DNA from: a virus
Lineage: Duplodnaviria > Heunggongvirae > Uroviricota > Caudoviricetes
Strand: one strand, 5' to 3'
IMG/VR virus record: IMGVR_UViG_3300001357_000001
Span: 64,001 to 128,000 of that record
Length of the DNA stretch: 64,000 nt
Shown here: in pieces, positions 1 through 64,000 of the stretch
Layout: each line of letters begins with the position of its first letter
How positions within the stretch are numbered: position 1 is the first letter of the stretch
Notes under the pieces: generated by a model
Database searches by the model: none
Seen by the model: the letters and a program-made list of their open reading frames with translations, nothing else
Told to the model about the DNA's origin: nothing
Position numbers and translations under genes: made by a program

Positions 1-30
1 TATTTCTTCTTTTGCTTCTACCATTAGTAA

Positions 31-201
31 TTATTTAGTTAGTATTTCTTCTGGCAATGCTGCTATTGCTAAATTACCATCCTTTGTAAACCAATAACAG
101 TTAAACGTATCTATTGATGGTTTACGACCTACATTAATTTTAATCTTTTTTTCTTCGTCTGATTTGAGATATACAACATCCCCTACATTAATTTCTTCCA
201 T
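31..201 (-). CDS. Small DUF2158/YodC-like protein (56 aa, not in ORF track)
   Basis: Hand translation MEEINVGDVVYLKSDEEKKIKINVGRKPSIDTFNCYWFTKDGNLAIAALPEEILTK; GDVVYLKS...CYWF pattern; paralog at 3114-3284. Confidence 0.55.
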   Translation of the reverse strand: MEEINVGDVVYLKSDEEKKIKINVGRKPSIDTFNCYWFTKDGNLAIAALPEEILTK

Positions 202-251
202 AATATTTTTGTTTAAGTAAATATATTAAATATGATAATAATTTGCAAGAA

Positions 252-887
252 TTAATCAATAATCTTATTTATACGGTCTCTGGAAATAATTAAACCAATT
301 GACTTTCCCCTAGCAAATGATTTTAATTGCATTGGGTCAGTATGAACATCTAATTTACCAACATCATCTTTTAAAGTAGTGCTATTGATTTTAATTATTT
401 CATTATTTAGTGAATCTCTGAGTTCTTTTAAATAAGGTTTCTCATAGGTTTTAAATAAATCCAATACAGTATCTAATTTTTCATAACCAAGTTTACTGAT
501 GATATCATTGGTTAGTAAATCGATTTCAGTAAGGTCTTTGCCTTTTTTAAATTCTTCGATATTCACGGGATAAAATCCTTCATCATCACAATCGTTTTCA
601 TCGAGATAACCACCGAAAACATCTAATAACGTCTTCATGATTTCAACCGACTTACCACTGCATCCAAGCATTAAAAGTACACCATCGATATTGTGGTCGA
701 TTTCTGCTGTATCATCAATAAAAATACTAAGCATTCTGTTTATATAACCATCATAAAAAACTAATCTGAAATAATTAGAACTATATGATGATACTACTCG
801 AACTTCACCATACTTGGCTTCCAGAACTTCTTTAATTTCCTTAAGACTAGTTCCTTTTCTAATTATTGCTTTTGTATCTACTCCCAT
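252..887 (-). CDS. Hypothetical protein (211 aa)
   Basis: Long ATG ORF directly downstream of promoter motif at 914-943. Confidence 0.7.
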   Translation of the reverse strand: MGVDTKAIIRKGTSLKEIKEVLEAKYGEVRVVSSYSSNYFRLVFYDGYINRMLSIFIDDTAEIDHNIDGVLLMLGCSGKSVEIMKTLLDVFGGYLDENDCDDEGFYPVNIEEFKKGKDLTEIDLLTNDIISKLGYEKLDTVLDLFKTYEKPYLKELRDSLNNEIIKINSTTLKDDVGKLDVHTDPMQLKSFARGKSIGLIISRDRINKIID

Positions 888-944
888 GATAATCTCGTGT
901 TTTAATTATAATTATTATACGATTATTAAGTCAAGATGTTACAA

Positions 945-2942
945 CTATTCACCAATAATTTCATTACAGTACTTATCACATAATATCTCACCTTCATCAC
1001 TAATAAATGCAAACCTTTTAAATGTACTGATGACATCGACATCGGTTATGTAGGTTTTGGATATAAACTTTCTTCGCATAAACCTACGCCAATTAATACT
1101 CTCTCTGTAATCAAAATGCCATATGAGCAAACACGTATTAACAATAGTATAGACTATTAGTAGAAATAATGTTATTAATCCCGCAACAACATACCATAAA
1201 TATATACAAATGTATTTCATTGTTTTTAATTAAAACTTATGTAAATTATCTCTTAATTTGTTAATTGTAAAAAAATATTTTTTTAAATCCTCTACAGTAA
1301 AATCACATATTGGTGATATGTTTTCTTCATCATTATATTTTCTTAGTAGTACTAAAAACCTATCAAATAAATTATATTTAGTAATGTGTTTTAAAGGAAA
1401 TTCTCTGTCAAATCCACCAGTACTACCACAATCCTCTACTTCTAAAAACTCAACAAGTGACAGGGCTTTATAATGATATTTACAATAATTATTTGGATGA
1501 TTTACCCATTGAGTCATTTGATGAAAATTATCAAATATTTCCTGAAGTACTACTATTCTTTTCATAGTTTTTAATTAAAAAAATATGATATTATATATGT
1601 TATTAATATCCCGATTATAACTCCTATAATGAAATTATATAATTTAAACCATTTCTTATTATTATCAATCGCACGTCTGTAACCAAACTCAACTGCCATA
1701 CGAATAAACTCCCTCATACCACCTTTAGGATTTATTTCCTTAAAATGATTGAAACATTCGTTCCCAAGTTTATTGTAAAAATTTTTCATCGTTGTTTTAT
1801 ATTTAATTCAGTACTTCTTTATCGATTTTAATCATGAATTTAAAACTAGATTTCCTTACAGCTTCTGTACTCATTGATTCAATTCTCTCAATAATTTTTT
1901 CGTAAAACCTAATAACTCGTTTTAATTCAATATCTTTATTTTTTTCAACACCATATTGACAATCAACAGGAGCACATTTTCTACTAAGACAAGGATAATC
2001 AGTTTGAGCAGGATTAAAAACTACCATAGGACAACCATAGCAATTATCCCAATAAGTATTTATAACCACCATATATTCAGTACATAATGCACAATCAGTT
2101 ATTCTAGCTTTATGATTGTTTTCTCTGTACTCATTGAGTATTTGTCTTAATATTTTGAGTAATATACTCTTTTTGCTTTTTCTCGGCATGATTTTATTTT
2201 ATTATACGAATACTAATTAAAAAGGTTACAGAATAAGCCTTAGTTTAATAATTTATAATCTTCATACCTACCATTACCCCTAAAGATACGATTTAAAACC
2301 CTCTTTTTGGGTTTAGGTAGTCTGATTTTCCATTTCCATGTCTCACCCACTTGTTCCCTCATACTTAATTGAGTTAGTTCAGAACAATATAAACTTATGA
2401 GAATTTCTAATGGAGTGTAATCAGGATATCTAAAAGTATTGCATATTTCTTCATGTATGATTTCCTGAAAATAAGTTAGCTTATCTGGAAGAACTTCTTG
2501 AATAATTGTATATAACTTATTGGCAATATATCTGTCAGCCGACTTATCGTCTTCCTTATATTCATAACCACATCTAATCGCCCATAATTGCCTTAAGGCA
2601 ATAAGTAAGTTGTCAAAGACATAATGATGCTTATACATTAAAACTACATGTCCTTCAAATCCCTTAATTTCTTTCATAATAAAATATTGTTGGTTATAAG
2701 TATTATACGAATAAAAACTGTAGATGTTACAATATTAATAAATTATCACCAACATAACTTACAATAAAATAATCAAGTTCATCACAACAAACAGTACTGC
2801 CATTATACCAGAAAAACAATACCTTAAATCCTTCAACACATAAATAACCATATATTCCATCAAGTTTGGTATATACAGCACCATTATAAACTTCTGTTGT
2901 TCCATTTTTCTTATTAAATAAATGACATTCGATTTTATTCAT
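945..2942 (-). CDS. Run of six small hypothetical genes (945-1220, 1230-1565, 1571-1789, 1803-2189, 2240-2677, 2727-2942)
   Basis: Tightly packed co-oriented ATG ORFs; three start just below TGTAAC-N16-CGTA motifs. Confidence 0.65.
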
Positions 2943-3113
2943 AATAATATGGTATGTGATAATATTAACTATCGTTATAATACTTATACGAATAAAATGT
3001 AAAAATGTTACAAAAAAAAGGGTAGAGGAAATTTTCCATCATACCCTTTTCTTAGTTATTAACCCTGATTTAAACGAATAACTTTTATACGAATAAAAAG
3101 TAAATATGTTACA

Positions 3114-3284
3114 TTATTTAGTCAGTATTTCTTCTGGCAATTCAGATATGGCTAAATGACCTTCTTTTGTATACCAATAACAATTAAACATACGTATTGA
3201 TGTCTCATGCCCTACATTTATTCTGGTCTTCTTTTTCTTGTCTGATTTTAGATAGACAATATCTCCTGCTTTAATTTTTTCCAT
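3114..3284 (-). CDS. DUF2158/YodC-like protein, paralog of 31-201
   Basis: MEKIKAGDIVYLKSD...CYWYTKEG..LPEEILTK aligns by eye with 31-201; probable start is the internal ATG at 3284. Confidence 0.6.
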   Translation of the reverse strand: MEKIKAGDIVYLKSDKKKKTRINVGHETSIRMFNCYWYTKEGHLAISELPEEILTK

Positions 3285-3327
3285 AATAAAATTTAATTTA
3301 ATATTATTATATTTTTTCACTTTCTAT

Positions 3328-3732
3328 TTATACTATTTCTTCTAAATGATTTAAACTATCCTGCATGTTGTAAACAACTTCATTTAATCTGTCATTTACT
3401 TTATTTAATTCCTGCATAATACTTGGCTTTGCAATTGCTTCGTTATCTTCTAGTTTTTCACCTTTATTCATCCCTACTGTTGTTCCAGTTAAAGACAGTT
3501 CCATACTTTCTAATCGTTGTTGTACCGAACGTAAATTGTCTAGGGTTTCTCTAAATCCATTTAAACGTATTTCGAAGTACTTTTCTTTTTTTACTTGGTC
3601 ACTACCATTGTCTTTCATATAACTATTTTCCATAATATTTTTGTTTAGTTTATTTATTTTATAATTTAATTCCTTTAAGCCGTTCTCAATATTGTCTTGA
3701 TTATGTATTTTAAACCCATTCATAGATAGCAA
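3328..3732 (-). CDS. Hypothetical coiled-coil protein
   Basis: Heptad-rich ORF; TATCTTTG element at 3730-3737; true start probably downstream of 3732. Confidence 0.55.
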   Translation of the reverse strand: MLSMNGFKIHNQDNIENGLKELNYKINKLNKNIMENSYMKDNGSDQVKKEKYFEIRLNGFRETLDNLRSVQQRLESMELSLTGTTVGMNKGEKLEDNEAIAKPSIMQELNKVNDRLNEVVYNMQDSLNHLEEIV

Positions 3733-4127
3733 AGATAAATATAATATCTCATATATAAAATAGTTGTGTTGAAAAAAATAAATGTTTTTTATAAGTACTT
3801 ATTAATTAGTCGTTTGTAATCTCAAAAACCAAGGAATTGGATAAATATAGATAGTATTTGGATATGTAATTAATTAATTTTGTTTTTGATTAAAGAACTT
3901 TATTAATCTTATTAATCCTTTAAGAGTTTCTGTGTCAATTAAATTATATTTAATTATTTTTTCCTTTGGTCTGTTATTTATCCATCCAGAAGTTAATTTA
4001 TTGTTTATTTTTCCTTCATACATTTAAATATGAGTTTTTTACAAAAATATTACAAAAAAATCGTAATAATTTTTAAAAAAACTTACAATAGTTATACTAA
4101 TGAAATAAAAATAATTATATTTGTACT

Positions 4128-5141
4128 ATGCCGAAAAGACCAATGACAAATCAAGAAGCAAGAAATAAGCTAAATCAATTGGGTCTTATTTATGATTTTA
4201 GCTTATTTGAATATAATGGTAATAGAGATAATAAATCAATAATTATTTGTCCTGAACACGGAGAATTTAAAAATAATTATCATTATGTCATAAAATCATA
4301 TAATGGTTTAGTTTGTAAGGAATGTAGAAATGAGTATCAGCAATTAAAAATATTTCAAAATATTTATGGTAATGATTTTGATTTTAAACTACATCTAATT
4401 AGTTTAATTAAAAATTTAAAACATAATCATATCGATATAAATAAAATTGTTAATGATATTCAATATAATAGTACAAAATCAATTATTAAATTATGTTGCA
4501 AAAAACATGGTGAGTTCAATACTACTTATCCTACATTAAAATTAAAAACTGGTTGTCCTGATTGTAAAAAAGAAAATGGTCGTGGTAGAAGAATTTATGA
4601 TTTGAAATATATACAAGATATTGCAAAATATAATAACTGTAAATGTATTAGTACTAAATATAAAGGTTTAGATAACCGATATGATTTTATTTGTGAGAAT
4701 AATAATCATTTTACCACTACCCTTAGAATGCTTGTTAATGACAATAAAAAGGTCTGGTGTAATTGTAAACTATGTAATCCTAAAAGAATTTCTAAAGCAG
4801 AAGATATAATTGCAGACTATCTTAATGAAAATAATATCTTCTATATTACTGAAAAAAGATTTGATGATTGTAAAAGTGATAAGAATAGACCATTACGTTT
4901 TGATTTTTATTTACCTGATTATAATATTTGTATTGAATATGATGGTAAACATCATTATGAACCTATTAAATATTTTGGTGGTGAAATAGTATATGAAAGA
5001 ACAATTGTTAATGATGTGTTGAAAAATAAATATTGTGAGGATAACAACATTAAACTTATTAGAATACCATATACAGAAAAAAATAATATATGTACAATAC
5101 TAAATAGTTATTTCGCTGATAATCAGTACATTATAAAATAA
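4128..5141 (+). CDS. Free-standing putative homing endonuclease: CxxHG zinc-ribbon repeats plus C-terminal PD-(D/E)xK/Vsr-like domain
   Basis: Repeated CPEHG/CKKHG...CxxC motifs; LRFDFYLPDYNICIEYDGKHHY; inverted relative to neighbours. Confidence 0.8.
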   Translation: MPKRPMTNQEARNKLNQLGLIYDFSLFEYNGNRDNKSIIICPEHGEFKNNYHYVIKSYNGLVCKECRNEYQQLKIFQNIYGNDFDFKLHLISLIKNLKHNHIDINKIVNDIQYNSTKSIIKLCCKKHGEFNTTYPTLKLKTGCPDCKKENGRGRRIYDLKYIQDIAKYNNCKCISTKYKGLDNRYDFICENNNHFTTTLRMLVNDNKKVWCNCKLCNPKRISKAEDIIADYLNENNIFYITEKRFDDCKSDKNRPLRFDFYLPDYNICIEYDGKHHYEPIKYFGGEIVYERTIVNDVLKNKYCEDNNIKLIRIPYTEKNNICTILNSYFADNQYIIK

Positions 5142-5286
5142 AAATACAAAAATGGGGTAATAACTATGATTTAAACGTACTTTAATTCAGGAATAATATA
5201 ATTTACTGTACTTTTTTATAATATATAATGGGTATTGATAATCAGGATGTTATACGGTGTACATTGGTAATTAATAATATAGTGGT

Positions 5287-5319
5287 GGGTCAGAATGGGT
5301 TTTTGTGGGTGAAAATGGG
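5287..5319 (+). repeat. Four GGG tracts with exact 10-bp period (G-quadruplex-type motif)
   Basis: GGG-TCAGAAT-GGG-TTTTTGT-GGG-TGAAAAT-GGG. Confidence 0.6.
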
Positions 5320-5398
5320 AGAAACGTATGCCCTACACACGCAATTTCGTCAAGAAATATTTTTCTGAGAATCTGATATTATAATTTTTTATAATAAT

Positions 5399-5532
5399 GG
5401 ACAATAGATTACAATTTGTTACTCAAATCACACATTAGACTTTCATTCTGTTACTCAATTCATAGTTTATACTTTCACATTATAACTTTTAACGGACAAT
5501 AGATTACGATATATAACTTGGACATTGAGTAA
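5399..5532. repeat. Cluster of short direct/inverted repeats
   Basis: GGACAATAGATTAC at 5399 and 5494; TGTTACTCAA at 5417 and 5449, with inverted TTGAGTAA near 5525. Confidence 0.55.
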
Positions 5533-5542
5533 AATGATAAAT

Positions 5543-5572
5543 AAAAAAGGTCAGGGTAACCACTCCCTGACC
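5543..5572 (-). terminator. Intrinsic terminator
   Basis: GGTCAGGG-loop-CCCTGACC followed by T6 on minus strand. Confidence 0.8.
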
Positions 5573-5695
5573 ATATAACCAAAACACACAATAGAAGAAT
5601 ACTAATCAAAAATTAAAAAATATGATGCCTTTCTTTGGTGAAAGGACTTTAGAAGTAAACTCTATTACCTTTTATACGATAGTTATTTAAATATG

Positions 5696-6193
5696 TTACA
5701 AAATACCCAATCTTTTTTTGATTGAGGTAAATACGACCTGACCTACTTCGTTTAGACTAGATGATATTTTTTCATCATTATCTTTAATGATATTCTTTAC
5801 GTAATCTATTTGAAAGTAGTTAAAGGTTTGTTCGTCACAATTTGGATGTTGACCATCACCAAAATTATTAATTATTGAAATCAATAAATTTTTACTTTCA
5901 GGGCTAAACTCAACTTCTTTTAGGTTTACGATAGGAATAAGAGTTTCACCATCTTTAGGGTCTTCGTCATCGAAATCGAATACGTGAATACTATCAATAC
6001 CTAATTGGTCTACAGCATAATCTTGTAGGCTATCTATAAGATTAACCAGACCTTCTAAATCGTCTTTGGCACTATCATTAAGACTTTCACTGGCTATATT
6101 ATTATAGTGTTTATCTATAACGCCAAGTAAAGTTCTTTTCTGGTTACGTAATTCTGACCAGTCTATATTTTTTATTAATTCTTCTGCATTCAT
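5696..6193 (-). CDS. Hypothetical acidic protein
   Basis: 165-aa ATG ORF below promoter 6218-6246. Confidence 0.7.
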   Translation of the reverse strand: MNAEELIKNIDWSELRNQKRTLLGVIDKHYNNIASESLNDSAKDDLEGLVNLIDSLQDYAVDQLGIDSIHVFDFDDEDPKDGETLIPIVNLKEVEFSPESKNLLISIINNFGDGQHPNCDEQTFNYFQIDYVKNIIKDNDEKISSSLNEVGQVVFTSIKKRLGIL

Positions 6194-6249
6194 AATTTTT
6201 TGTGTTGGTTATAAACTTAATACGATAATTAATTTGTTTTGTTACAATA

Positions 6250-6460
6250 AAAGAAAGCAACCTACCTTGCCAAGGAGCTTCTTAGGGACTGGCTCTACAG
6301 TACGCCTCCACTAATCCATCTGAACTATCACTGGCTAGGTGATGGCAGTCTGGTTTAAAATTTCCATTACTTCTGTTATCAGAAGCATCCTGTTCAGCTT
6401 CATCAGATTGCTTTCGATTCCAATTTCACAAATCTGAACTGTTACCAGTTCGTTGAGTTT
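6250..6460 (-). ncRNA. Candidate structured ncRNA (~210 nt)
   Basis: Own promoter 6461-6490; no ORF; GC-richer; GAACTG-GTAA-CAGTTC hairpin; GAAAGCAA (6408-6415) pairs with TTGCTTTC (6253-6260). Confidence 0.55.
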
Positions 6461-6806
6461 ATTATACGAATTACTGTACAATATGTTACATTATATATCG
6501 TACATTGCTTATTTATAATAGTTCTAAATAGTCGTACAATGGTGTTGCGTGGAGTCCACTTGGTCTCTGGTTTGTGTTCCAGTTACAACTACTGATAATA
6601 TGTTAGTTAGACAATCATACTTATTATACGATGGACAATAGGAAAGGTTACATCTGGACAATACTTTATTGCGTACAATGGTGATGGACATTTTAATTAA
6701 AAAACCACCCAGAATAACTAGGTGGTAATTTTATATAAAACTAATATTTGAAAACTAAATGTTTTCAAAGTGCGAATACAAATATACTAAACATTTTTAA
6801 GTTTTC

Positions 6807-7232
6807 CTAATTATAATTAATAAAATTCATAAGGTCTTCTAACTCAGCACTTATGTTAATATATTTTATTAATACGTCATCGAGATATGATTTGATTTTG
6901 AGTTTATGTAGCATAGCGAAGCCCGATGAATCGATAAAGACTACATTAGATAGGTCGAGTATGATATTATTTTTTGCTACGTTCATCAGACCTATTAGCA
7001 TGGTTTCGATTTCTTTAATCATTTGTTTTTCACTTACAGGTTTCCAATTAAGAATTTGACTTGTTTTAGCATCAATTTCGATGTCAATATAATCACCATC
7101 GTCATCTGGTCCACCAATGTTTATGTTTTCTGGCACATAACCATCGCTTTCAATTAATTTTTCACTTTTGTCATTATAATATTGACAAACACATAAGTCT
7201 GAACATTTTGCTGTTACTTTTAAAATTCCCAT
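6807..7232 (-). CDS. Phage protein with C-terminal STAS (anti-sigma-factor antagonist) domain
   Basis: IILDLSNVVFIDSSGFAML matches the STAS D-x-S-x-V-x-F-x-DSSG motif. Confidence 0.7.
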   Translation of the reverse strand: MGILKVTAKCSDLCVCQYYNDKSEKLIESDGYVPENINIGGPDDDGDYIDIEIDAKTSQILNWKPVSEKQMIKEIETMLIGLMNVAKNNIILDLSNVVFIDSSGFAMLHKLKIKSYLDDVLIKYINISAELEDLMNFINYN

Positions 7233-7304
7233 GATATTTGTGTTTTAGTTATAATTATTATACGAAAAAACTCTGCAAAGGTTACAGAGTTTTTAATTAA
7301 AAAG

Positions 7305-7748
7305 TTATTCGAGTTCAAGCAATTTCTTTTGTGTCTTCGGACAATACCCACTACGTTCTACAAAAGTTGAATACGAACCACTAACACTTTTAATTTGGTC
7401 GATATTATTAAGAATGTATCTAGCGATATTATGCATTGCACGTTGACTAGTTCTACCGAAATAACAATCAAATTTTAAAGTGCCGAATTTAGGAACGAAA
7501 ACTTCTCCGAGTGCATTTGTTGACCAGTATTTTTTAAAATCCTTATATGAGTTTATTTTGTCTCTTGGAAATTTATATTCAGGAAAATTGCCATCATTCT
7601 TTTTAAAGTATTCATATTCTTCTTTTACATTGTCTTCTGAATAGAAACGATACCAATTTCGAACATTATACTTTTCTAATTCCTTGTTTTGTTCTCTTAT
7701 GTTCTTAAGTGAACAATCTTTCAATCTTATTTTTGTTAAACCTCCCAT
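7305..7748 (-). CDS. Hypothetical protein
   Basis: 147-aa ATG ORF with own promoter 7774-7803. Confidence 0.7.
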   Translation of the reverse strand: MGGLTKIRLKDCSLKNIREQNKELEKYNVRNWYRFYSEDNVKEEYEYFKKNDGNFPEYKFPRDKINSYKDFKKYWSTNALGEVFVPKFGTLKFDCYFGRTSQRAMHNIARYILNNIDQIKSVSGSYSTFVERSGYCPKTQKKLLELE

Positions 7749-7854
7749 AGTGTTTTGTGTTTTGGTTATAACTATTATACGTTTTTAATTAAAAAAGGTT
7801 ACAAAAAACGGCAACAAATATAGTTTGCTGCCGTTATATAGTTGTACATTGATA

Positions 7855-8736
7855 CTATTGATATTCTAACATGTATTCAAGTACTTTGCTGTCGGTTTCT
7901 CTGCGTTTTTCAGGTGCAGCAATGTTTCTGCTATCATCGTGAATATAACGATTAATAGCATTGTAAATCAACCAGTTATTTACCTTACCATTATAACCCA
8001 GACCAACATTATTGGCTTCAGAAGTAATGGTATTCATAATATCATTCATAGTGTTGAACTTAGAGTTTTCAATCATAGAAATCTTACAAGCCTTAAGAAC
8101 TTCTTCAATACGGGCTTCAGGGTTAGTTCTCCATTGTTTTCCAAGTTCTTCATATTTACCTACGATTGAAGTCTTAACGTCATCAATGTTTTCTAATACC
8201 TTTACTAAGATATTGCTAAACTCTTCAAGTGAATGAAGGATTGAACTAGTATGTTTACCTTGAACAACAAGGTTATACTCTTCCATTTCTTCAATAGGAA
8301 CAACAAGTCCGTTAGAACATACTAAACGATAAAACCCTGCAATACCTTTGTATTTAGTTAAACCGTTATAACTGTGTTGAAAGTTCCATATGAACTTAAT
8401 AACGTCATTAGTACCTGCCATTTTATATGAAAATCTAGGGTCTTCAATGGTATAACTACCATAAAAACGTGCGTTATTAGTGTGACTGTAAACAACACTA
8501 AAAGCAATATTATGGTCGTTTAGAATTTCTTCTACCTTTGGAAATATCATTTCGTTAGGAACAAGTTCGTAACGTGGTGAACAGTAGTTTAAATCCATTT
8601 CTTCACCATCTACAATACCTCTAACTATCTTAGAGTATTCTTGATTGGTTTTGTTTGGATTGTCAATTAACTCAACTGGAAAACATAGCTCATCTAATGT
8701 GCAAAATGTAGTTCCTTTTTTTTCTGTAGTTGTCAT
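7855..8736 (-). CDS. DUF932-family protein
   Basis: GFYRLVCSNGLVV signature. Confidence 0.75.
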   Translation of the reverse strand: MTTTEKKGTTFCTLDELCFPVELIDNPNKTNQEYSKIVRGIVDGEEMDLNYCSPRYELVPNEMIFPKVEEILNDHNIAFSVVYSHTNNARFYGSYTIEDPRFSYKMAGTNDVIKFIWNFQHSYNGLTKYKGIAGFYRLVCSNGLVVPIEEMEEYNLVVQGKHTSSILHSLEEFSNILVKVLENIDDVKTSIVGKYEELGKQWRTNPEARIEEVLKACKISMIENSKFNTMNDIMNTITSEANNVGLGYNGKVNNWLIYNAINRYIHDDSRNIAAPEKRRETDSKVLEYMLEYQ

Positions 8737-8873
8737 AATTTTTATTGTTTTGGTTTATATACTGATTATACGATTTTTAATTAAAAAGGTTACAAAAAGA
8801 AATCCCTGCGAACCACCACAGGGATTGAATTGAAGTAATAAACCAAAACATATACAAACAAGCAACAATTATA

Positions 8874-11800
8874 TTATTTATATTTTTCGTCCACGGCTGA
8901 CTTAAATGCTTCATCACTACCGTACATTAATAATTTCTTATGATATACTTGAACAAAGCCAGTTCCTGCTCTTGTGTAATAATTACCTCTGTCATCTACA
9001 AGTATATCGGTTTTATTTTTCTTCATGAACTTAATAATTTCTTTATCAACTTTCTCAGGAACAGGCATACTGGTGTCATGTTCAATTCCTAATTCATCAA
9101 AAGGAATTATATCGGGCTTGTCTCCTTGTCTTGTTCTGAACTTTATGGTGAAGTGACCATAAGGTCTGAGTTTGTGATAGTGTTCTGTCTTTGTTAAGTC
9201 AAATGTTAAGCTGTTCATTTTGTTTGTGTTTTGGTTTAGTTATTATACGAACATTCTTATCTCGATGTTACAGTTATTAACTGAAATAAACCATTAATTC
9301 TGTTTCAGGATTTAAGTCAATAACCATCTTCATCTTATCAATAAGTAGTTCACGGTTACCATTAGAAGTCGCATAATTTAGGTTAATTCTAATGTCTTCG
9401 ATTGTAGTGGCAAGTGTGTCATCACTACCGAATTTAAACCATAATCCAAGTTCGTCATCTGTACATTCAATTTCTTTTCTATGAATGTTTTCAATACGTT
9501 TCAATCTCTCGATAAGGTTCTGTACATTCCCGTTCTTCAGGAATTCGAACATTGCTTCTTCACAACTGTATCTGTATTGGATTAAATTTTTCATTGGTTT
9601 GTGTTTTGGTTTAGTTATTATACGAACATTCTTATCTCGATGTTACAAAATTATTTAGTTTTCCAAAATAAATCTTCCATTGCATCTAAATAAGAATTAA
9701 TCTTATTCCATTCCTTAACTGTTACTCTCTCACAATTAGTTAAACCATATCTATCTAAAAGTTCATAAGTATTAAATTTTCTATCTAAATGGATTTCATT
9801 AGGTTTAGTAACATGACGTGTATCATCAGTATTATTGCAAAACAATACAACACTTTCAACATCCATACGGACTTCACCATCTTTATTAATTGTTAGGTTA
9901 GATACTTTATAATAATAGTGTTGGTCTAATCCGAATTTACCACGATAATAACCACCATTCTCATTAAGGTCTTTAATGAATGCTAGTTTCTTTTTATTAT
10001 GTTCTTCGAATTCTTTTTGGTCTTCAAGTTTTTCTTGTTCTTGAATTTCAAGTAATTCTTTACCTGTTTTATCAGGATGTAATTGAATTAAATATTCTAA
10101 TGATTTCATTGGTTTGTGTTTTGGTTTAGTTATTATACGTACATTCTTATCTCGATGTTACAAATTAAAGTAATTAATTAACCTCTCAATTTCATGGCTT
10201 TTTAAAACATATGCTTTATAGTTCCATCTAAAATGCCCATATCCCAATGATTTGTCAGGTTGTTTTAATTTCTTTGTACCATTAAAACATATTCTTCTTA
10301 ACATAGGTTCAACATTAATCGCATCACCTTTATATATCATATGTACAATTTTATCTGCTAATGCTATAAGGGCATGAGATTGATTATTTATTAATCCAGT
10401 AATATCCCAATTGATTAAATCTTTATAAGATATAATAGCAAATTTTTTTGATTTCTTTTCAATTTTTAATATACTTTCATCAAGTACAGGGAGTTCATTT
10501 TCAATCTGCTTAGTTATTGATTTTAAATGATTCCAGTATGAAGATAAAAACTGAATATTATTTCCTATGAAATTCATATCTTAATAGATTAGGATTAAAA
10601 ATAATTTGATGTTCGTTATTTAAAACAAATTTCGGAAAACAATTTGGATAGTCTCTAACCCATTTATCCAAATATCTAATATCAATAAATCTTAAATCAT
10701 CAAAGGGTTTAAGAGTATTAGATATTTTATTTAATATTGTAGTCCAGAGTATCATAATAACGAACAATATTTTTCGGTTAGAATAGTCTTAATTTTATTA
10801 TATTTTTTTCTTGTATCTTTACCTTTAGGGCAAGAGGTAGATATTTCAGATATTTTCTCACCTGTTGTTGTGCATAATAAACCAATTGAGTTTGGTGTTG
10901 ATGCTAATCCCGTATAAAATATTATATAATTCATAATTGTTTTGGTTTGTGTACATTATATTATACGAAGAAACCCTGTAAAGGTTACAGGGTTTTTAAT
11001 TAAAATGGTTACAAAAAAACCCCGAACATTTAGTACAGGGGTGAAAAACTTTGATGTTTTTACTTCCGGTTCTTCTTAACAGTATGTTGCTTCCCTAACA
11101 AGTTGTTTAATACGATTTTTTTCTTTTGTTTTTGAACAGGAAAAACGATTCTTTTTATCTGCAAGTTGTTTTTCAGTTGGTTTAAATCTGTTTGTACGTG
11201 CCATAATAAATTGGTTTTGATTTACAATTATTTATTTTTGTATTGGTATTATATGTTTTTCACAATCAATACACCAAAAATCCTCTTCATCACTCATATT
11301 AAAAAATTCAATATCGGGTTTTTTACCATTTAAGTCCACCCATGCTTTGCCCTGTACATTAGTACTCTTACATATTGGACATTGATAAATTATTTCTTCC
11401 ATGATTTATTGTGTTTTGATTTAATTATTATACGTAAATTAAACTGTAATTGTTACAATTCATTATACCATTTAATAAATTTAACTACTCTGTTATAGAT
11501 ACCTTCAATATCATTGTTTAATATTTCTGATAACATATAATCAGGATGAAATATTTCAGTTTCCCAATGGATATATAATTCGTCATCATACTGAAAATCA
11601 TTTGTCTTATCAGTACATTCTTTGACAACAGGCATTAACCAATCCCAAGATAAATGAAATTTTAGTGATGCAATACAAGTTTCCATTGGTATTGAACCAC
11701 TTTTTAACTTAACTTTATAACCATCAGATTTATCTTTAATTGGATATTTTTCAAATCCCATAAACTCTGCTATGAGTTTATTATTCTCGTTTATATTTTT

Positions 11801-12725
11801 TTGTTCCATTGGTTTGTGTTTTGGTTTAATTATTATACGAAAAAACCCCGTAAAGGTTACAGGGTTTTTAATTAAAAACTATTTTATTTTATTCATCTTT
11901 AGGTGTTAATATTCTTAAAATCTCATTGGTGATTTTAGGTATCATAACTTTATTAATTTCATCATACCAACCCTTTACATTATCATTATTATCAACTTCG
12001 TGTACAGTAGTACAATTGCAACCTACTACGGGTTTTTTGTGACAATATGCTGCCATATCTTTTAATAAATAAAACTGCTTAAATAGTTCAGATAATTTCC
12101 AACCTTCATTCTCTGTAAAAGTTGTTTTATCTAATAACGGAGCATCATAAATATTATGTATGTAATCAGCTTTAACAAAACAACCTTTTTTACTGTCGTA
12201 CTTTTCCATTTGTCCCATAAATGAACTATCAATATGTTGATGAGAACTTATATCTCTGGCAATATGAGGATTTTTATTATTTGTATAAGTTTCAACATAT
12301 CCAAAACCCCAATACCAGTCACAATCCCAAGTTGGTGACTCTAACCAATATTTAGTACCTTCTTTGTCTTCACCCAATAAATAAATATCTTTACGGAATG
12401 CGTGACTTTTTTCTTTGTTTAATACTGTTTTCATTACTTTGTTTGTTTTGGTTTACTTATTATACGATAAAAACCCTTAAAGGTTTCAAATCTCTAAGGG
12501 TTTTTAATTAAAAACTTAATACTTGTCAACGGACAATCCTTTACTGCACATTGATAAACTATAACCTTCTGCAACTAATTTATTAATTAAAGCTGCATTG
12601 CTTTCGTGAATAAGTATATCATGTACATTGCTATAATTATCTACCACAGGTACATTAAAACTTACTTTAGGACTGTTAGATTCACTAATAATTTCAATTG
12701 CTTTTGCTTTGTCTGCTGCATTCAT
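8874..12725 (-). CDS. Array of single-gene cassettes of hypothetical proteins (8874-9218, 9277-9594, 9651-10109, 10158-10577, 10558-10767, 10752-10934, ~11076-11204, 11453-11809, 11889-12434, 12516-12725)
   Basis: ATG ORFs, most preceded by a near-identical promoter plus AACCAAAACA leader. Confidence 0.7.
9222..10162. repeat. 51-bp direct repeat x3 (9222-9272, 9597-9647, 10112-10162) = promoter plus leader
   Basis: GTTTGTGTTTTGGTTTAGTTATTATACG(A/T)ACATTCTTATCTCGATGTTACA, one mismatch among copies. Confidence 0.9.
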
Positions 12726-12977
12726 TGCTTTGGTTGTTTTGGTTTGTGTACATTATATTATACGTTTTTAATTAAAAAAGGTTACAACTACTACAATAAA
12801 AAAGACCTCTGCACATATTTCAGAGCAGAGGCGAAAACTAATGTTTATTCTTACCAGTTTAAAATTTTCTATTATATCATATTTAATATTATTATTTTAC
12901 TTTAATTAGGGTGAGCCTCTTATCGGGTACGCTGTTATCATAATATAAAATTTAGTTACCAACAAGGCTAAGTTCCG

Positions 12978-13184
12978 TTAATTAAGATTAATCGGTTGCT
13001 TATCCTTTGTCCATTGTATTGGTTCACCTACCTTTTTGCTTCCTGAGTATTCTATTGGTTCGCTATCATCGTAGCAAACTATATCCCCATCTTCAATCCA
13101 TCCGTGGCAAAGTACGCTTGGGTCACGCATATCTAATATTTTTCCGCAACCTTCGCATTTCAATTGATGTTCTTTTGGTATCAT
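12978..13184 (-). CDS. Small CxxC protein next to an attC-like site
   Basis: CEGC motif; lies immediately beside 13214-13308. Confidence 0.55.
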   Translation of the reverse strand: MIPKEHQLKCEGCGKILDMRDPSVLCHGWIEDGDIVCYDDSEPIEYSGSKKVGEPIQWTKDKQPINLN

Positions 13185-13213
13185 AAAATTTTTAGTTTTT
13201 AAAACCGCCCAGT

Positions 13214-13308
13214 TGCTAACAATATGTATAGCAAATAAGCCAGTTAAGTTAGTATTTCATTTCAAAATTTATAGTGTGGCTTACTTGCCATACACTCGTC
13301 CGTTAAAC
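13214..13308 (+). mobile_element. attC-like integron cassette recombination site
   Basis: TGCTAAC ... ATGTATAGCAAATAAGCC / GGCTTACTTGCCATACAC imperfect inverted arms ... GTTAAAC (GTTRRRY). Confidence 0.65.
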
Positions 13309-13491
13309 CTAAATGTACATTATTATACGAATATAATAAAAAAATGTTACATCTGTACATTAAAAAATCCCTGCGAACTACCACAGGGACTTAAACACTA
13401 AAAACTAAATTTGTTATTTTCATTACACATAATATTATACGAAAAAACCCCGTAAATGTTACAGGGTTCAATTCTTTTTGTACATTATATC

Positions 13492-13827
13492 TTATACATG
13501 ACCACCAGATTTAACGGTATTAATAACATCCTCTAATGTTCTGGACAATGGTTCAAAATGCATATCTCTTTCAATTGGTAAACCAAAAGGAGGAAATTTA
13601 ATGGACATTAGTTCAGACATTGATACATAACCACATTCAGCCATCTCAGGGTCACCGAGGTTAACAAATACCATATAAGTATCATCATCTAACTTTTCGT
13701 AGATGTACCAAGTGCAAGCACCACCACCAAATAATTTCATTACTATCTTAATCTCGGACATTGATTTTTGGCTTGTGTCGCCTTGCTTTTCAAATGCTTT
13801 CTCGATTGCTTTTGTTATAATTTTCAT
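13492..13827 (-). CDS. DUF2958-family protein
   Basis: KLF..GACTWYIYE...ECGYVSMSEL...PIERDMHF. Confidence 0.75.
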   Translation of the reverse strand: MKIITKAIEKAFEKQGDTSQKSMSEIKIVMKLFGGGACTWYIYEKLDDDTYMVFVNLGDPEMAECGYVSMSELMSIKFPPFGLPIERDMHFEPLSRTLEDVINTVKSGGHV

Positions 13828-13895
13828 TACTTTATGTTTTGGTTTAGTTATTATACGTTTCTTAATTAAAAAGGTTTCATGAACATTGTATTTTT

Positions 13896-14237
13896 TTATA
13901 TTTGTGGTGTTATTGTATCAATAAATGTTAACATTGTTTTTATCTTAATGCTATTAATTTCTTTTTTTACCTCTGCAATTCTTTTAAAAAACTCTGCTTT
14001 ATGTTTTGTTTCTAATTTAATAATTAACTTATCATTTATATTGCTAAGTACCTTAGATTGAATTGAAGTGCTAAGAGTATATTTAACATGACAAATGCCT
14101 AAAATATTATGATTCTTTTTACCATAATTAATATCTAATTTTTCAAATAATCCACCTTCAAAAGTATCTGAAATAACATTTATAAATTCTCTTTTAATTG
14201 AAAATGAAAATTCTGTTTTTGTTGATAATGGTTTCAT
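13896..14237 (-). CDS. Hypothetical protein
   Basis: 113-aa ATG ORF with A-rich leader. Confidence 0.55.
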   Translation of the reverse strand: MKPLSTKTEFSFSIKREFINVISDTFEGGLFEKLDINYGKKNHNILGICHVKYTLSTSIQSKVLSNINDKLIIKLETKHKAEFFKRIAEVKKEINSIKIKTMLTFIDTITPQI

Positions 14238-14290
14238 TGCTTTGTTTATTTTGGTTTATATGAACATTGTATATTGAACATTGAACAATA

Positions 14291-15004
14291 CTAAATATTA
14301 GCATTGTTCAATGTTCTTACATCTTTTAATTCTTCTTGTAATTTTGCTCTACATCTGTTTATCATTCCTTTAACCGTTCCCATCTTTAAGTTAAGCATTG
14401 TACTTATTTCCTTATAAGTCATCTCTTTAACAAAAAATAGTTCTGCTATCTGCTTATATTTAGGTTTTAAATTACTTAAAGCCGTATTAATACTATTACT
14501 TAATTCATCATTTTCAATACCGTCATTAGTACTATCATCAACAAATTGGAATATTTCTTTACCATCATCATCAACAAAACTATTTACATTCACGTACTTA
14601 TCGCTGTGATTAGTTCTATAATGGTCAGTTATCATAGATTTGGCAATAACGTGTAAATAAGTACTTATTTTAGCTTGATATACATCGTATTTTTCAAAGT
14701 TCTTATGTAGCTTAATAAATACCTTTGCCGTTATATCCTCGGCTTCAGTCATATTTTTTACCCAACCGTTAACATAATATAATATTTGCTTGTAATTCTT
14801 ATTATATACTTGTTCAAAAGTCTGGTTATCTTTGCCGTTTTTGGCTATACTCCAAGACTTTCTTAAACAATTACTAAAACTTTCATCAACTCTTTCATTC
14901 ACAGGTATTTGATAGAATAATTTCCATGCTCTGCTCATAATTAAAGACATCATTTTCCTATCAAATTTCTTTACTAAATTGTTCTTTTTTGTGGTGCGTT
15001 TCAT
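14291..15004 (-). CDS. ECF-type (sigma70 group 4) RNA polymerase sigma factor
   Basis: Region 2 (AEDITAKVFIKL...ISTYLHVIAKSMITDHYR) and region 4 HTH (LKPKYKQIAELFFVKEMTYKEISTMLNLKMGTVKGMINRCR); start taken at ATG 15004. Confidence 0.9.
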   Translation of the reverse strand: MKRTTKKNNLVKKFDRKMMSLIMSRAWKLFYQIPVNERVDESFSNCLRKSWSIAKNGKDNQTFEQVYNKNYKQILYYVNGWVKNMTEAEDITAKVFIKLHKNFEKYDVYQAKISTYLHVIAKSMITDHYRTNHSDKYVNVNSFVDDDGKEIFQFVDDSTNDGIENDELSNSINTALSNLKPKYKQIAELFFVKEMTYKEISTMLNLKMGTVKGMINRCRAKLQEELKDVRTLNNANI

Positions 15005-15269
15005 AATAATATAATTTAGTATTAAACAATAATTTTGTGTGTGTCGTTTCCTGAGTTTACGCAAGAGTTACAAAAAAGTTTCATTGTGTTACAATTATTT
15101 TTAATTTTTTTTGCATTTTCTTCTGTATTGTACTAATATCAACACATTTAAAAATAAAATAATTTTTTTTTTACTTTTTTAATTAAAAAACGAAACCTTT
15201 TGAAACCCTTTACGTATAATCAGATAAACACGCACGCAAAACATTATTAATAACCAAAACAATAAAACA

Positions 15270-15936
15270 ATGAAAAATTTAATCGAAAACTTAATCGAAA
15301 ACTTAATCGAAAAAATGACCGTTGCATTCTCTATTCTTTTTAGTGAAAAGGTAGTAAGAGAAATTATCAAAAATTTTAGCGAAATAAACGGTACTTTGTT
15401 TGTTGGTATTCGTGAATATCAAGCCAGTACAAGTGGAGAAATTGCCAACCACGTTGTAAACGTTGGTTTTAACTATGCAAATGCAGTTAAAAAAGATATT
15501 GAAAAATTACAATCTGTTACGCAAAAAGATATTATTAATATCTGTACTGATTTTAATCTTGAAAAGGATTTAGTTAATAAAGCAATTGATAAATTATTAA
15601 CTTCTTTTATTAATAACCAAAACAAAGAAACGCAAAGCACAACAAGACGCTTATATTCACGTTGCTAATGGAATTAAACTAAACAAAGAAACTAGAAATT
15701 TCCATATATACGCAATGACTATAAATAAAAGCATACTTGTTAAAGGCGAATATAAGCAAGTAAATAGCAGACCATTGACAATTGCACAGAACGCAGTTAA
15801 AAAATATTTTGATTTTAGCACTGCAAAATATAGAAATTATATAATTGAGCCTAATATGTTGGCAGGTGTTGCCCTTAATGGTGGTATAATAGAACTGAAC
15901 TATTATAAATCAATTCTAAGCATTAAAACGGGCTAA
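15270..15936 (+). CDS. Single hypothetical gene split by a frameshift near 15635
   Basis: Frame of 15715-15936 stays open upstream as AQQDAYIHVANGIKLNK, overlapping the end of 15270-15668; own promoter 15191-15220. Confidence 0.6.
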
Positions 15937-15953
15937 ATTAGCCCGTTTTTTTT
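15925..15953. terminator. Bidirectional intrinsic terminator
   Basis: AAAACGGGCTA-AAT-TAGCCCGTTTT plus T-run. Confidence 0.8.
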
Positions 15954-16052
15954 ATTTTATACCTTACCACATCAAAAATACTAATCGTTTAAATATACAA
16001 GCTTAAATTAAATATTATAACATATACCATATCCATATACCCACCACCGTAT

Positions 16053-16100
16053 CCCCTCCCCATAAGTCCCTAGGGGAGAGGGGGTTATATGGGCTGGGGG
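16053..16100 (+). other. C-tract/G-tract island (hairpin or G-quadruplex)
   Basis: CCCCTCCCC...GGGG-AGA-GGGGG-TTATAT-GGG-CT-GGGGG in very AT-rich DNA between convergent genes. Confidence 0.6.
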
Positions 16101-16238
16101 TGCTACATGAGCAACACCGACAAGTAAAAAAAATTATGAAAAAAAAATCTGGGTATATATAAAAAGGTTTGATTATCAGAAAATCAAAAAATTTCTGGAA
16201 AAAAAATTTTAGAACAGCAAAACAACTTTTATAAAAAT

Positions 16239-19200
16239 TTATAATTGTTGTAATTCAGTAATAATAGCATCGAGGTTTTCACCAAGACTTTCTCTTGCGT
16301 ATTTTTTAGGAGCGACACCGTATTGTGCATCACTTGCATAGTATTTAGCATCTTGTCTTGCTTGAGCTTGTTTATCGGGATTAACTAGTCTACCGAACAT
16401 ATATCTGCCTTTGCTGATGTGTTCGATATCCGTACCAGTATAGTGTTTATATACTTCTTCAACTTTTTCATCACCGCCTTCCTGAAATGCTTTAAATAGT
16501 AGTTTTTCAAAAATAGCTAGTTCTTCGTCACCAAGTACTGAATATACTTTTAATTTTTGTATTAATTCTGGTATAGTATAAATGCCTTGTTGTGTTTCAC
16601 AAAGACCTTGTATTTCTTCTACAATAATATTGTTTATGTTCATAATAATAAATACAATATTAATTAAAAATATCATTATTACTAATAAAAAAAAGTAATA
16701 CTTTAATACTCAACTATTCACCAATATAATGAGTTTCGAAGTCCTGTCCATCATCAACACTTTTTAACTTAGATAGGTCTAAATTCACAATATCTTTGAT
16801 GTTCTTAAGGTCTTCGTGCTGTACGAAGTCTTTATGTACTTCAACGCTTATTTGTCCACTACCGTCTCCATCTACGACAACGGGTATGGTTCTATTACCA
16901 CCTATTTCGCCACAATACACTATTTTTCTAAGCAGTATTAATACGTCATTTAGGTCTTCATCGCTAAGTGCTGTTATTCTCAAATCAACAAATTTTTTTT
17001 CAATCATAATTTCAAGTATTTTAGTATTTATAAAATATGGATAAAATAATTATTTACAACGGCAAAATATATTATGGTGTTGTACTACCAGAAGAATATG
17101 AACAACAGCTTTAAATCATATATTACATTTATGACGGTCATTACTAGTCATTCGTTCGATTCCTTCTTTAAGTGCTTGTTTATCACCACTATCATCTATT
17201 GGCGAATATAATTTATTAATTACGTCCAATATATTATTTTTTATAGTATCGCAAACAATTAATAAAATTTCTCCATCTTCATCATAAAATATAACATAAT
17301 CACTATTATTATTATGGTGACAATAAATAACTTTTTCTTCAGTACTGCCATAACTGCCTTCAGTACTATATTTTGATTTCAGATATAAATGACTCATATT
17401 CTAAAACCCCTACTTATTTTTTTAAACATTTCCTTACAAGATTCACAATATTTATTATTTACTAATGTAAATTCTTCTTCACAATAAGAACAAATACCAC
17501 CAGTATTACTAATTTTCTTCTTATCTTTTTTCTTTACTTTAATACCCATCTTAATTTTTTTATTTCTGTAGTATGCTTAGAACAACCGATAACAGCAATA
17601 CGTGGATTTACATCATAAACATTTACATATTCAATAAACAATTTTTTACGTTCGGTTTTAAGTCTACGTATTTCATCTAATATTTGTTTTTCATCTTTCA
17701 TCTTTTATCCCTGTTCGTAAATACAATTAATAAAAGTATTGGTATTGTTATTAAATATTATTGTATAGTCAGCAGTACTGTTTTGCATACAGCTTTCATT
17801 AGCATCATCAAAATCATAGGCAAAGACAAATACTATTTCCTCATCATTTATTTGACATTCATCACTTAGTATTTCGAAATCCTTACTATGTTTTTCATAG
17901 AAGTTAATGATATTCATATATACTTCATTAACTGCTCTGTACTGCATTAATTCGGTTTCATGAAGTACGTATAAATCCACAAACAATCTAGTAAAGTCTA
18001 CGTAGTATTTAATATCTAGTTCCATAATAATATAAAAAGTATAAATTCTGCAATAAGATATAATATAATAAATATTATTGCAAATATCAATAGAAAATAC
18101 AAAATAAGTCCGACCATATTTGCTATGGTTTTAATCATCAGCACTTACAACATTTTCTTTCTTTACATACAATTTATCATCAATTTGTTTTAGTTCGTCA
18201 TCAAAGACTATTTTTACTGATTTAATAACTAGTCTTAGATTTTCCAATGCCTGTTGTTCGGTACTGCCATGAGCAACGAGGTTATTTGTATAAGCACCGA
18301 ATTCATTAGCACTCATTAACTTGTATTCGGCAACGTATCTAAATCTACTCTGACTATCAACACCTTTATTTTTTTCAACAATTGTTTTCATAATTATGGA
18401 TTTTGAATATTTTTAGGAATTTCCACCAATGGTTTTTCACCATTTCTTTTTTTAAGTTCTCTTATTGGTTTACAGATTTCACATTCTATATTTGGCATTT
18501 GATGCACACAGATTATTTCGTGAAAATTACTGTCATAGGTTATATATATTTTCATAATCTCATAAAATTTTTTATTTCATCTAATTTCATATCTGAGGGG
18601 AAACTACAATATTTAGTAGCTTCTGGTAACATATTAGAAATATTTTCTTTATCTTTATCATCTAAGACAACCATAATTGGTTGTTCTTCTGAATCAAAGA
18701 CCTTATCATCTATTTTAACTTTCATCTTTTATTTTTTTTGTTCAGTAATAAATTCATATATTTTTTTACTACAAGTACTACATATATGTTCTAAAATTAA
18801 TTCAGCACCACCGAACTTATAAATTAAACTATCAGGTGATATATTATAATAAGTGGGTTTTGCTATAGAATCAGGCGATATTTCCTTTTTTAAATTACCA
18901 TCTATCTCTTCCTTACATACATCGCAAATATATTTTTCACTAACTATTTTCATCTTTCAATTAGGTTTAGTTTATCATAAGTTATTTGTAATTGTTCCTT
19001 ACTGCCAAAGATAAGGTCAACATAACTATAATTCATTGCTTTATTAATCCAACTAACTCTAGCAATACAAACACATGCATCGATTATATCTGGTGTATTA
19101 TTGGTTTCATCACAGGTTATATTACAATTCTGTAATTCGGTTTCCAGATGTACGGCAATACGTTCTCTTGTGCTGCTGTTATTAACTGGCATTTCATTAA

Positions 19201-20465
19201 TAATGTCTTTATTTAATTCATTATATACTTTTAATATTTTCTTAATCATAACTTATCTTTTAATATATGGTAGATATATTCTTGCACAACAAATATTCCA
19301 TTAGGATAACTAACCATGTCTTCGGCATCAGTATATCGTAAAAATGTTTTTTACCCTCTACGGTTATAGTCACACCCAGACAACCCAGAGGACATTCTTT
19401 ATTTGGGGTACTTCGAAACATTTTATCACTAATTAATTGCACTTCAGTACCGCCAAAAGTTTCTCGCATTAAATTAATGGCTTGATGAATTACAATATCT
19501 ATTTCTTTGTTTTCCATTATTTTTTTAATTTATCGATTTGTTTAAGAAGTCTATCACCGATTAGATTTAATTTTTTTATTGCGTCTTGGATTTCAGGACT
19601 AAAATTTTGTCCATAAGGTCTACCAATGTATTTATTATCAGTACCATTTTTTATTTCAACATTATCATTTAAAGATATTTCTTCACTAATATTTTCTCCT
19701 ATTTCATGACCAATAAAGATATTTTTTTGACCTTCTTTATCTTCGTTATTCTGACCGATTAACTCATTATCAAATTCAAATGGTATTTTATAATTAAGGT
19801 CATTTGGTTCGATATAGTTGATATCACTTAATTTTTTACCTCTACCATACCATAGTTCTCTTTCCTGTACTACTGCATTAAAATTTTTAAGGCAATTATT
19901 AAGATATCTTGCTAGGATAAAGTCTGGAGTATCGCTATCGTTTTCTTTACTATATTTATTAATAAGGTTTTCCAGTTCTTTTTCGAATTTTGTTTTCATA
20001 CTATAAGTTTTAATATAAATATTCATCAAATAAATCTTGCAGACCATCTTTAAGTTCTGCTTTAGTTGGGTTGAGTTCAACTATTGATTTTAAGACACTT
20101 GGCAGTTTATATTCTGCATAATCAATTTCTTCTTTAAGAAGATTTGCTTGTTCAATCAACTGCCGTCTTTTTTGTTTAGTACTTATTTTAAGTGTCATAA
20201 TTTAGTCCTGTATTATAAAATCGATATTTTTTGTCTTAATGGGGTTTTCTTTTTTATATTTCCTAATGTACTTGCTGCAATTATCTAGGCAGTCATCGAG
20301 ACTTGTAAATCCTTTTGTTTTGCAGGATTTGATAATTTTTCTATCGGCATCGAGGTGTTCCCAGAACATTTTAACATCGAATCTATGGTCAGTTATTATT
20401 GTTTTATTATATATTCTGATATTTAATCCGCTTTGAAATACTTGAAATGCTTTTGATTCTTCCAT
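16239..20465 (-). CDS. Run of small hypothetical genes (16239-16643, 16714-17007, 17116-17397, 17705-18025, 18131-18391, 18729-18953, 18950-19249, 19260-19517, 19517-~20000, 20010-20198, 20202-20465)
   Basis: Co-oriented, abutting ATG ORFs; no family recognised. Confidence 0.6.
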
Positions 20466-20884
20466 TTAATAAATTTTTATAATTTTTTATAATCTTTAGG
20501 TATCCGGAGAGGCTTTCGCCTTATTAGTTCTTCCTTCATTAATTATTTTCATAATATAAATTTTTTGGTAAAGATGTGTTGTCGTTATTTATTGACATCG
20601 CTTCATTAAATAATAAACCCAGATTAGTTCCTAATCTTTTGTCATTGTCTTTCAATTGTTATTGTATATTGACAACCAGTATTCATTTGACCATCAAAAT
20701 AGTCTTCGGCTTGAATTATGTTATCGCATACTGTTTCACTGATGTACTTATACATCATCATGCCTTTCATATATTCGACTTCATATAATTTATATTTGTT
20801 CTTCATCTCGTAAAGATATATATTCTCTTTTTAAATTCCAATAAAAACAAAAAAAAAAGTGAATACGTTAATATTCACTTTTTT

Positions 20885-21784
20885 TTATAAATCCTTACTC
20901 AGTATTTTTGCTGCATCATTTAGTTTTCGCACGACACTATTTTCATATAGTTTTTCAACAACACTATTACCATGCATTTCTTCAATAATACTAAATCCAT
21001 ACATTTCCATTACTTTCGATTCTTCATCCATAAAAGCAATTCTTGAATCATCGAACATTTTTTCAACAACAGTCCAATTCCATAATTCTTGAATACTACT
21101 ATGACCATGCATTTCTTTAACAACAGACATGTGTTTAAGTCTATCGGCTTTTGCGTCTTCATGCATTTCAAAAATTTCTGCATCGCCTTTAAGTATTTTT
21201 ATTTTAGAATGGTCATACATTTTTCCAACAACTGCTCTACCGTGCATTTTTATTATTAATGAATAATCTTTCATTGAATTTACTTTAGCAAAACCATTCA
21301 TTTTAAATATTTTACTACCATCACGCATTTCATCAATAACAGCATCATCGGTCATGATATTAACAAAAGATGCTTTTTTCAACATATTTATTTTTGATTC
21401 ATCATACATAGCAAAAATAATACTGTGTTTGGCTTCGTCAACAACAGCATTCTTACTAAGTATTGCTCCTTGATGAAGTAATAATTTTTTTCTACCTCTG
21501 ACAATCATTGATTTGATAATTTTTCTCAAATCAACAATAACTTGTTTTTGTAAGTCATCATCAAACCATTCGGGAAAATACATCCCAGAATTAATTAAAA
21601 TATAATTATTGACATCATCAAGCCTAGTATTATCTTTTGGTTTAAAAACTGCCTTTAAATAATTATTTTCAGCTATTTCTTCAATACTAAAATATTTTTG
21701 TAATAGGTCTTGGTGTGATGTTGCAAATATATCATGAATGATTTTTCCATCATTTTTTATAATAACTAAATAAAAATTTTCCAT
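20885..21784 (-). CDS. Hypothetical protein with ~11-aa tandem repeats (beta-solenoid-like)
   Basis: Repeats like KMYDHSKIKIL / EMHGHSSIQEL / KMFDDSRIAFM. Confidence 0.7.
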   Translation of the reverse strand: MENFYLVIIKNDGKIIHDIFATSHQDLLQKYFSIEEIAENNYLKAVFKPKDNTRLDDVNNYILINSGMYFPEWFDDDLQKQVIVDLRKIIKSMIVRGRKKLLLHQGAILSKNAVVDEAKHSIIFAMYDESKINMLKKASFVNIMTDDAVIDEMRDGSKIFKMNGFAKVNSMKDYSLIIKMHGRAVVGKMYDHSKIKILKGDAEIFEMHEDAKADRLKHMSVVKEMHGHSSIQELWNWTVVEKMFDDSRIAFMDEESKVMEMYGFSIIEEMHGNSVVEKLYENSVVRKLNDAAKILSKDL

Positions 21785-21878
21785 ATTAAATCTTTAATAT
21801 AAATACAATTAAAATCTACATAATCTCTTGTTTTTATTATAAATTAACATTAATTTTATACTTTAAAACAATTTAAAT

Positions 21879-22244
21879 ATGACCAATTATGATGAACAAT
21901 TTAATAAAATATCAACAATTGAATTTGCAATTAAAAATAATATCGGAACTAAAGAAGAGATTAATTTATACCAACAACTATATCTTGCATTAGAATTAAT
22001 TAATGATGATTTTAAAATTATTTATTCAGAAATAAATGATGGTATCCATTTTGGAATTATTACAGATTCTCATGGTTTACCTGAATCAGTTGGGTTATTA
22101 TTTTTTAATGTTGATTTGAAATTTAATATTAGAATTAAAGAAGCTAATGTAATTGATGATTCTCAATATCTTACCTCTGAATTTGGATGTAAAATATCTA
22201 ATTTAGTTGAAGAAAGATATTTTTTAATTAAAATCAGTAGTTAA
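21879..22244 (+). CDS. Hypothetical protein
   Basis: 121-aa ATG ORF. Confidence 0.55.
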   Translation: MTNYDEQFNKISTIEFAIKNNIGTKEEINLYQQLYLALELINDDFKIIYSEINDGIHFGIITDSHGLPESVGLLFFNVDLKFNIRIKEANVIDDSQYLTSEFGCKISNLVEERYFLIKISS

Positions 22245-22290
22245 AATTGTAACAAAAATATTTTATTATCGTATAATCAATAAAAAAATT

Positions 22291-22716
22291 ATGCCTAATG
22301 GAAAAACGCATGATAGAATAACATTCATTATTACACCGATAATCGCAGTAATGTCATATTATTTTACAACAGATATTAAAAGCACTATTATTTTAATATC
22401 TACCTATTTTTTCGCATCATTAATGTTTAATGGTGATTTAGATACTAACAGCAGACCTTATAATAGATGGTTTATTTTTAAAATGATTTGGATTCCATAT
22501 CAACTAATGTTTGAACACAGAAGTATTTTCAGTCATGGTTTAATTATTGGAACAGTTATTAGATTATTGTATTTATTAACGATACCAGTCATTATTTTTT
22601 ATATTAAAGGAAATCTTGAAGTAATAACATCTATTGACCTGAATATGATAATATTATTATTTATAGGTTTAGAAACTGGTTCAGCAATACATACTATATC
22701 AGATAAATTATTTTAA
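22291..22716 (+). CDS. DUF2227-like putative metal-binding membrane protein
   Basis: MPNGKTHD...GDLD..SRPYNRW...WIPY...HRSIFSHG. Confidence 0.75.
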   Translation: MPNGKTHDRITFIITPIIAVMSYYFTTDIKSTIILISTYFFASLMFNGDLDTNSRPYNRWFIFKMIWIPYQLMFEHRSIFSHGLIIGTVIRLLYLLTIPVIIFYIKGNLEVITSIDLNMIILLFIGLETGSAIHTISDKLF

Positions 22717-22719
22717 ATT

Positions 22720-23333
22720 ATGAAAAATCCATATAAGAATAAAAAATATAATGAAAATACATTAAAACATCGACAACAACCTAAATTTAATGTACCAGTT
22801 ATTGGTCATTTTGATAATGAAAGTATTAGATATAATTCAATAATAGAAGCGGAGGAATTAACTGGTATTAATTATCATAATATTTTCGATGCGTGTATAG
22901 GTAGAATTAGGAGAGCAGGAATGGCATATTGGGAATTTGAAAATGGAAGACATTGGATTAAATATCATGCCAAAAGAGTTAAAGGAAGAAGAGCACTTAG
23001 AAAAGTAGGGTTTAATGGATAAAAATTTAAATCAATATGAAATTATTTATTTTTGGAAAAGAAATTAGTTCAGAACATGAAGTAGAATTAATTGTTGGTG
23101 ACGACCTTGGTTTAGATATTACAATTAAGTACAAGGATGATGTGTTTGATGGTATTGAAGACACCAAACATAATTGTACAGAATTTCATCACTTATATAA
23201 TATCGGGGAAAAATATTCTAAATTATCATCAGCATTTGAATCCGATATTCACAGTACTGGTAGTATTAGAGGAATTGATGATATTGAGTGGATTAAAGTT
23301 GAAAAAGCAATACTTTTACATAAAAAATATTAG
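22720..23333 (+). CDS. Two small genes: NUMOD1-like protein (22720-23022) and hypothetical (23037-23333)
   Basis: RYNSIIEAEELTGI..I..C.G.....G..W pattern in the first. Confidence 0.5.
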
Positions 23334-23336
23334 ACA

Positions 23337-23594
23337 ATGGAATGGATTGACATAAATAAACAGAAACCCGATTATGAAAAAGATGTAATTGTGTGTAGAC
23401 CTAATCAATATTCAGGTAAAAAAGACATATTAATTGGAAGATTATATCCTGCAAAACAAGAAGGAACTGAATATGGTCGTGGAAATGGAATGGGTTTATA
23501 TCAAAAAACATACTATGATTATTGGGCTTTACCTGCAATAGTATTATTTGATACAATTACTCATTGGATGCCATTACCAAAAGAACCAAAATAA
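23337..23594 (+). CDS. DUF551-family protein
   Basis: WIDINKQKP...ITHWMPLPKEP. Confidence 0.75.
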   Translation: MEWIDINKQKPDYEKDVIVCRPNQYSGKKDILIGRLYPAKQEGTEYGRGNGMGLYQKTYYDYWALPAIVLFDTITHWMPLPKEPK

Positions 23595-23656
23595 ATTTTG
23601 TTTTTTTGTAACATTTCAATTTTTTTTTCGTAATATTGTATAAGTTCTTTGAATAT

Positions 23657-23860
23657 ACCGAAGTGGACAAATTGGTAAAGTCGCCTTGTTATGAACAGGG
23701 AGATACTCCATTCCTGAGAAGGTTGCAAACTTCACGGGCAAAGAAATATAATTGTAATATGGTAACGTTATTTGAAGCACGTGTAACCAAATTAACAAGA
23801 CTTTAGGACAACATTATTTCTTTCGAGGGGTTGTTGGTTCGAATCCTTCCTTCGGTTCTA
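23657..23860 (+). ncRNA. tRNA-like RNA (anticodon ATG) with ~130-nt structured insertion in variable region
   Basis: Acceptor ACCGAAG/CTTCGGT; D arm GAC-AAATTGGTAAA-GTC; CCTTG-TTATGAA-CAGGG; T loop GGTTCGAATCC; promoter 23607-23634 and boxA 23644. Confidence 0.7.
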
Positions 23861-23869
23861 TAATTAATA

Positions 23870-24275
23870 ACTGATGTAAATAATGCGATAGCTATGCTAC
23901 GTAGACTGTGGGACTCAGCAAAGTTATTTAATTATTACGATTTGATGAAACTAAACAAGCTGGAGTGAATACATATTAATAGAAACGATACCAGTGTCAT
24001 AGACCGAAATGACGTTTAGACGGATTAATGATTAAAGGTTCAATACCTTTACTAATAGCCAAATAAGAGTTAGGTGATATTCCTAAATCATTCAGTGGTG
24101 ATGCAAATCGTTAACTATGTTTGGGGTTGTTTTAAGAATAACCAGAAGAAGAAATAATTTCTTAAAAACAACGAGTGGTCTTTATATAATATGCATAACT
24201 CGACCCAAAGACAAAGGAATCTGGTATTATATAGAATGCTTAACTATACCGATATGTTCCTTTGTCTTCCCAAAC
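23870..24275 (+). ncRNA. Further structured non-coding RNA(s)
   Basis: T-arm AAAGG-TTCAATA-CCTTT followed by ...GCCA at 24034-24061; long stems GTTTGGG/CCCAAAC, GTTGTTTTAAGAA/TTCTTAAAAACAAC, GACAAAGGAA/TTCCTTTGTC. Confidence 0.55.
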
Positions 24276-24291
24276 TTTTAAAATAATAATA

Positions 24292-24906
24292 ATGGAAAAA
24301 CAAGAAAAAGAATTTAATTTCGATAATTTTAATCAAGAAGTTGAAGAAATTGCTTGGGTTATTTTTACCTCTAAATTAGGATTAAGATTTAAAAGAAAAC
24401 TTACTCCTGAAGAAAAGAAAAAAATAACAGATACACCTGATTTTGATTATTATCGAGAAGAAGCACTAAAACATTATCATAAAAAAATAAAAGCACTTGA
24501 TAATAAAAAATATCCTGAAATTGAAGTTCCAGCAAGTGGTGAAGCTACTTGGATGGGTGGTGCTTATGTTCTTTGTTTTGTATATTCCAAATACAATGGT
24601 AATTTTGTATTGAAAGGATATTATAAAGAAGTTAAAGAATATCTGGAAAAAAACTACACACATTATTTTTATTACATGTCATTTTGGTGTCGTGGTTTTT
24701 CAAGAGGTCATTGGAATTTCTGGAAAGAAAATATTGGAATTTTTGAACCCGATATAACTGGAAGAAGAAGAGAAAAGAAATATATTGTCAGACCATATGG
24801 TGGTAGTTGGACTAATGATGCTCCAGATAAAGATGAAATTAAGAAAAAAACATTTAAATTTAAACGTTTACCCAAGCGTTGGATACCAGAATTTGATGTT
24901 TTATAA
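24292..24906 (+). CDS. Hypothetical protein
   Basis: ORF track start TTG 24262; ATG at 24292 more plausible. Confidence 0.65.
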   Translation: MEKQEKEFNFDNFNQEVEEIAWVIFTSKLGLRFKRKLTPEEKKKITDTPDFDYYREEALKHYHKKIKALDNKKYPEIEVPASGEATWMGGAYVLCFVYSKYNGNFVLKGYYKEVKEYLEKNYTHYFYYMSFWCRGFSRGHWNFWKENIGIFEPDITGRRREKKYIVRPYGGSWTNDAPDKDEIKKKTFKFKRLPKRWIPEFDVL

Positions 24907-24996
24907 AGTACTTGATAATCAGACAATAATTAAGAAAAATTAGAAAAAATAAGCCGTAACCCTGATGGATTACGGCTTTTCTTATGTCTTTGATTT

Positions 24997-25479
24997 TCAG
25001 TTATTTGATAAGATAGTGTAAGATATTCCTATTTCGAAAGTAAAATTATTTTTTTCTTTACACCAACCATAACCAACACCAGTTTTAAATGAAAATTTGT
25101 TTTTATATCCTTTAATTCCGACCATACCATATGTCATTGCAAGGACTTCTTCATTGAAATTAATATCTTGATATCTATATGCTGCCGATGCAACACCAAT
25201 ACTCCCATAATAACAAATGTCTAATAAATTATAATTATTAAAATTTTCTTTGTATTTTGTGTAATATGTAACACTTCCAGCCCAAGATGGTATATTATCA
25301 CCATAATAAGGCATTTTTGTAGGCATATAACCAGCACCAACACCAAAGTGACCGTATTGAGTCTCAATACCTATTAGTCCATTAATCCAAGAATAACCAC
25401 CCCAGACATTAATATTTGTTTGAGATTTTCCAATGTTTAATAAGAACAAAAACGATAGTAGTAATAATATTTTTTTCAT
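24997..25479 (-). CDS. Secreted protein, outer-membrane beta-barrel-like
   Basis: Signal peptide MKKILLLLSFLFLLNIGKSQ; alternating Gly/aromatic strands. Confidence 0.55.
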   Translation of the reverse strand: MKKILLLLSFLFLLNIGKSQTNINVWGGYSWINGLIGIETQYGHFGVGAGYMPTKMPYYGDNIPSWAGSVTYYTKYKENFNNYNLLDICYYGSIGVASAAYRYQDINFNEEVLAMTYGMVGIKGYKNKFSFKTGVGYGWCKEKNNFTFEIGISYTILSNN

Positions 25480-25490
25480 ATTAATAAATA

Positions 25491-26704
25491 CTATGCTTCC
25501 ATACTTTCGGGTATCATTTTAGCTCCATGACAAAGTGGACATGGAATAGTTGCAGCAGTACTTTTTTCATCAGGAACTGTACCAAAACCATGACAAATAG
25601 GACATTGAATTAATTTTGTTTTAACACTTTCTAATTTATCATTAATCATATAATTAGTAATGTCTTCAATCATATTATAATTTCTATCCATCACTTTTTT
25701 TTGTTCCCAAGTATTGCTTTCATTACCATTCCATCGAACATGATATGCTTTTTCAGTTACCATTAAAATAGTAACTGATAACACAGTATCACCACTTCCA
25801 AATTGAACTAGATATGTATGATTTGCTTTTAATTCTTCCATATTATAAGGTATTATTTTGTTTTTTACCGACAACTGTAATTATTTCAAGTATAAAAGAC
25901 CCATCAGGATGTGTGCTTTTATGTTCTATTTCATTATAATATATGATTTCCCAACCCTCTGTAATTAATTCATCAAAAAAATCTTGTGTGTCATAATCAT
26001 CGTTAATTTGTTTTACAATTCTCTTGTATTTAATATATTTTTCCATTAAACAAATCTATTATTTTTTAGATTAAAAACCAAATTTTTTAGTATTTATTAG
26101 AAATTAAATTTAAATAAAAATTATTATCATGACTAAAGAAAGAGATATTGAAATCTTAGAGTATAGAATTTCGGATTTACAAAAAAAAAATAGATAATTT
26201 TGCAAAATATGATATTGATGATAAAAAGATTCAAGCATTAGAAATACAAAAAAATAAATACGAAAATCAATTAGCAGATTTATTATATACTTAAAAATCG
26301 GTATTTGTTTACCGATTTTTTTTATAAATATATGTTAAAATAAAACCATAATCTCTATCAAATTCTGTTACAGCAATTATGTCTTCACAATAGTTTTCAT
26401 AATCTTGTTTATAATAACTAATAAAATCTTCAATAATACTAACTATATCGGTTTCATTTATGATTTTACCATTTAGAAATAAATGTTTTAATACAACAAC
26501 TGACCATGCTTTCCAATCTTTAGGTAAATCAGCTTTATTCTTTTTTATGTAATTATATGCTAAATAAATAATATATGATAAATAAGGTAGATTATCTTTA
26601 TATCTTACTTTATCTAAAACAGGTGATATGTTTTTTATTATTTCATTAATTGATTTGTCGTTATTTTTTAATCGCTCATCAACATTATTTATTAAATCTG
26701 TCAT
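25491..26704 (-). CDS. Small genes: C-terminal DnaJ-type zinc finger protein (25491-25874) and hypotheticals (25843-26046, 26309-26704)
   Basis: CPICHGFG...CPLCHGAK. Confidence 0.6.
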
Positions 26705-27764
26705 ATGCTTTGGTTGTAATTTGGCAAATTTCTACTTTACCAATAAAATCATCTAATTTTTTTGCATCAGAATAACTCATTGCATTTCGTAAATAATGAT
26801 TAAAATTATCAACCCAACCACTAAGACGAAATTCAACTTTTCGATATCTAACCACGCCTTCGGATGTTTTAAATCTAGTTTTACCCATTGCTTTTTGAGC
26901 ACCTTTAGTACTCATACCTCTAAAATATTTTTTTACTGGTAAACCTAAGTTAAATAAGAATTTTGCTATTCTTCTATTTACTCTCACACCATATAAATAG
27001 TTTTTAGCACAACTTTCTAATGATTTATTAAAAATACTCCCAATCATAACATAATCTGCACCAAGTGCAAGTGCTTTAATAATGTCAGAATGGTCTTTCA
27101 TTCCACCATCAGCAACAATTGCTGGTGCTTTAAACTGTTTATTAGTTCGATTATCATATATGTATAATAATTTTTCTTGAAAAATATTATGTATTAATGA
27201 TGCCATTGGGTAACCTACTCCTGACTGTTTAGTTGTTAAACATCCACCACCATTACCAATTCCTACACGAATATAATCAACGTCAGTATTTTCAGCATAC
27301 CATCTATAGGTTTCGGGATTAGCAATATTACCAATCATCAATACTATATCTGGACGCAATCGTTTAATTTCACGACAATAATCAAATAGTTTTTGCATAT
27401 GACCATTAGCTACATCAATTAAAATATGTGCTCTTTCATGTATATTACGTAAACTTGTTTTAAGTTCTTTATCTAAATCATTAAAACCCATACTAACAAA
27501 AACACCATTATCAGATTTACTACCTGATAAAATTTCCTTACTAACAAATTGTCCGTATTTAATTGTTCTGGGTAATGCTATGTTAATTCCTTGATTAAGG
27601 AATGTTTTCATATTTTTTAAATCAACAACACTATCCATTGGTGCTGTAAATAATGGTAATTTTTTATTAAGGTCAATTCCTTTATATCTACTTGATATAT
27701 GTGTTTTATATTTAGGAACGATTAATATGTCATCAAAATCAAATTGTGGTTTTAAATCTTTCAT
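26685..27764 (-). CDS. guaC: GMP reductase / IMPDH-family protein
   Basis: FDDILIVP, APMDSV, IDVANGH, RVGIGNGGGCLT, ADGG, GADYVMIG, RGMST, SEGV; no CBS domain. Confidence 0.85.
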   Translation of the reverse strand: MKDLKPQFDFDDILIVPKYKTHISSRYKGIDLNKKLPLFTAPMDSVVDLKNMKTFLNQGINIALPRTIKYGQFVSKEILSGSKSDNGVFVSMGFNDLDKELKTSLRNIHERAHILIDVANGHMQKLFDYCREIKRLRPDIVLMIGNIANPETYRWYAENTDVDYIRVGIGNGGGCLTTKQSGVGYPMASLIHNIFQEKLLYIYDNRTNKQFKAPAIVADGGMKDHSDIIKALALGADYVMIGSIFNKSLESCAKNYLYGVRVNRRIAKFLFNLGLPVKKYFRGMSTKGAQKAMGKTRFKTSEGVVRYRKVEFRLSGWVDNFNHYLRNAMSYSDAKKLDDFIGKVEICQITTKAYDRFNK

Positions 27765-27952
27765 GTGTCTTTGGTTATAAGAAAGATGTGTGTTTTTTCT
27801 TAAAGAAAATTGTGAAGTAAATAAGTCTTAAATCCTAATTTTTAAACCTTTATGCCATGAATAACAGGAATTTTGAACATTCAAATCTCTATCATTTTTG
27901 CCGTTAGTAGAAACACGTTTTTCTAAAATACTCAAACACACATCAAATAAAA

Positions 27953-28516
27953 TTATTCTTTTGTATCTACAGGGTGACCACCACAATTTCCTGTACAGTC
28001 ATCTTTACAATTATTAGATTTTTGTTTTTGAGAAACATTAGATTCTAAAGTTTGTAATTCTTCATCAGTCATATCACCCCAAGGAATTTCGGTATTGAAA
28101 TTATATTCATCAAGTTCTTCTTGAATAGCATCAATTCTTTTTTGGAAATCATTGATTATTGAATTGCGTTCTTCTTCATCTATTTGAACAACGTAATTTT
28201 GTGCTTTATCACTATATCCTATGATTTGAGTACCTTCTAAAACAGGTACTTCTTTCCAAAAAGCAACTAATGCTTTATATTCTCCAAGCGAATAGATTTT
28301 TGATTGGATATCACGATTAGCTTCATTAATAACAAATTTTAAACCAGTTAATTCATTAACTTTTTCTAAAAGTAGTTCGTACTTTTCTCTAACATTAAAT
28401 TTTTCTCCATTTTTTGAACCTTCAAGATATGAATTCTTATTTTTGATTTGTTGTTTTAAATCAGCTATTTCACCGATTAAATTTTTTCTTAATTTTAATG
28501 CTTTATATAGTTTCAT
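27953..28516 (-). CDS. DIP1984-like coiled-coil protein
   Basis: MKLYKALKLRKNL...IQEELDEYNFNTEI. Confidence 0.55.
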   Translation of the reverse strand: MKLYKALKLRKNLIGEIADLKQQIKNKNSYLEGSKNGEKFNVREKYELLLEKVNELTGLKFVINEANRDIQSKIYSLGEYKALVAFWKEVPVLEGTQIIGYSDKAQNYVVQIDEEERNSIINDFQKRIDAIQEELDEYNFNTEIPWGDMTDEELQTLESNVSQKQKSNNCKDDCTGNCGGHPVDTKE

Positions 28517-28572
28517 TTTTAAAAATTTTTATTTAACAATATTATAAATAATATATGAGAAAAACAAGTAAA

Positions 28573-29460
28573 TCATATATTTCTTTTTATTCTAAAATCA
28601 ACTGACCAACCACGTGGCATGTGTTTTGGTTTCATAGTTTCGATAAAATGTAATCGCCATAATTTAACAAATTCTTTAATTTTTTCTTCAGTATTTAACT
28701 TCTGTACAACATGATATCCGTGGTCATAAAGTTTACGATTAACACCTTTAAATTTATAAATAACTTCATCATGTTGTTTTTTTACTAAAATAAATAGTTT
28801 ATATAATTGAATATAATTAAACTCAAAAATTTTTTCAATAGGAATTCCTGTAAATTCTGAAATCATTTTTAATTTTTTTATTTTGACTTCATTTGAAATC
28901 TTATTATGTGTTTTAAGAATAGAATGTATTGTATTAAGCAAAATAGCATTATTTCTTCCGACTTCTCGTAATTTTCGAGTATATTCACTATTGAGTTCAT
29001 TAATTGTTTTCACACTATACATTTCAGCAATAACGTCTTTATAAATTGTTGCTTGAATTTCATATTCTGAATGTTTTTCATGATTAATAAGGACAACATC
29101 ATGATGATTCTTAGATTTATATTTTATTGGAAAATAAGTTCTATAACAATAAGGAACTATATGATGTCGCTGTAAATCATGTTCAACACCACTAACAACA
29201 CATATTGGTTCTCGAACTGTTTTACCGAAAATTTCATCAGCATCAAATCCCTCGCCTTTGGGTTCGAATTTAAGCATGATTTTTCCATCATCAGTTCGTT
29301 TAGCCAAATCCTTATCAAGATACCATTTAGCTTTTTTTTCACCACAAGTAAACATGTGAGTACCATTGGGATGATATACTTCCCAATTTTCTGCATTAAG
29401 ATTAGTACTCCCAAGTTTTAAAATATTATTTTTTTCCTTATTCTTACTCAATTTCGTCAT
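28573..29460 (-). CDS. HNH-like protein resembling the C-terminal domain of EXD2
   Basis: TCGEKKAKWYL...LKFEPKG...CVVSG...HHIVPYCYRTYFP..KSKNHHDVVL. Confidence 0.6.
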   Translation of the reverse strand: MTKLSKNKEKNNILKLGSTNLNAENWEVYHPNGTHMFTCGEKKAKWYLDKDLAKRTDDGKIMLKFEPKGEGFDADEIFGKTVREPICVVSGVEHDLQRHHIVPYCYRTYFPIKYKSKNHHDVVLINHEKHSEYEIQATIYKDVIAEMYSVKTINELNSEYTRKLREVGRNNAILLNTIHSILKTHNKISNEVKIKKLKMISEFTGIPIEKIFEFNYIQLYKLFILVKKQHDEVIYKFKGVNRKLYDHGYHVVQKLNTEEKIKEFVKLWRLHFIETMKPKHMPRGWSVDFRIKRNI

Positions 29461-30466
29461 TATAAATATTCATGAATCTGTCTTTAATTGCATTAAAATT
29501 GCCATTTAATACAAATTCTCTATAATCATCATCATCGTCAAATGATTGCTTGAATTTAGTAATTGCTTGTCCTAATTCCTTACCTTTTAAATCAGGCAAC
29601 CATGACATTACCATATCACCATTGAATTTTTGCGATAATATTCTATTTTGACTATCGATTCTTTGTAATTCAGATAATTTTTCCATTAGATTTGCTTCTG
29701 GAAAATAATTTTCAATCATCGGCAAGTAATGACTTTTATCTTTATTAAAACCATACCTAATGTCGATATTATTATCTTTTAAATATTTTAAAAATGTATG
29801 GTATGAACCACGTTTTCGATTCCTTTTTTTATCAATACTTTTCAGATTTTCCATTTGAAAAATTTCGGTATTAAAGTATTTGCTATCAATAGCAAATTGA
29901 AAAATTTCTTCTAGTTCTTCAAAACCCTGAAGATATCTATCATAATCATAACCACCAAATTCAAATATTTTTCTAGCATCAGTACTAATGAGAATATTTT
30001 GAGAATTTCTTCCATTGAAATTTCTGAACTTATAAAACAATCCATCCCATCCATATGATAACCCGAATTTATGGAATGTTTTGCCCATAATATTTCCTAA
30101 TGGGTCATATGAATAATATGTCTTTGCTGTTTCCCATTTAGATTGTCTTACAGGAATGAAATCAATTTGGAAATTTTCATAATCAAATGAAAGCACACCA
30201 TCATTATTATGAATAGCACGTGGATTAAACGTATCACCAATATAATACTTCAAATTAGTTCCTGAATTATGAAACTCATCATCAATTTTAATTAACAAAT
30301 CCAAATCACCGTGGTCTGGTTTTGTATGATAACAAGTGACAATAGCAGTAGTTACTGATAAGTCTTTAGTAATTCTATCTTGAATTTCTTTACCAATGCG
30401 CAGAAATTCCTCGGTATTCTTTCTATCGGTAAAGATACCATATTTATTTAATGCTTTTCCTCCCAT
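29444..30466 (-). CDS. Pol-beta superfamily nucleotidyltransferase
   Basis: DHGDLDLLI catalytic motif, QIDF; C-terminal FNGDMVM...LKGKELG. Confidence 0.7.
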   Translation of the reverse strand: MGGKALNKYGIFTDRKNTEEFLRIGKEIQDRITKDLSVTTAIVTCYHTKPDHGDLDLLIKIDDEFHNSGTNLKYYIGDTFNPRAIHNNDGVLSFDYENFQIDFIPVRQSKWETAKTYYSYDPLGNIMGKTFHKFGLSYGWDGLFYKFRNFNGRNSQNILISTDARKIFEFGGYDYDRYLQGFEELEEIFQFAIDSKYFNTEIFQMENLKSIDKKRNRKRGSYHTFLKYLKDNNIDIRYGFNKDKSHYLPMIENYFPEANLMEKLSELQRIDSQNRILSQKFNGDMVMSWLPDLKGKELGQAITKFKQSFDDDDDYREFVLNGNFNAIKDRFMNIYNDEIE

Positions 30467-30519
30467 TTGTTTTCTTTTTTACAATTATACGAAAACTAAA
30501 TGGATTTGTTACGCTTTAT

Positions 30520-30840
30520 TTAAAATATTTTAAAAACAATTACGTCATCAATAATTTCACTGTCTGAAAATGTCCAATTATCTATTTCTTCAATGTTGTC
30601 AAGAAATTCTTGTAATTTATCGAAATCTTCTTGATATGCTTCTTGTAGAAGTTCTTCTGTACTTGCTGCTTCAAAACTAAATGATTCTTCGTCATCATCA
30701 TTTAAATATTCTGCTTCTTCGCTATCATCAGTAAGATTATATGACCAGATTATAACATTTCCATGTAGTAGGTATTCTCCATGTAATTCTTCGGGGTGAA
30801 ATTCGTTTTGAATCGTTTCGAATAACTCATTAATATTCAT
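30520..30840 (-). CDS. Acidic hypothetical protein
   Basis: 106-aa D/E-rich ATG ORF. Confidence 0.6.
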   Translation of the reverse strand: MNINELFETIQNEFHPEELHGEYLLHGNVIIWSYNLTDDSEEAEYLNDDDEESFSFEAASTEELLQEAYQEDFDKLQEFLDNIEEIDNWTFSDSEIIDDVIVFKIF

Positions 30841-30963
30841 ATATTAATATATTTATAGTAAAATAATTTTACCATAAATAGGGATTGTTCTGGGAAAAGA
30901 CTGATTTATATAAAAATTAAAAAAAATATTTAGTATTTATCATTGTAAATAAATTTTGTAATT

Positions 30964-31128
30964 ATGAAAGATATTGAATTAACAGCCATGTTTGAACCTT
31001 GTAAAGAGGGCGGATTTATGGCATACATACAAGAAATCCAAGGCATAAATAGTCAGGGAGAAACAATAGAAGAAGCAAAAGAAAACCTTACAGATGCAAT
31101 TAACTTGATGTTTGAAGAATTTAGTTAG
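30964..31128 (+). CDS. hicB: HicB-family antitoxin-like protein (54 aa, not in ORF track)
   Basis: MKDIELTAMFEPCKEGGFMAYIQEIQGINSQGETIEEAKENLTDAINLMFEEFS; GTATTTAT motif upstream. Confidence 0.75.
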   Translation: MKDIELTAMFEPCKEGGFMAYIQEIQGINSQGETIEEAKENLTDAINLMFEEFS

Positions 31129-31435
31129 TTAGTTTATTCATTAATCGAGCATTTACTAAATGGTTACGAATTTTATTTTTAAAAAAAATAAAAGCAGATT
31201 TTGGTTTATTTTCATGGTCAGGATTAAATTTTTTCCATAAATTTTCAGTAATGATTTTGTTAATCACATAATTTTTACAAAATTCTTTTTCAATATTATT
31301 ATTAAATTTTATTTTAACGCAAAAATCATTAATCATTTTTAATATTAATTCATTTGCATTATTAGTTAATTTATTATTGTTTATTGAAATAAACATTTCA
31401 TCATACAATAAATTCTCATCAATATAATTATCCAT
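31121..31435 (-). CDS. Short sigma-factor region-2-like protein (T4 gp55-like N-terminus)
   Basis: YIDENLLYDEM...WKKFNPD...KSAFIFF resembles YV.NK.L...FD.EK..NAF.YF. Confidence 0.4.
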   Translation of the reverse strand: MDNYIDENLLYDEMFISINNNKLTNNANELILKMINDFCVKIKFNNNIEKEFCKNYVINKIITENLWKKFNPDHENKPKSAFIFFKNKIRNHLVNARLMNKLTN

Positions 31436-31548
31436 AATTTTTTTTTACAAAGTTAATAATTTAAATTAAAATAACAACAATATTTTAATAATATTCTTCA
31501 TGAATAAGAACAAAATAATATTTTCGAGTATTTATAATAAAACTAATC

Positions 31549-32220
31549 ATGTATAACAATAAATATTGGAAAAATAGAATAATTAAACATAAAGTAAATG
31601 AAAATTTATTTATTAGTGATTTCACAAAAGAATCGTCATATTTACTTGGTTTTATTTGGGGTGATGGATATATTTCGAATGGTGGTACTAATAAACAAAT
31701 TAGAATAGAATGTGTGAGCGATGATATTAATAAATTAATGCCAATTATGAAAAAAACAGGTGTCTGGTGTTTTAATAAACGAAAAAGAATAAATAAGAAA
31801 AGAGAAGTTACTATTGCATCAACAAGTAATAAAGAATTAATTGAATTCTTAATTAAGAATAATTATAAAGATAAATCAAACATGACACCTGAAAAAATAT
31901 TTAATCTAATTCCTTCTCAATATGAAAAATATTTTATTTTAGGTTGGATTGATGCTGATGGATGTTTTTATTGGAATGAAAAACATAAATTACGACAATT
32001 TTATCTTTCAGGTTCATTTGAACAAGATTGGGGTGTTTTTGAACAAATATTAAATCAATTAGATGTACAATATAAAATAATCCGAGTTAATAATAAAACT
32101 AAATATTCTCATATTAGAGTTACAGGTAAATTAAATATTAATAAATTAGGTAATTATATTTTTGATGATATAATTCCATTTCAAAGAAAATATGATAAAT
32201 ATAAATTAATAATTAAATAA
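31549..32220 (+). CDS. LAGLIDADG homing endonuclease
   Basis: YLLGFIWGDGYI and FILGWIDADGCF. Confidence 0.85.
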   Translation: MYNNKYWKNRIIKHKVNENLFISDFTKESSYLLGFIWGDGYISNGGTNKQIRIECVSDDINKLMPIMKKTGVWCFNKRKRINKKREVTIASTSNKELIEFLIKNNYKDKSNMTPEKIFNLIPSQYEKYFILGWIDADGCFYWNEKHKLRQFYLSGSFEQDWGVFEQILNQLDVQYKIIRVNNKTKYSHIRVTGKLNINKLGNYIFDDIIPFQRKYDKYKLIIK

Positions 32221-32878
32221 AATTCACAATTCCATTAATAATTTCTACAAGAATAGGAGGATTAACACATTGATATTCGCCATCTAAATTAGATGCATTA
32301 ATAAATGTAATATCACCAATAACTTTAATTCCATATCCTTCATGGATATGACCAAAGGTTGAAATCTTTGGTTTTATTCTTTTAACAATTTCCATATATA
32401 ACGAAGGTGACCCTTGATGAGTTTCAATACTAAATCTATTAGAAACATAATCTCCAATTCCATATGGTGGACTATGTGTTATTAATACATCAACATCATC
32501 AGGAATTGCTTCCCAATGTCTTGCCAAAACAGCCTCAGACCTATTAAATGCCCAATTCATAAAAGGTTTTTGAACAGGACTCCCGTAGAATTTTATTCCT
32601 TCAATAATAACTTCTTCGTCTTCCAAATAAACTATATTATCGGGAATATGTGATTTTACTAATAATCTATTTCTTTCAAATAACCAATCATGATTACCAG
32701 CAATAATAATTTTATATTTATATTGGTCTAATTTAGAATACCACTTCATGAATTTATGTATTTCATGTTCTTTACCCATAGTAGTACTATCACCACAATG
32801 GATAATCATGTCGGCATCAGGTAATTCTAATTGCTTATGTTTTCCGTGTGTATCGGATATTATACAAATTTTCATCAT
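32213..32878 (-). CDS. Calcineurin-like metallophosphoesterase
   Basis: ISDTHG, HCGD, IAGNHD, ITHSPP, FGHIHE. Confidence 0.9.
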   Translation of the reverse strand: MMKICIISDTHGKHKQLELPDADMIIHCGDSTTMGKEHEIHKFMKWYSKLDQYKYKIIIAGNHDWLFERNRLLVKSHIPDNIVYLEDEEVIIEGIKFYGSPVQKPFMNWAFNRSEAVLARHWEAIPDDVDVLITHSPPYGIGDYVSNRFSIETHQGSPSLYMEIVKRIKPKISTFGHIHEGYGIKVIGDITFINASNLDGEYQCVNPPILVEIINGIVNFI

Positions 32879-32882
32879 TATT

Positions 32883-33566
32883 TTATTTAGTATGATAGGT
32901 CACATCATATACATCACCATAATTAGGGTTTTTCTTCAATTCTTCAATACTATATTTATTTCTATTAATAGTATCGACATAATCCATTGTAGCACCAATT
33001 AAATAAAATGTAGTATCTCCAATTTCATTAACAACATAATTTAATTCCATATAATCAGGAGTATTGTTTTTTATCGGAACTGCAACAATAGTACCATTGG
33101 TTTCATTATAATCATTTTCATTTTTTGCTTTTTCTATTTGAGTTTCAACATCATTTCTATTTTTCGTTGAATTTAATTCAAGCATTTTTTTTAACATTTC
33201 TTTATTTTCTTGACCATAATCAAGAACTAAAATAAGTTGTTCTTTATTAAAATCTTGATAATCATCAAAAGCATTTAATCCATCATCATAAACTTTATCA
33301 ATTCTATTATGAACATCTTTAAAACCAACATTAAGTTCATTTTCAAAATCTTCAATTGAACTCGTTTGTGTACTTAATGTTGTTTCAAAAGACTCCATTT
33401 TATTTACAATAGTTGACCTAAATTGACCTATTGTAAATGCAAGTCCTATTAGAACAATTGAAATACCAATAATAATTCTAATTAATATTTTTGATTTCTT
33501 AGGACTAATTTTATCTTCATTATATTCAACAACGTCATCAACTATGTCATTTACAATATTCCCCAT
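32883..33566 (-). CDS. Membrane-anchored coiled-coil protein
   Basis: One hydrophobic segment then heptads. Confidence 0.6.
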   Translation of the reverse strand: MGNIVNDIVDDVVEYNEDKISPKKSKILIRIIIGISIVLIGLAFTIGQFRSTIVNKMESFETTLSTQTSSIEDFENELNVGFKDVHNRIDKVYDDGLNAFDDYQDFNKEQLILVLDYGQENKEMLKKMLELNSTKNRNDVETQIEKAKNENDYNETNGTIVAVPIKNNTPDYMELNYVVNEIGDTTFYLIGATMDYVDTINRNKYSIEELKKNPNYGDVYDVTYHTK

Positions 33567-33599
33567 TATTTTTTTAACATAAATACTAAATTATTACCA

Positions 33600-34130
33600 T
33601 TAATCAGTTAATGTGGGTTGAAATAATGATAAATCTTTTAATGAATTTAATCTCATATCACCAACATCATATTGGATATTCCAAGGTGCAGTAAAAAGAT
33701 AGGTTAAAACACCATTTTCATTTAAATTACTAAAATTTTCATAATGGTCGTCAATGAAAATATCAATTTTATATTCTTTAGCTGCATCGATTTTATCTTT
33801 ATTAATCCCAACGGTAATAACAGGTTTCATTGGAAACCCATTTAATTCTAACCATTTTTCAGTTATTTCAGTACTAACTGGTCTAGCAGTAATATAACAA
33901 CATGGTTCAAATGGTATGTCTTCGGGTTTAATTAATGCTGGTATGTTTAAATAAAAATCATCGAGAACATCATCTTCTCTCATTTTTTTAAATCTTTCAC
34001 CGATTTTACTATCTAAATACCATGTATTTGGTGTGGGACTGATTTCTGGATATAATCTATGCCACGCTAATGTAAAATTAGCAATAACACCATCAATATC
34101 CAATCCAACATTTATTTTTTTATTTTTCAT
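33600..34130 (-). CDS. HAD-family 5'(3')-deoxyribonucleotidase-like
   Basis: LDIDGVIANF, ITAR, FIDD, APWN. Confidence 0.8.
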   Translation of the reverse strand: MKNKKINVGLDIDGVIANFTLAWHRLYPEISPTPNTWYLDSKIGERFKKMREDDVLDDFYLNIPALIKPEDIPFEPCCYITARPVSTEITEKWLELNGFPMKPVITVGINKDKIDAAKEYKIDIFIDDHYENFSNLNENGVLTYLFTAPWNIQYDVGDMRLNSLKDLSLFQPTLTD

Positions 34131-34136
34131 ATTAAA

Positions 34137-34643
34137 TTAGTTTAATAATAAATCACAAATTTTTTCTACTTTCGTTTTCAAGACTTCCAAAGTACTATTA
34201 TTTGGAACGATAATATCACTTGATTTCCATAAATCAATGTTAAATGAATCTTTCGGTTCTAATGGTTTACGTTCATCATAAACACCAATTATTAAATCAA
34301 AAACACCGTCATTAATACATTTTTGGATTTCATCTTGACTTCGCATTCCAACATACATGTCGTTGTATTTTAATATTTCCTTTGCTAGTCTTGCTTTATC
34401 TGGTATATTATATTCACAAATTAAATCATGCCATTCGGCACGATGATTCATACGGTCTTCGAAACATTCAATAAATGAATTATAACCATATTTATCTTTT
34501 AATTCATCATATATAAATATTTCTGCTGCCATTTCAGATGAACTTTTAAATGACATACCTGTAAATTCTTCAATCATTTCAGCAACAGTATCTTTACCAT
34601 GTCGCATATGACCAATAATTAATATTTTTTTGTTGTTTTTCAT
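34137..34643 (-). CDS. Deoxynucleoside monophosphate kinase-like P-loop protein
   Basis: IIGHMRHGKDT P-loop variant; GMR..DE. Confidence 0.7.
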   Translation of the reverse strand: MKNNKKILIIGHMRHGKDTVAEMIEEFTGMSFKSSSEMAAEIFIYDELKDKYGYNSFIECFEDRMNHRAEWHDLICEYNIPDKARLAKEILKYNDMYVGMRSQDEIQKCINDGVFDLIIGVYDERKPLEPKDSFNIDLWKSSDIIVPNNSTLEVLKTKVEKICDLLLN

Positions 34644-34649
34644 TTTAAT

Positions 34650-35774
34650 CTATTTTTTACGGTGTACCCAAATAGGTTCTGCATATATGCCAACAGTACC
34701 AAACGATTTACTCATGGGTCGTTTAGGCATCCTTAATCCCATTGCACCTTGATATTCAAAATCTCCAGTACTTGCAATATAATCATTCATTCCATCACAA
34801 ATTTTATAATGTTTTTTTCTTGTATATATATCACTTACATTAATAACCAAATGACCACCAGACTTTAAATTAGCTGTTCTTAATTCAATTGTTTTAAATA
34901 AAAACTTTTCCATCCAATCATCAAATTTTTTATACATTTTATATGATTGTAATGGACTCTGATTATATTTTTCTTTATCAAAATATGGTGGTGAAGTAAA
35001 GATTAAATCAAACTCATCTTCTAATTGAATATCAGGTTCTTCTGCACACCAAGGATGTAATTTGAACTTCATCGGCACACCTATTTTTTGATAATATTTT
35101 ATTTGTTCAATATATCCTTTATATAAATCATGATTAGGGTCGAAGCCAACATATTTTTTCACATATTTACTTGCATGTGCACCAAGTATTCTATCACCCC
35201 AACCCATACTAAAATCTAATACGGTTTCTGCTTTGAAATAATCATATATTGCTTTAGCAGCACTAGGTCTAAATTGTGCAGCAATATACTTTCTAAGCGA
35301 TATTATGTTTCTAAGGACAGTTGGGTTAATTTCTTTTACATTATGGCTAAAAAGTGCCTTAAATAGCGTTAAACGAAATCTTTCATTATCCCATGTTTTT
35401 TGTGCTGATGGATATCCAGTTGCGTCACATTTCCATCTTTCTTCTTGATGAAAATAATCACTGGCTTTATTTCCCACATTTGATATTCCAACATACTTGT
35501 CTTGAAAACCATATTTATAATCAAACTTCGTTCCCCACTTACCTTCTTGAATTAAATCATTTTTATTACACAATGCTTCATATTCTGCTTGTACATCATC
35601 TAAAGTAAATTCTTTATATGGTAATTCTATATCAAAATCAACAATAGCATCAGAAATTTGTTTTATAATAAATTCTTGTGAATAATTATTTACAATATCA
35701 GACCAATTGTCTTCGGTTACGAATAATTGTTTACCAATTACAAAATCTGCAAATATATTATTCATATTATCCAA
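34650..35774 (-). CDS. SAM-dependent DNA amino-methyltransferase
   Basis: VLDFSMGWGDR (motif I) and FTSPPYF (motif IV). Confidence 0.8.
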   Translation of the reverse strand: MDNMNNIFADFVIGKQLFVTEDNWSDIVNNYSQEFIIKQISDAIVDFDIELPYKEFTLDDVQAEYEALCNKNDLIQEGKWGTKFDYKYGFQDKYVGISNVGNKASDYFHQEERWKCDATGYPSAQKTWDNERFRLTLFKALFSHNVKEINPTVLRNIISLRKYIAAQFRPSAAKAIYDYFKAETVLDFSMGWGDRILGAHASKYVKKYVGFDPNHDLYKGYIEQIKYYQKIGVPMKFKLHPWCAEEPDIQLEDEFDLIFTSPPYFDKEKYNQSPLQSYKMYKKFDDWMEKFLFKTIELRTANLKSGGHLVINVSDIYTRKKHYKICDGMNDYIASTGDFEYQGAMGLRMPKRPMSKSFGTVGIYAEPIWVHRKK

Positions 35775-35913
35775 ATATAAATGTTAGTGCTACAATAACC
35801 AATATTATCACATAATCTCTAAGTGCTTTTGAATAATATTTATCAGTTTCTTTTTGATATGTTTCGTATGATATTTCTTTAATCTCTTTTTTCTTACTCA
35901 TAATTTTTGATTT

Positions 35914-38004
35914 TTATTCAAATACTTTAACACCAAACATTTCTTCAAGTTCATTATAAGGTGCTTCAATTTCTTTATAATCTGTTTTAATATCATCGTG
36001 AATAGAATATACTTCAAGTTCTTCGACTTCCATTTGGTAGTCTTCAGCAGTTCGAAGTTTTTCTTCGGGACTTTTTTCTCTGATATCGGTCATGTATGTG
36101 AATGATGCTCGTAAATGACCCGGATGTAAATCGGGATGAGAAACAATTCTCAACGAACCCAAAGGCTGTTCAGAATTATTGTCTCTTAAAACCCAACGAG
36201 CATCAACACGATGTTCACTAACAAAACCTCTTAATCTATCCCAATACGTATTGTTTAAATCTATATTCATTGTTTTTTACCGTTATAGCAGTTATTTTAA
36301 GTCTTTTGGTATTATTCTTTCAGGACATCCATGTAATTCAAGACATCTTACTGCCAAGGCAGCAACTTTACGTATTTCAGCAAGTGCTTGTTCGTCTTCA
36401 AGCATATATACTTTTTCTTTTGCCTTACTTAAATGAAACTCAATATAATTTAACCATTCTGCTGGTGGTTTTTGTTCATCAGGGGTATTATTTTTCTCTC
36501 TACGTGGACTCCATCTCAAATCTTGATAATCTCTTTCAACATCAATTCTCTTATAAATTTCTTGTCTTTTCATAGGTATATTTATTTTAAATTGTATTGC
36601 AACATTACGAATATAGTCTTCAATATCTTCTTCTTTAATATTATTTACAGGAATTTTAAAAATTACTTTCTTTTCCATTAAATCAAAACCATTTAAAATT
36701 GTATTTTTTAATGATTCAATAAAGGTTTTTTTATCATAATAGTCTTTAACATATTCAATCATATTATCAACATCAATAAATGATGGAGAATATTGTTCAT
36801 CAAGTTTTTTTAATTCCTGAATATCATAACCATTCTTCTTAGTATTTTTTAATCCAGTCAATAAATATTCTTTACTTATTTCTTGATGTTTAAAAAATTC
36901 TAATAATTGTTCTAAGTCAGTCCAAAAATGATTGCTTGGAACTACTTGTGAATATCTAGCACCATTTCCCATATTATTTAATTTCAGGATTATTAAATTT
37001 ATCTAGTATTCCAGATGATTGTTCATCTAATTTTGATTTCATCATAACTAAATAATTTCTAGCATCATCTAAATCTTTTTGCGCTTTATCAAAATCAGTT
37101 CTATGATTTGCTCGTTTAGTAAGTAAATGAACAAAATCACCTAGTTCTTGGAAACTATAATTTCTCCAAGAACCATTAACGAATTTATTAATATGTTTTT
37201 TTATTTGTTCTGGTGTACTCATAGTTATCTCCTATTTGCTCTACGACTTGCCTTAGTCATTTTATTTTTTTTCTTGCGTTTTTGTTTGTATTTTTTATCA
37301 AACTGATTAACCGTTATATTTGTTTGAACTTCTTGTGTTCGTTCAGTACGAAGATGACCAAATTTACTTTCAACTCTGGTTTCAGAAACCGTTTTAACTA
37401 AATTTGATAATGGTCTAAACCTAATTCTAGATTCTTTAAGTTGTTTAATATATTCGGCTTTGATTTCTTCTTCGGTAGGTTCATCATTTTCTTGTGTGTC
37501 TTCAATTTCTTCCGTTGCTAATTTTGATGATTGTAGTTCTTCAGGATTTACTTCCTCTGGTTTATAAAATTGTTCTGTCATTTATTTTATGTTAACATAA
37601 AGTTATTTTCCGTAAAACTACGAAAAAATAAAATATAATGCAAGAAAAAAGGGAGCGAACTCCCTATTAATTTATTCTTGTGGTTCAACTTCCACAATTT
37701 TCATATAACCTTCCATTATTCTATCAATTGTTTTTTGATATTGTTTTAATGGATGATTTTCTTCATCATGTTGGTTTTCAATTTGTTTAATACTTTTACC
37801 TCTGGCTAGACCATATGCAGCATACATCATACGTAATTCTTCACGATTACACTGATGTTTATATGTTGCATCACTAGCAGACATTTTTCTTTCGCCAACT
37901 AAGTTCACATCTTTTCTTTGATTTTTTAAAAATTTTTGTTCTTCAGCTTTAACTTTAATATCGGCTTTCATTTTTGCTATGTTTGTTATAATTTTTGTTT
38001 CCAT
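35914..38004 (-). CDS. Hypothetical genes (35914-36270, 36292-36972, 36974-37222, 37225-37581, 37672-38004)
   Basis: Abutting ATG ORFs; C-terminus of 36292-36972 is weakly MazG-like helical. Confidence 0.6.
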
Positions 38005-38027
38005 AATATTGTTTATTAAATTTTAAT

Positions 38028-38792
38028 TTATTTTAATTTGATATTTACCCATTTTTTTTCTGTTTTTATATCAGAAATAGTACTTTGAGCAACTTTAAAT
38101 TTTTTTGCGATATCTTTCTGAAAACAACCATTATTTATCATATTTTTTATTTCAATAACATCTTCAGTTCTTAATTTTTTCACGACATTTCCAGAAGCAT
38201 AATTATGTCTTGCATTTTCTGTATGATTAAGCCATTCTAAATTAGATTCACGATTATCAGATTTAATTCCATTAATGTGATTAACTTCTAATTTTAGATT
38301 TACATTATCTTTAAATGTCATAGCAACTAATCTATGAACCCTATTAATTTTTGATTTGTGGTTCTTTGTTAAATTAATTACTAAATAATCTCTTGAAAAA
38401 TATTGTTTCATTATTAAATCTTTACTATTCTTTACTCTCCCATAATTAGAGACATAATATAAATCATCATAATCAGGAATTGATTTCCAAATTTCACCAG
38501 ATAGATTTTTTGATTTTAAATTTAAATAAATTTTTCTTGCACTATTTTTATAATCCTGTTTATCTCTTTCATTTTTAATATCGTTAAAATTAACATTAAC
38601 TTCTTTTAAAGGAATAAAACCATCAGAATTAACTTCTTTCACGTCACCAAAATAAGGAACATGTTCAATATATGGTTGTTGAAAATTGAATTTAATGAAA
38701 ATGAATTCACCTTTACACCATTGTGCAATATTAGTATTTCTACATGTACCAATATAATATACGTTTTCTTTTAATTTAAATTTTTCTATCAT
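38028..38792 (-). CDS. NUMOD4-HNH homing endonuclease with extra N-terminal domain
   Basis: EIWKSIPDYDDLYYVSNYGRVK; VHRLVAMTF...VNHINGIKSDNRESNLEW..H..N. Confidence 0.9.
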   Translation of the reverse strand: MIEKFKLKENVYYIGTCRNTNIAQWCKGEFIFIKFNFQQPYIEHVPYFGDVKEVNSDGFIPLKEVNVNFNDIKNERDKQDYKNSARKIYLNLKSKNLSGEIWKSIPDYDDLYYVSNYGRVKNSKDLIMKQYFSRDYLVINLTKNHKSKINRVHRLVAMTFKDNVNLKLEVNHINGIKSDNRESNLEWLNHTENARHNYASGNVVKKLRTEDVIEIKNMINNGCFQKDIAKKFKVAQSTISDIKTEKKWVNIKLK

Positions 38793-38888
38793 AAGTAAGA
38801 TTTTAATATAAATAGTTAGGTTGTGATAAAAAGATATCTCACTTGCGATATTATGGAGGTCTAATATAAATCTATGTGTCTTTCATAA

Positions 38889-39155
38889 TTAATTAATTTT
38901 AAGATTAATTTTTTCCATTAATTGTTTTGTTACTTCATCAGTAATTTCTCTTTTTAGAGATTTTGAACCGAAATAAGAATCATTCATTACAATTCTATTT
39001 ACGATTGTTTTTACATCGAAAGAATCGAATTCGTTTTTTACCATTCTTTCTGCTTGTTCTTTTACTGCATCTTCAATCCATTGGCGAATATCTTCTTTAG
39101 ATATACCAAGTTCATTATGCATGTAGTTTTTAAACATTAACCATTTGTTTTCCAT
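38889..39155 (-). CDS. Hypothetical protein
   Basis: 88-aa ATG ORF. Confidence 0.55.
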   Translation of the reverse strand: MENKWLMFKNYMHNELGISKEDIRQWIEDAVKEQAERMVKNEFDSFDVKTIVNRIVMNDSYFGSKSLKREITDEVTKQLMEKINLKIN

Positions 39156-39475
39156 AATGCTAAATTTAGTTTATTAGTTATTTTTCTTAACTCTGGAGTA
39201 CCATAATAGCAAATAGCAGTCAATTGGTTGTCGATGTCAGGTTCATAAAAAGGAACGACATCAGCACCATTGTCTAACAATTTGTAATAAAGTCTTTGAA
39301 GTTTTTCTTCATTATCGATTGATAATGAAATGAGATAATTGCTATCTTTTTTCCACTGTTTGAATTTAGTGGGGAAATCATGTGCGAATTCGGCAATTGA
39401 ATGACCCGATTGAACGAGTTGTTGACCTGCCGATAAGTCTTTTCTTGTAATTGTTACTAATTTAATCTAAGTCAT
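39137..39475 (-). CDS. Peptidyl-tRNA hydrolase (Pth2-like) with in-frame TAG at codon 3 (missed by ORF track)
   Basis: ATG ACT TAG ATT AAA... then open for 110 codons: IKLVTITRKDLSAGQQLVQSGHSIAEF...FYEPDIDNQLTAICY; promoter 39515-39544. Confidence 0.75.
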
Positions 39476-39726
39476 AATACTAATTTTTAGTTTATTATAA
39501 ATACGTGTCATTTTATTATACGACAAAGGTAAGAAAATGTTACAGAAAAACAACTATTTTTTCTTTTTTTGTTGTAAATCTTCAACAAATTCAATCATTT
39601 TATTTAAAGTGTCATTAGAACCTTCCATGTATTTAGTTGGTGAACAAGAATTTTGTTCACAATATTTATTATTTAAATCCTTTCTTCGATTTAATTCATT
39701 TAGAATTTTTTGAAGTTTTTTCATAA

Positions 39727-41471
39727 TTATTTTTCTCTTAATGTTTCATATATTTTCCTTTCCATTTCAATTCTAATTAAAGTACGATTCATATGGTCTT
39801 CATGAGTAGTAATTGAAGGTTCAACATGAGCGACTCCTTTAATCATTTCAACAGCATTTTTTATTACTTCGAAGTCATCAATTCGATAATCACCATCAAG
39901 TGTTACTGTAAATCCTTTTACCCTGTTTGTCATAATTAATCTAATTTAAATTCAGTAATTACTTTTTTTTCTTTTGGTGTCACAATATTGCCTTTTATTA
40001 TTAGATAAGAATTTTCACCCCAATAATTAGTATCATTATTAGAAGGAATTTCATCAAGGAAATAAACATCATCACCATAATCACCATCAGCAAGTTCTTT
40101 TAAAAATTTTTCTTTATCAATTGGTCTTACTGTTGTGTCACCATCACTATTATGAATTAAATAATAAATTTCTTCACTCATTTTTTTATATTTTAATTAG
40201 TATTTTATTTTATTTTGAGGGCGTGACGGGACTCGAACCCGCAACAACAATGTTTTAGAGACCTTGCGTTCTACCAAGTGAACTTCACGCCCGTTTTACT
40301 CCCTTCACCAGAGGTTGTTTCCAACAGAAGGGAGGTCTTTGTTTCCATTTGTCTCAGTCAGCGAATTCTCTCTCTTTCAACTTAGTCCGTTAATTCGGCT
40401 CGAAATTCGCAGGAATAGCGGAACATTTGCTCGTCCCGACATGTTTTGTTAAAGAACGTTACTTTGCCACCAAATCATCATTGGTCTTATATGTTGACGA
40501 TAAAATAATATTTTAGAATATGTTATTAAAAATTCAGGAAATCCTTTAGGTATACCCTTACAATTATTAACATATTCTTCATAAATATCATTAATATTTT
40601 TTTCATTCATCATCAATTCCAAATATATGTTTCCTAATTATTCTGTAATTATTAAAACTTAAACACATTGCTTTAAACATACCACTATCCTTTGCTACCT
40701 GATAAATATATTTTTCACCTTTTTTTATCGTTTTCTGTAAATCTTTGAGATTAATACGCCATTCCTTTCTTTCTTCAACACTAGTATTATCACAAATATA
40801 AACATAACCATCACAAATTCTATCAAATTGAGAAACAGGATATGTTCGTTTCAATAATTCAAAATCTTTCATCGAATATTTAATTCTTTTTCAAGTTTAA
40901 GTACTTGTTCCAATAATTCATCTTGTTTATCAATCCATATTAGTTGAGTATTTCTTTTAAATATCGCATTCCATTGTCTATTAGGATATTTTATATTACT
41001 TGCACGTTCTAATCTATCAATAAGAGAATAAAATTCATTATTTTCATATATTAATGTGTCGAGTTTATTTATTTGCATTTTAATATAAAGCAAATCTTTG
41101 TTTTCAACACCAACTAATAATTCGTCTCTAATGTCAATTAATTCTTTCATTTAGTTCATGTAAAAAATTTTTTCGTCAAATCTAAATTTAGGATTAAATG
41201 CTGTAATACAATCATTTTCATGAAGGTCATGGTCGAGAACCAGCAATACCAATTCATCAAGTTTATCACCTAATTCCCATTGGTCATTACCTCTTGCAAT
41301 AATATAACCATCATTTACATCGATTTTACTAAAAACAAAAGGCTTGTTGTCTTCATCAATTTCTCTATTAATTGTGCCATGAAAACATCGGTCAAAACCT
41401 TTATTGCCTTTACCTGCTTTCGCCATAAAAATTTCTGTAAGTCCTATTTTATTATTTTTCTTTTTTTCCAT
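39727..41471 (-). CDS. Small hypothetical genes (39727-39933, 39936-40181, 40603-40872, 40869-41150, 41151-41471)
   Basis: ATG ORFs flanking the suppressor tRNA. Confidence 0.55.
40218..40292 (-). tRNA. Amber suppressor tRNA (anticodon CTA)
   Basis: GGGCGTG/CACGCCC acceptor; CAAGGT-CT CTA AA-ACATTG; GCGGG-TTCGAGT-CCCGT. Confidence 0.75.
40297..40445 (-). ncRNA. Candidate structured RNA upstream of suppressor tRNA
   Basis: GCGAATT/GAATTCGC, TGTC/GACA, CTCCCTTC..GTTG-GAAA-CAAC..GAAGGGAG; follows boxA at 40447. Confidence 0.45.
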
Positions 41472-41510
41472 AATATTATATACGAATATACTTATAAAAT
41501 GTTACAAGTT

Positions 41511-42071
41511 CTATAATAAATATTCAGAACTACTATAAAATTCTTGTTCTTTAAATAATTCCAAATTTTTATCCTTATCGCTAACAATAAATCGATTTAA
41601 TTCCCAATCAATATTCAATGTTTCATCATCATATTTAATACCACAATCATAATTAGGTGTATAAACATTATCCACAATATATTGAAATGTTGCTGTTTTT
41701 GATAGTACAACAAAACCATGAGCAAATCCTCTTGGTATATATAGTTGTAACATTTCCTTATCGTTTAATACGAATCTTTCATATTGACCATAGGTTGGTG
41801 AGTCAGTTCTAATATCAACAATAACATCAAGTATTACTCCTTTAATTACAGTAATTATTTTTGCTTGATTATATGGTGGTTTTTGAAAATGCAATCCACG
41901 CAATACATTTTGTTTTGATTTTGATTTATTTACCTGCATTATATTAAAATGTCCTATGTAATCATTTAATAATTTATAATTAAATGTCTCACAAAAATAC
42001 CCACGTTTATCTTTAAATAATGTGGGTTCAATAATTAAAACATCTTTAAGACTAGTTTCTTTTATTTCCAT
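41511..42071 (-). CDS. rfbC: dTDP-4-dehydrorhamnose 3,5-epimerase
   Basis: FKDKRGYFCETF, VLRGLHFQ, QAK, LYIPRGFAHGF. Confidence 0.92.
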   Translation of the reverse strand: MEIKETSLKDVLIIEPTLFKDKRGYFCETFNYKLLNDYIGHFNIMQVNKSKSKQNVLRGLHFQKPPYNQAKIITVIKGVILDVIVDIRTDSPTYGQYERFVLNDKEMLQLYIPRGFAHGFVVLSKTATFQYIVDNVYTPNYDCGIKYDDETLNIDWELNRFIVSDKDKNLELFKEQEFYSSSEYLL

Positions 42072-42088
42072 GTTGGTTTATTTATTAG

Positions 42089-42161
42089 TAGCGGGAACTG
42101 GACTCGAACCAGTAGATACAAGGTTATGAATCTTGCGAGTTACCAATTACTCTATCCCGCA
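42089..42161 (-). tRNA. tRNA-Met(CAT), 1:72 mismatch as in initiators
   Basis: TGCGGGA/TCCCGCT; CAAGA-TT CAT AA-CCTTG. Confidence 0.85.
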
Positions 42162-42167
42162 ATTTAG

Positions 42168-42252
42168 CGGAGGATGGGGGATTCGAACCCCCACAGGTGT
42201 TACCCTGACTTCGGTTTAGCAAACCGGTACGTTACCATTCCGTCAATCCTCC
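42168..42252 (-). tRNA. tRNA-Ser(GCT)
   Basis: GGAGGAT/ATCCTCC; CCGGT-TT GCT AA-ACCGA; long variable arm. Confidence 0.92.
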
Positions 42253-42257
42253 AATAA

Positions 42258-42672
42258 TTATTTCATTTTATTTGCTTCATTAAAGGCATAAAAAGCACCC
42301 ATGCCCTGCTGAAGATTTTCAATATATTTAATTGCTCTGCGTTTAAAAAAAAGACTCCACCAAAACAAAGTAAATCTTTGTTTTGTACTTAACCATTTTA
42401 ATGATTTTTCAAATGCTTTTTGTTGTTCTTTATCTATTTTAGTCATATTATTCTTTTTTTGGTGGAAATGCTTTTAATATATCTGGATGTGCTTCATAAC
42501 TACCCCATGTTTCACCACATTCATTATAATACCATTCAATTAATTCTTCATTAATAAATCCTTTTACTGCACTTCTAATATCTTTATATCTATAAGCATT
42601 TAACGCCTTTAGAATAATTTTTTCTATTTTTTTTGCTGTGATTTCAGCATGTATTTCACTAACTATACTCAT
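42258..42672 (-). CDS. Two small hypothetical genes (42258-42446, 42448-42672)
   Basis: Abutting ATG ORFs. Confidence 0.5.
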
Positions 42673-42677
42673 ATTAA

Positions 42678-43037
42678 TTAAATTATATCAATAACAGCAC
42701 CTAATTCTTCAAGTTCGTCTTTAATTTCTTCGGCATTAATTAATGTTGTTCCATTAATTAATTGACACGGAGCACTATCAATAATATCTTTTGCTTCTTT
42801 AAGACCAAGACCTAATAATTCTTTTATTCTCTTTAAAACAACTAACTTATTAAAACCTACATTACTTAATTGAACATTATAAATTTTATTCTCATCAGAA
42901 ACACCTATTCCAAAAGGAAATTTATAGATATTTGAGTTATAACCATATTTGTCCCAAAGGACAATATTTAAATTATCGAGTTCTTCTGAAGTTAATCTAG
43001 ATATACTACGTGCTATTTCATTTATATTTCTTTCCAT
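42678..43037 (-). CDS. rplL: Ribosomal protein L7/L12-like
   Basis: NKLVVLKRIKELLGLGLKEAKDIIDSAP...AEEIKDELEELGAVIDI. Confidence 0.8.
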   Translation of the reverse strand: MERNINEIARSISRLTSEELDNLNIVLWDKYGYNSNIYKFPFGIGVSDENKIYNVQLSNVGFNKLVVLKRIKELLGLGLKEAKDIIDSAPCQLINGTTLINAEEIKDELEELGAVIDII

Positions 43038-43041
43038 GAAT

Positions 43042-43245
43042 TTATTTCTTTATAAAATATTTGGCATAATGAAAATCGCCATCGTTTACAATCTCTGTTT
43101 CGATATTCATTGTTTTTCGTAAATCAAAGATAACTGCTGCTAATCTCATGCATCTGAATTCTGTGAGTGCCTCTAATGGAGTAATTTCATTTCCATTTAA
43201 TAAATGTTCCTTAATTAAATCTCTTTGTGTTTTTTTATTTTTCAT
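43042..43245 (-). CDS. Small helix-turn-helix protein
   Basis: TQRDLIKEHLLNGNEITPLEAL..FRCMRLAAVIFDLRK. Confidence 0.7.
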   Translation of the reverse strand: MKNKKTQRDLIKEHLLNGNEITPLEALTEFRCMRLAAVIFDLRKTMNIETEIVNDGDFHYAKYFIKK

Positions 43246-43500
43246 GATTTCATATTTTAATATTACAATAATACTAAAAATTCTTAACATTTTAATATTT
43301 TATTATACGAAAAAAGAAATAGATTGTTACAAATGTGCGTTTTTAACTACTGGCATTGATATTAAATCCATAGTATATGAACCATTGTCATAAATAGTTA
43401 CTGTTGTTATACTATTCCAAAATAAAACCGCTTTTCTATCGGCATCGGTTCTTAATTTATCCCAATTTTTAATATTTAAGTTTTTCATATAAAAAGTTTT

Positions 43501-43808
43501 AAAAAATAGCTTGAGCGTACCCAGAATTTTGTTGTTAATCATCATTTATCTATGCACCAACCCGATTATTATTGAGTTGCTTTCCCTCTAAATCTGTTTG
43601 GCTTGCACCCTCGGCAGTGCAAATGATAACTTCGGGTCTTTCGGGGATTCTGGTTTGATGAGCCTATTACAATCCCTTTTTAGCATTTCTCATCCTAACA
43701 GCTTTAACTTGTTATCTCCTGCCTTTAGCAATGGTGTCCTGAAGTTCCTCCATCTTGACATCACAATTTGTGACCTCAAAACAGCGATGAATCCTCTTAG
43801 CTATTTTT
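43501..43808 (-). ncRNA. rnpB: RNase P RNA (bacterial type, ~308 nt)
   Basis: P1 AAAAATAGCT/AGCTATTTTT; CR-I GAGGAACTTCAGG covarying with CR-V ACAAAATTCTGGGTAC (P4); GCAAGCCAAA; TAGATAAATG. Confidence 0.85.
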
Positions 43809-44281
43809 CATTTTCTTGTGTGATGGGGTAGATTGCTTTTTAGTATAATCACACAATTTTTTTTGTAATATGATTTAAATTTTCCTTCATTTAATTGGCT
43901 TTCAATTTCTCTAGTCATTTCATCATTATCATATGCTCGTTTTTCTTTTTTATTCCAAATATTACCATTTTTAGGAATATAACCTCTTAGTTTATTATCA
44001 TAACCCCAATAAATAATAAAACAAATTGGATATTCCCAATCACCACCAGCATTTACAAAAAATACATGAAATCCTTCTTTAAGTTCTCTATATCCAACAG
44101 GATATTCGGCAAATCCTTCAGTATATTTATAATCAGTGTAATTTTCACAGTCAAAATTAATTTTAGATAAATCTTGCCAAATTTTAGGTGTCATTTCATA
44201 TGGATATTCTTCATTATCCATTACTTCTTTAATTTTATTAAAAAAATCATCTTTACTAATTTCACCGTAGTATCTTGCCAT
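43808..44281 (-). CDS. Hypothetical protein (3' end uncertain, A8 run)
   Basis: ATG ORF; GGDWEYP motif. Confidence 0.6.
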   Translation of the reverse strand: MARYYGEISKDDFFNKIKEVMDNEEYPYEMTPKIWQDLSKINFDCENYTDYKYTEGFAEYPVGYRELKEGFHVFFVNAGGDWEYPICFIIYWGYDNKLRGYIPKNGNIWNKKEKRAYDNDEMTREIESQLNEGKFKSYYKKNCVIILKSNLPHHTRK

Positions 44282-44308
44282 AATTAAATATGTATTAATT
44301 AATAATTG

Positions 44309-44384
44309 AGCAGGTTATGGGACTCGAACCCACTAAATCCTTTTGCTTGGCAAGCAAATATGCAACCAGTTACACCTAACCCGC
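44309..44384 (-). tRNA. tRNA-Gly(GCC)
   Basis: GCGGGTT/AACCTGC; TTTGC-TT GCC AA-GCAAA. Confidence 0.9.
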
Positions 44385-44528
44385 ATATAGTGAAGAATAC
44401 TTAGGCAGCCACTTAATACTATGTTTCCACGTACTCATTAAACATGGTCTTTACCATATACTCTTCACTGCCTATATCATTTTAATATCGAGAACGCTTT
44501 GGTAACAAATATAGGACTTTCTCGCTCT

Positions 44529-45366
44529 TTATGGTAACAATTTAAATGTTTCCATATTTTTTCTTAATTTTTCGTTTTCAGCAATAATTGCATAATCATC
44601 TGCTTTCACATATGCTTCATGCTGATTAATTGCTTTAACGTAAAAGTTTAGAACTCTACCACTCGTAAGCGTGAGTTCAACCAGCCAATATTTCATAACT
44701 GGTTTTGCTGCTTTCTTTTTTTGTTTATTCATAATCTTAGTCTAAGCAGTAAAAGACTAAGATGTATCGTTTTCTTTTTTCATAATAAATGATTTGGTAT
44801 GTCTTCTTCGCAAATAAATACGTATTTGACATTATTTTTTCGATATTGTTTAAATTTTGAAGGTAAATCATCACAAGTACCACTATATAAATGAACACAG
44901 TGGTCGTGATAATAACCAGTTGTTTTTACCATTAAACCTTCCCAAGTATTAGCATATACAGCAATTATTTTTGTCGCCATAATTACTTTAATTTTCCCTT
45001 ATTTACTCTAGGGTTATATTTTTCCCAATGTTTTCGATATTTACTTATTTGTTTATCTAAATTAATATCAAGATTATTCTCTCTACGATGTAAAGAAGTA
45101 AATATGATTCCACTCATATCATCAGCATGAAAAATGCCTTGTGAATTGAACCACGCAACGGCAGGACCGTCATGCCATAACTGTAAAGTATTTCTAATAA
45201 ATGTACCATAACCATGATGAATCATCATAGCATCGTCTTCTGGTACTGATAACCATTTTTTAAATTTTTCACTACCTTCAGTTGAACACATATGACTTTT
45301 AACCCAATCCATACATTCATCAAGATTTCTGGTTTCTTCAATATTAAATTCTAATTTATCATCCAT
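44529..45366 (-). CDS. Small genes; 44983-45366 is DUF6794-like
   Basis: HHGYGTFIRNTLQLW...GIFHADDMSGIIF. Confidence 0.55.
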
Positions 45367-45387
45367 TTTATTGTTATTTAAATTTAG

Positions 45388-45463
45388 AACACCCGAAGGG
45401 ATTCGAACCCCCGACCCCCAAGTTCGTAGCTTGGTGCTCTAAATCCAACTGAGCTACGGGTGC
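45388..45463 (-). tRNA. tRNA-Arg(ACG)
   Basis: GCACCCG/CGGGTGT; CCAAG-CT ACG AA-CTTGG. Confidence 0.93.
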
Positions 45464-45822
45464 ATATTTGGTTTTCATCATAAGCGTAAGGATAACCAAA
45501 AACCTCGTAAACCAATGCCTTATGTTTATTTTAATAATTCAATCATTAAATCTCTTTTTCTCTCGCTATATACAATAATCATACAATGACCAGTATTATC
45601 GATAAATGCATAACCAGTTAATGGTTTATCATCAACAACTAATATTGTGTTCATTGTTTCTATTGTATATTTCATTTTAATCACAATTAATATTTAATTG
45701 ATTTGGATTCATATTAATATGTTCATATGCATCATCTTTATTATCAAATGATAAATATTCATCATAATCTTTATCATAACGTTCGGGATAATATTTATTA
45801 TTTATTTTTCTTACTCTATATT

Positions 45823-46690
45823 TCATATTAAATTATATGTTTTTGCCCATCTTCTTACAGCATTATCACTAACACCAAAAATTTTACCTATTTTTATGAA
45901 TGAATTATTATTAATTAATTTATTTAATTCTTTTTTTGATGGTCTATTTTTTACTTTTCTATCATTAATTCCTTTACAAACTTTACATCTTTTTGCTTTT
46001 TGTGTAATATTAGTACCACAATCAATACATTTGTTTTGATTAATATTTTTTTCTTTTTTGCTTTATTTCAAAATATTGTTTAGTATAAAAATTAATTTCT
46101 TCTTCATTTAAACTAAATTTTTTTAAATCATTAATTAATTGATTTATTATTTTATCTACATAAATTAAACTATAATGAATATTTATTATTTCCCAACCAT
46201 TTTCATTTAATATATTATTTCTTTCTAAATAATATTTTTTTAATGTGCCATTATTATTATAATGTTGATTACCATTAATTTCAACACCAATTAATTTATT
46301 TGGAAATGCTATATCAATACTATAATATTTATCAATCAATGGTTGATACTCTTCAATAAATGAAATATTTGCATTTTTTAATTTTTTCTTAAAAATTTCA
46401 CATGGTTTAGAAATAAATTTATTATTCATTTTCCACGGATGTTTATCTGGATTATTTTTTAAATATTTTTTACGTGCATTACTTATTTTTTTCTTACTTT
46501 CGCTGGTATGTTTAATTTTATGTAATCTCTTTATTAAATAACCTTCTTTTACCGCACGTTTTAACACAGTTAAACTAATATTAACTTTTTTAGGTAAATG
46601 AATCCAGTAAACACCCTCGTCATGTATTTTCTGAATTTTTTTCCAATCAATATTATTTAAATCTATTTTATTCATACATTCATTTTTCAT
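45823..46690 (-). CDS. DUF559/Vsr-like endonuclease with zinc-ribbon/HTH tail in a second frame (frameshift ~46045)
   Basis: IDIAFPNKLIGVEINGNQHY; other frame reads CIDCG...RCKVC...GKIFGVSDNAVRRW to TGA 45823. Confidence 0.65.
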
Positions 46691-46731
46691 ATAAATACTT
46701 TAAGTTAAGTAAATGTTCGAAAAATATTTTG

Positions 46732-46812
46732 AAGTGGTGGTGGGATTCGAACCCACATTTTCAGTTCCAATTACACGATATCGGTTTAGAAGACCGATGT
46801 GACTACACCACC
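46732..46812 (-). tRNA. Non-canonical tRNA-Arg(TCT): no D arm in normal position, D-loop-like segment after anticodon arm
   Basis: GGTGGTG-TAGTCAC-ATCGGT CT TCT AA ACCGAT-ATCGTGTAATTGGAACTGAAAAT-GTGGG TTCGAAT CCCAC-CACCACT. Confidence 0.7.
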
Positions 46813-46824
46813 ATGTTGTTGAGT

Positions 46825-47220
46825 CTATTGACTCAACATTTCTTTAACAATTGTACTAGCTGTTTTTTCATCTATTTGAGAAGCAACTGGTAATGTTTTA
46901 ATTTTACCCATTACTTTTCCCATATCTTTCATGCCTGAAAATTTATTAACATTAATAATTTCAGTAATGATATTTTTTATTTGGTTTTCATCAAGCATTT
47001 GAGGTAAATATTTTTCAAGTATTTTAACTTCATCATTATTACCTTGTTCTTTTGCATTTTCAGACATTTTACGAAGAACTTTAATTGACTGTTCATCAGT
47101 TAATTCTTTACCAATTCTTGAAAATTCCCCTGAAACAACTCTTAATAAGCTAAGTTCTTCAGTATTTTTACTTTTCATGGCATTTACCATGTCATTTTTA
47201 ATTTGTTCTTGTAATGTCAT
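46825..47220 (-). CDS. yqeY: GatB/YqeY domain protein
   Basis: MTLQEQIKNDMVNAMKSKN...EVKILEKYLPQML...MKDMGKVMG. Confidence 0.88.
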   Translation of the reverse strand: MTLQEQIKNDMVNAMKSKNTEELSLLRVVSGEFSRIGKELTDEQSIKVLRKMSENAKEQGNNDEVKILEKYLPQMLDENQIKNIITEIINVNKFSGMKDMGKVMGKIKTLPVASQIDEKTASTIVKEMLSQ

Positions 47221-47292
47221 AAGTATTATTTTTGATTGTTAATATTAATCTCGCCATTTACTCGTCATTTTGGCGAGATTGAGACGAAGATG

Positions 47293-47867
47293 TTATTTTA
47301 ATAAATCTTTTAATTGTTCTCGAACATGTGCTTTATAATTTTCAATTATTCTTATCTTTCCTCTTGCTGCTGGATGATGAATGTAATAATGTTTTATTTG
47401 TTGCTTTTTAAGCTCTCTCTCGACCTTTCTTCCCATAGCAACAACAATACCATTAAATGATTTAATGTCTTTAATATCATCCTCAAAAACGTTTTTAAAA
47501 GTTAATTTATTCCAATCTAATCCTAATGCATCAGTTGCTTTAGATAAATGTGCTGCTGCAAGTCTTCTATCCTTCCAAGTCCAACCTTTTTCAATTGCTG
47601 TTGGACTTCTTTCTTCACCAACAAATAATATGTTTTGCATAATATTTATTTTTTATATAAAACATTTTCTTTAACAATAGAAAATTTTTCTTCAGGAATA
47701 CTATCCTCTAATTTTCTAATTTGGTCTTCAATCTGTCTTTTCTTCTTGGCATCAGGACATTCACATTCATAATATAGCAAATATTCTTCATAACGACCAT
47801 CAATTTCTTTTCCACAAAATAAACAAATATTATATTCCCAAGATGAAATTATTCTTTGCTTTTCCAT
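47293..47867 (-). CDS. Hypothetical genes (47293-47640 weakly UDG-like; 47646-47867 CxxC)
   Basis: HHPAARG motif in the first. Confidence 0.5.
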
Positions 47868-47889
47868 ATTTAAATTTGTTTTATGTTTG

Positions 47890-47961
47890 CGCTCTGAGAG
47901 GGATTTGAACCCCCGACCAATAGATTAACAGTCTACTGCTCTACCACTGAGCTACCAGAGC
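47890..47961 (-). tRNA. tRNA-Asn(GTT)
   Basis: GCTCTGG/TCAGAGC; GTAGA-CT GTT AA-TCTAT. Confidence 0.93.
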
Positions 47962-48243
47962 ATTATTCAGTATTTTCGTTAATATCATCATTTACATATC
48001 CAATAACAATACCTATTACACCAATTAATAGTGATGTTGCTAATAGTTTTAAATTAAAAAATTCAATGGGTGCAAAACCCCATATTCCAGCAATAATTGA
48101 ATAAATAATACCGATAAAAAACATTGTAAATGCAATTTTTTTAACATTATCTTTTGTAAAATAATTAATGAAATTTTCAATTGTTTTAATATTTAATTTT
48201 AATTACCAAAGTTAATCAAATTATATTAAAAAACAAATAAAAG

Positions 48244-48285
48244 TTGACCCCACGAGACTCGAACTCGTAATCTCTTCGTTATGAA
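48244..48285 (-). pseudogene. 3' half only of a tRNA(CAT)
   Basis: TTCATAA-CGAAG-AGATT-ACGAG TTCGAGT CTCGT-GGGGTCA; 5' half replaced by end of HNH ORF. Confidence 0.7.
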
Positions 48286-48830
48286 TTTAATTTTTCATAA
48301 TATTTAACCCATTTCCTAATTGTATTATCTGAAACTCCATATTTTTTTCCAACAGAAACATAATTTGTTTCATTAATTTCTTTTAATAATAGTTCATAAT
48401 CAGGACGAACTACTTTTCTCTGCGATATTGAATTACATTTTTTACACCTATTATAACCATAATTAATTTCAATGCCACAATCAATGCATTTTGGTTTATT
48501 TATAGTTCGAATTGAAATAACTTTTTCATTAATGTTCTCTAACATTTTATCTAAATCGTTTATATTTAAATTGGGATGATGAGTTTCTCTATGGCAATTA
48601 GAACATAGCAAATTACATTTAGATACTTCTTCAATTAATTTAGACATTTTAGTATTTGCTAATTTCCTTACATCTAATTTAAATTCTTTTTCATTTGGGT
48701 CAATATGATGGAAATCAAATGCTGCGATATTTTTTGAATATCCACATTTTTCACATTTACCACCTTTTAATTTAATTAATTCTAATTTTCTTTTTAAACC
48801 TCTTAATTTTTGATATTCATATGTATTCAT
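48279..48830 (-). CDS. HNH endonuclease with zinc ribbon and HTH tail
   Basis: CEKCG...FDFHHIDP...CNLLCSNCHRETH. Confidence 0.88.
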   Translation of the reverse strand: MNTYEYQKLRGLKRKLELIKLKGGKCEKCGYSKNIAAFDFHHIDPNEKEFKLDVRKLANTKMSKLIEEVSKCNLLCSNCHRETHHPNLNINDLDKMLENINEKVISIRTINKPKCIDCGIEINYGYNRCKKCNSISQRKVVRPDYELLLKEINETNYVSVGKKYGVSDNTIRKWVKYYEKLNS

Positions 48831-48891
48831 AATAATGTTTTAATAATAAATACACGGAAATTATGAAAAGTATCATAAAAATAATCGTTAC

Positions 48892-48967
48892 TGGTAGTGA
48901 AGGTGGGATTCGAACCCACAACCTTGACGATATAAGCGTCCTGCGCTGACCGTTGCGCCACATCACT
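48892..48967 (-). tRNA. tRNA-Ile(TAT)
   Basis: AGTGATG/CTTCACT-A-CCA; GGACG-CT TAT AT-CGTCA. Confidence 0.88.
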
Positions 48968-49039
48968 ATATATTCTCTTTTAACCATTAGATAATTATTA
49001 GCCAAACGTTTATGAGAATTTAACACCAAATGTAATTAA

Positions 49040-49387
49040 TTATCTTCCTTCATATACCCACATAACAGCATTACAATATGCGTGTACAGCACCTTCAGTC
49101 ATTCCTGTTTCATGATTATGTTGCAATTGAATAGGATGATTTAAAAAATCAGGTGGAAATAAATCCCAATCAATTTTTTTTATTAAAATTTCTATTGGTG
49201 GAAGTTCATCTAATTTACAACCACAATAAAAACATTTATTATCTTGTTCTTCAATATATTGTTCTCTAACTAATTTTTTTTCGAAGCCTTGTAATTTTGT
49301 ATAATCAACAGGTAAATTATATTTCATATTAATAACTTTTATTTGTTCTATATCTTTCTCTTCTTTTATGTCTTCCATTACCAGCAT
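49040..49387 (-). CDS. Endonuclease VII-like HNH protein
   Basis: QDNKCFYCG...LQHNHETGMTEGAVHAYCN. Confidence 0.7.
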   Translation of the reverse strand: MLVMEDIKEEKDIEQIKVINMKYNLPVDYTKLQGFEKKLVREQYIEEQDNKCFYCGCKLDELPPIEILIKKIDWDLFPPDFLNHPIQLQHNHETGMTEGAVHAYCNAVMWVYEGR

Positions 49388-50012
49388 TGAGGGATTTATA
49401 TGTTGGAGTTAATGAATGACAATTTGGACATAGTAATTCTAAATTAGTTAAATTATTATTTTCAGAATTACCGTCTTTATGTTCTAATTCTATTGGTACT
49501 TTTCCAGTAATCGGATGTCTTTCATTCCAACCACATTTCATACATTTATTACCATGTCTTTCAATTAAATATTTTTTATATGTTTCTGAAGGATAATTAT
49601 TATAACCATTTTCTATGTTTGATTTTCGAATATTCCAATCGTATTTTACTTTACATGTTATTGAACAATATTTGATTTGACGATACGATAATTCATTATT
49701 ACACCAAATACAATATTTTTTATTACGTTTTCTTTTAACATGAATTTTATTATTTATTGTTGCAGCACATGAATTTGAACAATATTTTCTATTTTCAGAT
49801 ATTAATGAAGTAAATAATTCCCCACAATTTAAACAAGATTTTTCAATATAATAAGCATCTTTATTTTGTTTATAACCTAATTTATTTAATTTCTCTTTAA
49901 TTGCTTTTGGTGTTCTATCGATATTTTTTGATATTTCATTATACGTCATTCCGTTTTCACATAATGTTATTATTTTTTTTACGTCATAATCAGACCATCT
50001 TTTTCTTTTCAT
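49329..50012 (-). CDS. HNH endonuclease
   Basis: CMKCG...ELEHKDGNSENNNLTNLELLCPNCHS. Confidence 0.92.
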   Translation of the reverse strand: MKRKRWSDYDVKKIITLCENGMTYNEISKNIDRTPKAIKEKLNKLGYKQNKDAYYIEKSCLNCGELFTSLISENRKYCSNSCAATINNKIHVKRKRNKKYCIWCNNELSYRQIKYCSITCKVKYDWNIRKSNIENGYNNYPSETYKKYLIERHGNKCMKCGWNERHPITGKVPIELEHKDGNSENNNLTNLELLCPNCHSLTPTYKSLNAGNGRHKRRERYRTNKSY

Positions 50013-50074
50013 AATATTTATTTTATTATAAATACTATGAAAAAATAAAAAGACTAAAATCTATTTCGAAATAG

Positions 50075-50157
50075 AGCCTCCTGTCAGATTCGAACTGACG
50101 AGTTCTTTCGAAACTGGGTTACAAATCCAGCGCAATCGACCACTATGCGAAGGAGGC
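50075..50157 (-). tRNA. tRNA-Thr(TGT), long variable arm
   Basis: GCCTCCT/AGGAGGC; CTGGA-TT TGT AA-CCCAG. Confidence 0.88.
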
Positions 50158-50213
50158 ATGGAGAGGGACAGGTTATTTATACCTTTATATAGGGACTCCC
50201 TCAGACCCTTTTG

Positions 50214-50286
50214 AGCAGAAGACGGGATTCGAACCCGCAACTTTCAGATTGGAAATCTGACGCTCTGCCAATTGAGTTACTTCTGC
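50214..50286 (-). tRNA. tRNA-Gly(TCC)
   Basis: GCAGAAG/CTTCTGC; TCAGA-TT TCC AA-TCTGA. Confidence 0.93.
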
Positions 50287-50375
50287 ATTATCTCGACTTT
50301 TTACTGAATGCACTCATTCACCTGCAAGTTACAGTAGGTCTTACATTCGAGTGACCTTTAGGCGGTTTTTTTATG

Positions 50376-50450
50376 TGAGGATTCTCCGAGTTGAACGGAA
50401 GCCTACGGTTTTTCAGACCGTTGTACAATAACCACCTATACGAAATCCTC
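50376..50450 (-). tRNA. tRNA-Phe(GAA)
   Basis: GAGGATT/AATCCTC; ACGGT-CT GAA AA-ACCGT. Confidence 0.85.
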
Positions 50451-50556
50451 ATAATATTTTCACACCTTAGATTGCCTAAGTCTAAGTATTTCCCTCACTG
50501 AAGGATGCTGTGTATTTCTGGTTAAGACAAACACTTGTGTGACCAGATTTTAATTG

Positions 50557-50629
50557 TGGAATAGGAGGGATTTGAACCCCCAACCATCGGTACTTCACAC
50601 CGACACTCTACCAATTGAGTTACTATTCC
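50557..50629 (-). tRNA. tRNA-Phe(GAA), second copy (G32)
   Basis: GGAATAG/CTATTCC; TCGGT-GT GAA GT-ACCGA. Confidence 0.85.
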
Positions 50630-50699
50630 ATAAGAGGGTGAGGTCGGTCACGTATGTATGGTTGCGACCCATATCTTGCGACTCCTATTACACCCTTTG

Positions 50700-50773
50700 C
50701 GCACCCGAAGGGACTCGAACCCTTATATTCCTGATTAACAGTCAGACGCTCTAACCAATTCAGCCACAGATGC
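50700..50773 (-). tRNA. tRNA-Asn(GTT), second copy
   Basis: GCATCTG/CGGGTGC; TCTGA-CT GTT AA-TCAGG. Confidence 0.9.
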
Positions 50774-50779
50774 ATAATA

Positions 50780-50930
50780 TCCCTGCATGAGTCTTTATAC
50801 TCAATCTCTTCGTGTTATTTCGAACACAGTAATATCTCTCAAAATGTTTTGCGTTCCGTGTTGCCAACCACGGGTACAATCTAGCATTTCCCTGAATATT
50901 AAAGAGTAGCTGCTTAAAGCAAACAGGGAC
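50780..50930 (-). ncRNA. Candidate multi-hairpin RNA between tRNAs
   Basis: TCCCTG/CAGGGA closing stem; CCGTG-GTT-GGCA-AC-ACGG; GTGTT/AACAC; TGAGT/ACTCA. Confidence 0.45.
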
Positions 50931-51020
50931 TCGCACACTTTACATCAATTTATTGCTGCAACAATTAATCGTTTATAGTATTGTGTGAGAAACAATTTGA
51001 ATTGCAGTTCAAATCATTTG

Positions 51021-51103
51021 CGGAGAGTAAAGGAATCGAACCCTCGCCCCGAAGGACGGCACGGATTTCAAGTCCGCTTATCCACCATTGGATGCTACTC
51101 TCC
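51021..51103 (-). tRNA. tRNA-Ser(TGA)
   Basis: GGAGAGT/ACTCTCC; GCGGA-CT TGA AA-TCCGT. Confidence 0.93.
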
Positions 51104-51191
51104 AGTATCACTATGGAGAGGGTTTCACTCTCAATTTCATATGTAGTGACATGTATATCATATGAACCCGAACCATTTTTTATCGGCATTG

Positions 51192-51272
51192 TGGTTGGGA
51201 GGGTGGGATTTGAACCCACGTGTGACCAGACTACACTTTCTACTGCTTATCAGGCAGAGGTGATACATCCCA
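51192..51272 (-). tRNA. Non-canonical tRNA-Ile(GAT) with a D-arm-like hairpin after the anticodon arm
   Basis: TGGGATG-TATCACC-TCTGC CT GAT AA GCAGT-AGAAA-GTGT AGTCTGGTC ACAC-GTGGG TTCAAAT CCCAC-CCTCCCA-A-CCA. Confidence 0.7.
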
Positions 51273-51278
51273 ATGTTG

Positions 51279-51359
51279 AGCACGTAGAGGGATTCGAACC
51301 CCCGAACCTTTCGGATTGCTTTTGCAGAGCAACGCTTTTGACCACTCAGCAATACGTGC
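51279..51359 (-). tRNA. tRNA-Cys(GCA)
   Basis: GCACGTA/TACGTGC, U73; TTGCT-CT GCA AA-AGCAA. Confidence 0.92.
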
Positions 51360-51511
51360 ATATATGTAAAACTTTAGTCAATCATAGATTGTGCAGTAAT
51401 CACCACGTGCAGGTAGTTTTACCTGATTACCTAAACCAACATGTCAAAGAACATTAGTGCCAAACCTTATTTTTTATGATTATAAGTCTTGGCACTTATA
51501 ATTTTATGCAT

Positions 51512-51543
51512 AAAAAAACCCGAAACTTATGCTTCGGGTTTTT
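51512..51543 (-). terminator. Attenuator terminator of the large tRNA operon
   Basis: AACCCGAA-GCATAAGT-TTCGGGTT plus T-run. Confidence 0.8.
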
Positions 51544-51565
51544 GATTTTTTTAAACGATTCTTTC

Positions 51566-51697
51566 TTATATTCTAATATCATTAAAACCAGTACCCGAAT
51601 TCATATCTCTGCCAAAATTTGAACAGAATATACTATTCCCATTGCGACTAATAATTGTCGTTGACGAAATAATACTATTTATGTTTCTTGTTTCCAT
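51566..51697 (-). CDS. Leader peptide (43 aa) of the large tRNA operon
   Basis: METRNINSIISSTTIISRNGNSIFCSNFGRDMNSGTGFNDIRI; between promoter and terminator; contains antiterminator TTCGGGT. Confidence 0.8.
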   Translation of the reverse strand: METRNINSIISSTTIISRNGNSIFCSNFGRDMNSGTGFNDIRI

Positions 51698-51783
51698 TTT
51701 AATTTTATTTAAATTTTTGTAAATTTCTTTCTTCTAAATACGTGACAAAGATATAAAATGTTACATTAATACCAAACTTTTTT

Positions 51784-52062
51784 TTATTTTTTTGCTAAAT
51801 AATTTTCAAATTGACTTATAATTTCCAGATTATCAGAATCATAAGAAATTAAATTAAATTGTAATTTTATAGTATCTGATAGATGTTTTATTGTAAAATT
51901 ACCATCAAAATCAGTATATACTGTATCACAATCTGAAATAATTCTAACACCAGCAAGTTCTTCTCTGGTATTTTTATCTAATATTTTACCAGTAATTATA
52001 TTATTAGAATTACTTGGATTGATGAACATTAGAGATAACGAAATAATTAATATTTTTAACAT
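51784..52062 (-). CDS. Secreted carboxypeptidase-regulatory-like (CarboxypepD_reg) domain protein
   Basis: Signal peptide; ITGKILDKNTREELAGV.I...TDFDGNFTI...LISY. Confidence 0.75.
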   Translation of the reverse strand: MLKILIISLSLMFINPSNSNNIITGKILDKNTREELAGVRIISDCDTVYTDFDGNFTIKHLSDTIKLQFNLISYDSDNLEIISQFENYLAKK

Positions 52063-52180
52063 AACTTTTTTTACATAATTACTTCAAATATATAATAAGT
52101 ATGTTAAGTGAACATTATCATTATATTAAAAAAAACCTGAATTATTAATTCAGGTTTTCAGTTATTATTGTAAATTTGAT

Positions 52181-54454
52181 TTAAATTTTTTCTTCTTTTT
52201 CATTTAAATCGAAAGTAAAGTCTAAATCTTTACCATCGAAGTTAACATTGAGTTTGTTTTCATCAAAACTATCAAATTCGGTGAACCATTTTTTACTTAA
52301 TATCAATGAGAATTTAATTTCAGCAATTTCTTGCAATAATTTTCTTCTTTGTTTATTAAGTATTTCTGATTTGGTTTCAAGATATGTTTTTAAAACACCC
52401 TTTTGTTGTTCTTCATTAAGTGATTTATACATATCAGAATTTAATTGTTCTTGGTATTTCTTAATGGCATCTGACATTACGTACTCATTAAGTTTTAATT
52501 CTTTACCTGCTTCAATTTTCTTCACTACATCAACTACTTTAGGAAGACCAGATAAACCTTTAATTTTAGTATTAAGTACAACTGACATATAGAAATCAGT
52601 TGCTTCTGCACTACTGACTTTAGGATTAAATCCATTATAATCAGTAATACCTACTTCTTTTAACCAATCAGCAGCTTCTTCACCAAGTAATTCAGCATAA
52701 CCTTTACTGGTTTTTGGAAATAATTCTTTTTTGTAAAAATCATAAACTTTCTTATCGCCTTGCAATTTTTTCAATTCCCATTGTAATTTAGCAAGTTCCA
52801 TTGCAGATATTGATTTAACCATACCACGATTAACTAATGGAATACTAGTTAAATCAATAACTATTGTGTGACCATAAGTACTACCACTAACTTGTGCATT
52901 ATGTATTGTTTTGTCACAAGTATAAGAAACACCTTTTTCATTTAATAGGTCTTCTAATTCTTGACTCCAAAGTACAGGAAGTTTTTTCACGTTAACAATA
53001 CCATCTTTTACAATAGTAAATGTGTTATATTTAAATGAATTAACCTTGTCGATTCCGAATTTATTTTCAGGTAATATTGCTTCACCTTCGATATAAATTC
53101 TAACACTTAGATTTGCTCTGCTTTCATTCCAAACCAAATCAGTTAATGGATAACCTCTTTCAGGATTACTGTTTTTGAATTTCACATCAACTTTATTTTC
53201 AGCAAGTTCTGATGTAATTTTAGCAAGTTCTTCAACATCTTTTGCTTCAGACAATCTTTTCTTATCGGCAGCAGTTATTGTTGAACCAACAGCAACTTTT
53301 TTTCTACCAATCCTATTGTAATTAAAATCTTCATGATTTGGATAAAATTGACAATCACCAATACTACCTAAATCTTCAATAAGATTCATTAGACAATAAG
53401 CATCATCTGGAACTGGTTGAATAGTTGATTGACCTTCAGGGAATCTCTTTGCTGTATCGGCAACACATTCTTTTATTGCTGATTTAAATTCATTTAGTTT
53501 TTGTTTACCAAATGCATTGGTAATCATCTTATAGTAATGTTGGTCACCTAATGCATAGAATATCTTTTCAGCATCTTCATTCAATAATTTGTCAGATAGA
53601 ACGTAAATTGCAGCATATAATGCAGTATCCTGATTAATATCTTCATGACCAATAGCTGATGGAGAGAAGAAATGAATTTCTTTCACACTTGAATTAACAA
53701 GTATTTCGCCTTCGTTAATATTATATAACAACACACTTCCGTCATTACTAACACTAAACGCAAAATCATAAAGGTAAGCATCATTAATTTCTACAACGGT
53801 TTTCTTTCCACCAAGAACTTGTGTAGATAATTTATCGTTCAATACTGGTTCGAATTCATCAAAGCCTGATGTACTTATTTTTTCACCACCTAACATTGAA
53901 GCCATTTCGGTTATTCTTCGTGAATCAGCATAATATCCATATTCAACAAATGTCGATGCTGCTAATTCATTTCCCAATACATTTAATGCTGAAACTACTT
54001 CGCTCCAAGGACAATCATTATTATATCCGTCAGTAAGGAAAATCATTGAGAAAATACTATCAGGACGATTAGTTTTTATTCTTCCAATGATTTCATGAAC
54101 AAGTTCTAATGGTTGTTGAAATGCTGTGCATCCAACAGGACGCAACCATTTATCAATAGCATCATTTAAATCACTAAGTGTTTTTAATGATTTAACTTCA
54201 ACCTCTTCTTTTAAAACACCACAATCATGACTACCAGAAAACCATACAATCGAAATCGTATCGCCATCTTTCATTACATTTGATAATTTGTTTTTTAGCT
54301 GTTTCTTTATTAGAGGAAGGTCTTGGTACATCGAGTAAGATACATCGACTACGAAAATGTGGTTTGTTTTTTTTGCAACTTCCACTGTTGCATCACTATT
54401 AACTTCTTGACTAATAAGATAATAGTTCTCATTCAGTTTAACATTTTTTTTCAT
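52181..54454 (-). CDS. Large vWA-domain protein
   Basis: MIDAS DVSYSM, IFLTDG. Confidence 0.8.
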   Translation of the reverse strand: MKKNVKLNENYYLISQEVNSDATVEVAKKTNHIFVVDVSYSMYQDLPLIKKQLKNKLSNVMKDGDTISIVWFSGSHDCGVLKEEVEVKSLKTLSDLNDAIDKWLRPVGCTAFQQPLELVHEIIGRIKTNRPDSIFSMIFLTDGYNNDCPWSEVVSALNVLGNELAASTFVEYGYYADSRRITEMASMLGGEKISTSGFDEFEPVLNDKLSTQVLGGKKTVVEINDAYLYDFAFSVSNDGSVLLYNINEGEILVNSSVKEIHFFSPSAIGHEDINQDTALYAAIYVLSDKLLNEDAEKIFYALGDQHYYKMITNAFGKQKLNEFKSAIKECVADTAKRFPEGQSTIQPVPDDAYCLMNLIEDLGSIGDCQFYPNHEDFNYNRIGRKKVAVGSTITAADKKRLSEAKDVEELAKITSELAENKVDVKFKNSNPERGYPLTDLVWNESRANLSVRIYIEGEAILPENKFGIDKVNSFKYNTFTIVKDGIVNVKKLPVLWSQELEDLLNEKGVSYTCDKTIHNAQVSGSTYGHTIVIDLTSIPLVNRGMVKSISAMELAKLQWELKKLQGDKKVYDFYKKELFPKTSKGYAELLGEEAADWLKEVGITDYNGFNPKVSSAEATDFYMSVVLNTKIKGLSGLPKVVDVVKKIEAGKELKLNEYVMSDAIKKYQEQLNSDMYKSLNEEQQKGVLKTYLETKSEILNKQRRKLLQEIAEIKFSLILSKKWFTEFDSFDENKLNVNFDGKDLDFTFDLNEKEEKI

Positions 54455-54646
54455 ACAATTAATTGTTAATTACAGTTATTTATTTTTCAATTTTATTTAT
54501 TTCAGTCAATATTTACAATACGAATATAAATACTAATTGTTACATTTTTTTATTAAAAATTATAATAATTTTTCAAATATAATTAAATGATATTTATTTT
54601 CAAAGTAATAAATAAAAAAACCCTAAAATTAATTAGGGTTTTAAAA

Positions 54647-57600
54647 TTATCCACATTTGCTGTTTCCACATCCCATGCAAATCAGACAACCCTCTTTATA
54701 TTGTAAATCATTACTACCACATATAGGACAAGTACCACTGCCTTTTTCTCCGTCTTTAATAAATCTTTTTATTACACGAGCAACACCGTTTTTCCATGTA
54801 TTAATATGGTCTTCTTTAAATGTTAAAGAATCAACCAATTCATACACATATACTAACGGCATTTTATGTCTTAGTACACCAGAAATAAATTTGGCATAAT
54901 TCCAATACTCAGGGTCAAAAGCATGATTTAAACCCGTATGTACATGTTTTTCACCATCTTTATCAACGTATTCAATATCATATCTTTTTCTTTTTACTTT
55001 GGTTGTATTGCCGAACTCATCTGTTTCCTCTGTTTCAATAATATTTTTTACTACTTCACATTCTTTTAAAGTTGAAGGTAAATCACTTAATCCATTTTCA
55101 AATTTACCTGTAAAAATTTCATATGGATGACCATCTTTCATTCCAACAACAGCAATCCATTTTTCAAGATTATTTTGAAATCTATAAATTTCTGCCTTTA
55201 ATCTCTTACCTCTTTTTGGAGCATGAATTTCTTCAGGAAGTTTTTCTTCTTTTTTCTTTTCATTAGAAACCAATACACCGCTTCTCGAACCTTCACGATA
55301 AACTGTCATACCTTTACAACCAGCAGACCATCCTGTTTCATATACTTGACGAACAAGGTCTTCACTAACGTTTTCAGGTAAGTTAACTGTTACTGAAATA
55401 CTATGGTCTACGTGTTTTTGAATACGACCTTGCATTTCAACTTTCTTAACCCAATTCACATCATTTGAAGTAGCTTTATAATAAGGTGATTTTTTTACTA
55501 TTTCATCAACTTGTTCTTCTGTCATGGTTCTAACCACTTCAACATCATATTCGTTTGCTTCTAACCATGTTTCGAAATTATAGTGAAAAACAAGATATTC
55601 TTTCCAAGCAATACCTTCATCATCAATAAAATCAATTTGAATATCTTTTTCTTGTGGATTAATTTTTCTTCTTCTCTTATACACAGGTAAGAAAACTGGT
55701 TCGATTCCTGATGTTGTTTGGGTCATAAGACTTGCTGTTCCAGTAGGAGCAATTGTTAATAATGCAATGTTTCTTCTTCCGTACTTAACCATTTTATCAT
55801 ATAACTCAGGATTGGCTTCTTTAATTCGCAATATGAACGGATTATCTTTTTCACGTTTCCAATCATATATTGGGAATGCGCCACGTTCTTTAGCTAAATT
55901 AACTGATGATTCATAAGCATATAATTTTAATTTTTCATGAATATCTTCACTAAAATCATTAGCATCATCAGTACCATATGTTAATCCTAACGCAGCAAGC
56001 ATGTCGCCTTCAGCAGTAACACCTAAACCCGTTCTACGACCTTCGATTGCTTTTTCTCTGATTTTAGTCCAGAGATTAAGTTCATATAATTTAATAAATT
56101 CTTCTTCGGGGTCTGATTTAATCTTAGCAAGGATTCCATCAATTTTTTCAATTTCTAAATCAATAAGGTCATCCATGTATCGCATTGCTTTAATCACATC
56201 TTCTCTGAATAGTTCTGAATCAAAATATGCTTCGGGAGTAAATGGATTTACAACATATCCGAATAAATTTATTGCCAATAATCTACAACTATCATAAGGA
56301 CACAAAGGTATTTCACCACATCTTCGTGCTGATATTCCATTAACTATAATATTCCTACCAATATCTTCTTTTAAACAAAAAACTGGTTCATTTTCTAATA
56401 ATGTTACATTAATAATATTATCAGTAAATGATTTTTTTATTTGATAATTATGAGTATTATTAAATTTATTTTCTTTATTAGTATCACCTAAAAATCCGAT
56501 TGATGACATATAATTAACAATGCTTCCACCAAGACTAATTAATTCAAATTGGTCTTTGGTTTTATATTTAAATCTACCACCCTTTCCATTTGGAAGTTCA
56601 GTTAATTTAGAATCACGTCTTTTATAAATCCCAAAAATTAATCCATTTGAATGTAATATCATTTGAATCTTATTTAAGAAGTCTTCATTACTTTGTGATA
56701 ATCTTATTGTATATCCTGATTTGATACTTCCTTGAAGGCTACCATCAGAATACATTAATGCAGCAACATAAAATTTACCGATATTATTACTTGAATTATT
56801 AAAAATAAATTCAGGTATATGAAATTTATTTTTAAAATTAAATCCTTGTTCTTCGAAAATTTTTCCTATCCAAGCACTTCCAATTCTAATTTTATTATTT
56901 TTATGTGAAACGAAATATTTACTTAGATTTCTATTTTTATTATTTTTACGTTCACCATAAATTTCATATAGGTTATCGATGATTTCACAAACCATATTTT
57001 TCATTCTTTCGGCATCGTCACCCCAAAACTCAAAATATATTCTTTTTCTTTTTTTATCTAAAGTTCCATCACCTTGAAGTAATCCTAATAATAAACTCAA
57101 CATCTCCAATTTTGTTTCAGATTTTTTATTAATAATAGTTCCATTATTTTCTGGAATCGCTATTAAAATATTATCATTAGGTGTTAAATCTTTTGCTTCA
57201 ATCATACCTTTTGTAGTAGCAATATGATGGTCTAATGTACATCTTAATTTGAAACCTTTTGATGTTTTTATTTCAATAATTTCAGCTTCTTTTTTTGTTA
57301 AAAATACATTGCTTGCTTTTCTAACAACAGTACCGAATTCATCATTATTAATTTTCCAATTTTCAGGTTTTTCTTCACCATCATTAACATACGAAATTCT
57401 TTTATCACAAACAACATTGTTTGTTTTATTTAAATCTATTGTAACCAAATCTCCAAATTTAAAATATCCTTTTTCAGTTAATAAATATTCTGATGCAGGG
57501 AAACAAGGATTAGTACTCGTTGTTCTAAAACCGAGGTCGGCATAACAATCAGGAATACTCTCATTAATTACTTTGTCCCAAAATAATATACCGGGTTCGG

Positions 57601-58402
57601 CTGATTTCCATGCATTATGAATTATTTTTTTCCAAAGAGCAGTTGGGTTAATATCTTTACTGTACTTAGGTTCATTACTATCGATAGGATATTTTTGTTT
57701 AAAAGAATATTCATATTTTGCTGCTTTCATAAATTCATCTGTCAGTCTTACAGATACATTAGCACCTGTAACCTGACCATTAACCATTTTAGCATCAATA
57801 AAGTCTTCAGAATCAGGATGTATAATAGAAATGCTTTCCATTAATGCACCTCTACGTCCATCTTGTGCTATTTCTTTAGTACTATTTGAATATCTTTCCA
57901 TAAAAGGAACAATACCTGTACTTGATATAGCACTATTTTTTACAGGACTTCCTTTAGGGCGAACAAAAGACAAATCCAATCCAACACCACCACGTCTTTT
58001 TTGGAGTTGAACCATATCTTGGTCTAATTTTAAAATACCACCATAACTATCACTATCTTTATTGTTTCCAATTACAAAACAATTGGATAATGATACGATT
58101 TGATAGTCATTACCAATACCAGACATTGAACCACCTTGTGGAACAATTCTTTTAAATTTCTTTATTGTTTCATAAATTTCTTTTGCTGATAGCGGATTAG
58201 GATATTTAGATTCTATTCTTGCAAATTCATTTGCTAATCTCCAATGCATGTCATCTGGATTTAATTCGTAATAATTGTCATTATCTTTTAAACAATATTT
58301 TCTTATCCAGACATCAGTAGCTAATTGGTCATTATTAAAATAGGGTAGAGTTGATTTTTCGACTTGTTCTTTAGTGTAGGTTTTTCTGTTTTTTTTTATC
58401 AT
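54647..58402 (-). CDS. nrdJ: Class II (B12-dependent) ribonucleotide reductase with intein
   Basis: PQGG, SLSNCFV, RRGGVG, RRGALM, TNP|CGEIPL, RRTGLG, TIAPTGT, GCKGMTVYREGSR, C-terminal zinc ribbon. Confidence 0.92.
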   Translation of the reverse strand: MIKKNRKTYTKEQVEKSTLPYFNNDQLATDVWIRKYCLKDNDNYYELNPDDMHWRLANEFARIESKYPNPLSAKEIYETIKKFKRIVPQGGSMSGIGNDYQIVSLSNCFVIGNNKDSDSYGGILKLDQDMVQLQKRRGGVGLDLSFVRPKGSPVKNSAISSTGIVPFMERYSNSTKEIAQDGRRGALMESISIIHPDSEDFIDAKMVNGQVTGANVSVRLTDEFMKAAKYEYSFKQKYPIDSNEPKYSKDINPTALWKKIIHNAWKSAEPGILFWDKVINESIPDCYADLGFRTTSTNPCFPASEYLLTEKGYFKFGDLVTIDLNKTNNVVCDKRISYVNDGEEKPENWKINNDEFGTVVRKASNVFLTKKEAEIIEIKTSKGFKLRCTLDHHIATTKGMIEAKDLTPNDNILIAIPENNGTIINKKSETKLEMLSLLLGLLQGDGTLDKKRKRIYFEFWGDDAERMKNMVCEIIDNLYEIYGERKNNKNRNLSKYFVSHKNNKIRIGSAWIGKIFEEQGFNFKNKFHIPEFIFNNSSNNIGKFYVAALMYSDGSLQGSIKSGYTIRLSQSNEDFLNKIQMILHSNGLIFGIYKRRDSKLTELPNGKGGRFKYKTKDQFELISLGGSIVNYMSSIGFLGDTNKENKFNNTHNYQIKKSFTDNIINVTLLENEPVFCLKEDIGRNIIVNGISARRCGEIPLCPYDSCRLLAINLFGYVVNPFTPEAYFDSELFREDVIKAMRYMDDLIDLEIEKIDGILAKIKSDPEEEFIKLYELNLWTKIREKAIEGRRTGLGVTAEGDMLAALGLTYGTDDANDFSEDIHEKLKLYAYESSVNLAKERGAFPIYDWKREKDNPFILRIKEANPELYDKMVKYGRRNIALLTIAPTGTASLMTQTTSGIEPVFLPVYKRRRKINPQEKDIQIDFIDDEGIAWKEYLVFHYNFETWLEANEYDVEVVRTMTEEQVDEIVKKSPYYKATSNDVNWVKKVEMQGRIQKHVDHSISVTVNLPENVSEDLVRQVYETGWSAGCKGMTVYREGSRSGVLVSNEKKKEEKLPEEIHAPKRGKRLKAEIYRFQNNLEKWIAVVGMKDGHPYEIFTGKFENGLSDLPSTLKECEVVKNIIETEETDEFGNTTKVKRKRYDIEYVDKDGEKHVHTGLNHAFDPEYWNYAKFISGVLRHKMPLVYVYELVDSLTFKEDHINTWKNGVARVIKRFIKDGEKGSGTCPICGSNDLQYKEGCLICMGCGNSKCG
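56321..57505 (-). mobile_element. Intein (395 aa) with LAGLIDADG endonuclease at the NP/CGE active-site position
   Basis: Starts CFPASEYLLT; LLGLLQGDG and ALMYSDGS; ends VFCLKE...IIVNGISARR before C. Confidence 0.88.
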
Positions 58403-58635
58403 AGAAATAATAATTTTTTATAATTTTTGAGTTACAAATATATTGATTAGTTACAATAAATACAACAGATTTACAAAAATACGTTAAAAATTATTTAATA
58501 TTTTTTACAATGATTTCAAATTAATTTTTAACGTTTTTATATTCATAAAGTTAAAGAAAAAGGGACACAAATTTATTAATTTAAAAAGGGGTGTGAAATA
58601 AATACACACCCCAAAAAAACAGAAAAAATTAAGTA

Positions 58636-59337
58636 TTAATCTTCTTCTTTATCAATTAACGATTTAGATAAAGTATCAAAATTTGCATCAGTTGTTGTCA
58701 TACTCCTATAATTAACTGCAGCATCATTTAATGTGCTCGACATATTAAATACACCATCACTATTAGCAGTATATGTATATGTATTACCACCACTAATACC
58801 AAAACTAGACCCTACTGAGAAAGCGTCTTGATTTGCAGCAAGATATATGAAATTCCAATCGTCTTTTTCGCAATTTTCAATAAGTTTTTGAATATTATCT
58901 TTAGTATATTCCTTACTATTGTTTTCATGACCATCGGTTACAATACACACCAGTACTTTTGATGGTGCTTCAACACCAAGTTTTTTGTGATTTTGTTTGA
59001 CATCATTTATTGTTTTACCAATTGCATCATAAAGTGCTGTAGTACCTCTTGGATACCATTCATCATCAGTTATTTCTTTTACTTCTTTAATATCGACATT
59101 ATCATACAGTAATTCGTATTTGTCATCGAAAAGTGCAACGGTAAGTGTTGCTTCATCAGGTAAATCTTTTTGTTGTTTAATGAACGTGTTGAATCCACCA
59201 ATACTATCATCCATAATACCAGTCATTGACCCACTACGGTCTAAAATACAAATTATTTGAGTTTTTTCATTTGTGTGAAGTGATTCTTCGGTTACTGTCG
59301 TAACAGTTGTGGTTACTTTTTTCTTTCTTTTAGCCAT
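58636..59337 (-). CDS. vWA-domain protein
   Basis: ILDRSGSM, TALYDAIG, IVTDGHENNS. Confidence 0.88.
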   Translation of the reverse strand: MAKRKKKVTTTVTTVTEESLHTNEKTQIICILDRSGSMTGIMDDSIGGFNTFIKQQKDLPDEATLTVALFDDKYELLYDNVDIKEVKEITDDEWYPRGTTALYDAIGKTINDVKQNHKKLGVEAPSKVLVCIVTDGHENNSKEYTKDNIQKLIENCEKDDWNFIYLAANQDAFSVGSSFGISGGNTYTYTANSDGVFNMSSTLNDAAVNYRSMTTTDANFDTLSKSLIDKEED

Positions 59338-59505
59338 TTTTATACATAAGCATTTATTTTAAAGTTATTTTGTCCAAAGATAATTCAATTTTAAATAAAA
59401 TGCAAGGATTTTTTTATTCATAATTAACTACAATAAAAAAAGTTATGTATTATATCGTAAAGATAAGGTTTAACCTGACCAATATGATATAAATCATAAC
59501 TTTTG

Positions 59506-59585
59506 TGAGAGTGGAGGGATTCGAACCCCCAAGTCCGAAGAACCAGACCTACAATCTGGCGAGCCACCAATTGCTCAACACTCTC
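59506..59585 (-). tRNA. tRNA-Tyr(GTA)
   Basis: GAGAGTG/CACTCTC; CCAGA-TT GTA GG-TCTGG. Confidence 0.9.
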
Positions 59586-59590
59586 ATTTG

Positions 59591-59663
59591 TGGGGATGGT
59601 AGGACTCGAACCCCCGACTCTCGCATTAAAGGTGCGATACTCTACCAACTGAGTTACGAACGC
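59591..59663 (-). pseudogene. Chimeric tRNA: Lys-like 5' part joined at the T loop to the 3' end of another tRNA
   Basis: 5' GCGTTCG does not pair with 3' CATCCCC; T stem GGGGG/CCTAC mispairs; loop CCTTTAA. Confidence 0.6.
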
Positions 59664-59669
59664 AAGTTG

Positions 59670-59744
59670 TGACCCCTCTGGGATTCGAACCCAGAACCCA
59701 CTGGTTAAAAGCCAGTTGCTCTACCAATTAGGAGCTAAGAGGTC
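59670..59744 (-). tRNA. tRNA-Lys(TTT)
   Basis: GACCTCT/AGGGGTC; ACTGG-CT TTT AA-CCAGT. Confidence 0.92.
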
Positions 59745-59760
59745 ATTTCACATTGACTGT

Positions 59761-59846
59761 TGGTCACCAAACGGGACTCGAACCCGTGCGCAGGGATTAA
59801 GAATAGCAAATGCGTTCCCTTGCTCTGCCAACTGAGCTACTGATGC
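59761..59846 (-). tRNA. tRNA-Lys(CTT) with 12-nt insertion in anticodon loop
   Basis: AGGGA-[ACGCATTTGCTA]-TT CTT AA-TCCCT; normal D and T arms; encoded CCA. Confidence 0.7.
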
Positions 59847-60044
59847 AGCCAATGTGTTTACTCATAATATTACTTGTCTCCAGTACTGATTTAATTTACT
59901 AATATGTTTCCTGAATTAATGCCTGTCAGAACCTTCCTCTGCTCACGCTTTTTTCGCCTTTGCTATTGTTACATTAAGACATTTCACATATTTTCCATTA
60001 AGTCTTCATTTCGACTTTCACATTATTTTCAAAGAACATATAAC

Positions 60045-60075
60045 AAAAAAAACCCGACTCTTTCGAATCGGGCTT
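60045..60075 (-). terminator. Attenuator terminator of the Lys/Tyr tRNA operon
   Basis: CCCGATTC-GAAA-GAGTCGGG plus T8. Confidence 0.85.
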
Positions 60076-60100
60076 TAAATTTGTTATAAAGTCATTACTT

Positions 60101-60193
60101 TTATATCATAACTTTAGACATAATAATCCCGATTCGTATAAGATACTTCTTATAAGATTTTTTACCGTAATAATATTTTCTAAAAGTTGTCAT
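60101..60193 (-). CDS. Lys/Tyr-rich leader peptide (30 aa)
   Basis: MTTFRKYYYGKKSYKKYLIRIGIIMSKVMI; contains antiterminator CGAATCGGG. Confidence 0.85.
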   Translation of the reverse strand: MTTFRKYYYGKKSYKKYLIRIGIIMSKVMI

Positions 60194-60267
60194 TTCTATA
60201 AATTTTAATTTGAGTTTGTAAAACTATAACATAAATACGAGAAAAACAAGTAAATGTTACAAAATAT

Positions 60268-62181
60268 TTATTTTTTTGCTGATATAAAAACATAACTACT
60301 TTTAATATAGGAAGTTATGTTATTAAATCCTAAGTCAAATAAATCCATTTTCAAAATAATTGAATTATTTTTTTGTTCACTAATTTTTAAAATTCCATTT
60401 GTTTTTAATACACGGTGTGCTTCTTTCAAAACATCTAAGTAATTATCGGCATTAATTGATGAAACTACGACAACATCAAATGAATTGTTTTCTAATGGTG
60501 TGTTTGCAATATCACATTCAATAACATTATTATCCATAGCAATAAAATCTAAACCAATAACACTATCATTTTTTCTTAGTTCAGAAAAATAATTACTACC
60601 ACATCCAAAATTAGCTATTTTATAATTAGTATTGTCACCTAATGATTTTGATATTTCAATATATGGATATAATTGGTTTTTCTTTTTTTCTTGATTTTTT
60701 TTAAATTCAATAAAAGTATTACCCAAATTTTTGTATTCATTTAATAATTCATTTGTATTTAAATTATTATAATTTCTAATTAAATGAACGTACTTAAGCA
60801 TATTATTTGCACCTTTTTCATAAGGAGTATTTAAATTAAATTTAACATTATTACCAATTAATTTTACTTTATTTAAGTTATTAATAAATTCTTTTTTGTT
60901 ATCAGATAGATTAAAATATTTAAAATATAAATCTAATGCTTCTTGATTATTCATCAATATTTTTAGGTAAATGTCATGATATTCAGTATCTAATATTTGC
61001 AAATATCTTTCATCAACTTTCATTTCATTAGCATTCCCATCAAATTTATCTACATCAAAACTACTATAGTAACCATTAATTGCTACTTCATTTAATTTAT
61101 CTTCATTATAATCACCATTTAATTCATCGCAAATATTTTCACGATATTCTTTCAAAGTGAAAAAATCATCATAAATTACTAATACTTTATTATTTACGTA
61201 ATTAGTTTCTCCATAAAATTCTTTTACTGTTTCACACCATATTTTTATTTGTTGATTCATTTCATTCATTAATACAGAATCATCATAACCATCTCGATAA
61301 TTTATTAAATTAACTTTCATTAATGGTAAATAAGATGCCAACCAATTTAAATAATCTCGAACAACTATAACATTAATACTATTATCTTGAATACTATAAT
61401 ATCCATTATCTAATCTAAATTTCATCGGAGTAATGTTTTCAATATTAGTATAATTATAATTAATGTCTTTAATCCATGATTTAATATTGTTCATAACAAA
61501 ATTATGACCACTTCTTGAACTTGAAATAACATTTAAATTAAAATCATTTAAATTAACTTCATTAACAAATTTATTTAAATTACTTGTATCATTATAAAGT
61601 TCATTATCTTTAAAGTCATTAATTGAATTAAAAATTTTAACTAATGTTCTTTCGATTTTATCAATTTTACGTTTTTTTGTTTTATTATTAATGTTTGAAG
61701 ACAACATCTTTTTATATGTAGAAAAAGTTTCACGTAAAATCCATTCATTACCATAATATTTAGTATATATGTTAGGATATAATTCAACGGTACTAATATT
61801 TTCTTCAGGATATTCATCTCTATAAATATCAATACCATAAAAATCATCAATATAAAAACACGCTGTTAAATAATTATTTTCTTCTTTAAATTTAAATTCA
61901 TTATTTAAATTAGTTTTAATACTGTCTTCAAAAATTGTGAAATCCAAATTTAATAAATAATCCTTTAATTCATATAGTATTTTATCACCATAATCCCCAA
62001 TAATAATTGAAATATCCAAATCATGAAAACGTTCTTTTTTTATTATTTCAACTCTATCATGAACAATACCGCCAGTAAAAATTAAATCACCAGAATCAAT
62101 ATAATTTTTAAAATTATTAAAGATATTAGTAACTAAAAATTCTAATAAATCTGATTTTATTTTTTCATTATTATATATCAT
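60268..62181 (-). CDS. Multidomain protein: NTase-like / sulfotransferase-like / C-terminal SAM methyltransferase (RRP8-like)
   Basis: GG..HD...DLDI; ISSSRSGHNF...VVRDYLNWLAS; IANFGCG...ECDIANTPLENNSFDVVV. Confidence 0.6.
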   Translation of the reverse strand: MIYNNEKIKSDLLEFLVTNIFNNFKNYIDSGDLIFTGGIVHDRVEIIKKERFHDLDISIIIGDYGDKILYELKDYLLNLDFTIFEDSIKTNLNNEFKFKEENNYLTACFYIDDFYGIDIYRDEYPEENISTVELYPNIYTKYYGNEWILRETFSTYKKMLSSNINNKTKKRKIDKIERTLVKIFNSINDFKDNELYNDTSNLNKFVNEVNLNDFNLNVISSSRSGHNFVMNNIKSWIKDINYNYTNIENITPMKFRLDNGYYSIQDNSINVIVVRDYLNWLASYLPLMKVNLINYRDGYDDSVLMNEMNQQIKIWCETVKEFYGETNYVNNKVLVIYDDFFTLKEYRENICDELNGDYNEDKLNEVAINGYYSSFDVDKFDGNANEMKVDERYLQILDTEYHDIYLKILMNNQEALDLYFKYFNLSDNKKEFINNLNKVKLIGNNVKFNLNTPYEKGANNMLKYVHLIRNYNNLNTNELLNEYKNLGNTFIEFKKNQEKKKNQLYPYIEISKSLGDNTNYKIANFGCGSNYFSELRKNDSVIGLDFIAMDNNVIECDIANTPLENNSFDVVVVSSINADNYLDVLKEAHRVLKTNGILKISEQKNNSIILKMDLFDLGFNNITSYIKSSYVFISAKK

Positions 62182-62193
62182 GTATTAATATTT

Positions 62194-62640
62194 TTAAGTT
62201 ACTACAAAGTCATCACATTGACAAACAAAAATAGTTTCAACGGTATAACTACCAGAAGTAGTGCAAATATATACATTCCCTGTTCTAGTGCTGGAATAAG
62301 TACTTGTTGGATATAAACATGTAGTATTATTTGTTTGATTACACAATGCACCAATCCAAGATGGTTTAGAATAAATTGTAAAGGTTTGGTCAGGATTTAT
62401 TGTTAATGTAGCTGTTGTACCATAAAAACTACCACTCTCACTACCTCCCCATTTCATTGAAATATCATTTGAAACAATACGACAATAAGGTAATCCTTTA
62501 AAATCACCAATTTTATATGGTGCTGATAATGTTAATGTATCACCACCAGCTTCCCTTATACCACCACTACTTGAACTATAATAACCTGATTGTATATTAC
62601 GTACTGATAGTGTTCCTGTAGTAAACGTTCCTGCTGCCAT
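62194..62640 (-). CDS. Hypothetical Thr/Ser/Gly-rich protein
   Basis: 148-aa ATG ORF with GTATTTAT upstream. Confidence 0.6.
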   Translation of the reverse strand: MAAGTFTTGTLSVRNIQSGYYSSSSGGIREAGGDTLTLSAPYKIGDFKGLPYCRIVSNDISMKWGGSESGSFYGTTATLTINPDQTFTIYSKPSWIGALCNQTNNTTCLYPTSTYSSTRTGNVYICTTSGSYTVETIFVCQCDDFVVT

Positions 62641-62714
62641 AATTATTTTTTATATAAATACTTTATATAAAAAAAATGACTACTGTTTGTAGTCATTTAA
62701 ATCATATCATACAA

Positions 62715-63806
62715 TTAAATAATTGGATTATATCCGTCAGCAAACGGTTTACTATAGACTGGTCTAATCATTTTCCAAATAATTTCATCATAAGGTCTTT
62801 TATCATATAATTTAAATAGTATTGCACGATAATCTGATTCTTTTGCTTGTTCAGCAAATTCAGCACGACTAACAATATTATTAACATGATAAATCCTTAC
62901 AAACTCTAATAATGACAGTCTTTCGATTTCATTATATTTATTTTGTAATTTAGTTATTGTTCGTCTTAACCAATCATAAAATTCATCAGGTACTCTATCG
63001 AATAATTCATCAAAATCATAATTATTTAACAAGTGTTCCCAAACAGTTAGGTTTGAAACATTTGTTAAAATACCATGTAATCTTACATATTCAGTAAATT
63101 TAACTTTAACTCTAAACCCACTAAAGAATCTAATTACAAATCCTTCACGATTTTCTTCTTCAAGTTCTTTGAGTTCATTTAATTTATTAATATTATTAAC
63201 TTTATGTTTTTTTACAACAGTAAAAAAATCAGAATATTTACCAACTAAATCTTTATAAAATAATTCAAAACCAGTACTGGTTTCAATTCTAGTTAATAAA
63301 ATTAAATCTCTTAAATCACCATAATCAACAACAATTCTATTTTCAGGATAAATTATTTCAAACAAATACGTACACTTTTTATTTAATTTAAAATAAACAT
63401 TGTTTTTAGACTCAAGCATTTTTTTTGCAACAATTGATTGTTCAGAAATAAATGAACCTCTCGATGCAACAATCCATATTTTATATAAATCATAATAAAA
63501 TAATATAATCAATGAACCATCCATTTTTTCAAAAATATCAAAATCTTGCGATAAATCAATATCAGATGGGTCGTGTTCTTCAAAATTTAAAAATTTCTGA
63601 AATGGACGTGCTAAAATATTTCCATCGGCATCAACAACCATACCACGACAAGCCATAGTATATTCATCCCAAAATCTTTTTGATTGTGCTTTAGGACTAT
63701 AATTAAGAATCCATATGTTATATTCTGGATGTTTATTTGCAACAATTAAATTATTATCAATATAATGATTTAAAGTATTCCAGTCGACTTTATTTAATAA
63801 TTTCAT
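62715..63806 (-). CDS. RNA ligase, T4 Rnl1 family
   Basis: CRG, RPFQKF.N, EKMDGS (motif I), ASRGSF, FEII, EGFVI, RVKVK. Confidence 0.9.
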   Translation of the reverse strand: MKLLNKVDWNTLNHYIDNNLIVANKHPEYNIWILNYSPKAQSKRFWDEYTMACRGMVVDADGNILARPFQKFLNFEEHDPSDIDLSQDFDIFEKMDGSLIILFYYDLYKIWIVASRGSFISEQSIVAKKMLESKNNVYFKLNKKCTYLFEIIYPENRIVVDYGDLRDLILLTRIETSTGFELFYKDLVGKYSDFFTVVKKHKVNNINKLNELKELEEENREGFVIRFFSGFRVKVKFTEYVRLHGILTNVSNLTVWEHLLNNYDFDELFDRVPDEFYDWLRRTITKLQNKYNEIERLSLLEFVRIYHVNNIVSRAEFAEQAKESDYRAILFKLYDKRPYDEIIWKMIRPVYSKPFADGYNPII

Positions 63807-64000
63807 TTAATTTATGATTTTCAATTAATTTTATCACATTATCATCTAATATTAACATTTTTTTTGCAAGATACCATAAACCACCTTGATTTTCAGGTCT
63901 TTTAAATTCAGAATAGTCTTCGATTAATACTTTTTTCCAAACCCTAACCTCACCATTACTTAATTTCATTTTTAAATGCGGTGCATGTGGTTCAGCAGTG

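What the first reader, a model, noticed from the sequence alone, without database searches (positions are those of the whole stretch)
23607..23860. tRNA-like RNA with a 130-nt domain in the variable arm and AUG anticodon
Seen: a complete acceptor, D arm, anticodon arm (TT-ATG-AA) and T loop enclose a multibranch insert (ACTCC/GGGGT; GAAG..CTTC; AAAGAAATA/TATTTCTTT long stem). The insert holds a 22-codon open frame GCA-AAG...TAG (AKKYNCNMVTLFEARVTKLTRL), reminiscent of a tmRNA tag. However, the RNA has D and anticodon arms and no G3:U70, so it is not a canonical tmRNA. It has its own promoter and boxA. A34 His-type anticodons are very rare in bacteria. It could be an intron-bearing tRNA, a decoy, or a tRNA-mRNA hybrid.
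Basis: partly seen in the sequence, partly recalled or inferred. Interest (0 to 1): 0.75.

Follow-up and report, generated by a model that had tools for sequence, protein, structure and literature searches.

The report
Phage tRNA look-alike with giant arm
A 348-kb jumbo phage carries, right behind one of its own promoters, a 201-base RNA gene built like a tRNA but with a 130-base folded domain where the short variable loop should be; it most likely acts as a tRNA mimic or carrier rather than as a decoder, and it is not a tmRNA.

Summary
Window 23657-23857 (+) has a 7/7 acceptor stem, a D arm, a canonical anticodon arm (loop TTATGAA) and a consensus T loop. These enclose a 133-nt three-way-junction domain at the variable-loop position.

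ARAGORN and Rfam miss the intact element. ARAGORN calls it tRNA(atg) once the domain is deleted in silico.

The promoter is real: the motif TGTAACA-N15/16-CGTAWWAT occurs 13 times in the window against 0.03 expected. The boxA-like GTTCTTTGAA recurs upstream of tRNA genes.

The tmRNA reading fails. The 22-codon frame appears in 87% of shuffles, lies inside a hairpin, and has no counterpart in relatives.

The closest relatives of the locus lack the element. It is a 224-nt cassette sitting at the transcript start of a conserved structured leader.

Other phages of the clade carry different tRNA-like genes in the same slot. One set of four (157-166 nt) shares a covarying two-hairpin arm, with "anticodon" loops of 6, 8, 13 and 14 nt, so those cannot decode.

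The window's copy has no orthologue, a weak T stem (3/5 pairs) and no HisRS identity marks.

Best reading, about 0.5: an expressed tRNA mimic or scaffold. Rivals are a decaying gene and a true decoder. This scan's earlier notes report similar giant-armed phage tRNA-like RNAs on other DNA. No expression data could be obtained.

The parts
23607..23636 (+). Phage-type promoter, TGTAACA-N15-CGTAATAT; the transcript should start near 23643-23645.
   Evidence: There are 13 matches to TGTAACA-N15-22-CGTAWWAT in the window against 0.03 expected from shuffles. The same motif precedes the DUF2227 gene and the equivalent slot in related phages.
23644..23653 (+). boxA-like motif GTTCTTTGAA, read as an antitermination signal for an untranslated transcript. 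That function is inferred.
   Evidence: The only other exact copy in the window (60028-60037, - strand) lies upstream of a tRNA cluster, and a 1-mismatch copy (51443-52, -) lies upstream of the large tRNA cluster. The same motif precedes tRNA-like or ncRNA genes in L028, L270, L004, L001 and L290.
23644..23867 (+). 224-nt cassette (boxA-like motif, tRNA-like gene and 10-nt trailer) that is present here and absent in the closest relatives of the locus.
   Evidence: In the alignment with L289, L285 and L287, the promoter runs straight into TAACTGATGTAAAT... or TTTGATGAAAC... in the relatives. TATAA stands at both edges (23639-43 and 23859-63), which is weak evidence in AT-rich DNA.
23657..23857 (+). 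The tRNA-like RNA gene, 201 nt, position 1 to discriminator U73. The trailer CTA follows, as in several of the phage's own tRNA genes.
   Evidence: The intact element is not called by ARAGORN or Rfam.
23657..23663 (+). Acceptor stem, 5' strand ACCGAAG; pairs 7 of 7 with 23850-23856.
23666..23682 (+). D arm GACA-AATTGGTAA-AGTC: 3 pairs plus A.A, G18 G19 present. This is the Leu/Gln/Glu-type D arm of many phage tRNAs.
   Evidence: The 18-mer pattern hit 46 IMG/VR stretches, many of them tRNA-Leu, Gln or Glu genes. Closest is tRNA-Gln(CTG) with an 18-nt variable arm in L021 and L027, 86-88% identical over 43 nt.
23684..23700 (+). Anticodon arm CCTTG-TTATGAA-CAGGG: 5 pairs (one of them a G-U pair) and a canonical 7-nt loop with U33, anticodon AUG and A37.
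   Evidence: The loop is not conserved in relatives, where it is 6, 7, 8, 13 or 14 nt.
23701..23832 (+). Giant variable-arm domain, a three-way junction: closing stem 23705-09/23827-31, hairpin A 23713-38, and long irregular hairpin B 23740-23823.
   Evidence: MFE equals centroid at -28 kcal/mol, z -1.87, 9 of 200 shuffles as good. The same topology appears in the constrained fold of the whole RNA. No homologue of this domain was found.
23738..23806 (+). I judge it a chance frame, not a tag.
   Evidence: 87% of shuffled inserts have a stop-free run of at least 22 codons, and the frame is part of a 49-codon run starting at base 1 of the RNA. It lies within both strands of hairpin B.
23833..23849 (+). 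T arm GTTGG-TTCGAAT-CCTTC: consensus T loop with a weak stem (G-C, U.U, U.U, G-C, G-C). GAGGG at 23825-29 would pair perfectly with CCTTC if the 8 nt GTTGTTGG were absent.
   Evidence: the phage's other tRNAs have 5/5 pairs. The MFE fold uses the alternative helix GAGGGGUU/AAUCCUUC.
23850..23857 (+). Acceptor 3' strand CTTCGGT plus discriminator T. No CCA is encoded.
23868..24291 (+). Downstream part of the same untranslated transcript: a conserved ~250-nt RNA, then a ~155-nt leader (24120-24275) with two GCWTAAC hairpins, before the conserved 204-aa gene at 24292-24906. This is context, not part of the tRNA-like RNA.
   Evidence: It is conserved in L289, L285, L287 and L282. The leader has 13 of 28 pairs with compensatory changes in 16 sequences. 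The protein has 370 homologues.

Best explanation
The element is an expressed, tRNA-derived non-coding RNA: a tRNA mimic or scaffold with a hypertrophied variable arm, not a working decoder.

Proposed course of events:
1. The phage promoter at 23607-36 starts a long untranslated transcript. The boxA-like motif protects it from premature termination.
2. Host RNase P cuts before A23657 and a 3' tRNA-processing enzyme cuts after U23857.
3. This releases a stable ~201-nt L-shaped RNA and frees the 5' end of the conserved downstream RNA and leader.
4. The tRNA body supplies folding, processing and stability, and probably allows CCA addition.
5. The 130-nt three-way-junction arm is the cargo. It would bind a partner, most plausibly a host or defence factor that recognises tRNAs, so that the RNA acts off the ribosome.

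Shown here: the anatomy, the promoter, the motif, the cassette-like presence or absence, the occupancy of the same slot by tRNA-like genes in related phages, and the fact that the long ones and L290 cannot decode. Inferred: transcription, processing, stability and any partner.
For: - The core is a genuine tRNA body: 7/7 acceptor stem, D arm, anticodon arm and T loop. ARAGORN calls it a tRNA once the arm is deleted, and the 5' half is 88% identical to phage tRNA-Gln(CTG) genes that already carry an 18-nt variable arm.
- It is wired for expression. It has the phage's own promoter motif (13 copies against 0.03 expected). It has GTTCTTTGAA, which otherwise sits upstream of tRNA clusters. Its trailer N73-CTA matches several of the phage's tRNA genes.
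- The slot between this promoter and the conserved leader holds tRNA-like genes in many relatives. L004, L270, L001 and L211 are 157-166 nt. L028 is 179 nt. L290 has a GAAT tetraloop in place of the anticodon loop. L006, L257, L258 and L261 are 92-96 nt.
- The four-member set has a conserved hairpin A plus long hairpin B in the variable region, with 20 of 39 pairs changed on both sides. Its anticodon-position loops of 6, 8, 13 and 14 nt exclude decoding.
- The window's own arm has the same general topology: a short hairpin followed by a long hairpin.
- The window RNA lacks G-1 and C73, the bacterial HisRS marks (sequence plus textbook identity rules). A 130-nt arm is far beyond any known class II variable arm.
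- The phage carries a T4 Rnl1-type RNA ligase (62715-63806) and a weak Pth2-like match (below Pfam's cut-off). This hints at a phage whose biology turns on tRNA damage and repair.
Against: - No orthologue of this particular RNA or its arm was found, so there is no covariation or conservation test for the window's own copy.
- The covariance model of the four-member set matches the window only through the tRNA core: 42.5 bits, against 30-45 bits for ordinary tRNAs.
- The T stem is defective compared with all other tRNAs of the phage. The cloverleaf costs about 9 kcal/mol against the MFE fold. A decaying gene would look the same.
- Unlike its relatives, the window copy keeps a perfectly canonical anticodon loop. 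A mimic does not need one.
- The closest relatives do without the element.
Confidence: 0.5

Rival explanations
1. A decaying or neutral tRNA-derived cassette. On this view a Gln/Leu-type phage tRNA gene had its variable arm expanded and its T arm damaged by an 8-nt insertion or duplication. It is carried along at the 5' end of the transcript without any function of its own, or at most serves as a cleavage site.
For: - The T stem has 3 of 5 pairs, while 18 of the phage's 19 scorable other tRNAs have 5/5 and one has 4/5.
- GAGGG...CCTTC would form a perfect stem if GTTGTTGG were removed. The MFE fold abandons the T loop.
- The anticodon AUG is one substitution away from the CUG of the closest tRNA-Gln genes.
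- The closest relatives lack the element.
- It is a singleton in every collection searched.
Against: - The promoter, boxA-like motif, 7/7 acceptor stem, D arm, anticodon arm and T-loop consensus are all intact.
- The 133-nt arm folds into one dominant structure.
- Related phages maintain comparable giant-armed RNAs with compensatory changes.
Confidence: 0.2
2. A working tRNA that decodes CAU (or is charged by GlnRS or LeuRS), either with the giant arm tolerated on the ribosome or without it after removal.
For: - It has a canonical 7-nt anticodon loop with U33 and A37 on a 5-bp stem.
- The positional counterparts in L003, L006, L257 and L258 carry the His anticodon GTG (L261 reads GTG in a non-canonical loop), and AUG belongs to the same codon box.
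- No tRNA-His is among the 20 tRNAs of this window.
Against: - G-1 and C73 are absent (sequence; bacterial HisRS identity rules from textbook knowledge).
- The body is Gln/Leu-type, unlike the His-type genes of the relatives.
- A34 outside tRNA-Arg is very rare in bacteria (own knowledge).
- The arm is about 5 times longer than any class II arm.
- The T stem is weak.
- Giant-armed relatives have loops that cannot decode.
Confidence: 0.15
3. An intron-bearing tRNA. On this view the 133-nt domain is cut out, either by itself or by a nuclease, and the halves are joined (for instance by the phage's Rnl1-type ligase) to give a ~70-nt tRNA.
For: - Lak megaphages were reported to carry tRNAs with 'enigmatic introns' (PMC6784885).
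- Other tRNA genes of this clade have 125-145-nt inserts in or next to the anticodon loop. One of them is flanked by a 12-nt direct repeat (L003 6495-6711, L211 1973-2177).
- The window encodes an RNA ligase.
Against: - No group I or II signature appears at E up to 10, and 133 nt is below the size of known self-splicing introns (own knowledge).
- The insert is in the variable region, the natural place for an arm, and begins as the arm of related tRNA-Gln genes does.
- In the four-member set, removing the arm would still leave non-decoding loops.
Confidence: 0.07
4. A tmRNA-like tRNA-mRNA hybrid that tags proteins with ...TKLTRL.
For: There is an open frame starting with GCA. A related RNA (L004) gave a weak, non-significant Rfam tmRNA alignment driven by the tRNA-like ends (10.6 bits against a gathering score of 47).
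Against: - The frame is not significant, lies inside a hairpin, and is not conserved.
- D and anticodon arms are present and no pseudoknots are predicted.
- Pair 3:70 is C-G.
- ARAGORN finds no tmRNA, and Rfam finds none in the window at E up to 10.
Confidence: 0.02

Closest known systems
Class II tRNAs (Leu, Ser, Tyr) and phage tRNA-Gln(CTG)/tRNA-Leu genes with the GACAAATTGGTAAAGTC D arm (e.g. IMG/VR loci L021 and L027)
   Same: The cloverleaf core, D-arm sequence and anticodon-arm sequence match (88% over 43 nt). The extra arm emerges at the same place, between positions 44 and 48.
   Different: The arm is 133 nt with three helices instead of 10-20 nt with one. The T stem is weak, the anticodon is AUG, and gene finders do not call it.
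tRNAs with 'enigmatic introns' in Lak megaphages (Devoto et al. 2019, PMC6784885)
   Same: Both are low-GC huge phages with stop-codon recoding elements and tRNA genes interrupted by long, unclassifiable sequence.
   Different: The Lak inserts were predicted as introns by running tRNAscan with eukaryote settings. Here the insert is in the variable region, and related copies cannot decode. This phage is about 348 kb, not about 540 kb.
The giant-armed tRNA-like set defined here (model R1: L004, L270/L271, L001/L002, L211)
   Same: Both have a tRNA core with the same D arm, a short hairpin plus a long hairpin in the variable region, and the same genomic slot behind the phage promoter and boxA-like motif.
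   Different: The window's arm has no sequence similarity to theirs. It lacks the conserved 6x6 internal loop UGAUA/UGAAGA, has an extra closing stem, and keeps a canonical anticodon loop.
tRNA-like processing elements: plant mitochondrial t-elements (PMC1920247) and mascRNA at the end of MALAT1 (own knowledge)
   Same: These are tRNA-shaped modules inside longer transcripts that recruit RNase P and RNase Z to make RNA ends. Here, tRNA-like genes flank other non-coding RNAs and the leader in the same way.
   Different: Those elements are small and carry no large extra domain. Processing here is inferred, not shown.
tmRNA (Rfam RF00023)
   Same: It has tRNA-like ends enclosing a large internal domain.
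   Different: Here D and anticodon arms are present, there is no G3:U70, no pseudoknots are predicted, there is no credible tag frame, and neither ARAGORN nor Rfam detects it.
Engineered 'tRNA scaffold' for expressing recombinant RNA (Ponchon and Dardel; PMC3753655)
   Same: A structured RNA is embedded in a tRNA body so that the cell processes and stabilises it.
   Different: The engineered cargo replaces the anticodon arm, whereas here the cargo sits in the variable region. A natural function is not known.

Membership tests
Canonical tRNA (Rfam RF00005; ARAGORN) | Cloverleaf: 7-bp acceptor stem, D arm with G18 G19, 5-bp anticodon stem with a 7-nt loop and U33, and a T loop TTCRANY | tested here: met
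   Read from the sequence. ARAGORN at default settings calls tRNA(atg) when 23701-23832 is deleted in silico.
Canonical tRNA (Rfam RF00005; ARAGORN) | The whole gene is recognised by the covariance model or gene finder, which requires a variable region of at most about 25 nt | tested here: not met
   ARAGORN makes no call. Rfam gives no tRNA match at gathering or at E up to 10.
Canonical tRNA (Rfam RF00005; ARAGORN) | A fully paired 5-bp T stem, as in the phage's own tRNAs | tested here: not met
   The element has 3 of 5 pairs (two U.U). Of 19 scorable other tRNAs, 18 have 5/5 and one has 4/5.
Canonical tRNA (Rfam RF00005; ARAGORN) | Aminoacylation identity fitting the anticodon (bacterial tRNA-His: G-1 paired with C73) | tested here: not met
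   Base -1 is T and base 73 is T. The identity rule comes from textbook knowledge.
Canonical tRNA (Rfam RF00005; ARAGORN) | Charged and used on the ribosome | not testable with these tools
   This needs aminoacylation assays or ribosome-bound RNA.
tmRNA (RF00023 and permuted forms) | G3:U70 in the acceptor stem, for charging by AlaRS | tested here: not met
   Pair 3:70 is C-G.
tmRNA (RF00023 and permuted forms) | No D stem and no anticodon arm; pseudoknots around a single-stranded tag frame | tested here: not met
   D and anticodon arms are present, and the frame lies in hairpin B. Pseudoknots were not predicted, and the folding tool used cannot predict them.
tmRNA (RF00023 and permuted forms) | A conserved tag reading frame | tested here: not met
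   The frame is expected by chance (87% of shuffles), and relatives have no comparable frame.
tmRNA (RF00023 and permuted forms) | Detected by ARAGORN or Rfam | tested here: not met
Group I intron in a tRNA gene (RF00028) | Inserted in the anticodon loop; conserved catalytic core; matches the Rfam model | tested here: not met
   The insert follows the complete anticodon arm, is 133 nt long, and gives no intron match at E up to 10.
   The model aligns only the tRNA core of the window element, at 42.5 bits. That is the range of ordinary tRNAs (30-45 bits), against 154-164 bits for members. MAFFT shows no arm similarity.
   The window has a canonical 7-nt loop, whereas members have 6, 8, 13 and 14 nt.
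Lak-type intron-bearing phage tRNAs (PMC6784885) | A long unclassified insert in a phage tRNA gene | tested here: met
Lak-type intron-bearing phage tRNAs (PMC6784885) | The insert is predicted as an intron by eukaryote-type tRNA gene finding | tested here: not met
   The insert lies between the anticodon arm and the T arm.
Y RNA-like YrlA (tRNA-like module plus Ro60-binding stem) | The RNA ends form a long Ro-binding stem, there is a Ro60/Rsr partner gene, and the RNA matches the Rfam model | tested here: inconclusive
   There is no Rfam match. The ends form an acceptor stem rather than a long stem. No TROVE domain was found among the larger ORFs scanned (about 40 in all). The rest of the 348-kb genome could not be searched.

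The most novel reading that the evidence does not exclude
Jumbo phages of this clade may use the tRNA body as a natural expression and stability scaffold. On this view they plug different large structured RNA domains into the variable-loop position. The window's 201-nt RNA would then be a processed, CCA-tailed and possibly charged tRNA mimic. Its 130-nt arm would bind and neutralise a host tRNA-directed factor, for example an anti-phage tRNA nuclease or a tRNA-processing or tRNA-charging enzyme. That would make it an RNA-based counter-defence or takeover device.
Probability: 0.25. Interest if true: 0.8.

Novelty: new variant of a known kind. Interest (0 to 1): 0.5.

Why it matters
Phage tRNA genes are usually read as codon-supply or as spare parts against tRNA-cutting defences. 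This element suggests that some phage "tRNA genes" which gene finders miss are not decoders at all. It has a complete tRNA body and an arm about five times longer than any known variable arm. Related phages hold covarying giant-armed, non-decoding relatives in the same promoter-proximal slot. Together these point to tRNA-shaped carriers of other RNA domains. If that is confirmed, it would add a class of phage non-coding RNAs and a natural counterpart of the engineered tRNA scaffold. It would also explain long, ORF-free, highly expressed intergenic regions noted in huge phages. For this particular copy the case is weaker, because it has no orthologue and a damaged-looking T stem.

Tried and rejected
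- Intact element: ARAGORN and Rfam (gathering, and E up to 10) gave nothing.
- BLAST of 23560-24300 against GenBank phages gave no match.
- Exact and degenerate pattern scans gave no orthologue. These were a 30-mer of the T arm in IMG/VR, the anticodon-arm pattern in JGI metagenomes, and a gapped D-arm...T-loop pattern with a 131-161 nt gap (the three hits looked like chance). The pattern for the four-member set found nothing in 185,579 prokaryote genomes.
- The 14-mer GTTTAGGTTCTGCT scan was swamped by chance hits.
- The search for related loci with the two flanking small proteins found nothing in IMG/VR.
- The window's genome is not held. The ENA record that contains it (L255, identical over 6,258 bases) cannot be searched whole. 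I therefore could not check for a normal tRNA-His or tRNA-Gln elsewhere in the phage.
- Downstream 204-aa protein: no Pfam or PHROG family. The AlphaFold model (pLDDT 83) had no PDB match by Foldseek, best E 0.04. It gives no clue to a partner.
- A second 'T arm plus GCCA' at 24034-24061 was considered as another tRNA mimic and rejected. The fold is not better than shuffles. In L285 the same hairpin has a covarying stem but a different loop, TGGAATT against TTCAATA.
- The sarcin-ricin-like motif seen in related loci is not in the window.
- No other copy of the insert, and no antisense target for it, is present in the window.
- The sigma-70-like match inside the insert (23723-52) is within chance for this AT-rich region: 10 found against 6.3 expected.
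Full report
WHAT IS THERE

Window 23657-23857 (+ strand) reads as a tRNA with a very large insertion. Its parts are:
- acceptor ACCGAAG / CTTCGGT, 7 of 7 pairs
- TG
- D arm GACA-AATTGGTAA-AGTC
- G
- anticodon arm CCTTG-TTATGAA-CAGGG
- a 133-nt domain (23701-23832/3)
- T arm GTTGG-TTCGAAT-CCTTC
- discriminator T, followed by CTA

The domain folds on its own into one dominant structure. MFE equals centroid at -28 kcal/mol, z -1.87, and 9 of 200 shuffles do as well. The structure has a closing stem ACTCC/GGGGT, a short hairpin A (23713-38) and a long irregular hairpin B (23740-23823).

ARAGORN and Rfam do not call the intact element, even at E up to 10. When the domain is deleted in silico, ARAGORN at default settings calls a tRNA with anticodon atg.

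One caveat: the T stem has only three pairs. Of the phage's 20 other tRNAs, 19 could be scored; 18 have five pairs and one has four. An unconstrained fold also prefers an alternative helix, GAGGGGUU/AAUCCUUC, which destroys the T loop. That fold reaches -54 kcal/mol, against -45.1 for the enforced cloverleaf.

THE 'TAG' FRAME

The 22-codon frame 23738-23806 is part of a 49-codon stop-free run that starts at the first base of the RNA. Of shuffled inserts, 87% contain a stop-free run of at least 22 codons. The frame runs through both strands of hairpin B. Related RNAs have no frame at a comparable place: the longest Ala-start frames are 3 codons in L004 and 8 in L270. Pair 3:70 is C-G. The tmRNA idea can be set aside.

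GENOME AND TRANSCRIPTION UNIT

The window is a low-GC (about 27%) jumbo phage. It is identical to part of a 348,137-bp ENA metagenome contig. It holds:
- 20 tRNA genes, including a CUA suppressor
- a ribonucleotide reductase with an intein
- homing endonucleases, a sigma factor, a weak Pth2-like match (below Pfam's cut-off) and a T4 Rnl1-type RNA ligase

The motif TGTAACA-N15/16-CGTAWWAT occurs 13 times against 0.03 expected. One copy is at 23607-36.

GTTCTTTGAA at 23644-53 has one other exact copy in the window, upstream of the tRNA cluster near 59.8 kb. A one-mismatch copy lies upstream of the large tRNA cluster. The same motif precedes tRNA-like or other ORF-free RNA genes in related phages. 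It resembles the boxA antitermination signal, but that function is inferred.

Downstream lie about 250 nt of conserved ORF-free sequence and a 155-nt leader with two GCWTAAC hairpins. In the leader, 13 of 28 pairs show compensatory change in 16 sequences. Then comes a conserved 204-aa protein gene (24292-24906) with 370 homologues and no known family or fold.

A CASSETTE IN A HOT SPOT

In the closest relatives of this locus (L289, L285, L287), the promoter runs directly into the conserved downstream RNA. Relative to L289, the window has 224 extra bases (23644-23867). These comprise the boxA-like motif, the tRNA-like gene and a short trailer, with TATAA at both edges.

Other relatives carry other tRNA-shaped genes between the same promoter and the same leader:
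- a normal tRNA-His(GTG), a second short tRNA-like gene that ARAGORN does not call, and a 217-nt interrupted tRNA (L003)
- 92-96-nt genes with a ~20-nt insert behind the anticodon (L006, L257, L258, L261); L006-L258 read GTG in a canonical loop, L261 in a non-canonical one
- a tRNA-like gene with a GAAT tetraloop instead of an anticodon loop (L290)
- long ones of 157-179 nt (L004, L270, L001, L211, L028)

THE LONG RELATIVES

L004, L270, L001 and L211 align well. They share the D arm of the window element and a two-hairpin arm at the variable position. Their long hairpin has a conserved 6x6 internal loop (UGAUA / UGAAGA). Of 39 consensus pairs, 20 show changes on both sides. Their loops at the anticodon position are 6, 8, 14 and 13 nt, so they cannot decode. 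L028 has a 7-nt loop without U33. None has an Rfam family.

A covariance model of the four scores members at 154-164 bits, L028 at 57 and the window element at 42.5. Ordinary tRNAs with the same D arm score 30-45. The window element therefore shares the tRNA core and the general design (short hairpin plus long hairpin in the variable region), but not a homologous arm. No orthologue of the window's own arm turned up anywhere.

ORIGIN OF THE CORE

The D-arm 18-mer is typical of phage tRNA-Leu, Gln and Glu genes. The best match to the 5' 43 nt is a tRNA-Gln(CTG) that already carries an 18-nt variable hairpin (L021, L027; 86-88% identity). The loop differs from it at positions 32 and 34 (CTCTGAA against TTATGAA).

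INTERPRETATION

The best-supported reading is an expressed tRNA mimic or scaffold. It would be transcribed first in a long untranslated RNA and cut out by the host's tRNA-processing enzymes, which would also free the downstream RNA. It would be stabilised by the tRNA fold, with the 130-nt arm as the working part acting off the ribosome. Everything after 'transcribed' is inference. I give this about 0.5.

The main rival, at 0.2, is a decaying or neutral cassette. The defective T stem, the lack of orthologues and the absence of the element in the closest relatives all fit that.

A true decoder gets 0.15. It is kept alive by the perfectly canonical anticodon loop and by the coincidence that several positional counterparts carry the His anticodon GTG. 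Against it stand the missing G-1 and C73, the non-His body, A34, the size of the arm and the weak T stem.

Splicing gets 0.07. It has no positive evidence beyond the precedent of 'enigmatic introns' in Lak megaphage tRNAs (PMC6784885) and the presence of an RNA ligase.

KNOWN AND NEW

I found no Rfam family and no paper describing tRNA-like RNAs with an arm of this size. The nearest published items are the Lak tRNA introns, tRNA-like processing elements (t-elements, PMC1920247) and the engineered tRNA scaffold (PMC3753655). Earlier notes of this scan report giant-armed or cargo-bearing tRNA-shaped RNAs in other jumbo phages. I did not test those notes; they are leads, not support. I class the element as a new variant of a known kind.

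LIMITS

- The rest of the 348-kb genome could not be searched.
- The window's arm has no comparative support.
- Pseudoknots were not modelled.

Noticed in passing
window 24120-24275 (and L289, L285, L282, L004, L028, L006, L003, L259, L260, L258, L261, L266, L270, L290, L291): A conserved structured leader lies directly upstream of the conserved 204-aa gene. It has a closing helix TTTRGG/CCYAAA, a long covarying helix, and two similar hairpins whose loops read ATAGAACGCTTAAC. In 16 sequences, 13 of 28 pairs show compensatory change. It has no Rfam family and may be a protein- or ligand-binding operator.
   Followed up: partly
window 23868-24119: This ORF-free stretch is conserved with L289, L285, L287 and L282 (TAACTGATGTAAAT..., TTTGATGAAACTAAACAAGCTGGAGTGAATACATATTAATAG...). 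The 'second T arm' at 24036-52 is a plain hairpin whose stem covaries but whose loop is not conserved.
   Followed up: partly
L001 6590-7020 and L004 7900-8330: A ~420-nt conserved ORF-free RNA sits between tRNA-like genes. It contains two hairpins whose loops read RTACGAGAGGA, like the sarcin-ricin loop of 23S rRNA. It has no Rfam hit and is not present in the window.
   Followed up: no
L006 7229-7320, L257 4748-4839, L258 716-807, L261 5768-5863: These are 92-96-nt tRNA-His(GTG)-like genes with a conserved ~20-nt insert (a small hairpin plus GAAGTA) just 3' of the anticodon loop. They occupy the same promoter-proximal slot.
   Followed up: no
L003 6495-6711 and L211 1973-2177: These tRNA genes carry 125-145-nt inserts in or next to an anticodon loop reading CATAAAG. 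In L211 the insert is flanked by a 12-nt direct repeat, ATAAAGAGTGCC, so the boundary is ambiguous. This is typical of an intron or a mobile insert.
   Followed up: no
L290 about 1605-1680: A tRNA-like gene has an anticodon stem closed by a GAAT tetraloop, so it has no anticodon. It sits directly upstream of the conserved leader and follows about 450 nt of ORF-free, GC-richer sequence.
   Followed up: no
window, 13 sites (e.g. 914-943, 22248-77, 23607-36, 43302-31): The phage-specific promoter motif TGTAACA-N15/16-CGTATAAT occurs 13 times against 0.03 expected. A sigma-70-family gene lies at 14246-15064.
   Followed up: partly
window 40217-59846, tRNA genes: Most of the phage's tRNA genes are followed by C-A/T-A after the discriminator (CAA or CTA) rather than CCA; two have CCA. 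Five tRNAs are called by Rfam but not by ARAGORN. Rfam at gathering threshold calls no RNase P RNA anywhere in the window.
   Followed up: no
window 62715-63806 (-), 54647-58402 (-), 31549-32220 (+), 38028-38792 (-): The window encodes a T4 Rnl1-type RNA ligase, a ribonucleotide reductase large subunit interrupted by an intein with a LAGLIDADG domain, and free-standing LAGLIDADG and HNH/NUMOD4 endonuclease genes.
   Followed up: no
L246 3846-3982 and 4076-4205: Two 130-137-nt tRNA-like genes in a 435-kb IMG/VR contig share an internal motif, GAGTTACTTCAAAG. They were found by model R1 through their tRNA core.
   Followed up: no

What the first reader, a model, noticed from the sequence alone, without database searches (positions are those of the whole stretch)
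39137..40292. Peptidyl-tRNA hydrolase gene gated by an amber codon, beside a CUA suppressor tRNA
Seen: ATG-ACT-TAG followed by 110 open codons with Pth2 motifs (RKDL..GQ...Q..H; F.EPD..QLTAI), no alternative ATG, and its own promoter. A CTA-anticodon tRNA lies about 740 bp away on the same strand. Other genes end normally in TAG (14291, 31128, 46825), so the genome is not globally recoded. Inference: Pth is made only on amber read-through, which could act as a timer or as a sensor of RF1 versus suppressor. Without read-through the locus is a two-codon minigene, a known source of peptidyl-tRNA drop-off, which is the substrate of Pth.
Basis: partly seen in the sequence, partly recalled or inferred. 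Interest (0 to 1): 0.85.

Follow-up and report, generated by a model that had tools for sequence, protein, structure and literature searches.

The report
Stop-codon-gated phage Pth2 with suppressor tRNA
A large phage that otherwise uses the normal genetic code keeps a UAG stop as the third codon of a small peptidyl-tRNA-hydrolase-like gene and encodes a UAG-reading tRNA 742 bases upstream; the pairing recurs in well over a hundred phages, some of them cultured, so the enzyme is most likely made only when that tRNA overrides the stop.

Summary
On the minus strand, 39475-39137 reads ATG ACT TAG followed by 109 open codons. These fold as a Pth2-type hydrolase (pLDDT 94; best structural matches are archaeal and human Pth2). 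A tRNA with anticodon CUA lies at 40292-40217 on the same strand.

It is neither an error nor a pseudogene. Ten inspected large-phage genomes (six uncultured, four cultured) keep ATG, one or two codons, then TAG; 57 of 64 non-redundant IMG/VR loci keep an early in-frame stop, with 1 to 22 leader codons.

These phages are not TAG-recoded. TAG still ends 5 of 43 homologue-backed genes in the window, and pth2 is its only gene with such a leader.

A suppressor tRNA lies within 5 kb in 49 of 57 gated loci, always on the same strand and usually as the nearest tRNA. Twice independently the leader stop changed to TAA and the neighbouring tRNA changed to UUA. In one case that tRNA is the orthologue of the window's.

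This favours read-through by the cassette's own tRNA. Two relatives keep the TAG with no detectable tRNA-CUA anywhere in the genome. Nothing here is experimental, and the purpose is unknown.

I found no paper describing it. This scan has already noted the same cassette on other DNA (86 notes, at least 53 genomes).

The parts
39137..39475 (-). pth2-like gene including the leader: ATG ACT TAG, 109 codons and TAA. Its 3' end overlaps the next ORF (38889-39155) by 19 nt.
   Evidence: PF01981; profile against PDB Pth2, E 3e-7; pLDDT 94.4; Foldseek: Pth2 chains, TM 0.75-0.81
39467..39469 (-). In-frame amber codon (codon 3), followed by ATT, so A at +4.
   Evidence: conserved in relatives; +4 purine in 56 of 57 leaders
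39470..39475 (-). Two-codon leader ATG ACT. The same 12 nt, ATG ACT TAG ATT, occur in Acinetobacter phage ME3.
39496..39527 (-). Conserved promoter-like element TTTG-N19-GTATTTATA ahead of the leader.
   Evidence: a sigma-70-like hit GTAACA-17-TATAAT at 39543-39515
40217..40292 (-). tRNA with anticodon CUA: 7-nt loop CU-CUA-AA, one G.A mismatch in the anticodon stem, discriminator U, no encoded CCA.
   Evidence: orthologues next to pth2 in relatives
40293..40480 (-). G+C-richer non-coding stretch directly upstream of the tRNA. It is conserved (82% over 109 nt) in front of the orthologous tRNA-UUA of L176. It may be a precursor leader.
   Evidence: no Rfam match; fold no better than shuffles
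39554..40181 (-). Three small ORFs (81, 68 and 56 aa) between the tRNA and pth2. They are not conserved in relatives and are variable filler, not core parts.

Best explanation
This is a two-part cassette: a phage amber-suppressor tRNA (CUA) and a Pth2-fold hydrolase gene whose reading frame is closed by UAG at codon 3. Ribosomes start at the ATG. With release factor 1 alone they terminate after two residues and no enzyme is made. When the cassette's tRNA is expressed, matured and charged, it inserts a residue at UAG in the unstructured N-terminal tail, where any residue should be tolerated, and full-length Pth2 is made. Pth2 output therefore follows suppressor activity, as a coherent feed-forward gate. 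Shown by sequence comparison: the stop is conserved, linked to the tRNA, co-varies with its anticodon, and sits in a read-through-friendly context in a standard-code phage. Inferred: that the tRNA is made and charged, and that read-through occurs. My best guess for the purpose (about 30%) is dose coupling. The hydrolase would be supplied in proportion to suppression, to clear peptidyl-tRNA by-products, including peptidyl-tRNA(CUA), and so keep the suppressor recycled.
For: 1) The early stop is conserved across deep divergence. Examples are MT*I (window), MK*V (G001), MT*I, MNN*I, MKN*I, MK*I and MS*I in five 462-735 kb phages, pT24 MK*I, CBB MAQ*N, GAP32 MAQ*N, XbC2 and Kaldavass MAH*N, ME3 MT*I and LR756511 MTH*V. 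In IMG/VR, 57 of 64 non-redundant loci are gated. Of 70 database gene calls that keep the N-terminus, 66 show 'Q' at this position, and in both cases tested that Q is TAG.
2) Codons after the stop include AAT, AAC, ACA, AGC, GAA, GGC and GTA, which are not start codons. Shine-Dalgarno spacing in the proteobacterial phages fits the ATG.
3) LR756501 has a second TAG inside the domain.
4) Linkage: 49 of 57 gated loci have a suppressor tRNA within 5 kb. All 62 such tRNAs lie on the same strand as pth2, the median distance is 659 nt, and the suppressor is the nearest tRNA in 42 of 54 loci that have any tRNA. In LR756501 the next tRNA is 320 kb away.
5) Covariation: L176 has the leader ATG ACT TAA ATT and a tRNA-UUA orthologous to the window's tRNA. 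L239 has TAA with UUA. Both are nested inside TAG clades.
6) The +4 base is A in 37, G in 19 and T in 1 leader. After true TAG stops it is A 51, C 17, G 13, T 56.
7) The genomes are not recoded.
8) The Pth2 fold is confirmed.
Against: No expression, charging or proteomic data exist. LR756504 and LR745206 keep the TAG but show no tRNA-CUA by ARAGORN or Infernal in the whole genome. LR756502, LR756511 and 8 of 57 IMG/VR loci show none within the flanks read. Most codons after the stop are Ile or Val (ATT, ATA, GTG), which are near-cognate starts, so reinitiation is not excluded where they occur. In mycobacteriophage IkeLoa (ATG TAG GTG) the annotated GTG start has the better Shine-Dalgarno spacing. 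Ungated pth2 genes also sit beside suppressor tRNAs, so the association has a reason beyond gating. A working suppressor should be costly in a phage that ends about a tenth of its genes in TAG. The Lys of the archaeal GKGK loop is not kept (SAGQQ here), so the enzymatic activity is itself unproven.
Confidence: 0.65

Rival explanations
1. Start-stop leader with reinitiation. The ATG-N-TAG is a tiny upstream ORF. After RF1-dependent termination the ribosome restarts at the adjacent near-cognate codon (ATT, ATA or GTG), so Pth2 is made without any suppressor and the leader only sets a low translation level or senses RF1.
For: The codon after the stop is ATT, ATA, ATC or GTG in many loci. LR756504 and LR745206 have the leader but no detectable tRNA-CUA. 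In IkeLoa the annotated start is the GTG right after ATG TAG, with good Shine-Dalgarno spacing.
Against: Many leaders are followed by codons that cannot start translation: AAT in CBB, GAP32, XbC2 and Kaldavass, GTA in G001 and many IMG/VR loci, and also GTT, ACA, AGC, AAC, GAA and GGC. This model does not explain why the stop type co-varies with the neighbouring tRNA's anticodon, nor the second internal TAG in LR756501.
Confidence: 0.15
2. Incipient genome recoding. The phage has acquired a suppressor tRNA on the way to code 15, and the TAG in pth2 is one of a few tolerated in-frame TAGs with no regulatory meaning.
For: Standard-code relatives of recoded phages do carry suppressor tRNAs (bioRxiv 10.1101/2021.08.26.457843). 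Rare additional in-frame TAGs occur in LR756501 pth2 and at LR756500 position 394896.
Against: The TAG sits at the same place, the head of the same gene, across lineages as far apart as Mimasvirus, Metrivirus and 460-735 kb phages of AT-rich hosts. It is the only such case per genome. TAG still terminates genes, and ORF statistics do not improve under TAG=sense beyond the TGA control.
Confidence: 0.07
3. Broken gene or sequencing or assembly error at 39467-39469.
For: A single in-frame stop at codon 3 is what a nonsense mutation would look like.
Against: More than 100 independent assemblies and cultured-phage genomes carry the stop at the equivalent place, while the downstream frame stays open and under strong conservation. 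Thirteen columns are invariant across 32 sequences, and the model has pLDDT 94.
Confidence: 0.01

Closest known systems
Stop-codon recoding in phages with phage-encoded suppressor tRNAs (TAG read as Gln, 'code 15'; crAss-like and Lak phages; bioRxiv 10.1101/2021.08.26.457843; PMC9523058)
   Same: A phage-encoded tRNA-CUA overrides UAG in a standard-code host. In-frame stops are proposed there to delay expression until the tRNA is present.
   Different: There, TAG is a sense codon in many late genes and is lost as a terminator. Here the genome keeps the standard code and TAG stops, and one conserved client gene, a translation-related hydrolase, lies beside the tRNA. That preprint has no occurrence of 'peptidyl-tRNA hydrolase' (search count).
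Autoregulation of release factor 2 (prfB) through an early in-frame UGA (established knowledge)
   Same: The gene of a translation-termination or recycling factor is closed by an early in-frame stop, so its synthesis reports on how that stop is being handled.
   Different: prfB escapes by a +1 frameshift and senses its own product. Here the frame is unchanged, escape needs a tRNA, and it is unknown whether Pth2 feeds back on the event.
'Orphan' suppressor tRNAs of cultured standard-code jumbo phages (XacN1, two CUA, PMC5852040; Atu_ph07, UCA, PMC6102473)
   Same: Standard-code jumbo phages with a nonsense-suppressor tRNA and Pth genes.
   Different: The XacN1 authors looked only for extensions beyond amber stops and report that they could not identify targets. 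Here the target is a stop at the head of a gene. In XacN1 itself the Pth2 domain is fused to an HD-domain protein and is not gated.
Synthetic suppressor-tRNA feed-forward 'leak dampener' (PMC7969014; title and abstract only, as listed)
   Same: By its abstract, a suppressor tRNA in a coherent feed-forward loop removes leaky gene expression in E. coli, which is the same logic as proposed here.
   Different: It is engineered. I read only the title and abstract. The natural cassette is conserved in phages and tied to one enzyme family.
Lambda bar minigenes and Pth (established knowledge, from memory)
   Same: A two-codon ORF (AUG-NNN-stop) is the classic generator of peptidyl-tRNA drop-off, which is the substrate of Pth.
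   Different: In relatives the leader varies from 1 to 22 codons and the last sense codon varies, so a specific minigene effect is not conserved. The bar minigenes are also not in frame with a downstream gene.

Membership tests
Pth2 (PF01981, archaeal/eukaryotic-type peptidyl-tRNA hydrolase) | Sequence match to the family model | tested here: met
   Pfam 23.4 bits against a cut-off of 23, E 7.5e-5. A profile of 32 relatives against PDB gives Pth2 of M. jannaschii (2zv3) at E 3e-7, and also 24bt, 1wn2 and Bit1 (1q7s). The match is borderline for the single sequence and clear for the profile.
Pth2 (PF01981, archaeal/eukaryotic-type peptidyl-tRNA hydrolase) | Pth2 fold | tested here: met
   The AlphaFold2 model has pLDDT 94.4 and pTM 0.87. 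The 13 best Foldseek hits are all chains of Pth2-type structures (2zv3, 3erj, 1wn2, 1q7s, 1xty, 1rlk), with probability 1.00 and TM 0.67-0.81 (0.75-0.81 for the best chain of each entry).
Pth2 (PF01981, archaeal/eukaryotic-type peptidyl-tRNA hydrolase) | Catalytic residues (Lys of the GKGK loop, Asp and Thr of the D..T motif; identities recalled from memory of the S. solfataricus work) | tested here: inconclusive
   E75, T83 and nearly invariant P76-D77 are conserved. The GKGK loop of archaeal enzymes aligns to SAGQQ here, with no Lys. Activity is therefore unproven.
Pth2 (PF01981, archaeal/eukaryotic-type peptidyl-tRNA hydrolase) | Hydrolysis of peptidyl-tRNA | not testable with these tools
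   This needs an enzyme assay or complementation of a pth(ts) strain.
Nonsense (amber) suppressor tRNA | Cloverleaf with a 7-nt anticodon loop, U33, CUA at 34-36 and a purine at 37 | tested here: met
   ARAGORN and Rfam tRNA at 49.1 bits. The loop is C-U-CUA-A-A. There is one G.A mismatch in the anticodon stem.
Nonsense (amber) suppressor tRNA | Expressed, CCA-tailed, aminoacylated and used at UAG | not testable with these tools
   No CCA is encoded. Indirect support comes from anticodon and stop covariation in orthologous cassettes.
TAG-recoded phage (code 15) | In-frame TAG in many genes, and longer ORFs when TAG is read as sense | tested here: not met
   With TAG read as sense, the window's ORFs of 100 aa or more rise from 69 to 75, against 85 for the TGA control. 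The same holds for five related genomes. Homology-backed in-frame TAGs are rare.
TAG-recoded phage (code 15) | TAG no longer used as a terminator | tested here: not met
   TAG ends 5 of 43 homologue-backed ORFs in the window, with alignments reaching the C-terminus.
prfB-type autoregulatory in-frame stop | Early in-frame stop in a translation-factor gene | tested here: met
prfB-type autoregulatory in-frame stop | Escape by a programmed +1 frameshift at a slippery site with an internal Shine-Dalgarno sequence | tested here: not met
   The domain continues in the zero frame directly after the stop in all relatives.
Lambda bar-type minigene | Conserved two-codon ORF | tested here: not met
   The window has two codons, but relatives have 1-22 codons and varied last sense codons.

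The most novel reading that the evidence does not exclude
The cassette is a self-contained homeostat. The Pth2-like enzyme acts on the acylated or peptidyl form of its own partner tRNA, and because it can only be made through that tRNA, the pair sets its own level of stop-codon read-through. This would let a standard-code phage run a low, safe level of suppression, or a timed pulse of it. It would be a natural orthogonal translational switch, and it would explain why even ungated pth2 genes always sit beside a suppressor tRNA.
Probability: 0.2. Interest if true: 0.9.

Novelty: new variant of a known kind. Interest (0 to 1): 0.78.

Why it matters
Suppressor tRNAs in standard-code jumbo phages have had no known client. 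The XacN1 authors searched and found none (PMC5852040). A conserved stop at the head of a neighbouring translation-recycling gene gives them a concrete target. It suggests a natural tRNA-operated gene switch and corrects the annotation of this gene in cultured phages, where it is called from an internal start (CBB_406, GAP32_397, BPT24_235). Because CBB, GAP32, ME3 and pT24 are cultured, the idea can be tested directly. It also bears on how stop-codon recoding begins in phages.

Tried and rejected
- Global TAG recoding: rejected by ORF statistics and by TAG-terminated genes.
- A second amber-gated gene in the window at 26734: rejected. That stretch is the out-of-frame overlap with the end of the upstream gene.
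- A second gated gene in LR745206 (HD-domain protein, MNT*ITFKQ): probably a normal internal ATG start, judging by alignment to XacN1 ORF364.
- Read-through fusion of the ORFs at 34650-35774 and 34137-34643 across TAG: no support. The 374-aa methylase matches the length of its relative.
- ATT as a general start codon: rejected as a general rule by the AAT, GTA and other non-start codons that follow the stop in relatives.
- An initiator-type amber tRNA: the tRNA has G1-C72 and lacks three G-C pairs in the anticodon stem.
- The 8-nt-loop 'tcta' tRNA of LR756504 as a reader: quadruplet reading of TAGA would leave the pth2 frame.
- Amino-acid identity of the tRNA: pairwise comparison with 226 phage tRNAs gave no clear parent.
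- Lak-B7 'MNI-TAA' leader: not conserved in Lak-A1 or Lak-C1.
- The G+C-rich stretch before the tRNA: no Rfam family and no fold above shuffles.
No whole genome is held for the window.
- Atu_ph07 (UCA suppressor and two pth genes): not checked.
Full report
WHAT IS THERE. The window is AT-rich (about 27% G+C), with small genes almost all on the minus strand and many tRNA genes: 15 by ARAGORN and 20 by Rfam. This is the look of a very large phage. On the minus strand, 39475-39137 reads ATG ACT TAG ATT AAA TTA... followed by 109 open codons ending in TAA. The first canonical start after the TAG is 62 codons in.

The 109 residues match Pfam PTH2, and the match begins at the first residue after the TAG (E 7.5e-5). 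A profile of 32 relatives hits solved Pth2 structures (2zv3 at E 3e-7, and human Bit1). There the archaeal Met1 aligns with the Ile/Val that follows the stop. An AlphaFold2 model (pLDDT 94.4) matches Pth2-type chains only, with TM 0.75-0.81 for the best chain of each entry. The Lys-rich GKGK loop of archaeal enzymes is SAGQQ here, so I call the protein Pth2-like and treat its activity as unproven.

A tRNA with a normal 7-nt loop and anticodon CUA lies at 40292-40217 on the same strand, 742 nt upstream.

NOT AN ERROR AND NOT GLOBAL RECODING. The best tblastn hits in the phage collection are uncultured phages of 462-735 kb. All five that I read show ATG, one or two codons, TAG, then the domain: MT*I, MNN*I, MKN*I, MK*I and MS*I. 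The last has a second TAG inside the domain. A 65%-identical IMG/VR relative reads MK*V, with GTA after the stop.

Cultured phages show the same pattern:
- Tenacibaculum phage pT24: MK*I.
- Pectobacterium phage CBB and Cronobacter phage GAP32: MAQ*N.
- Xanthomonas phage XbC2 and Erwinia phage Kaldavass: MAH*N.
- Acinetobacter phage ME3: MT*I, with the same 12 nt as the window.

The uncultured 595-kb phage LR756511 reads MTH*V. In the annotated records the gene is called from an internal start: CBB_406, GAP32_397 and BPT24_235.

Among 120 close database relatives, 66 of the 70 gene calls that keep the N-terminus have 'Q' right before [IV]KL. In both cases I looked up, that Q is TAG ('with_TAG=Q'). 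The other 50 calls are truncated at the N-terminus.

Reading TAG as sense does not lengthen ORFs beyond the TGA control, either in the window or in five related genomes. An all-against-all tblastn finds almost no homology-backed in-frame TAG. TAG terminates 5 of 43 homologue-backed ORFs in the window. In each genome the leader pattern without a nearby start is unique to pth2.

LINKAGE TO THE tRNA. In the window and in G001 the tRNA-CUA is the nearest tRNA to pth2. In LR756500 it lies 1.1 kb away. In LR756501 two copies lie 2.4 kb away, while the next tRNA is 320 kb off. Annotated suppressor tRNAs lie at these distances from pth2: 2.6 kb in pT24, 3.7 kb in CBB, 3 kb in GAP32, 3.7 kb in XbC2, 3.2 kb in Kaldavass and 0.45 kb in ME3.

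A survey of IMG/VR with a profile gave 80 loci, 64 of them non-redundant:
- 57 are gated: 55 by TAG and 2 by TAA.
- 49 of the 57 have a suppressor tRNA within the 5-kb flanks.
- All 62 suppressor tRNAs are on the same strand as pth2, at a median distance of 659 nt.
- The suppressor is the nearest tRNA in 42 of the 54 loci that have any tRNA.

The small ORFs between the tRNA and pth2 are not conserved, so the core is the pair.

COVARIATION. L176 is 73% identical to the window protein. Its leader is ATG ACT TAA ATT, and its tRNA, about 0.8 kb upstream, has anticodon UUA. That tRNA shares the acceptor stem and T arm of the window's tRNA family, so it is the orthologue with a changed anticodon. 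L239 also pairs a TAA leader with a tRNA-UUA, although its gene looks frameshifted further on. On a maximum-likelihood tree of 80 sequences both TAA cases are nested inside well-supported TAG clades. Gated forms make one large group, and ungated forms lie outside or near its base under midpoint rooting, which is for drawing only.

The base after the stop is A in 37, G in 19 and T in 1 of the 57 leaders. After true TAG terminators in related genomes it is A 51, C 17, G 13 and T 56. From general knowledge, a purine at +4 favours suppression. Part of this bias may simply reflect conserved Ile/Val codons.

HOW IT MOST LIKELY WORKS. Initiation at the ATG is supported by Shine-Dalgarno spacing in the proteobacterial phages and by a conserved promoter-like element 30-45 nt upstream in the window's clade. 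Translation then terminates at UAG unless the cassette's tRNA decodes it. The stop lies in the tail before the first strand, so any inserted residue should be tolerated and abortive products are only di- or tripeptides. Pth2 synthesis would therefore follow suppressor activity.

Why a hydrolase is coupled in this way is open. Even ungated pth2 genes sit next to suppressor tRNAs. Six of seven ungated IMG/VR loci have a tRNA-CUA just downstream. Lak phages and LR745208 have a tRNA-UUA within 0.14-0.7 kb. The enzyme and the tRNA therefore have a functional tie beyond gating. My preferred reading is dose coupling to clear or recycle peptidyl-tRNA, including that of the suppressor. A feedback loop on the suppressor itself is the bolder alternative.

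WHAT DOES NOT FIT. LR756504 and LR745206 keep the leader but show no tRNA-CUA in the whole genome by ARAGORN or by Infernal. LR756502 has none within 3 kb and LR756511 none within 6 kb. ARAGORN misses a quarter of the window's tRNAs, so odd tRNAs may escape detection, but this remains a real gap. In mycobacteriophage IkeLoa (ATG TAG GTG, with a tRNA-CUA 250 nt downstream) the GTG is probably the true start. A working suppressor should also extend the phage's own TAG-terminated proteins by 1-17 codons in most cases.

LITERATURE AND EARLIER NOTES. Searches of the held library found no description of a stop-gated pth gene. By search count, the recoding preprint (10.1101/2021.08.26.457843) has no occurrence of 'peptidyl-tRNA hydrolase'. 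The XacN1 paper states that targets of its CUA suppressors could not be identified.

This scan has already noted the same cassette many times on other DNA: 86 notes in at least 53 genomes, including the covariation of stop and anticodon. Those are unchecked AI notes. I reached the same reading independently before looking them up. One later check priced the observation at 85 in 100 and the bold reading at 20 in 100, because nothing is experimental. That caution applies here too.

Noticed in passing
window 40293-40480 (-); L176 3985-4090: A G+C-richer non-coding stretch directly upstream of the suppressor tRNA is 82% conserved over 109 nt in front of the orthologous tRNA-UUA of L176. It has no Rfam match and no fold better than shuffles. 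It may be a precursor leader or a promoter region.
   Followed up: partly
window 2056, 17024, 21798, 31528, 39496, 46690, 50027, 54525, 62653: GTATTTATA occurs 9 times against 3.3 expected, mostly 10-70 nt upstream of gene starts on the coding strand. It is probably a phage promoter or 5'-UTR motif, and it is also conserved ahead of pth2 in relatives.
   Followed up: partly
window 46732-46812, 51021-51103, 51195-51272, 59591-59663, 59763-59846 (-): Rfam's tRNA model finds 20 tRNA genes where ARAGORN finds 15. The five extra ones are non-canonical, so tRNA counts from one program undercount in this kind of phage.
   Followed up: no
LR756504 (W01), e.g. 9960-10034, 10097-10171, 136123-136467, 402361-402580, 461091-461310: A family of about ten near-identical tRNA-like genes (GGC..GTTCGTCTAG.GGCT.AGGACG...) has six-base anticodon loops of the form T[AT]TTCA. 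Several are missed by ARAGORN. Function unknown.
   Followed up: no
L155 5461-6300 (XacN1 ORF364); L149 (Stenotrophomonas phage CM1); L002 3998-4573 (LR745206): In XacN1 and CM1 the Pth2 domain is fused to the C-terminus of an HD-domain protein. The same HD protein (45% identity) is a separate gene 1 kb downstream of pth2 in LR745206. This gene fusion hints that the HD phosphohydrolase and Pth2 work together.
   Followed up: partly
LR756500 (W04) 394896 (-); window ORF 44983-45366 (-): The LR756500 homologue of this small window gene carries one in-frame TAG in mid-alignment, where the window has Leu. It is either a second possible client of that phage's tRNA-CUA or a pseudogene.
   Followed up: partly
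L146, L161, L162 (Lak-B7, Lak-A1, Lak-C1); L157 (LR745208): Lak phages and a 485-kb phage have a tRNA with the ochre anticodon UUA within 0.14-0.7 kb of a pth2 gene that has a normal start. The pairing of suppressor and pth2 therefore holds without a gate.
   Followed up: partly
L005 about 3103-3105 (LR756501 position 688258): The 735-kb phage's pth2 has a second in-frame TAG inside the domain (EFP*IYEQW), where relatives have D, E, T or V. The phage carries two tandem tRNA-CUA genes 2.4 kb away.
   Followed up: partly
window 38028-38792 (-): An HNH/NUMOD4 homing-endonuclease-like gene lies just downstream of the cassette and is conserved in that position in 14 related loci.
   Followed up: no

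Follow-up and report, generated by a model that had tools for sequence, protein, structure and literature searches.

A candidate multivalent leader-peptide attenuator ahead of a giant-phage tRNA array

Results

A tRNA array in the 64,000-nt stretch of phage DNA analysed here (the window, to which all coordinates refer) is preceded by a 43-codon open reading frame, 40 of whose residues belong to the amino acids served by the array's own tRNAs; leader, terminator and tRNA genes all lie on the minus strand. The arrangement is likely to be a multivalent, ribosome-mediated leader-peptide transcription attenuator by which tRNA synthesis is set by decoding speed, and the array tRNAs are probably made only when ribosomes read the leader codons slowly. 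A promoter, an open frame, a codon bias, a terminator and a covarying antiterminator are all present and conserved in relatives, in agreement with the attenuator interpretation offered by a first-pass annotation of this DNA. The features are collected in Table 1.

Table 1. Features of the leader unit and the tRNA array behind it.
Feature	Position	Strand	Description	Basis
Promoter	51746..51776	(-)	TTTG (-33), 19-nt spacer, TATCTTTG (-7); Bacteroidota sigmaA type	pattern match
Leader ORF	51566..51697	(-)	43 codons + stop	ORF calls, translation, orthologues
Sensor stretch	51691-51608	(-)	leader codons 3-30; every codon read by array tRNAs	
Small hairpin in ORF	51645..51660	(-)	CGAC ... GUCG	invariant alignment columns; paired in MFE folds
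Second conserved hairpin	51608..51627	(-)	UUCUG ... CAGAA; possible pause hairpin	folds
Region 2	51593..51605	(-)	predicted antiterminator 5' strand (UAUG-AA-UUCGGGU), codons 31-35	duplex with terminator 5' arm, -14.3 kcal/mol
Region 3	51539-51528	(-)	terminator part pairing with region 2	duplex computation
Intrinsic terminator	51512..51543	(-)	13-bp stem, 5' arm 51543-51531, 3' arm 51526-51514, U7 tract	fold, -17.2 kcal/mol
boxA-like element	51442..51455	(-)	AUGUUCUUUGACA	motif search, conservation, consensus match
tRNA-Thr(GGT), tentative	51365..51437	(-)	probable decayed copy	local alignment to tRNA-Thr(GGT) of relatives
Proximal tRNA block	50074..51359	(-)	in transcription order: Cys GCA, Ile GAT (atypical), Ser TGA, Asn GTT, Phe GAA, Phe GAA, Gly TCC, Thr TGT	ARAGORN, Rfam
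Distal tRNAs	42088..48967	(-)	in order: Ile TAT, Asn GTT, Arg TCT (atypical), Arg ACG, Gly GCC, Ser GCT, Met CAT	ARAGORN, Rfam

The leader lists the amino acids of the tRNA array

The first-pass annotation had described a 43-aa leader at 51697-51566 of the minus strand, and re-derivation returned the same coordinates and translation. The ORF is flanked by a Bacteroidota-type promoter on one side and a strong intrinsic terminator on the other. As had been stated, residues 3-30 are all T, R, N, I, S, G, F, C or M, 40 of 43 residues belong to this set, and K, Y and L are absent; E2, D31 and D40 are the sole residues outside it. The match that had been claimed at the codon level was found for 40 of 43 codons under permissive wobble and for 35 of 43 under strict pairing, and all 13 of the 13 anticodon classes are sampled. 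Given a background of 44% cognate codons in the window, the binomial probability of this composition is 1.6e-11. The leader furthermore ranks first by cognate-codon excess among the 274 small ORFs of the window, and none of 9,684 43-codon windows slid along real genes holds more than 32 cognate codons, compared to 40 in the leader. A chance origin of the codon composition is therefore excluded.

Downstream, 15 minus-strand genes encode tRNAs for Cys, Ile, Ser, Asn, Phe, Gly, Thr, Arg and Met, as the annotation had stated. Rfam detected 15 of the 15 genes and ARAGORN 12. The Ile GAT and Arg TCT tRNAs depart from the usual form in that their D arm is very short and their extra arm long; their anticodons were taken from the covariance-model alignments, while that of Ser TGA was read by eye. 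The probable decayed tRNA-Thr(GGT) at 51365..51437 received neither an Rfam nor an ARAGORN call; a tRNA-Thr(GGT) occupies the matching position in the related loci L004, L009, L010 and L011. The distal tRNAs are interleaved with small ORFs (HNH and other endonuclease-like) and one RNase P-like RNA. Proximal and distal blocks would be co-transcribed, and a sigmaA-like promoter match within the array (48237-48207) could give the distal tRNAs a separate source of transcription.

The unit is conserved in related phages

The annotation had suggested a search for short ORFs with terminators upstream of tRNA arrays in other phages, and such a unit was found in at least 20 related giant-phage contigs (15 aligned loci and five identified by DNA pattern), the carriers being phage genomes of 320-365 kb with terminal repeats. 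The orthologous leaders span 39-45 codons; their frame is open in all 15 loci, both other frames contain stops in all 15, indels occur in multiples of three, and the core shows synonymous third-position changes. In the pooled leaders (623 residues), S, I, G, T, N, F, R and C are enriched 1.3-2.9 fold and the eleven non-array amino acids are all depleted, to 0.12-0.55; Met, a member of the array, stands at 0.6 fold without the initiator. The poorly conserved N-terminal part holds 159 of 209 residues in the array set (p 4e-20), and this bias despite poor sequence conservation points to selection on composition rather than to descent or structure.

A peptide core, SRNGNxIFCS, is conserved with synonymous changes such as CGC/CGT, AAT/AAC and GGG/GGA. 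Its conservation is not purely due to codon selection, because part of it overlaps conserved RNA hairpins; in the second hairpin, locus L010 carries a two-sided change (UCCUG with CAGAGG, as read from the alignment). Several orthologous leaders contain non-cognate residues (L, V, A, and K at position 2) without matching tRNAs, and the use of ACY codons is, judged by eye, unaffected by the presence of tRNA-Thr(GGT). Leader composition tracks tRNA content at the coarse level, from unit to cluster; at the fine level, orthologous leaders show no evident response to the gain of individual tRNAs.

The terminator 5' arm covaries with a strand in the leader

The predicted pairing of TATG-AA-TTCGGGT in the leader with the terminator was recovered, nt 51605-51593 pairing with 51539-51528. 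Antiterminator and stop codon are 24-25 nt apart, and the leader at 60.1 kb has this spacing too, as had been noted; among orthologues it ranges from 1 to 25 nt and is not conserved. A terminator hairpin of -13 to -20 kcal/mol occurs at the equivalent position in 15 of 15 loci, followed by a T run in all aligned loci except L012, in which the run is interrupted (TTTATTT).

Across the 15 loci, duplexes between region 2 and the 5' arm of the same locus averaged -17.1 kcal/mol, compared to -13.5 kcal/mol for swapped partners, and none of 20,000 permutations was as strong (p <= 5e-5). Locus L005 displays a compensatory change, with GACUCG in the terminator arm and CGAGUC in region 2. The predicted antiterminator, which uses the terminator 5' arm and is mutually exclusive with the terminator, is hence maintained by covariation.

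When folded without region 4, the antiterminator forms in 13 of 15 loci, and in 12 of 15 a simulated ribosome stall at the conserved core leaves region 2 free. In the constraint folds, a footprint of +-15 nt at the stop codon abolishes the antiterminator in six of 15 loci, the window copy not among them, and leaves region 2 free in the other nine, including the window copy. Since a ribosome at the stop codon leaves region 2 of the window free, termination upon fast translation needs an extra assumption, either steric exclusion by the ribosome within the loop or a re-forming helix between the ORF start and region 2 (1:2 helix). Among the orthologues, this helix is more stable with its own partner than with swapped ones (-14.4 versus -12.5 kcal/mol, p 0.007); in the window it reaches -10.4, no improvement over shuffled controls. 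In these folds, the geometry of the window copy does not fully correspond to a classical attenuator.

Promoter and boxA-like element

The promoter block upstream of the leader is kept in 15 of 15 aligned loci, and relatives also have it ahead of unit B; a conserved CGTATTTAGA follows it in the window, at 51742-51733. Between the terminator and the first tRNA (51511-51360), the full promoter consensus, TTTG-N17-23-TAnnTTTG, gave no match.

An element resembling boxA lies in this interval and is conserved in relatives, where units B, C and D carry it behind their terminators. The window contains the exact 11-mer at just one other place, behind the Lys/Tyr terminator (60037-60027). Consensus sequences of rrn boxA are UGCUCUUUAACA for E. 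coli and AUGAUCUUUGAAA for B. subtilis (PMC13753749, PMC6614797), and AUGUUCUUUGACA matches 11 of 13 bases of the latter (PMC13753749). As expected by sequence for an rrn-type boxA site, the match heads a stable-RNA operon. At 23.6 kb, a similar motif lies just upstream of a leaderless tRNA-like gene equipped with a promoter of its own.

Further leaders match further tRNA clusters

Two complete relatives carry four leader units, each matched to its own tRNA cluster: His/Pro/Gln; Asp/Glu/Val/Leu/Ala/Trp/Met; Lys/Tyr; and Cys/Ile/Ser/Asn/Phe/Gly/Thr/Arg/Met, the last corresponding to the window array. In both, a His/Pro/Gln leader lies upstream of His, Pro and Gln tRNAs and a Leu/Val/Ala/Asp/Glu/Trp leader upstream of exactly these tRNAs, and the 4x4 leader-by-cluster tables show enrichment on the diagonal only. 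The window and 13 of the related loci analysed have a Lys/Tyr leader (core YYYGKKSYKK) ahead of tRNAs for Lys and Tyr. The Lys/Tyr unit is located 2.5 kb from a gene for a T4 Rnl1-like RNA ligase.

Discussion

In the proposed mechanism, the promoter near 51.75 kb would give rise to a transcript whose 43-codon leader is translated by a ribosome, codons 3-30 all being read by tRNAs encoded downstream. Upon slow decoding of any sensor codon, possibly caused by scarce charged cognate tRNA in the infected cell, the ribosome would linger there, and the free region 2 (51605-51593) would pair with the terminator 5' arm once this is made; the terminator would be blocked and RNA polymerase would continue. 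The boxA-like element past the terminator would probably render the polymerase termination-resistant for the long untranslated array. Upon fast decoding, the ribosome would clear the sensor and pass over region 2 or sit beyond it, the 13-bp terminator would form and the transcript would end at about 51512. Supply of the array tRNAs would be under negative feedback, with nine amino acids as inputs and an OR-gate response that would induce the whole array. From the sequence, we infer that the leader is translated, that the terminator works and can be read through, that the switch has this direction and that the whole array is a single transcription unit.

The attenuator may be real and yet read the general state of translation, e.g., amino-acid starvation or ribosomes that globally slow down late in infection, or it may serve as a timing device, with the codon bias as a by-product of ancestry or RNA structure. 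Stalls at uncharged and at absent tRNAs are indistinguishable by sequence, the conserved peptide core partly overlaps conserved hairpins, and single tRNA gains among orthologues are not finely tracked, all of which would fit such a sensor of general state. It would not be expected to occur as four units per genome with distinct codon biases, each fitting only its own cluster, nor to show its strongest bias in the poorly conserved N-terminal part, and we consider this explanation unlikely.

Conservation of the core motif would also suit a self-contained gene, for a micro-protein or a small RNA, to which promoter and terminator both belong. The tRNAs would then be expressed from elsewhere, e.g., from a weak promoter overlapping GTTCTTTGACA, and the codon match would have no regulatory meaning. 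The motif behind the terminator includes TTTG and resembles a -7 box, and its counterpart at 23.6 kb precedes a leaderless tRNA-like gene with its own promoter. However, the motif of many loci follows the U tract after only 6-15 nt, leaving no room for a -33 element, and the motif is closer to published boxA consensus sequences than to a promoter. As this explanation also accounts neither for the covariation between region 2 and the terminator 5' arm nor for four leaders matching four clusters, it appears quite improbable. That SRNGNxIFCS is kept at the amino-acid level despite synonymous third-position changes could likewise indicate nascent-peptide arrest of the tnaC, ermCL or secM type, with a small molecule or a factor from phage or host as the signal; the stall would then depend on the peptide sequence rather than on hungry codons. 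The other three leaders, however, have unrelated cores, each spelling its own cluster's amino acids, and to our knowledge arrest peptides normally do not mirror the genes under their control; we therefore give this possibility very little credence.

The attenuator reading places the unit close to the enterobacterial attenuators, among which the ilvGMEDA leader reads Ile/Leu/Val and the thr leader Thr/Ile, and trpL, hisL, leuL and pheL each read a single amino acid. Common to both are a short, here presumably translated ORF rich in regulatory codons, an intrinsic terminator and an antiterminator formed from its 5' arm, and, with the multivalent leaders, the reading of several amino acids by one leader. 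In both, the terminator exceeds the antiterminator in stability, which would make the choice kinetic. In contrast to the enterobacterial systems, the unit is phage-borne with a Bacteroidota-type promoter and would control tRNA genes instead of biosynthetic enzymes, the feedback product being decoding capacity; instead of short codon runs, the leader samples nine amino acids and 13 anticodon classes in 28 consecutive codons. Region 2 forms part of the ORF itself, at a distance of 1-25 nt from the stop codon, and a boxA-like element follows the terminator. The E. coli pheST attenuator with its pheM leader similarly governs a component of the translation apparatus rather than a biosynthetic pathway; its target, however, is an aminoacyl-tRNA synthetase and it reads one amino acid.

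T-box riboswitches share with the proposed sensor the sensing of tRNA charging and the choice between terminator and antiterminator, but they do so by direct binding of uncharged tRNA, independently of translation, and their targets are synthetase and amino-acid genes. The Rfam model, which recognises the stem I specifier and the T-box sequence, returned no T-box in the window at gathering threshold and none at E <= 1 over 40000-60500, and this identity was rejected. As with boxA and Nus-factor antitermination in rrn operons, the boxA-like motif heads a long stable-RNA operon that is untranslated; in the phage its place is behind a presumably regulated terminator, where host NusB/S10 may bind it and confer termination resistance.

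A more far-reaching idea, which we advance tentatively and regard as rather doubtful, is that giant Bacteroidota-type phages possess a four-channel decoding-speed homeostat, in which four codon-matched attenuators partition the 20 amino acids and each induces its own tRNA block when ribosomes slow on the codons concerned. Because the signal would be ribosome stalling, the same circuit would also serve as an inducible counter-measure to host tRNA destruction, e.g., by anticodon nucleases directed against tRNA-Lys or tRNA-Tyr, the two tRNAs encoded by the neighbouring unit near the RNA ligase gene.

Phage tRNA genes are usually viewed as constitutive supplements to codon usage or as decoys against tRNA-cleaving defences. 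In the literature searched, we found no published account of leader-attenuator control of tRNA genes, and such a feedback loop for tRNA genes is not described there for cells or viruses. Codon-listing leaders would offer a sequence-only predictor of the tRNAs that share one regulatory unit, and may potentially provide compact, portable sensors of tRNA availability for synthetic biology. Classical attenuation would be extended from one to three amino acids to nine, and the phage would gauge decoding speed for each codon class and correct shortages through transcription.

The leader and the tRNA array

Support for a putative leader-peptide attenuator in front of a tRNA array of the phage comes from its conservation, from covariation and from three further units that serve as independent replicates. 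The 43-codon leader was found in the window with the translation given in the first-pass annotation: residues 3-30 all are T, R, N, I, S, G, F, C or M, and only E2, D31 and D40 fall outside this set. As had also been claimed, the tRNA genes downstream on the same strand, 15 in total, serve exactly these nine amino acids, and the isoacceptors listed were the right ones according to the ARAGORN and Rfam calls and the covariance-model anticodons. Rfam recovered all 15 genes and ARAGORN 12; used alone, ARAGORN failed on Ile GAT, Ser TGA and Arg TCT, and its low-threshold labels for the missed tRNAs (Tyr ATA, Phe GAA) were dropped in favor of the Rfam alignments or the anticodon loop. The anticodons of Ile GAT and Arg TCT were taken from covariance-model alignments, and the anticodon loop of Ser TGA was read by eye. 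In both Ile GAT and Arg TCT the D arm is almost absent, and an extra arm of 19-21 nt follows the anticodon arm.

Features of the nine-amino-acid unit and other elements of the window
Feature	Position	Strand	Remarks
tRNA-like gene with upstream motif copy	23599-23858	+	gene 23657-23858
CUA suppressor tRNA with upstream motif copy	40457-40217	-	motif copy 40457-40447
Promoter match, TTTG-N19-TATCTTTG	51776-51746	-	pattern match
Untranslated leader	between promoter and ORF		A-rich
Leader ORF	51697-51566	-	43 codons; putatively translated
Two small hairpins	within ORF	-	stems invariant or compensated in relatives
Region 2 (antiterminator 5' strand)	51605-51593	-	
Leader stop codon	51568-51566	-	
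Terminator	51543-51512	-	predicted; 13-bp stem and U7 tract; -17.2 kcal/mol
boxA-like motif AUGUUCUUUGACA	51455-51442	-	conserved
Probable decayed tRNA	51437-51365	-	
Proximal tRNA block	51359-50074	-	Cys GCA, Ile GAT (51272-51195), Ser TGA, Asn GTT, Phe GAA x2, Gly TCC, Thr TGT
Distal tRNAs	down to 42088	-	Ile TAT, Asn GTT, Arg TCT (46812-46732), Arg ACG, Gly GCC, Ser GCT, Met CAT; small ORFs between
Promoter-like match	48237-48207		within array
RNase P RNA-like element	43502-43804	-	within array
Ribonucleotide reductase large subunit	54647-58402	-	with intein (LAGLIDADG domain)
Lys/Tyr unit	60261-59505	-	Lys CTT (12-nt insert), Lys TTT, Lys-like with loop CCUUUAA, Tyr GTA
T4 Rnl1-like RNA ligase gene	62715-63806	-	2.5 kb upstream of Lys/Tyr unit

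The composition of the leader was compared with a background in which 44% of codons are readable by the array tRNAs (48 long ORFs of the window). Cognate codons make up 40 of the 43 leader codons (binomial probability 1.6e-11), or 35 of 43 under strict pairing (4e-8), and the leader ranked first among the 274 ATG-ORFs of 25-80 codons in six frames (0.93; next 0.81). In real genes, 43-codon windows reach at most 32/43 cognate codons. The leader also uses array-read codons that are locally rare, such as CGC (1.4% of Arg codons) and GGG, GGC, TCG and ACG (each about 5% of its own codon family), and it contains codons of the distal isoacceptors (AUA, AGA, CGC, GGC/GGU, AGU). That all 13 of 13 anticodon classes are sampled was not taken as independent evidence, as this is expected 20% of the time given 40 cognate codons.

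Two further elements were observed in the array. The segment that separates the boxA-like motif from tRNA-Cys can be aligned, weakly, to the tRNA-Thr(GGT) that relatives carry in that slot, and probably represents a decayed tRNA common to the window and the related locus L001. In addition, a reduced RNase P RNA-like element (RF00010; 40 bits, below the gathering score of 100, with E 3e-11 over 501 nt) retains GAGGAA..UC.GG and AUAGAUAAAUG, while most of the specificity domain is missing; it is covered by no ORF and was absent from the fetched stretches of the related loci L004, L010 and L016.

Conservation and covariation among related phages

In 14 related loci, too, the unit lies behind the VWA gene, and a degenerate DNA pattern search identified five further contigs with it. 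Shared by all copies are the promoter block, a leader of 39-49 codons, region 2 of the CGGGU type and the terminator hairpin, with an interrupted T tract in locus L012, and the motif after the terminator is found in nearly all of them. In L012 (13086-13178 and 13964-14101), the complete unit is preceded, at a distance of about 880 nt, by a truncated extra leader copy with identical first 30 codons, which looks like a local duplication.

In the window, region 2 includes UUCGGGU, a copy of the terminator 3' arm, and thus can pair with the 5' arm (predicted duplex -14.3 kcal/mol), in agreement with the pairing proposed earlier between leader and terminator. The terminator stems vary by locus, and region 2 changes with them: arm AGAACCCG goes with region 2 CGGGUUCU, CAAAACCCG with CGGGUUUUG and ACAAAAACCC with GGGUUUUUGU, and in locus L005, where the arm has changed to AAAGACUCG, region 2 is CGAGUCUUU. 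The mean duplex energy of region 2 was -17.1 kcal/mol with its own arm vs -13.5 kcal/mol with the arms of other loci and -8.6 kcal/mol for shuffled region 2, and the own-arm pairing was matched by none of 20,000 random reassignments.

The leader frame is open in 15/15 aligned loci, stops occur in both other frames in 15/15, and indels are multiples of three. Within the core SRNGNxIFCS, third-position changes (CGC/CGT, AAT/AAC, GGG/GGA) each stay within the reading range of one tRNA. Among 623 pooled residues, array amino acids were enriched (S 2.9, T 2.5, G 2.3, R 1.9, C 1.8, F 1.6, I 1.5 and N 1.3 fold) and all eleven non-array amino acids depleted (0.12-0.55 fold); non-initiator Met, although served by the array, was at 0.6 fold. 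The N-terminal part of the leader is very divergent in sequence between loci, yet 159 of its 209 residues belong to the array set (p 4e-20), which favors selection on composition over inheritance of a peptide motif.

Leaders and tRNA clusters of the sister units

In the Lys/Tyr unit a promoter precedes a Lys- and Tyr-rich leader of 30 codons (core YYYGKKSYKK), and the tRNAs behind it are for Lys and Tyr only. Its leader contains a 9-nt stretch, CGAAUCGGG, perfectly complementary to its own terminator 5' arm, and the boxA-like GUUCUUUGAAA after the terminator is the same motif as in the nine-amino-acid unit. The Lys/Tyr unit is kept in 13 of the related loci that were fetched. In two complete relatives the region upstream of this unit was fetched, revealing two more units, one with the leader core IQHQPVQHPQ or IQPQHQPPQ before His, Pro and Gln tRNAs, the other with AVLLWDDAEE before Asp, Glu, Val, Leu, Ala, Trp and Met tRNAs. 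Combined, the four clusters cover all 20 amino acids.

In the leader-by-cluster tables each leader had its lowest P against its own cluster. The nine-amino-acid leader was highly significant in all three tables; the Lys/Tyr leader of the complete relative G001 alone was not significant (p 0.15). The expectation that leader composition tracks tRNA content was thus borne out for whole units but not for single tRNA gains among orthologous leaders, where no convincing case was found: ACC/ACT use is alike in loci with and without tRNA-Thr(GGT), and some leaders have Ala and Leu residues though their arrays lack those tRNAs. Two anecdotes do fit, namely L010 (Ala GGC, GCC/GCT codons) and L005 (Leu TAA, one TTA codon).

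Proposed switch mechanism

The arrangement most likely follows classical attenuator logic. If a ribosome were held up at any of codons 3-30, region 2 would stay free to capture the terminator 5' arm, allowing the polymerase to read through, whereas the terminator would form behind a ribosome finishing fast. Transcripts ended before the terminator 3' arm exists were folded for 15 loci. The antiterminator formed in 13/15 without a ribosome, in 12/15 with the conserved core occupied by a ribosome and in 9/15 with a ribosome at the stop codon. Where region 2 ends no more than about 10 nt from the stop, the terminating ribosome masks it in the folds, as known from trp and his. With the 24 nt that lie between region 2 and the stop in the window copy, region 2 is not masked there. 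For termination upon fast translation, this copy would need either a ribosome inside the would-be loop that sterically blocks the antiterminator or a helix between the ORF start and region 2. This helix appears in most orthologue folds and shows modest covariation (own -14.4 vs swapped -12.5 kcal/mol, p 0.007), but in the window copy it was not better than shuffled controls.

Sensing of tRNA without translation, as by T-boxes, would be a different route to such control; no credible Rfam match to a known cis-regulatory RNA, T-box included, was obtained for the unit. Sub-threshold matches of STnc370, STnc240 and MicC on the 51.5 kb terminator (E 0.17-0.56) were regarded as hairpin noise. A second promoter behind the terminator is suggested by the TTTG within the conserved GTTCTTTGACA. 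It is not our main reading, as the spacing cannot accommodate a -33 box and the motif agrees with boxA, for which the consensus sequences are UGCUCUUUAACA in E. coli and AUGAUCUUUGAAA in B. subtilis (PMC13753749; PMC6614797). The motif of the window matches the B. subtilis consensus in 11/13 bases, and in many loci it starts 6-15 nt past the U tract. A role of the boxA-like motif as Nus-factor loading site would argue against the second promoter, and the presence of such a candidate site ahead of an extended untranslated array agrees with transcription as one unit. The regulated unit would comprise the eight tRNAs directly behind the leader and presumably also the other seven, which are set apart by endonuclease-like ORFs, with a promoter-like match within the array. 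In favor of including these seven, their isoacceptors are sampled by the leader codons as well.

In the window, the exact 11-mer GTTCTTTGAMA occurs after the two terminators only. One-mismatch copies were observed before the CUA suppressor tRNA, with a 150-nt structured spacer between, and before a tRNA-like gene that has a 100-130 nt insert and its own promoter-like block but no leader.

The phage and its likely host

The G+C content of the window is 27.6%. Rfam gives 20 tRNA matches, among them one whose anticodon is CUA (amber suppressor). RNA ligases of the Rnl1 type mend cleaved tRNA-Lys in T4. Further content includes VWA-domain proteins and small ORFs, HNH and other endonuclease-like. 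Within positions 1-25000 ORFs are short under the standard code, which together with the CUA suppressor tRNA may reflect partial TAG recoding of late genes.

Relatives of the VWA protein adjoining the leader unit were found on 22 IMG/VR contigs (54-77% identity). Five of these contigs, three with direct terminal repeats, represent complete genomes; they are 320-365 kb in size and carry 42-65 tRNA genes each. The window therefore stems from an uncultured giant phage. The GenBank phage collection yielded no cultured close relatives: DNA matches were at the tRNA level only, and protein matches to the neighboring VWA gene were distant (about 33%). The promoter consensus TTTG-spacer-TAnnTTTG is of the Bacteroidota type, pointing to Bacteroidota as the putative host.

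Discussion

Multivalent leaders are known from ilvGMEDA and thr, and these, together with the pheST leader, are the closest systems. With the trp attenuator the phage unit shares a terminator of higher stability than the antiterminator, and an antiterminator that can form earlier. The phage unit differs from ilvGMEDA, thr and pheST in the number of amino acids, nine, in its phage and Bacteroidota setting, and in the boxA-like element. In the literature searched as full text there was no account of attenuators preceding tRNA genes, and as far as can be told the putative tRNA-array attenuator is an unpublished extension of known attenuation. Most distinctly, its target would be the tRNA genes, so that the regulatory loop would close on decoding capacity itself.

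Follow-up and report, generated by a model that had tools for sequence, protein, structure and literature searches.

To our knowledge, all tRNAs outside animal mitochondria are taken to be cloverleaves. Among the systems closest to the genes analyzed here are the canonical class I tRNA-Arg and tRNA-Ile of bacteria and phages (Rfam RF00005), represented in our sequence by tRNA-Arg(ACG) at 45388-45463 and tRNA-Ile(UAU) at 48895-48967. Other orders and shapes have been described. In the red alga Cyanidioschyzon merolae, permuted tRNA genes carry the 3' half before the 5' half and give rise, through a circular intermediate, to a normal cloverleaf. Functional tRNAs that lack the D arm occur in the mitochondria of nematodes, mites and other animals (PMC7609411, PMC9976931), and class II tRNAs (Ser, Leu and bacterial Tyr), tRNA-Sec and allo-tRNAs are recognised non-standard shapes (PMC7609411). 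Here we compare with these systems two tRNA-like genes, tRNA-Arg(UCU) and tRNA-Ile(GAU), found in a 64-kb stretch of viral DNA, which is referred to below as the window.

Two tRNA genes without a D-arm hairpin

The coordinates, sequences and anticodons of the two genes given in a preliminary description of this DNA proved correct, and both genes are read on the minus strand (Table 1). The acceptor stem, anticodon arm and T arm of both are canonical in form. A canonical D-arm hairpin between positions 9 and 26 is absent from both; the anticodon arm is preceded by a 7-nt linker, which is TAGTCAC in the Arg gene and TATCACC in the Ile gene. RF00005 scores the genes at 46.9 bits (Arg) and 30.4 bits (Ile), above its curated gathering score of 29 bits, and its alignment of both deletes 10-11 D-arm positions and inserts 19-21 nt before the T arm. 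ARAGORN, run on the window, called neither gene. The proposal that such genes are possibly invisible to standard finders is half borne out: ARAGORN calls only 10 of the 132 family members, and RF00005 catches both window genes but misses some relatives, such as those in Kehishuvirus (24.5 bits) and cr130_1 (27.4 bits).

No further family member was found in the window by the covariance models R1 and R2 with filters off, and neither ARAGORN nor Rfam found a canonical UCU or GAU tRNA within its 64 kb. AGA accounts for 64.6% of the Arg codons of the window, and ATT and ATC together for 70.7% of its Ile codons. The codons of the two genes had been said to recur in a leader peptide. The 43-codon ORF concerned (51697..51566) does hold five ATT and three AGA codons, against about 2.3 and 1.0 expected from the codon use of this AT-rich phage, but the excess is weak (Poisson P ~0.08 each). 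A promoter scan was uninformative (45 sites versus 41.6 expected). When 20 kb of the window was compared by megablast with 50,697 phage records, no match was obtained, so that the phage has no close relative among them.

Table 1. Positions in the window of the two rewired tRNA genes and of their parts
Feature	Position	Strand	Remarks
Rewired tRNA-Arg(UCU)	46812..46732	minus	81 nt including discriminator U (46732); encoded CCA absent
Arg acceptor stem, 5' strand	46806..46812	minus	pairs with 46733-46739; G1-U72 wobble
Arg helix a, 5' strand AGU	46802..46804	minus	partner ACU 46763-46765; closes D-loop-like segment
Arg helix b, 5' strand CAC	46799..46801	minus	equivalent of D-stem 23-25; partner GUG 46774-46776 across the whole anticodon arm
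Arg anticodon arm	46781..46797	minus	5 bp and loop CUUCUAA; anticodon UCU 46788-46790
Arg helix b, 3' strand GUG	46774..46776	minus	equivalent of D-stem 10-12
Arg D-loop-like segment UAAUUGGA	46766..46773	minus	equivalents of A14, A15, G18, G19, A20
Arg helix a, 3' strand ACU	46763..46765	minus	covariation in Arg-type alignment
Arg linker GAAAAU	46757..46762	minus	ends in U, probably the Y48 that pairs with A15
Arg T arm	46740..46756	minus	GUGGG, loop UUCGAAU, CCCAC
Rewired tRNA-Ile(GAU)	51272..51195	minus	78 nt to discriminator A (51195); encoded CCA 51194-51192
Ile helix b, 5' strand CAC	51260..51262	minus	partner GUG 51234-51236 across the anticodon arm
Ile anticodon arm	51242..51258	minus	loop CUGAUAA; anticodon GAU 51249-51251; first stem pair U-U
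Ile linker AGAAA	51237..51241	minus	between anticodon arm and helix b 3' strand; replaces positions 44-45
Ile helix b, 3' strand GUG	51234..51236	minus	covariation
Ile U, D-loop-like AGUCUGGUCA and CAC	51220..51233	minus	G 51231 (R15 equivalent) pairs with C 51220 (Y48 equivalent)
Ile T arm	51203..51219	minus	GUGGG, loop UUCAAAU, CCCAC
Ile acceptor stem, 3' strand	51196..51202	minus	partner 51266-51272; one U-C mismatch, pair 6-67

Covariation and fold

The fold was read from two alignments. In the Arg-type alignment (A1), pairing extends to 94.8% of cells, and the covariation score of 0.853 falls to 0.229 on shuffling and to 0.11-0.16 on sliding. In the Ile-type alignment (A2), 97.6% of cells are paired, with a score of 0.681 against 0.193 when shuffled. 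A blind MI scan ranked the column pairs of the same helices at the top, helix b being first in the whole Ile-type alignment, and in a held-out test with 20 members outside the models 52 of 60 helix b cells were paired, versus 11-25 of 60 when shifted. Pair 13-44 of helix b occurs in the Arg type as GC (34), UA (12), CG (8) and AU (6) and is never unpaired; in the Ile type, pair 12-38 of helix b occurs as CG (43), UA (25), AU (2) and GC (2), is unpaired in none of 72 members, and covaries more strongly than any other column pair of that alignment. Helix a of the Arg type covaries as well (pair 10-55: GC 29, AU 15; pair 11-54: CG 36, UG 14, UA 10). No covarying partner was found for a counterpart in the Ile type, which seems to be without this helix. 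The acceptor stem of the Arg type is 99% paired, with changes on both sides at all seven pairs, and in that of the Ile type, alignment pair 6-72 does not form in 14 of the 72 members.

The three nucleotides leading into the anticodon arm pair with three that come soon after it, and the D-loop-like segment is next. As judged from these alignments, the D stem is retained but encloses the anticodon arm, and the predicted molecule is not a cloverleaf. The stem is long-range, running around the arm, because positions 10-21 lie behind the arm and their 22-25 partner is still in front of it. The earlier statement that the D arm had moved behind the anticodon arm is accurate for the canonical 10-21 strand and the D loop, but not for the equivalent of 22-25, which is kept in the 7-nt linker.

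After the anticodon arm, both window genes have U-A-R followed by GG, and the R pairs with a Y before the T stem (G-C in Ile, probably A-U in Arg). This Levitt-like R15:Y48 pair covaries in the Ile type (pair 42-53: AU 48, GC 22, other 2), whereas in the Arg type the search pattern fixed A15, and the pair A15:Y48 is thus read from conservation (in A1 column 63 is a conserved U and column 48 is A) and not from covariation. The D-loop-like columns are invariant or nearly so in A1, and the GG is invariant in A2. The GAAA of the Ile linker was preset in the search pattern, and hence its invariance in A2 carries no weight.

A different layout had been drawn at first, in which an intact D hairpin (GTGT-loop-ACAC) is moved as a unit to the position of the variable arm and the 7-nt linker stays unpaired. 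Such a hairpin can be drawn in the Ile gene of the window, and RNAfold draws the same one, but its pair 38-52 is unpaired in 70 of the 72 Ile-type genes, none of its pairs has changes on both sides, and the GNG strand that it would use covaries perfectly with the supposed linker. In the Arg gene the hairpin is absent. The hairpin is not a feature of the family, and we regard this layout as very improbable.

Comparison with known tRNA kinds

The rewired tRNAs share with canonical class I tRNA-Arg and tRNA-Ile the 7-bp acceptor stem, the discriminator, the GUUCRA T loop, the 5-bp anticodon stem with a 7-nt loop (U33, purine 37), a length of 77-81 nt, and the equivalents of U8, A14, R15:Y48, G18, G19, A20 (Arg) and A73 (Ile). 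They differ in that the D-stem strands lie on either side of the anticodon arm and the D loop comes after it, in the predicted three-way junction with one long bulged arm that takes the place of the four-way cloverleaf, and, in the Arg type, in an extra 3-bp helix closing the D loop.

As in the mitochondrial tRNAs lacking a D arm, no D arm is visible to gene finders at the usual place. However, in those organellar tRNAs, which are shorter, the loss of the D stem and loop is real, whereas the rewired ones belong to bacterial viruses and keep a D stem, the GG and the Levitt-like pair; with a covarying D-stem equivalent and the invariant GG present, they do not fall into the D-arm-lacking class. 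Extra nucleotides between the anticodon arm and the T arm are also found in class II tRNAs, tRNA-Sec and allo-tRNAs. There they form a self-contained hairpin beside a normal D arm, while in the rewired tRNAs they are a D-stem strand and the D loop, and pair with the 5' part. Assignment to class II was rejected, because a normal D arm is missing and the candidate hairpin is broken in 70 of 72 genes.

The permuted genes of C. merolae likewise depart from the segment order of the cloverleaf. In the phage genes, in contrast, the acceptor strands stand at the two gene ends and pair with each other; since they are terminal and not internal, the permuted-gene class was also rejected. A related idea is that the genes encode a scrambled precursor, from which the 10-21 segment is excised; an RNA ligase of phage or host would then join it in front of 22-25, and the product would be an ordinary cloverleaf. 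The window does encode an Rnl1-type RNA ligase (62715-63806), and an RNA ligase gene adjoins the homologue in phage Boevelstad, but of five complete carrier phages three lack any Rnl1, Rnl2-type or RtcB ligase. Moreover, helix a of the Arg type covaries yet would be partnerless in the re-ordered cloverleaf, three cuts and joins would be required, no conserved cleavage motif was seen at the junctions, and the genomic order already folds into a complete covarying structure. We give very little credence to such a precursor. Helix a and the lack of a ligase in most carriers argue that the rewired RNA would work in the order in which it is encoded.

A nearly exclusively viral family

The rearrangement, shared by two isotypes as first noticed in the window, is far from a chance arrangement: it recurs, with strong covariation, in more than 80 and more than 115 IMG/VR viral contigs among the matches listed in two scans. 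Two covariance models, R1 (Arg type) and R2 (Ile type), were built for the family, a kind of check that the preliminary description had suggested. R1 gives 93.5 bits on the Arg gene and R2 gives 86.9 bits on the Ile gene, each gene being part of the training set; the cross-scores, which are independent, are 41.9 bits (R2 on the Arg gene) and 32.8 bits (R1 on the Ile gene), canonical tRNAs scoring 32 or less. All matches above about 43 bits in approximately 1.5 Mb of phage loci have an Arg, Ile or CAU anticodon.

Homologues occur in cultured phages of Pseudomonas, Listeria, Salmonella, Streptomyces, Maribacter and Bacteroides (crAss-like). Those of the Arg(UCU) gene in Pseudomonas phages have 82-84% identity, and the Ile(GAU) gene matches unannotated loci in Kehishuvirus and Streptomyces phages with 86-89% identity. 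In all 11 GenBank phage records examined, from unrelated hosts, the homologue is unannotated or lies under a spurious "hypothetical protein". Among 185,579 cellular species genomes the two patterns match 18 and 23 times, and the models confirm eight and four loci, all of them in metagenome-assembled contigs, mostly of 30 kb or less and at most 79 kb long; pattern matches that fall on large chromosomal contigs have the scores of ordinary tRNAs. With few exceptions, the family is confined to viruses and to Arg and Ile (or CAU) anticodons.

Both genes are members of a large family, found almost entirely in viruses, that is mostly missed by gene finders and for which no published description was found: full-text searches of the more recent, openly accessible literature gave no account of the layout, and the terms "phage", "permut" and "rearrang" are all absent from a 2020 review of non-canonical tRNAs. 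The rejection by ARAGORN, and an Rfam score of the Ile gene barely above threshold, could point to decaying pseudogenes or chance tRNA-like fragments, but hundreds of homologues, in which every helix shows compensatory changes and loop residues are invariant, reduce the probability of this to almost nothing. The two are conserved, structured, tRNA-like genes and most likely functional.

Identity elements and proposed function

The base after the GG follows the isotype. It is A in all Arg members, including those on an Ile-type scaffold, and U in all Ile and CAU members, and the window genes match their isotypes in this respect (GGA in Arg, GGU in Ile). A20 is the main determinant for ArgRS (PMC9976931). 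Of the 72 Ile-type members, 71 have A73, and 32 of 54 Arg-type genes and 11 of 67 Ile-type genes encode their CCA. The U-C mismatch in the acceptor stem of the window Ile gene and the discriminator U73 of the window Arg gene are points against; E. coli tRNA-Arg has A or G73.

From these sequence features, both genes are probably elongator tRNAs with a re-threaded core, Arg(UCU) reading AGA and Ile(GAU) reading AUU and AUC. The RNA would be excised from the transcript of a tRNA operon. Its chain runs from the acceptor 5' strand through U8 (and A9), the D-stem 22-25 strand, position 26, the anticodon arm and a short linker to the D-stem 10-13 strand, the D loop (A14, R15, G18, G19), Y48, the T arm and the acceptor 3' strand. 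The D stem, although enclosing the anticodon arm, would still stack on it. Known tertiary contacts suggest that the D loop could still reach the T loop and that the new junctions (9 to 22, 45 to 10 and 21 to 48) would join neighbours of the canonical L. Charging would be by the host ArgRS and IleRS, and use by the ribosome would supply the most used Arg and Ile codons of the phage.

Alternatively, the RNAs may be tRNA mimics that do not act, or do not act mainly, in decoding. They could be decoys or inhibitors that occupy host tRNA nucleases or other defence proteins that bind tRNA, or could feed another aminoacyl-tRNA-dependent reaction as its substrates. The almost purely viral distribution and the restriction to two amino acids agree with this, and phage tRNAs are known to counter tRNA-targeting defences (PMC11555353). 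In a 635-kb uncultured phage, the rewired Arg(UCU) gene directly adjoins a canonical Arg(UCU) gene, which also fits a mimic; the rewired form is therefore not always needed merely for anticodon supply. However, binding of a nuclease alone requires neither anticodon-matched identity bases (A20 with Arg, A73 with Ile) nor an encoded CCA, a full T loop and the Levitt-like pair, and in the 50-kb Pseudomonas phage HHBS10_2 the rewired Arg gene is the sole match to the tRNA model in the genome. Mimicry of this kind seems to us distinctly unlikely. If the genes are elongator tRNAs, the rewiring itself may be an anti-defence architecture, in which the tRNA is charged by the host synthetases and read by the ribosome as encoded but escapes host proteins that recognise or cut tRNAs via the D-arm region; we offer this as a speculative and rather doubtful extension.

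Conclusions

This phage family would be an exception to the cloverleaf, in which the helices and tertiary contacts of the L shape are kept and the order of the chain is changed. It would show that the tRNA fold tolerates topological rewiring, and would allow the real requirements of synthetases, EF-Tu, RNase P, modification enzymes and the ribosome to be tested on a natural example. The tRNA inventories of phages, and the analyses of codon supply, are incomplete, and the rewired scaffold could find use as an orthogonal chassis for tRNAs. Since several of the carriers belong to cultured phage-host pairs, the question is directly testable.

Rearranged tRNA genes in the window

The window is AT-rich (G+C about 27%), and nearly all of its genes are on the minus strand. 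Its tRNA region is long, with 15 tRNAs called by ARAGORN and 20 matches to the Rfam tRNA model. Two of the Rfam matches that ARAGORN misses, a tRNA-Arg and a tRNA-Ile gene, have a rewired layout: aligned to the Rfam model, both show a deleted D arm and an insert of 19-21 nt between anticodon arm and T arm. Their anticodon loops are canonical, CUUCUAA in the Arg gene and CUGAUAA in the Ile gene, giving Arg UCU and Ile GAU, and an encoded CCA directly follows the Ile gene. These alignments and loops bear out the coordinates, linkers and anticodons of the preliminary description, with both genes on the minus strand. Canonical genes for Arg(ACG) and Ile(UAU) are present in the window, and neither ARAGORN nor the Rfam tRNA model found a canonical UCU or GAU tRNA gene there. 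AGA accounts for 64.6% of Arg codons in the window, and ATT plus ATC for 70.7% of Ile codons. An earlier argument from the codons of a leader peptide adds little: its ORF of 43 codons has 5 ATT and 3 AGA, where the codon use of the phage predicts about 2.3 and 1.0 (Poisson tails about 0.08 each).

Features of the window
Feature	Position	Strand	Match	Remarks
Rewired tRNA-Arg(UCU)	46812..46732	-	Rfam tRNA model, 46.9 bits	
Rewired tRNA-Ile(GAU)	51272..51195	-	Rfam tRNA model, 30.4 bits	
Class II tRNA-Ser(UGA)-like gene	51021-51103	-	Rfam tRNA, 33.6 bits; tRNA-Sec model, 40.8 bits (below threshold 47)	Missed by ARAGORN; long variable arm, short T stem
tRNA-model match	59591-59663	-	38.1 bits	Missed by ARAGORN; 5' and 3' ends do not pair as acceptor stem
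tRNA-model match	59763-59846	-	35.2 bits	Missed by ARAGORN; much enlarged anticodon loop around CUU anticodon
tRNA with anticodon CUA (amber suppressor type)	40217-40292	-		Labelled tRNA-Pyl by ARAGORN
YqeY-like (GatB/YqeY domain) gene	46825-47220	-	Pfam, E = 2e-22	Ends 12 nt upstream of rewired tRNA-Arg
Hairpin, 9 bp	46817-46838			Straddles stop codon of YqeY-like gene, just before 5' end of rewired tRNA-Arg
ORF	48279-48830	-		Between tRNA genes
ORF	49329-50012	-	HNH-endonuclease and zinc-finger-like (weak)	Between tRNA genes
Spacers of tightly packed tRNA genes	50157-51195		No Rfam family	About 37% G+C; contain hairpins
Leader ORF	51697..51566			
T4 Rnl1-type RNA ligase gene	62715-63806	-	PF09511, E = 1.4e-18	Same region as tRNA clusters

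The G+C content of the tRNA-gene spacers is much above that of the rest of the genome. An Rnl1-type RNA ligase beside tRNA clusters is usually read as serving tRNA repair. The matches of the second ORF lying between tRNA genes suggest that homing-type genes may have been inserted in the tRNA region.

Relatives in viral and cellular genomes

No description of the rewired layout was found in full-text literature searches or in a 2020 review of non-canonical tRNA structures, which deals with tRNA-Sec, allo-tRNA, tRNA-Pyl and mitochondrial tRNAs but makes no mention of phages. Both elements were compared by blastn with 50,697 phage records. Matches to the Arg element at 74-84% identity, each spanning over 90% of it, were found in Pseudomonas phages (Boevelstad, HHBS10_2, IME180 and vB_PaeM_Ty), Listeria phage LPML1 and Salmonella phage SSBI34; an uncultured phage of 635 kb has a shorter match (81% of the query), and a Maribacter phage a partial one (69%). 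The Ile element has relatives with 82-89% identity in the crAss-like phages Kehishuvirus tikkala and cr130_1 and in Streptomyces phages LilMartin, MulchMansion, Angela and Coruscant. In all 11 records opened the locus is without annotation or overlain by a protein call, and it often lies within a tRNA array. In the complete 50-kb genome of HHBS10_2 (PQ287653.1) the unannotated rewired tRNA-Arg(UCU), at 42674-42753, is the sole tRNA-model match.

Two motif scans of IMG/VR, which exclude ordinary tRNAs by allowing at most a few bases from the D-loop motif to the T loop, found the Arg type in at least 80 contigs and the Ile type in at least 115. Among the matches listed, Arg-type anticodons are all Arg (UCU, ACG, UCG); those of the Ile type are UAU, GAU and CAU, and the Ile-type scaffold also bears two Arg anticodons, CCU and UCU. 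Of 60 Arg-type genes ARAGORN makes a call on 9, and of 72 Ile-type genes on 1; the anticodon it assigns is often wrong. Three tandem rewired tRNA-Arg genes, with anticodons UCG, CCU and UCU, occupy positions 1650-1926 of locus L216, from a metagenome-assembled contig (JBBAEW010000077.1). In locus L005 of the 635-kb phage (LR745206.1; positions 1495-1652), a canonical tRNA-Arg(UCU) comes immediately after a rewired one.

The same two patterns gave 18 and 23 matches in 185,579 prokaryotic species, with one genome each. Covariance models built from the aligned Arg-type and Ile-type genes confirmed 8 and 4 of these, respectively; what the patterns picked out on large contigs has scores typical of ordinary tRNAs. 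Since so few matches were confirmed, all on metagenome-assembled contigs (1.6-79 kb) and none in an isolate genome among the species searched, the family is essentially viral.

Fold of the rewired tRNAs

Distinct genes were aligned for each type, 60 for Arg and 72 for Ile. In helix b, the three nucleotides just 5' of the anticodon arm pair with the three just 5' of the U-A-R..GG segment; the 5' strand, C-N-C in the window genes, lies within what had been described as a linker. The middle pair is unpaired in none of the Ile-type genes (CG 43, UA 25, AU 2, GC 2) and in none of the Arg-type genes (GC 34, UA 12, CG 8, AU 6). This covariation was not built in, because the search patterns left the 5' strand unconstrained. 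Helix a, described in the Arg type only, adds 3 bp (AGY with RCU) that close the D-loop-like segment, with pairs GC 29 and AU 15, and CG 36, UG 14 and UA 10.

Over the whole structure, 94.8% of cells are paired in the Arg type and 97.6% in the Ile type, with covariation scores of 0.853 (shuffled 0.229, slid 0.11-0.16) and 0.681 (shuffled 0.193, slid 0.06-0.12). When all column pairs were ranked blind by mutual information, exactly the pairs of the model came out on top, with helix b ahead of every other pair in the Ile type. In 20 held-out members, obtained only from covariance models or genome collections and absent from model building, 52 of 60 helix-b cells are paired, versus 11-25 of 60 with the partner strand shifted. 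Covariation rules out that the rewired genes are pseudogenes. It is unlikely that the transcripts are cut and religated into a cloverleaf: helix a covaries, yet would be meaningless after such re-ordering, and three of the five carriers with complete genomes lack Rnl1, Rnl2-type and RtcB ligases.

The preliminary description had taken the elements for functional tRNAs with an intact D hairpin (GUGU/ACAC) moved behind the anticodon arm. One of the four pairs of that hairpin is unpaired in 70 of 72 Ile-type genes, and no pair shows a compensatory change. The interpretation was right in spirit, but the anatomy has to be corrected, with a D stem that encloses the anticodon arm. In tRNA numbering, canonical positions 10-13 are represented by the strand that runs into the D loop (G-N-G-U, then A14, R15 .. 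G18, G19), and positions 22-25 by the strand with one nucleotide between it and the anticodon stem. Along the chain the order is therefore 8-9, 22-25, 26, 27-43, a 44-45-like linker, 10-21, 48 and the T arm. Segment 10-21 is thus shifted behind the anticodon arm, and the D stem is kept. U8, A14, G18, G19 and the T-loop residues are invariant in both alignments. In the Ile type, the purine that follows U-A and the pyrimidine immediately 5' of the T stem covary (AU 48, GC 22, other 2), which is the signature of the R15:Y48 Levitt pair.

In the L-shape of yeast tRNA-Phe, residues 9 and 22 are neighbours through the 8-14-21 layer, 45 and 10 through the 45-10-25 triple, and 21 and 48 lie side by side next to the 15-48 pair. 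The three new junctions of the rewired chain (9 to 22, 45 to 10, and 21 to 48) would connect residues already adjacent in this shape. In its number of stacked layers the Ile type equals a canonical tRNA: five in the anticodon stem (four Watson-Crick pairs and U-U), one nucleotide for 26, three pairs, and U-U. Because of these junctions and this layer count, an L-shaped molecule is plausible.

Signs of tRNA function

All members with an Arg anticodon have A next to GG on its 3' side, also those on the Ile-type scaffold and those found by the models only; all Ile and CAU members have U there. For bacterial ArgRS, the chief determinant is A20 (PMC9976931). Of 72 Ile-type genes, 71 carry A as discriminator, in agreement with A73, listed as a discriminator determinant common to valine, isoleucine and methionine identities (PMC9976931). 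An encoded CCA is present in 32 of 54 genes of the Arg type and in 11 of 67 of the Ile type. It is possible that the rewired RNAs are pure decoys, and one large phage does have rewired and canonical Arg(UCU) side by side; such a role leaves the isotype-matched identity bases and the encoded CCA unexplained. From their sequences, the rewired tRNAs are likely to function in translation. Arg UCU differs from Ile UAU, and likewise CCU from CAU, solely at position 35. One scaffold could therefore switch between exactly Arg and Ile through changes of base 35 and base 20, which would explain why two isotypes share one design.
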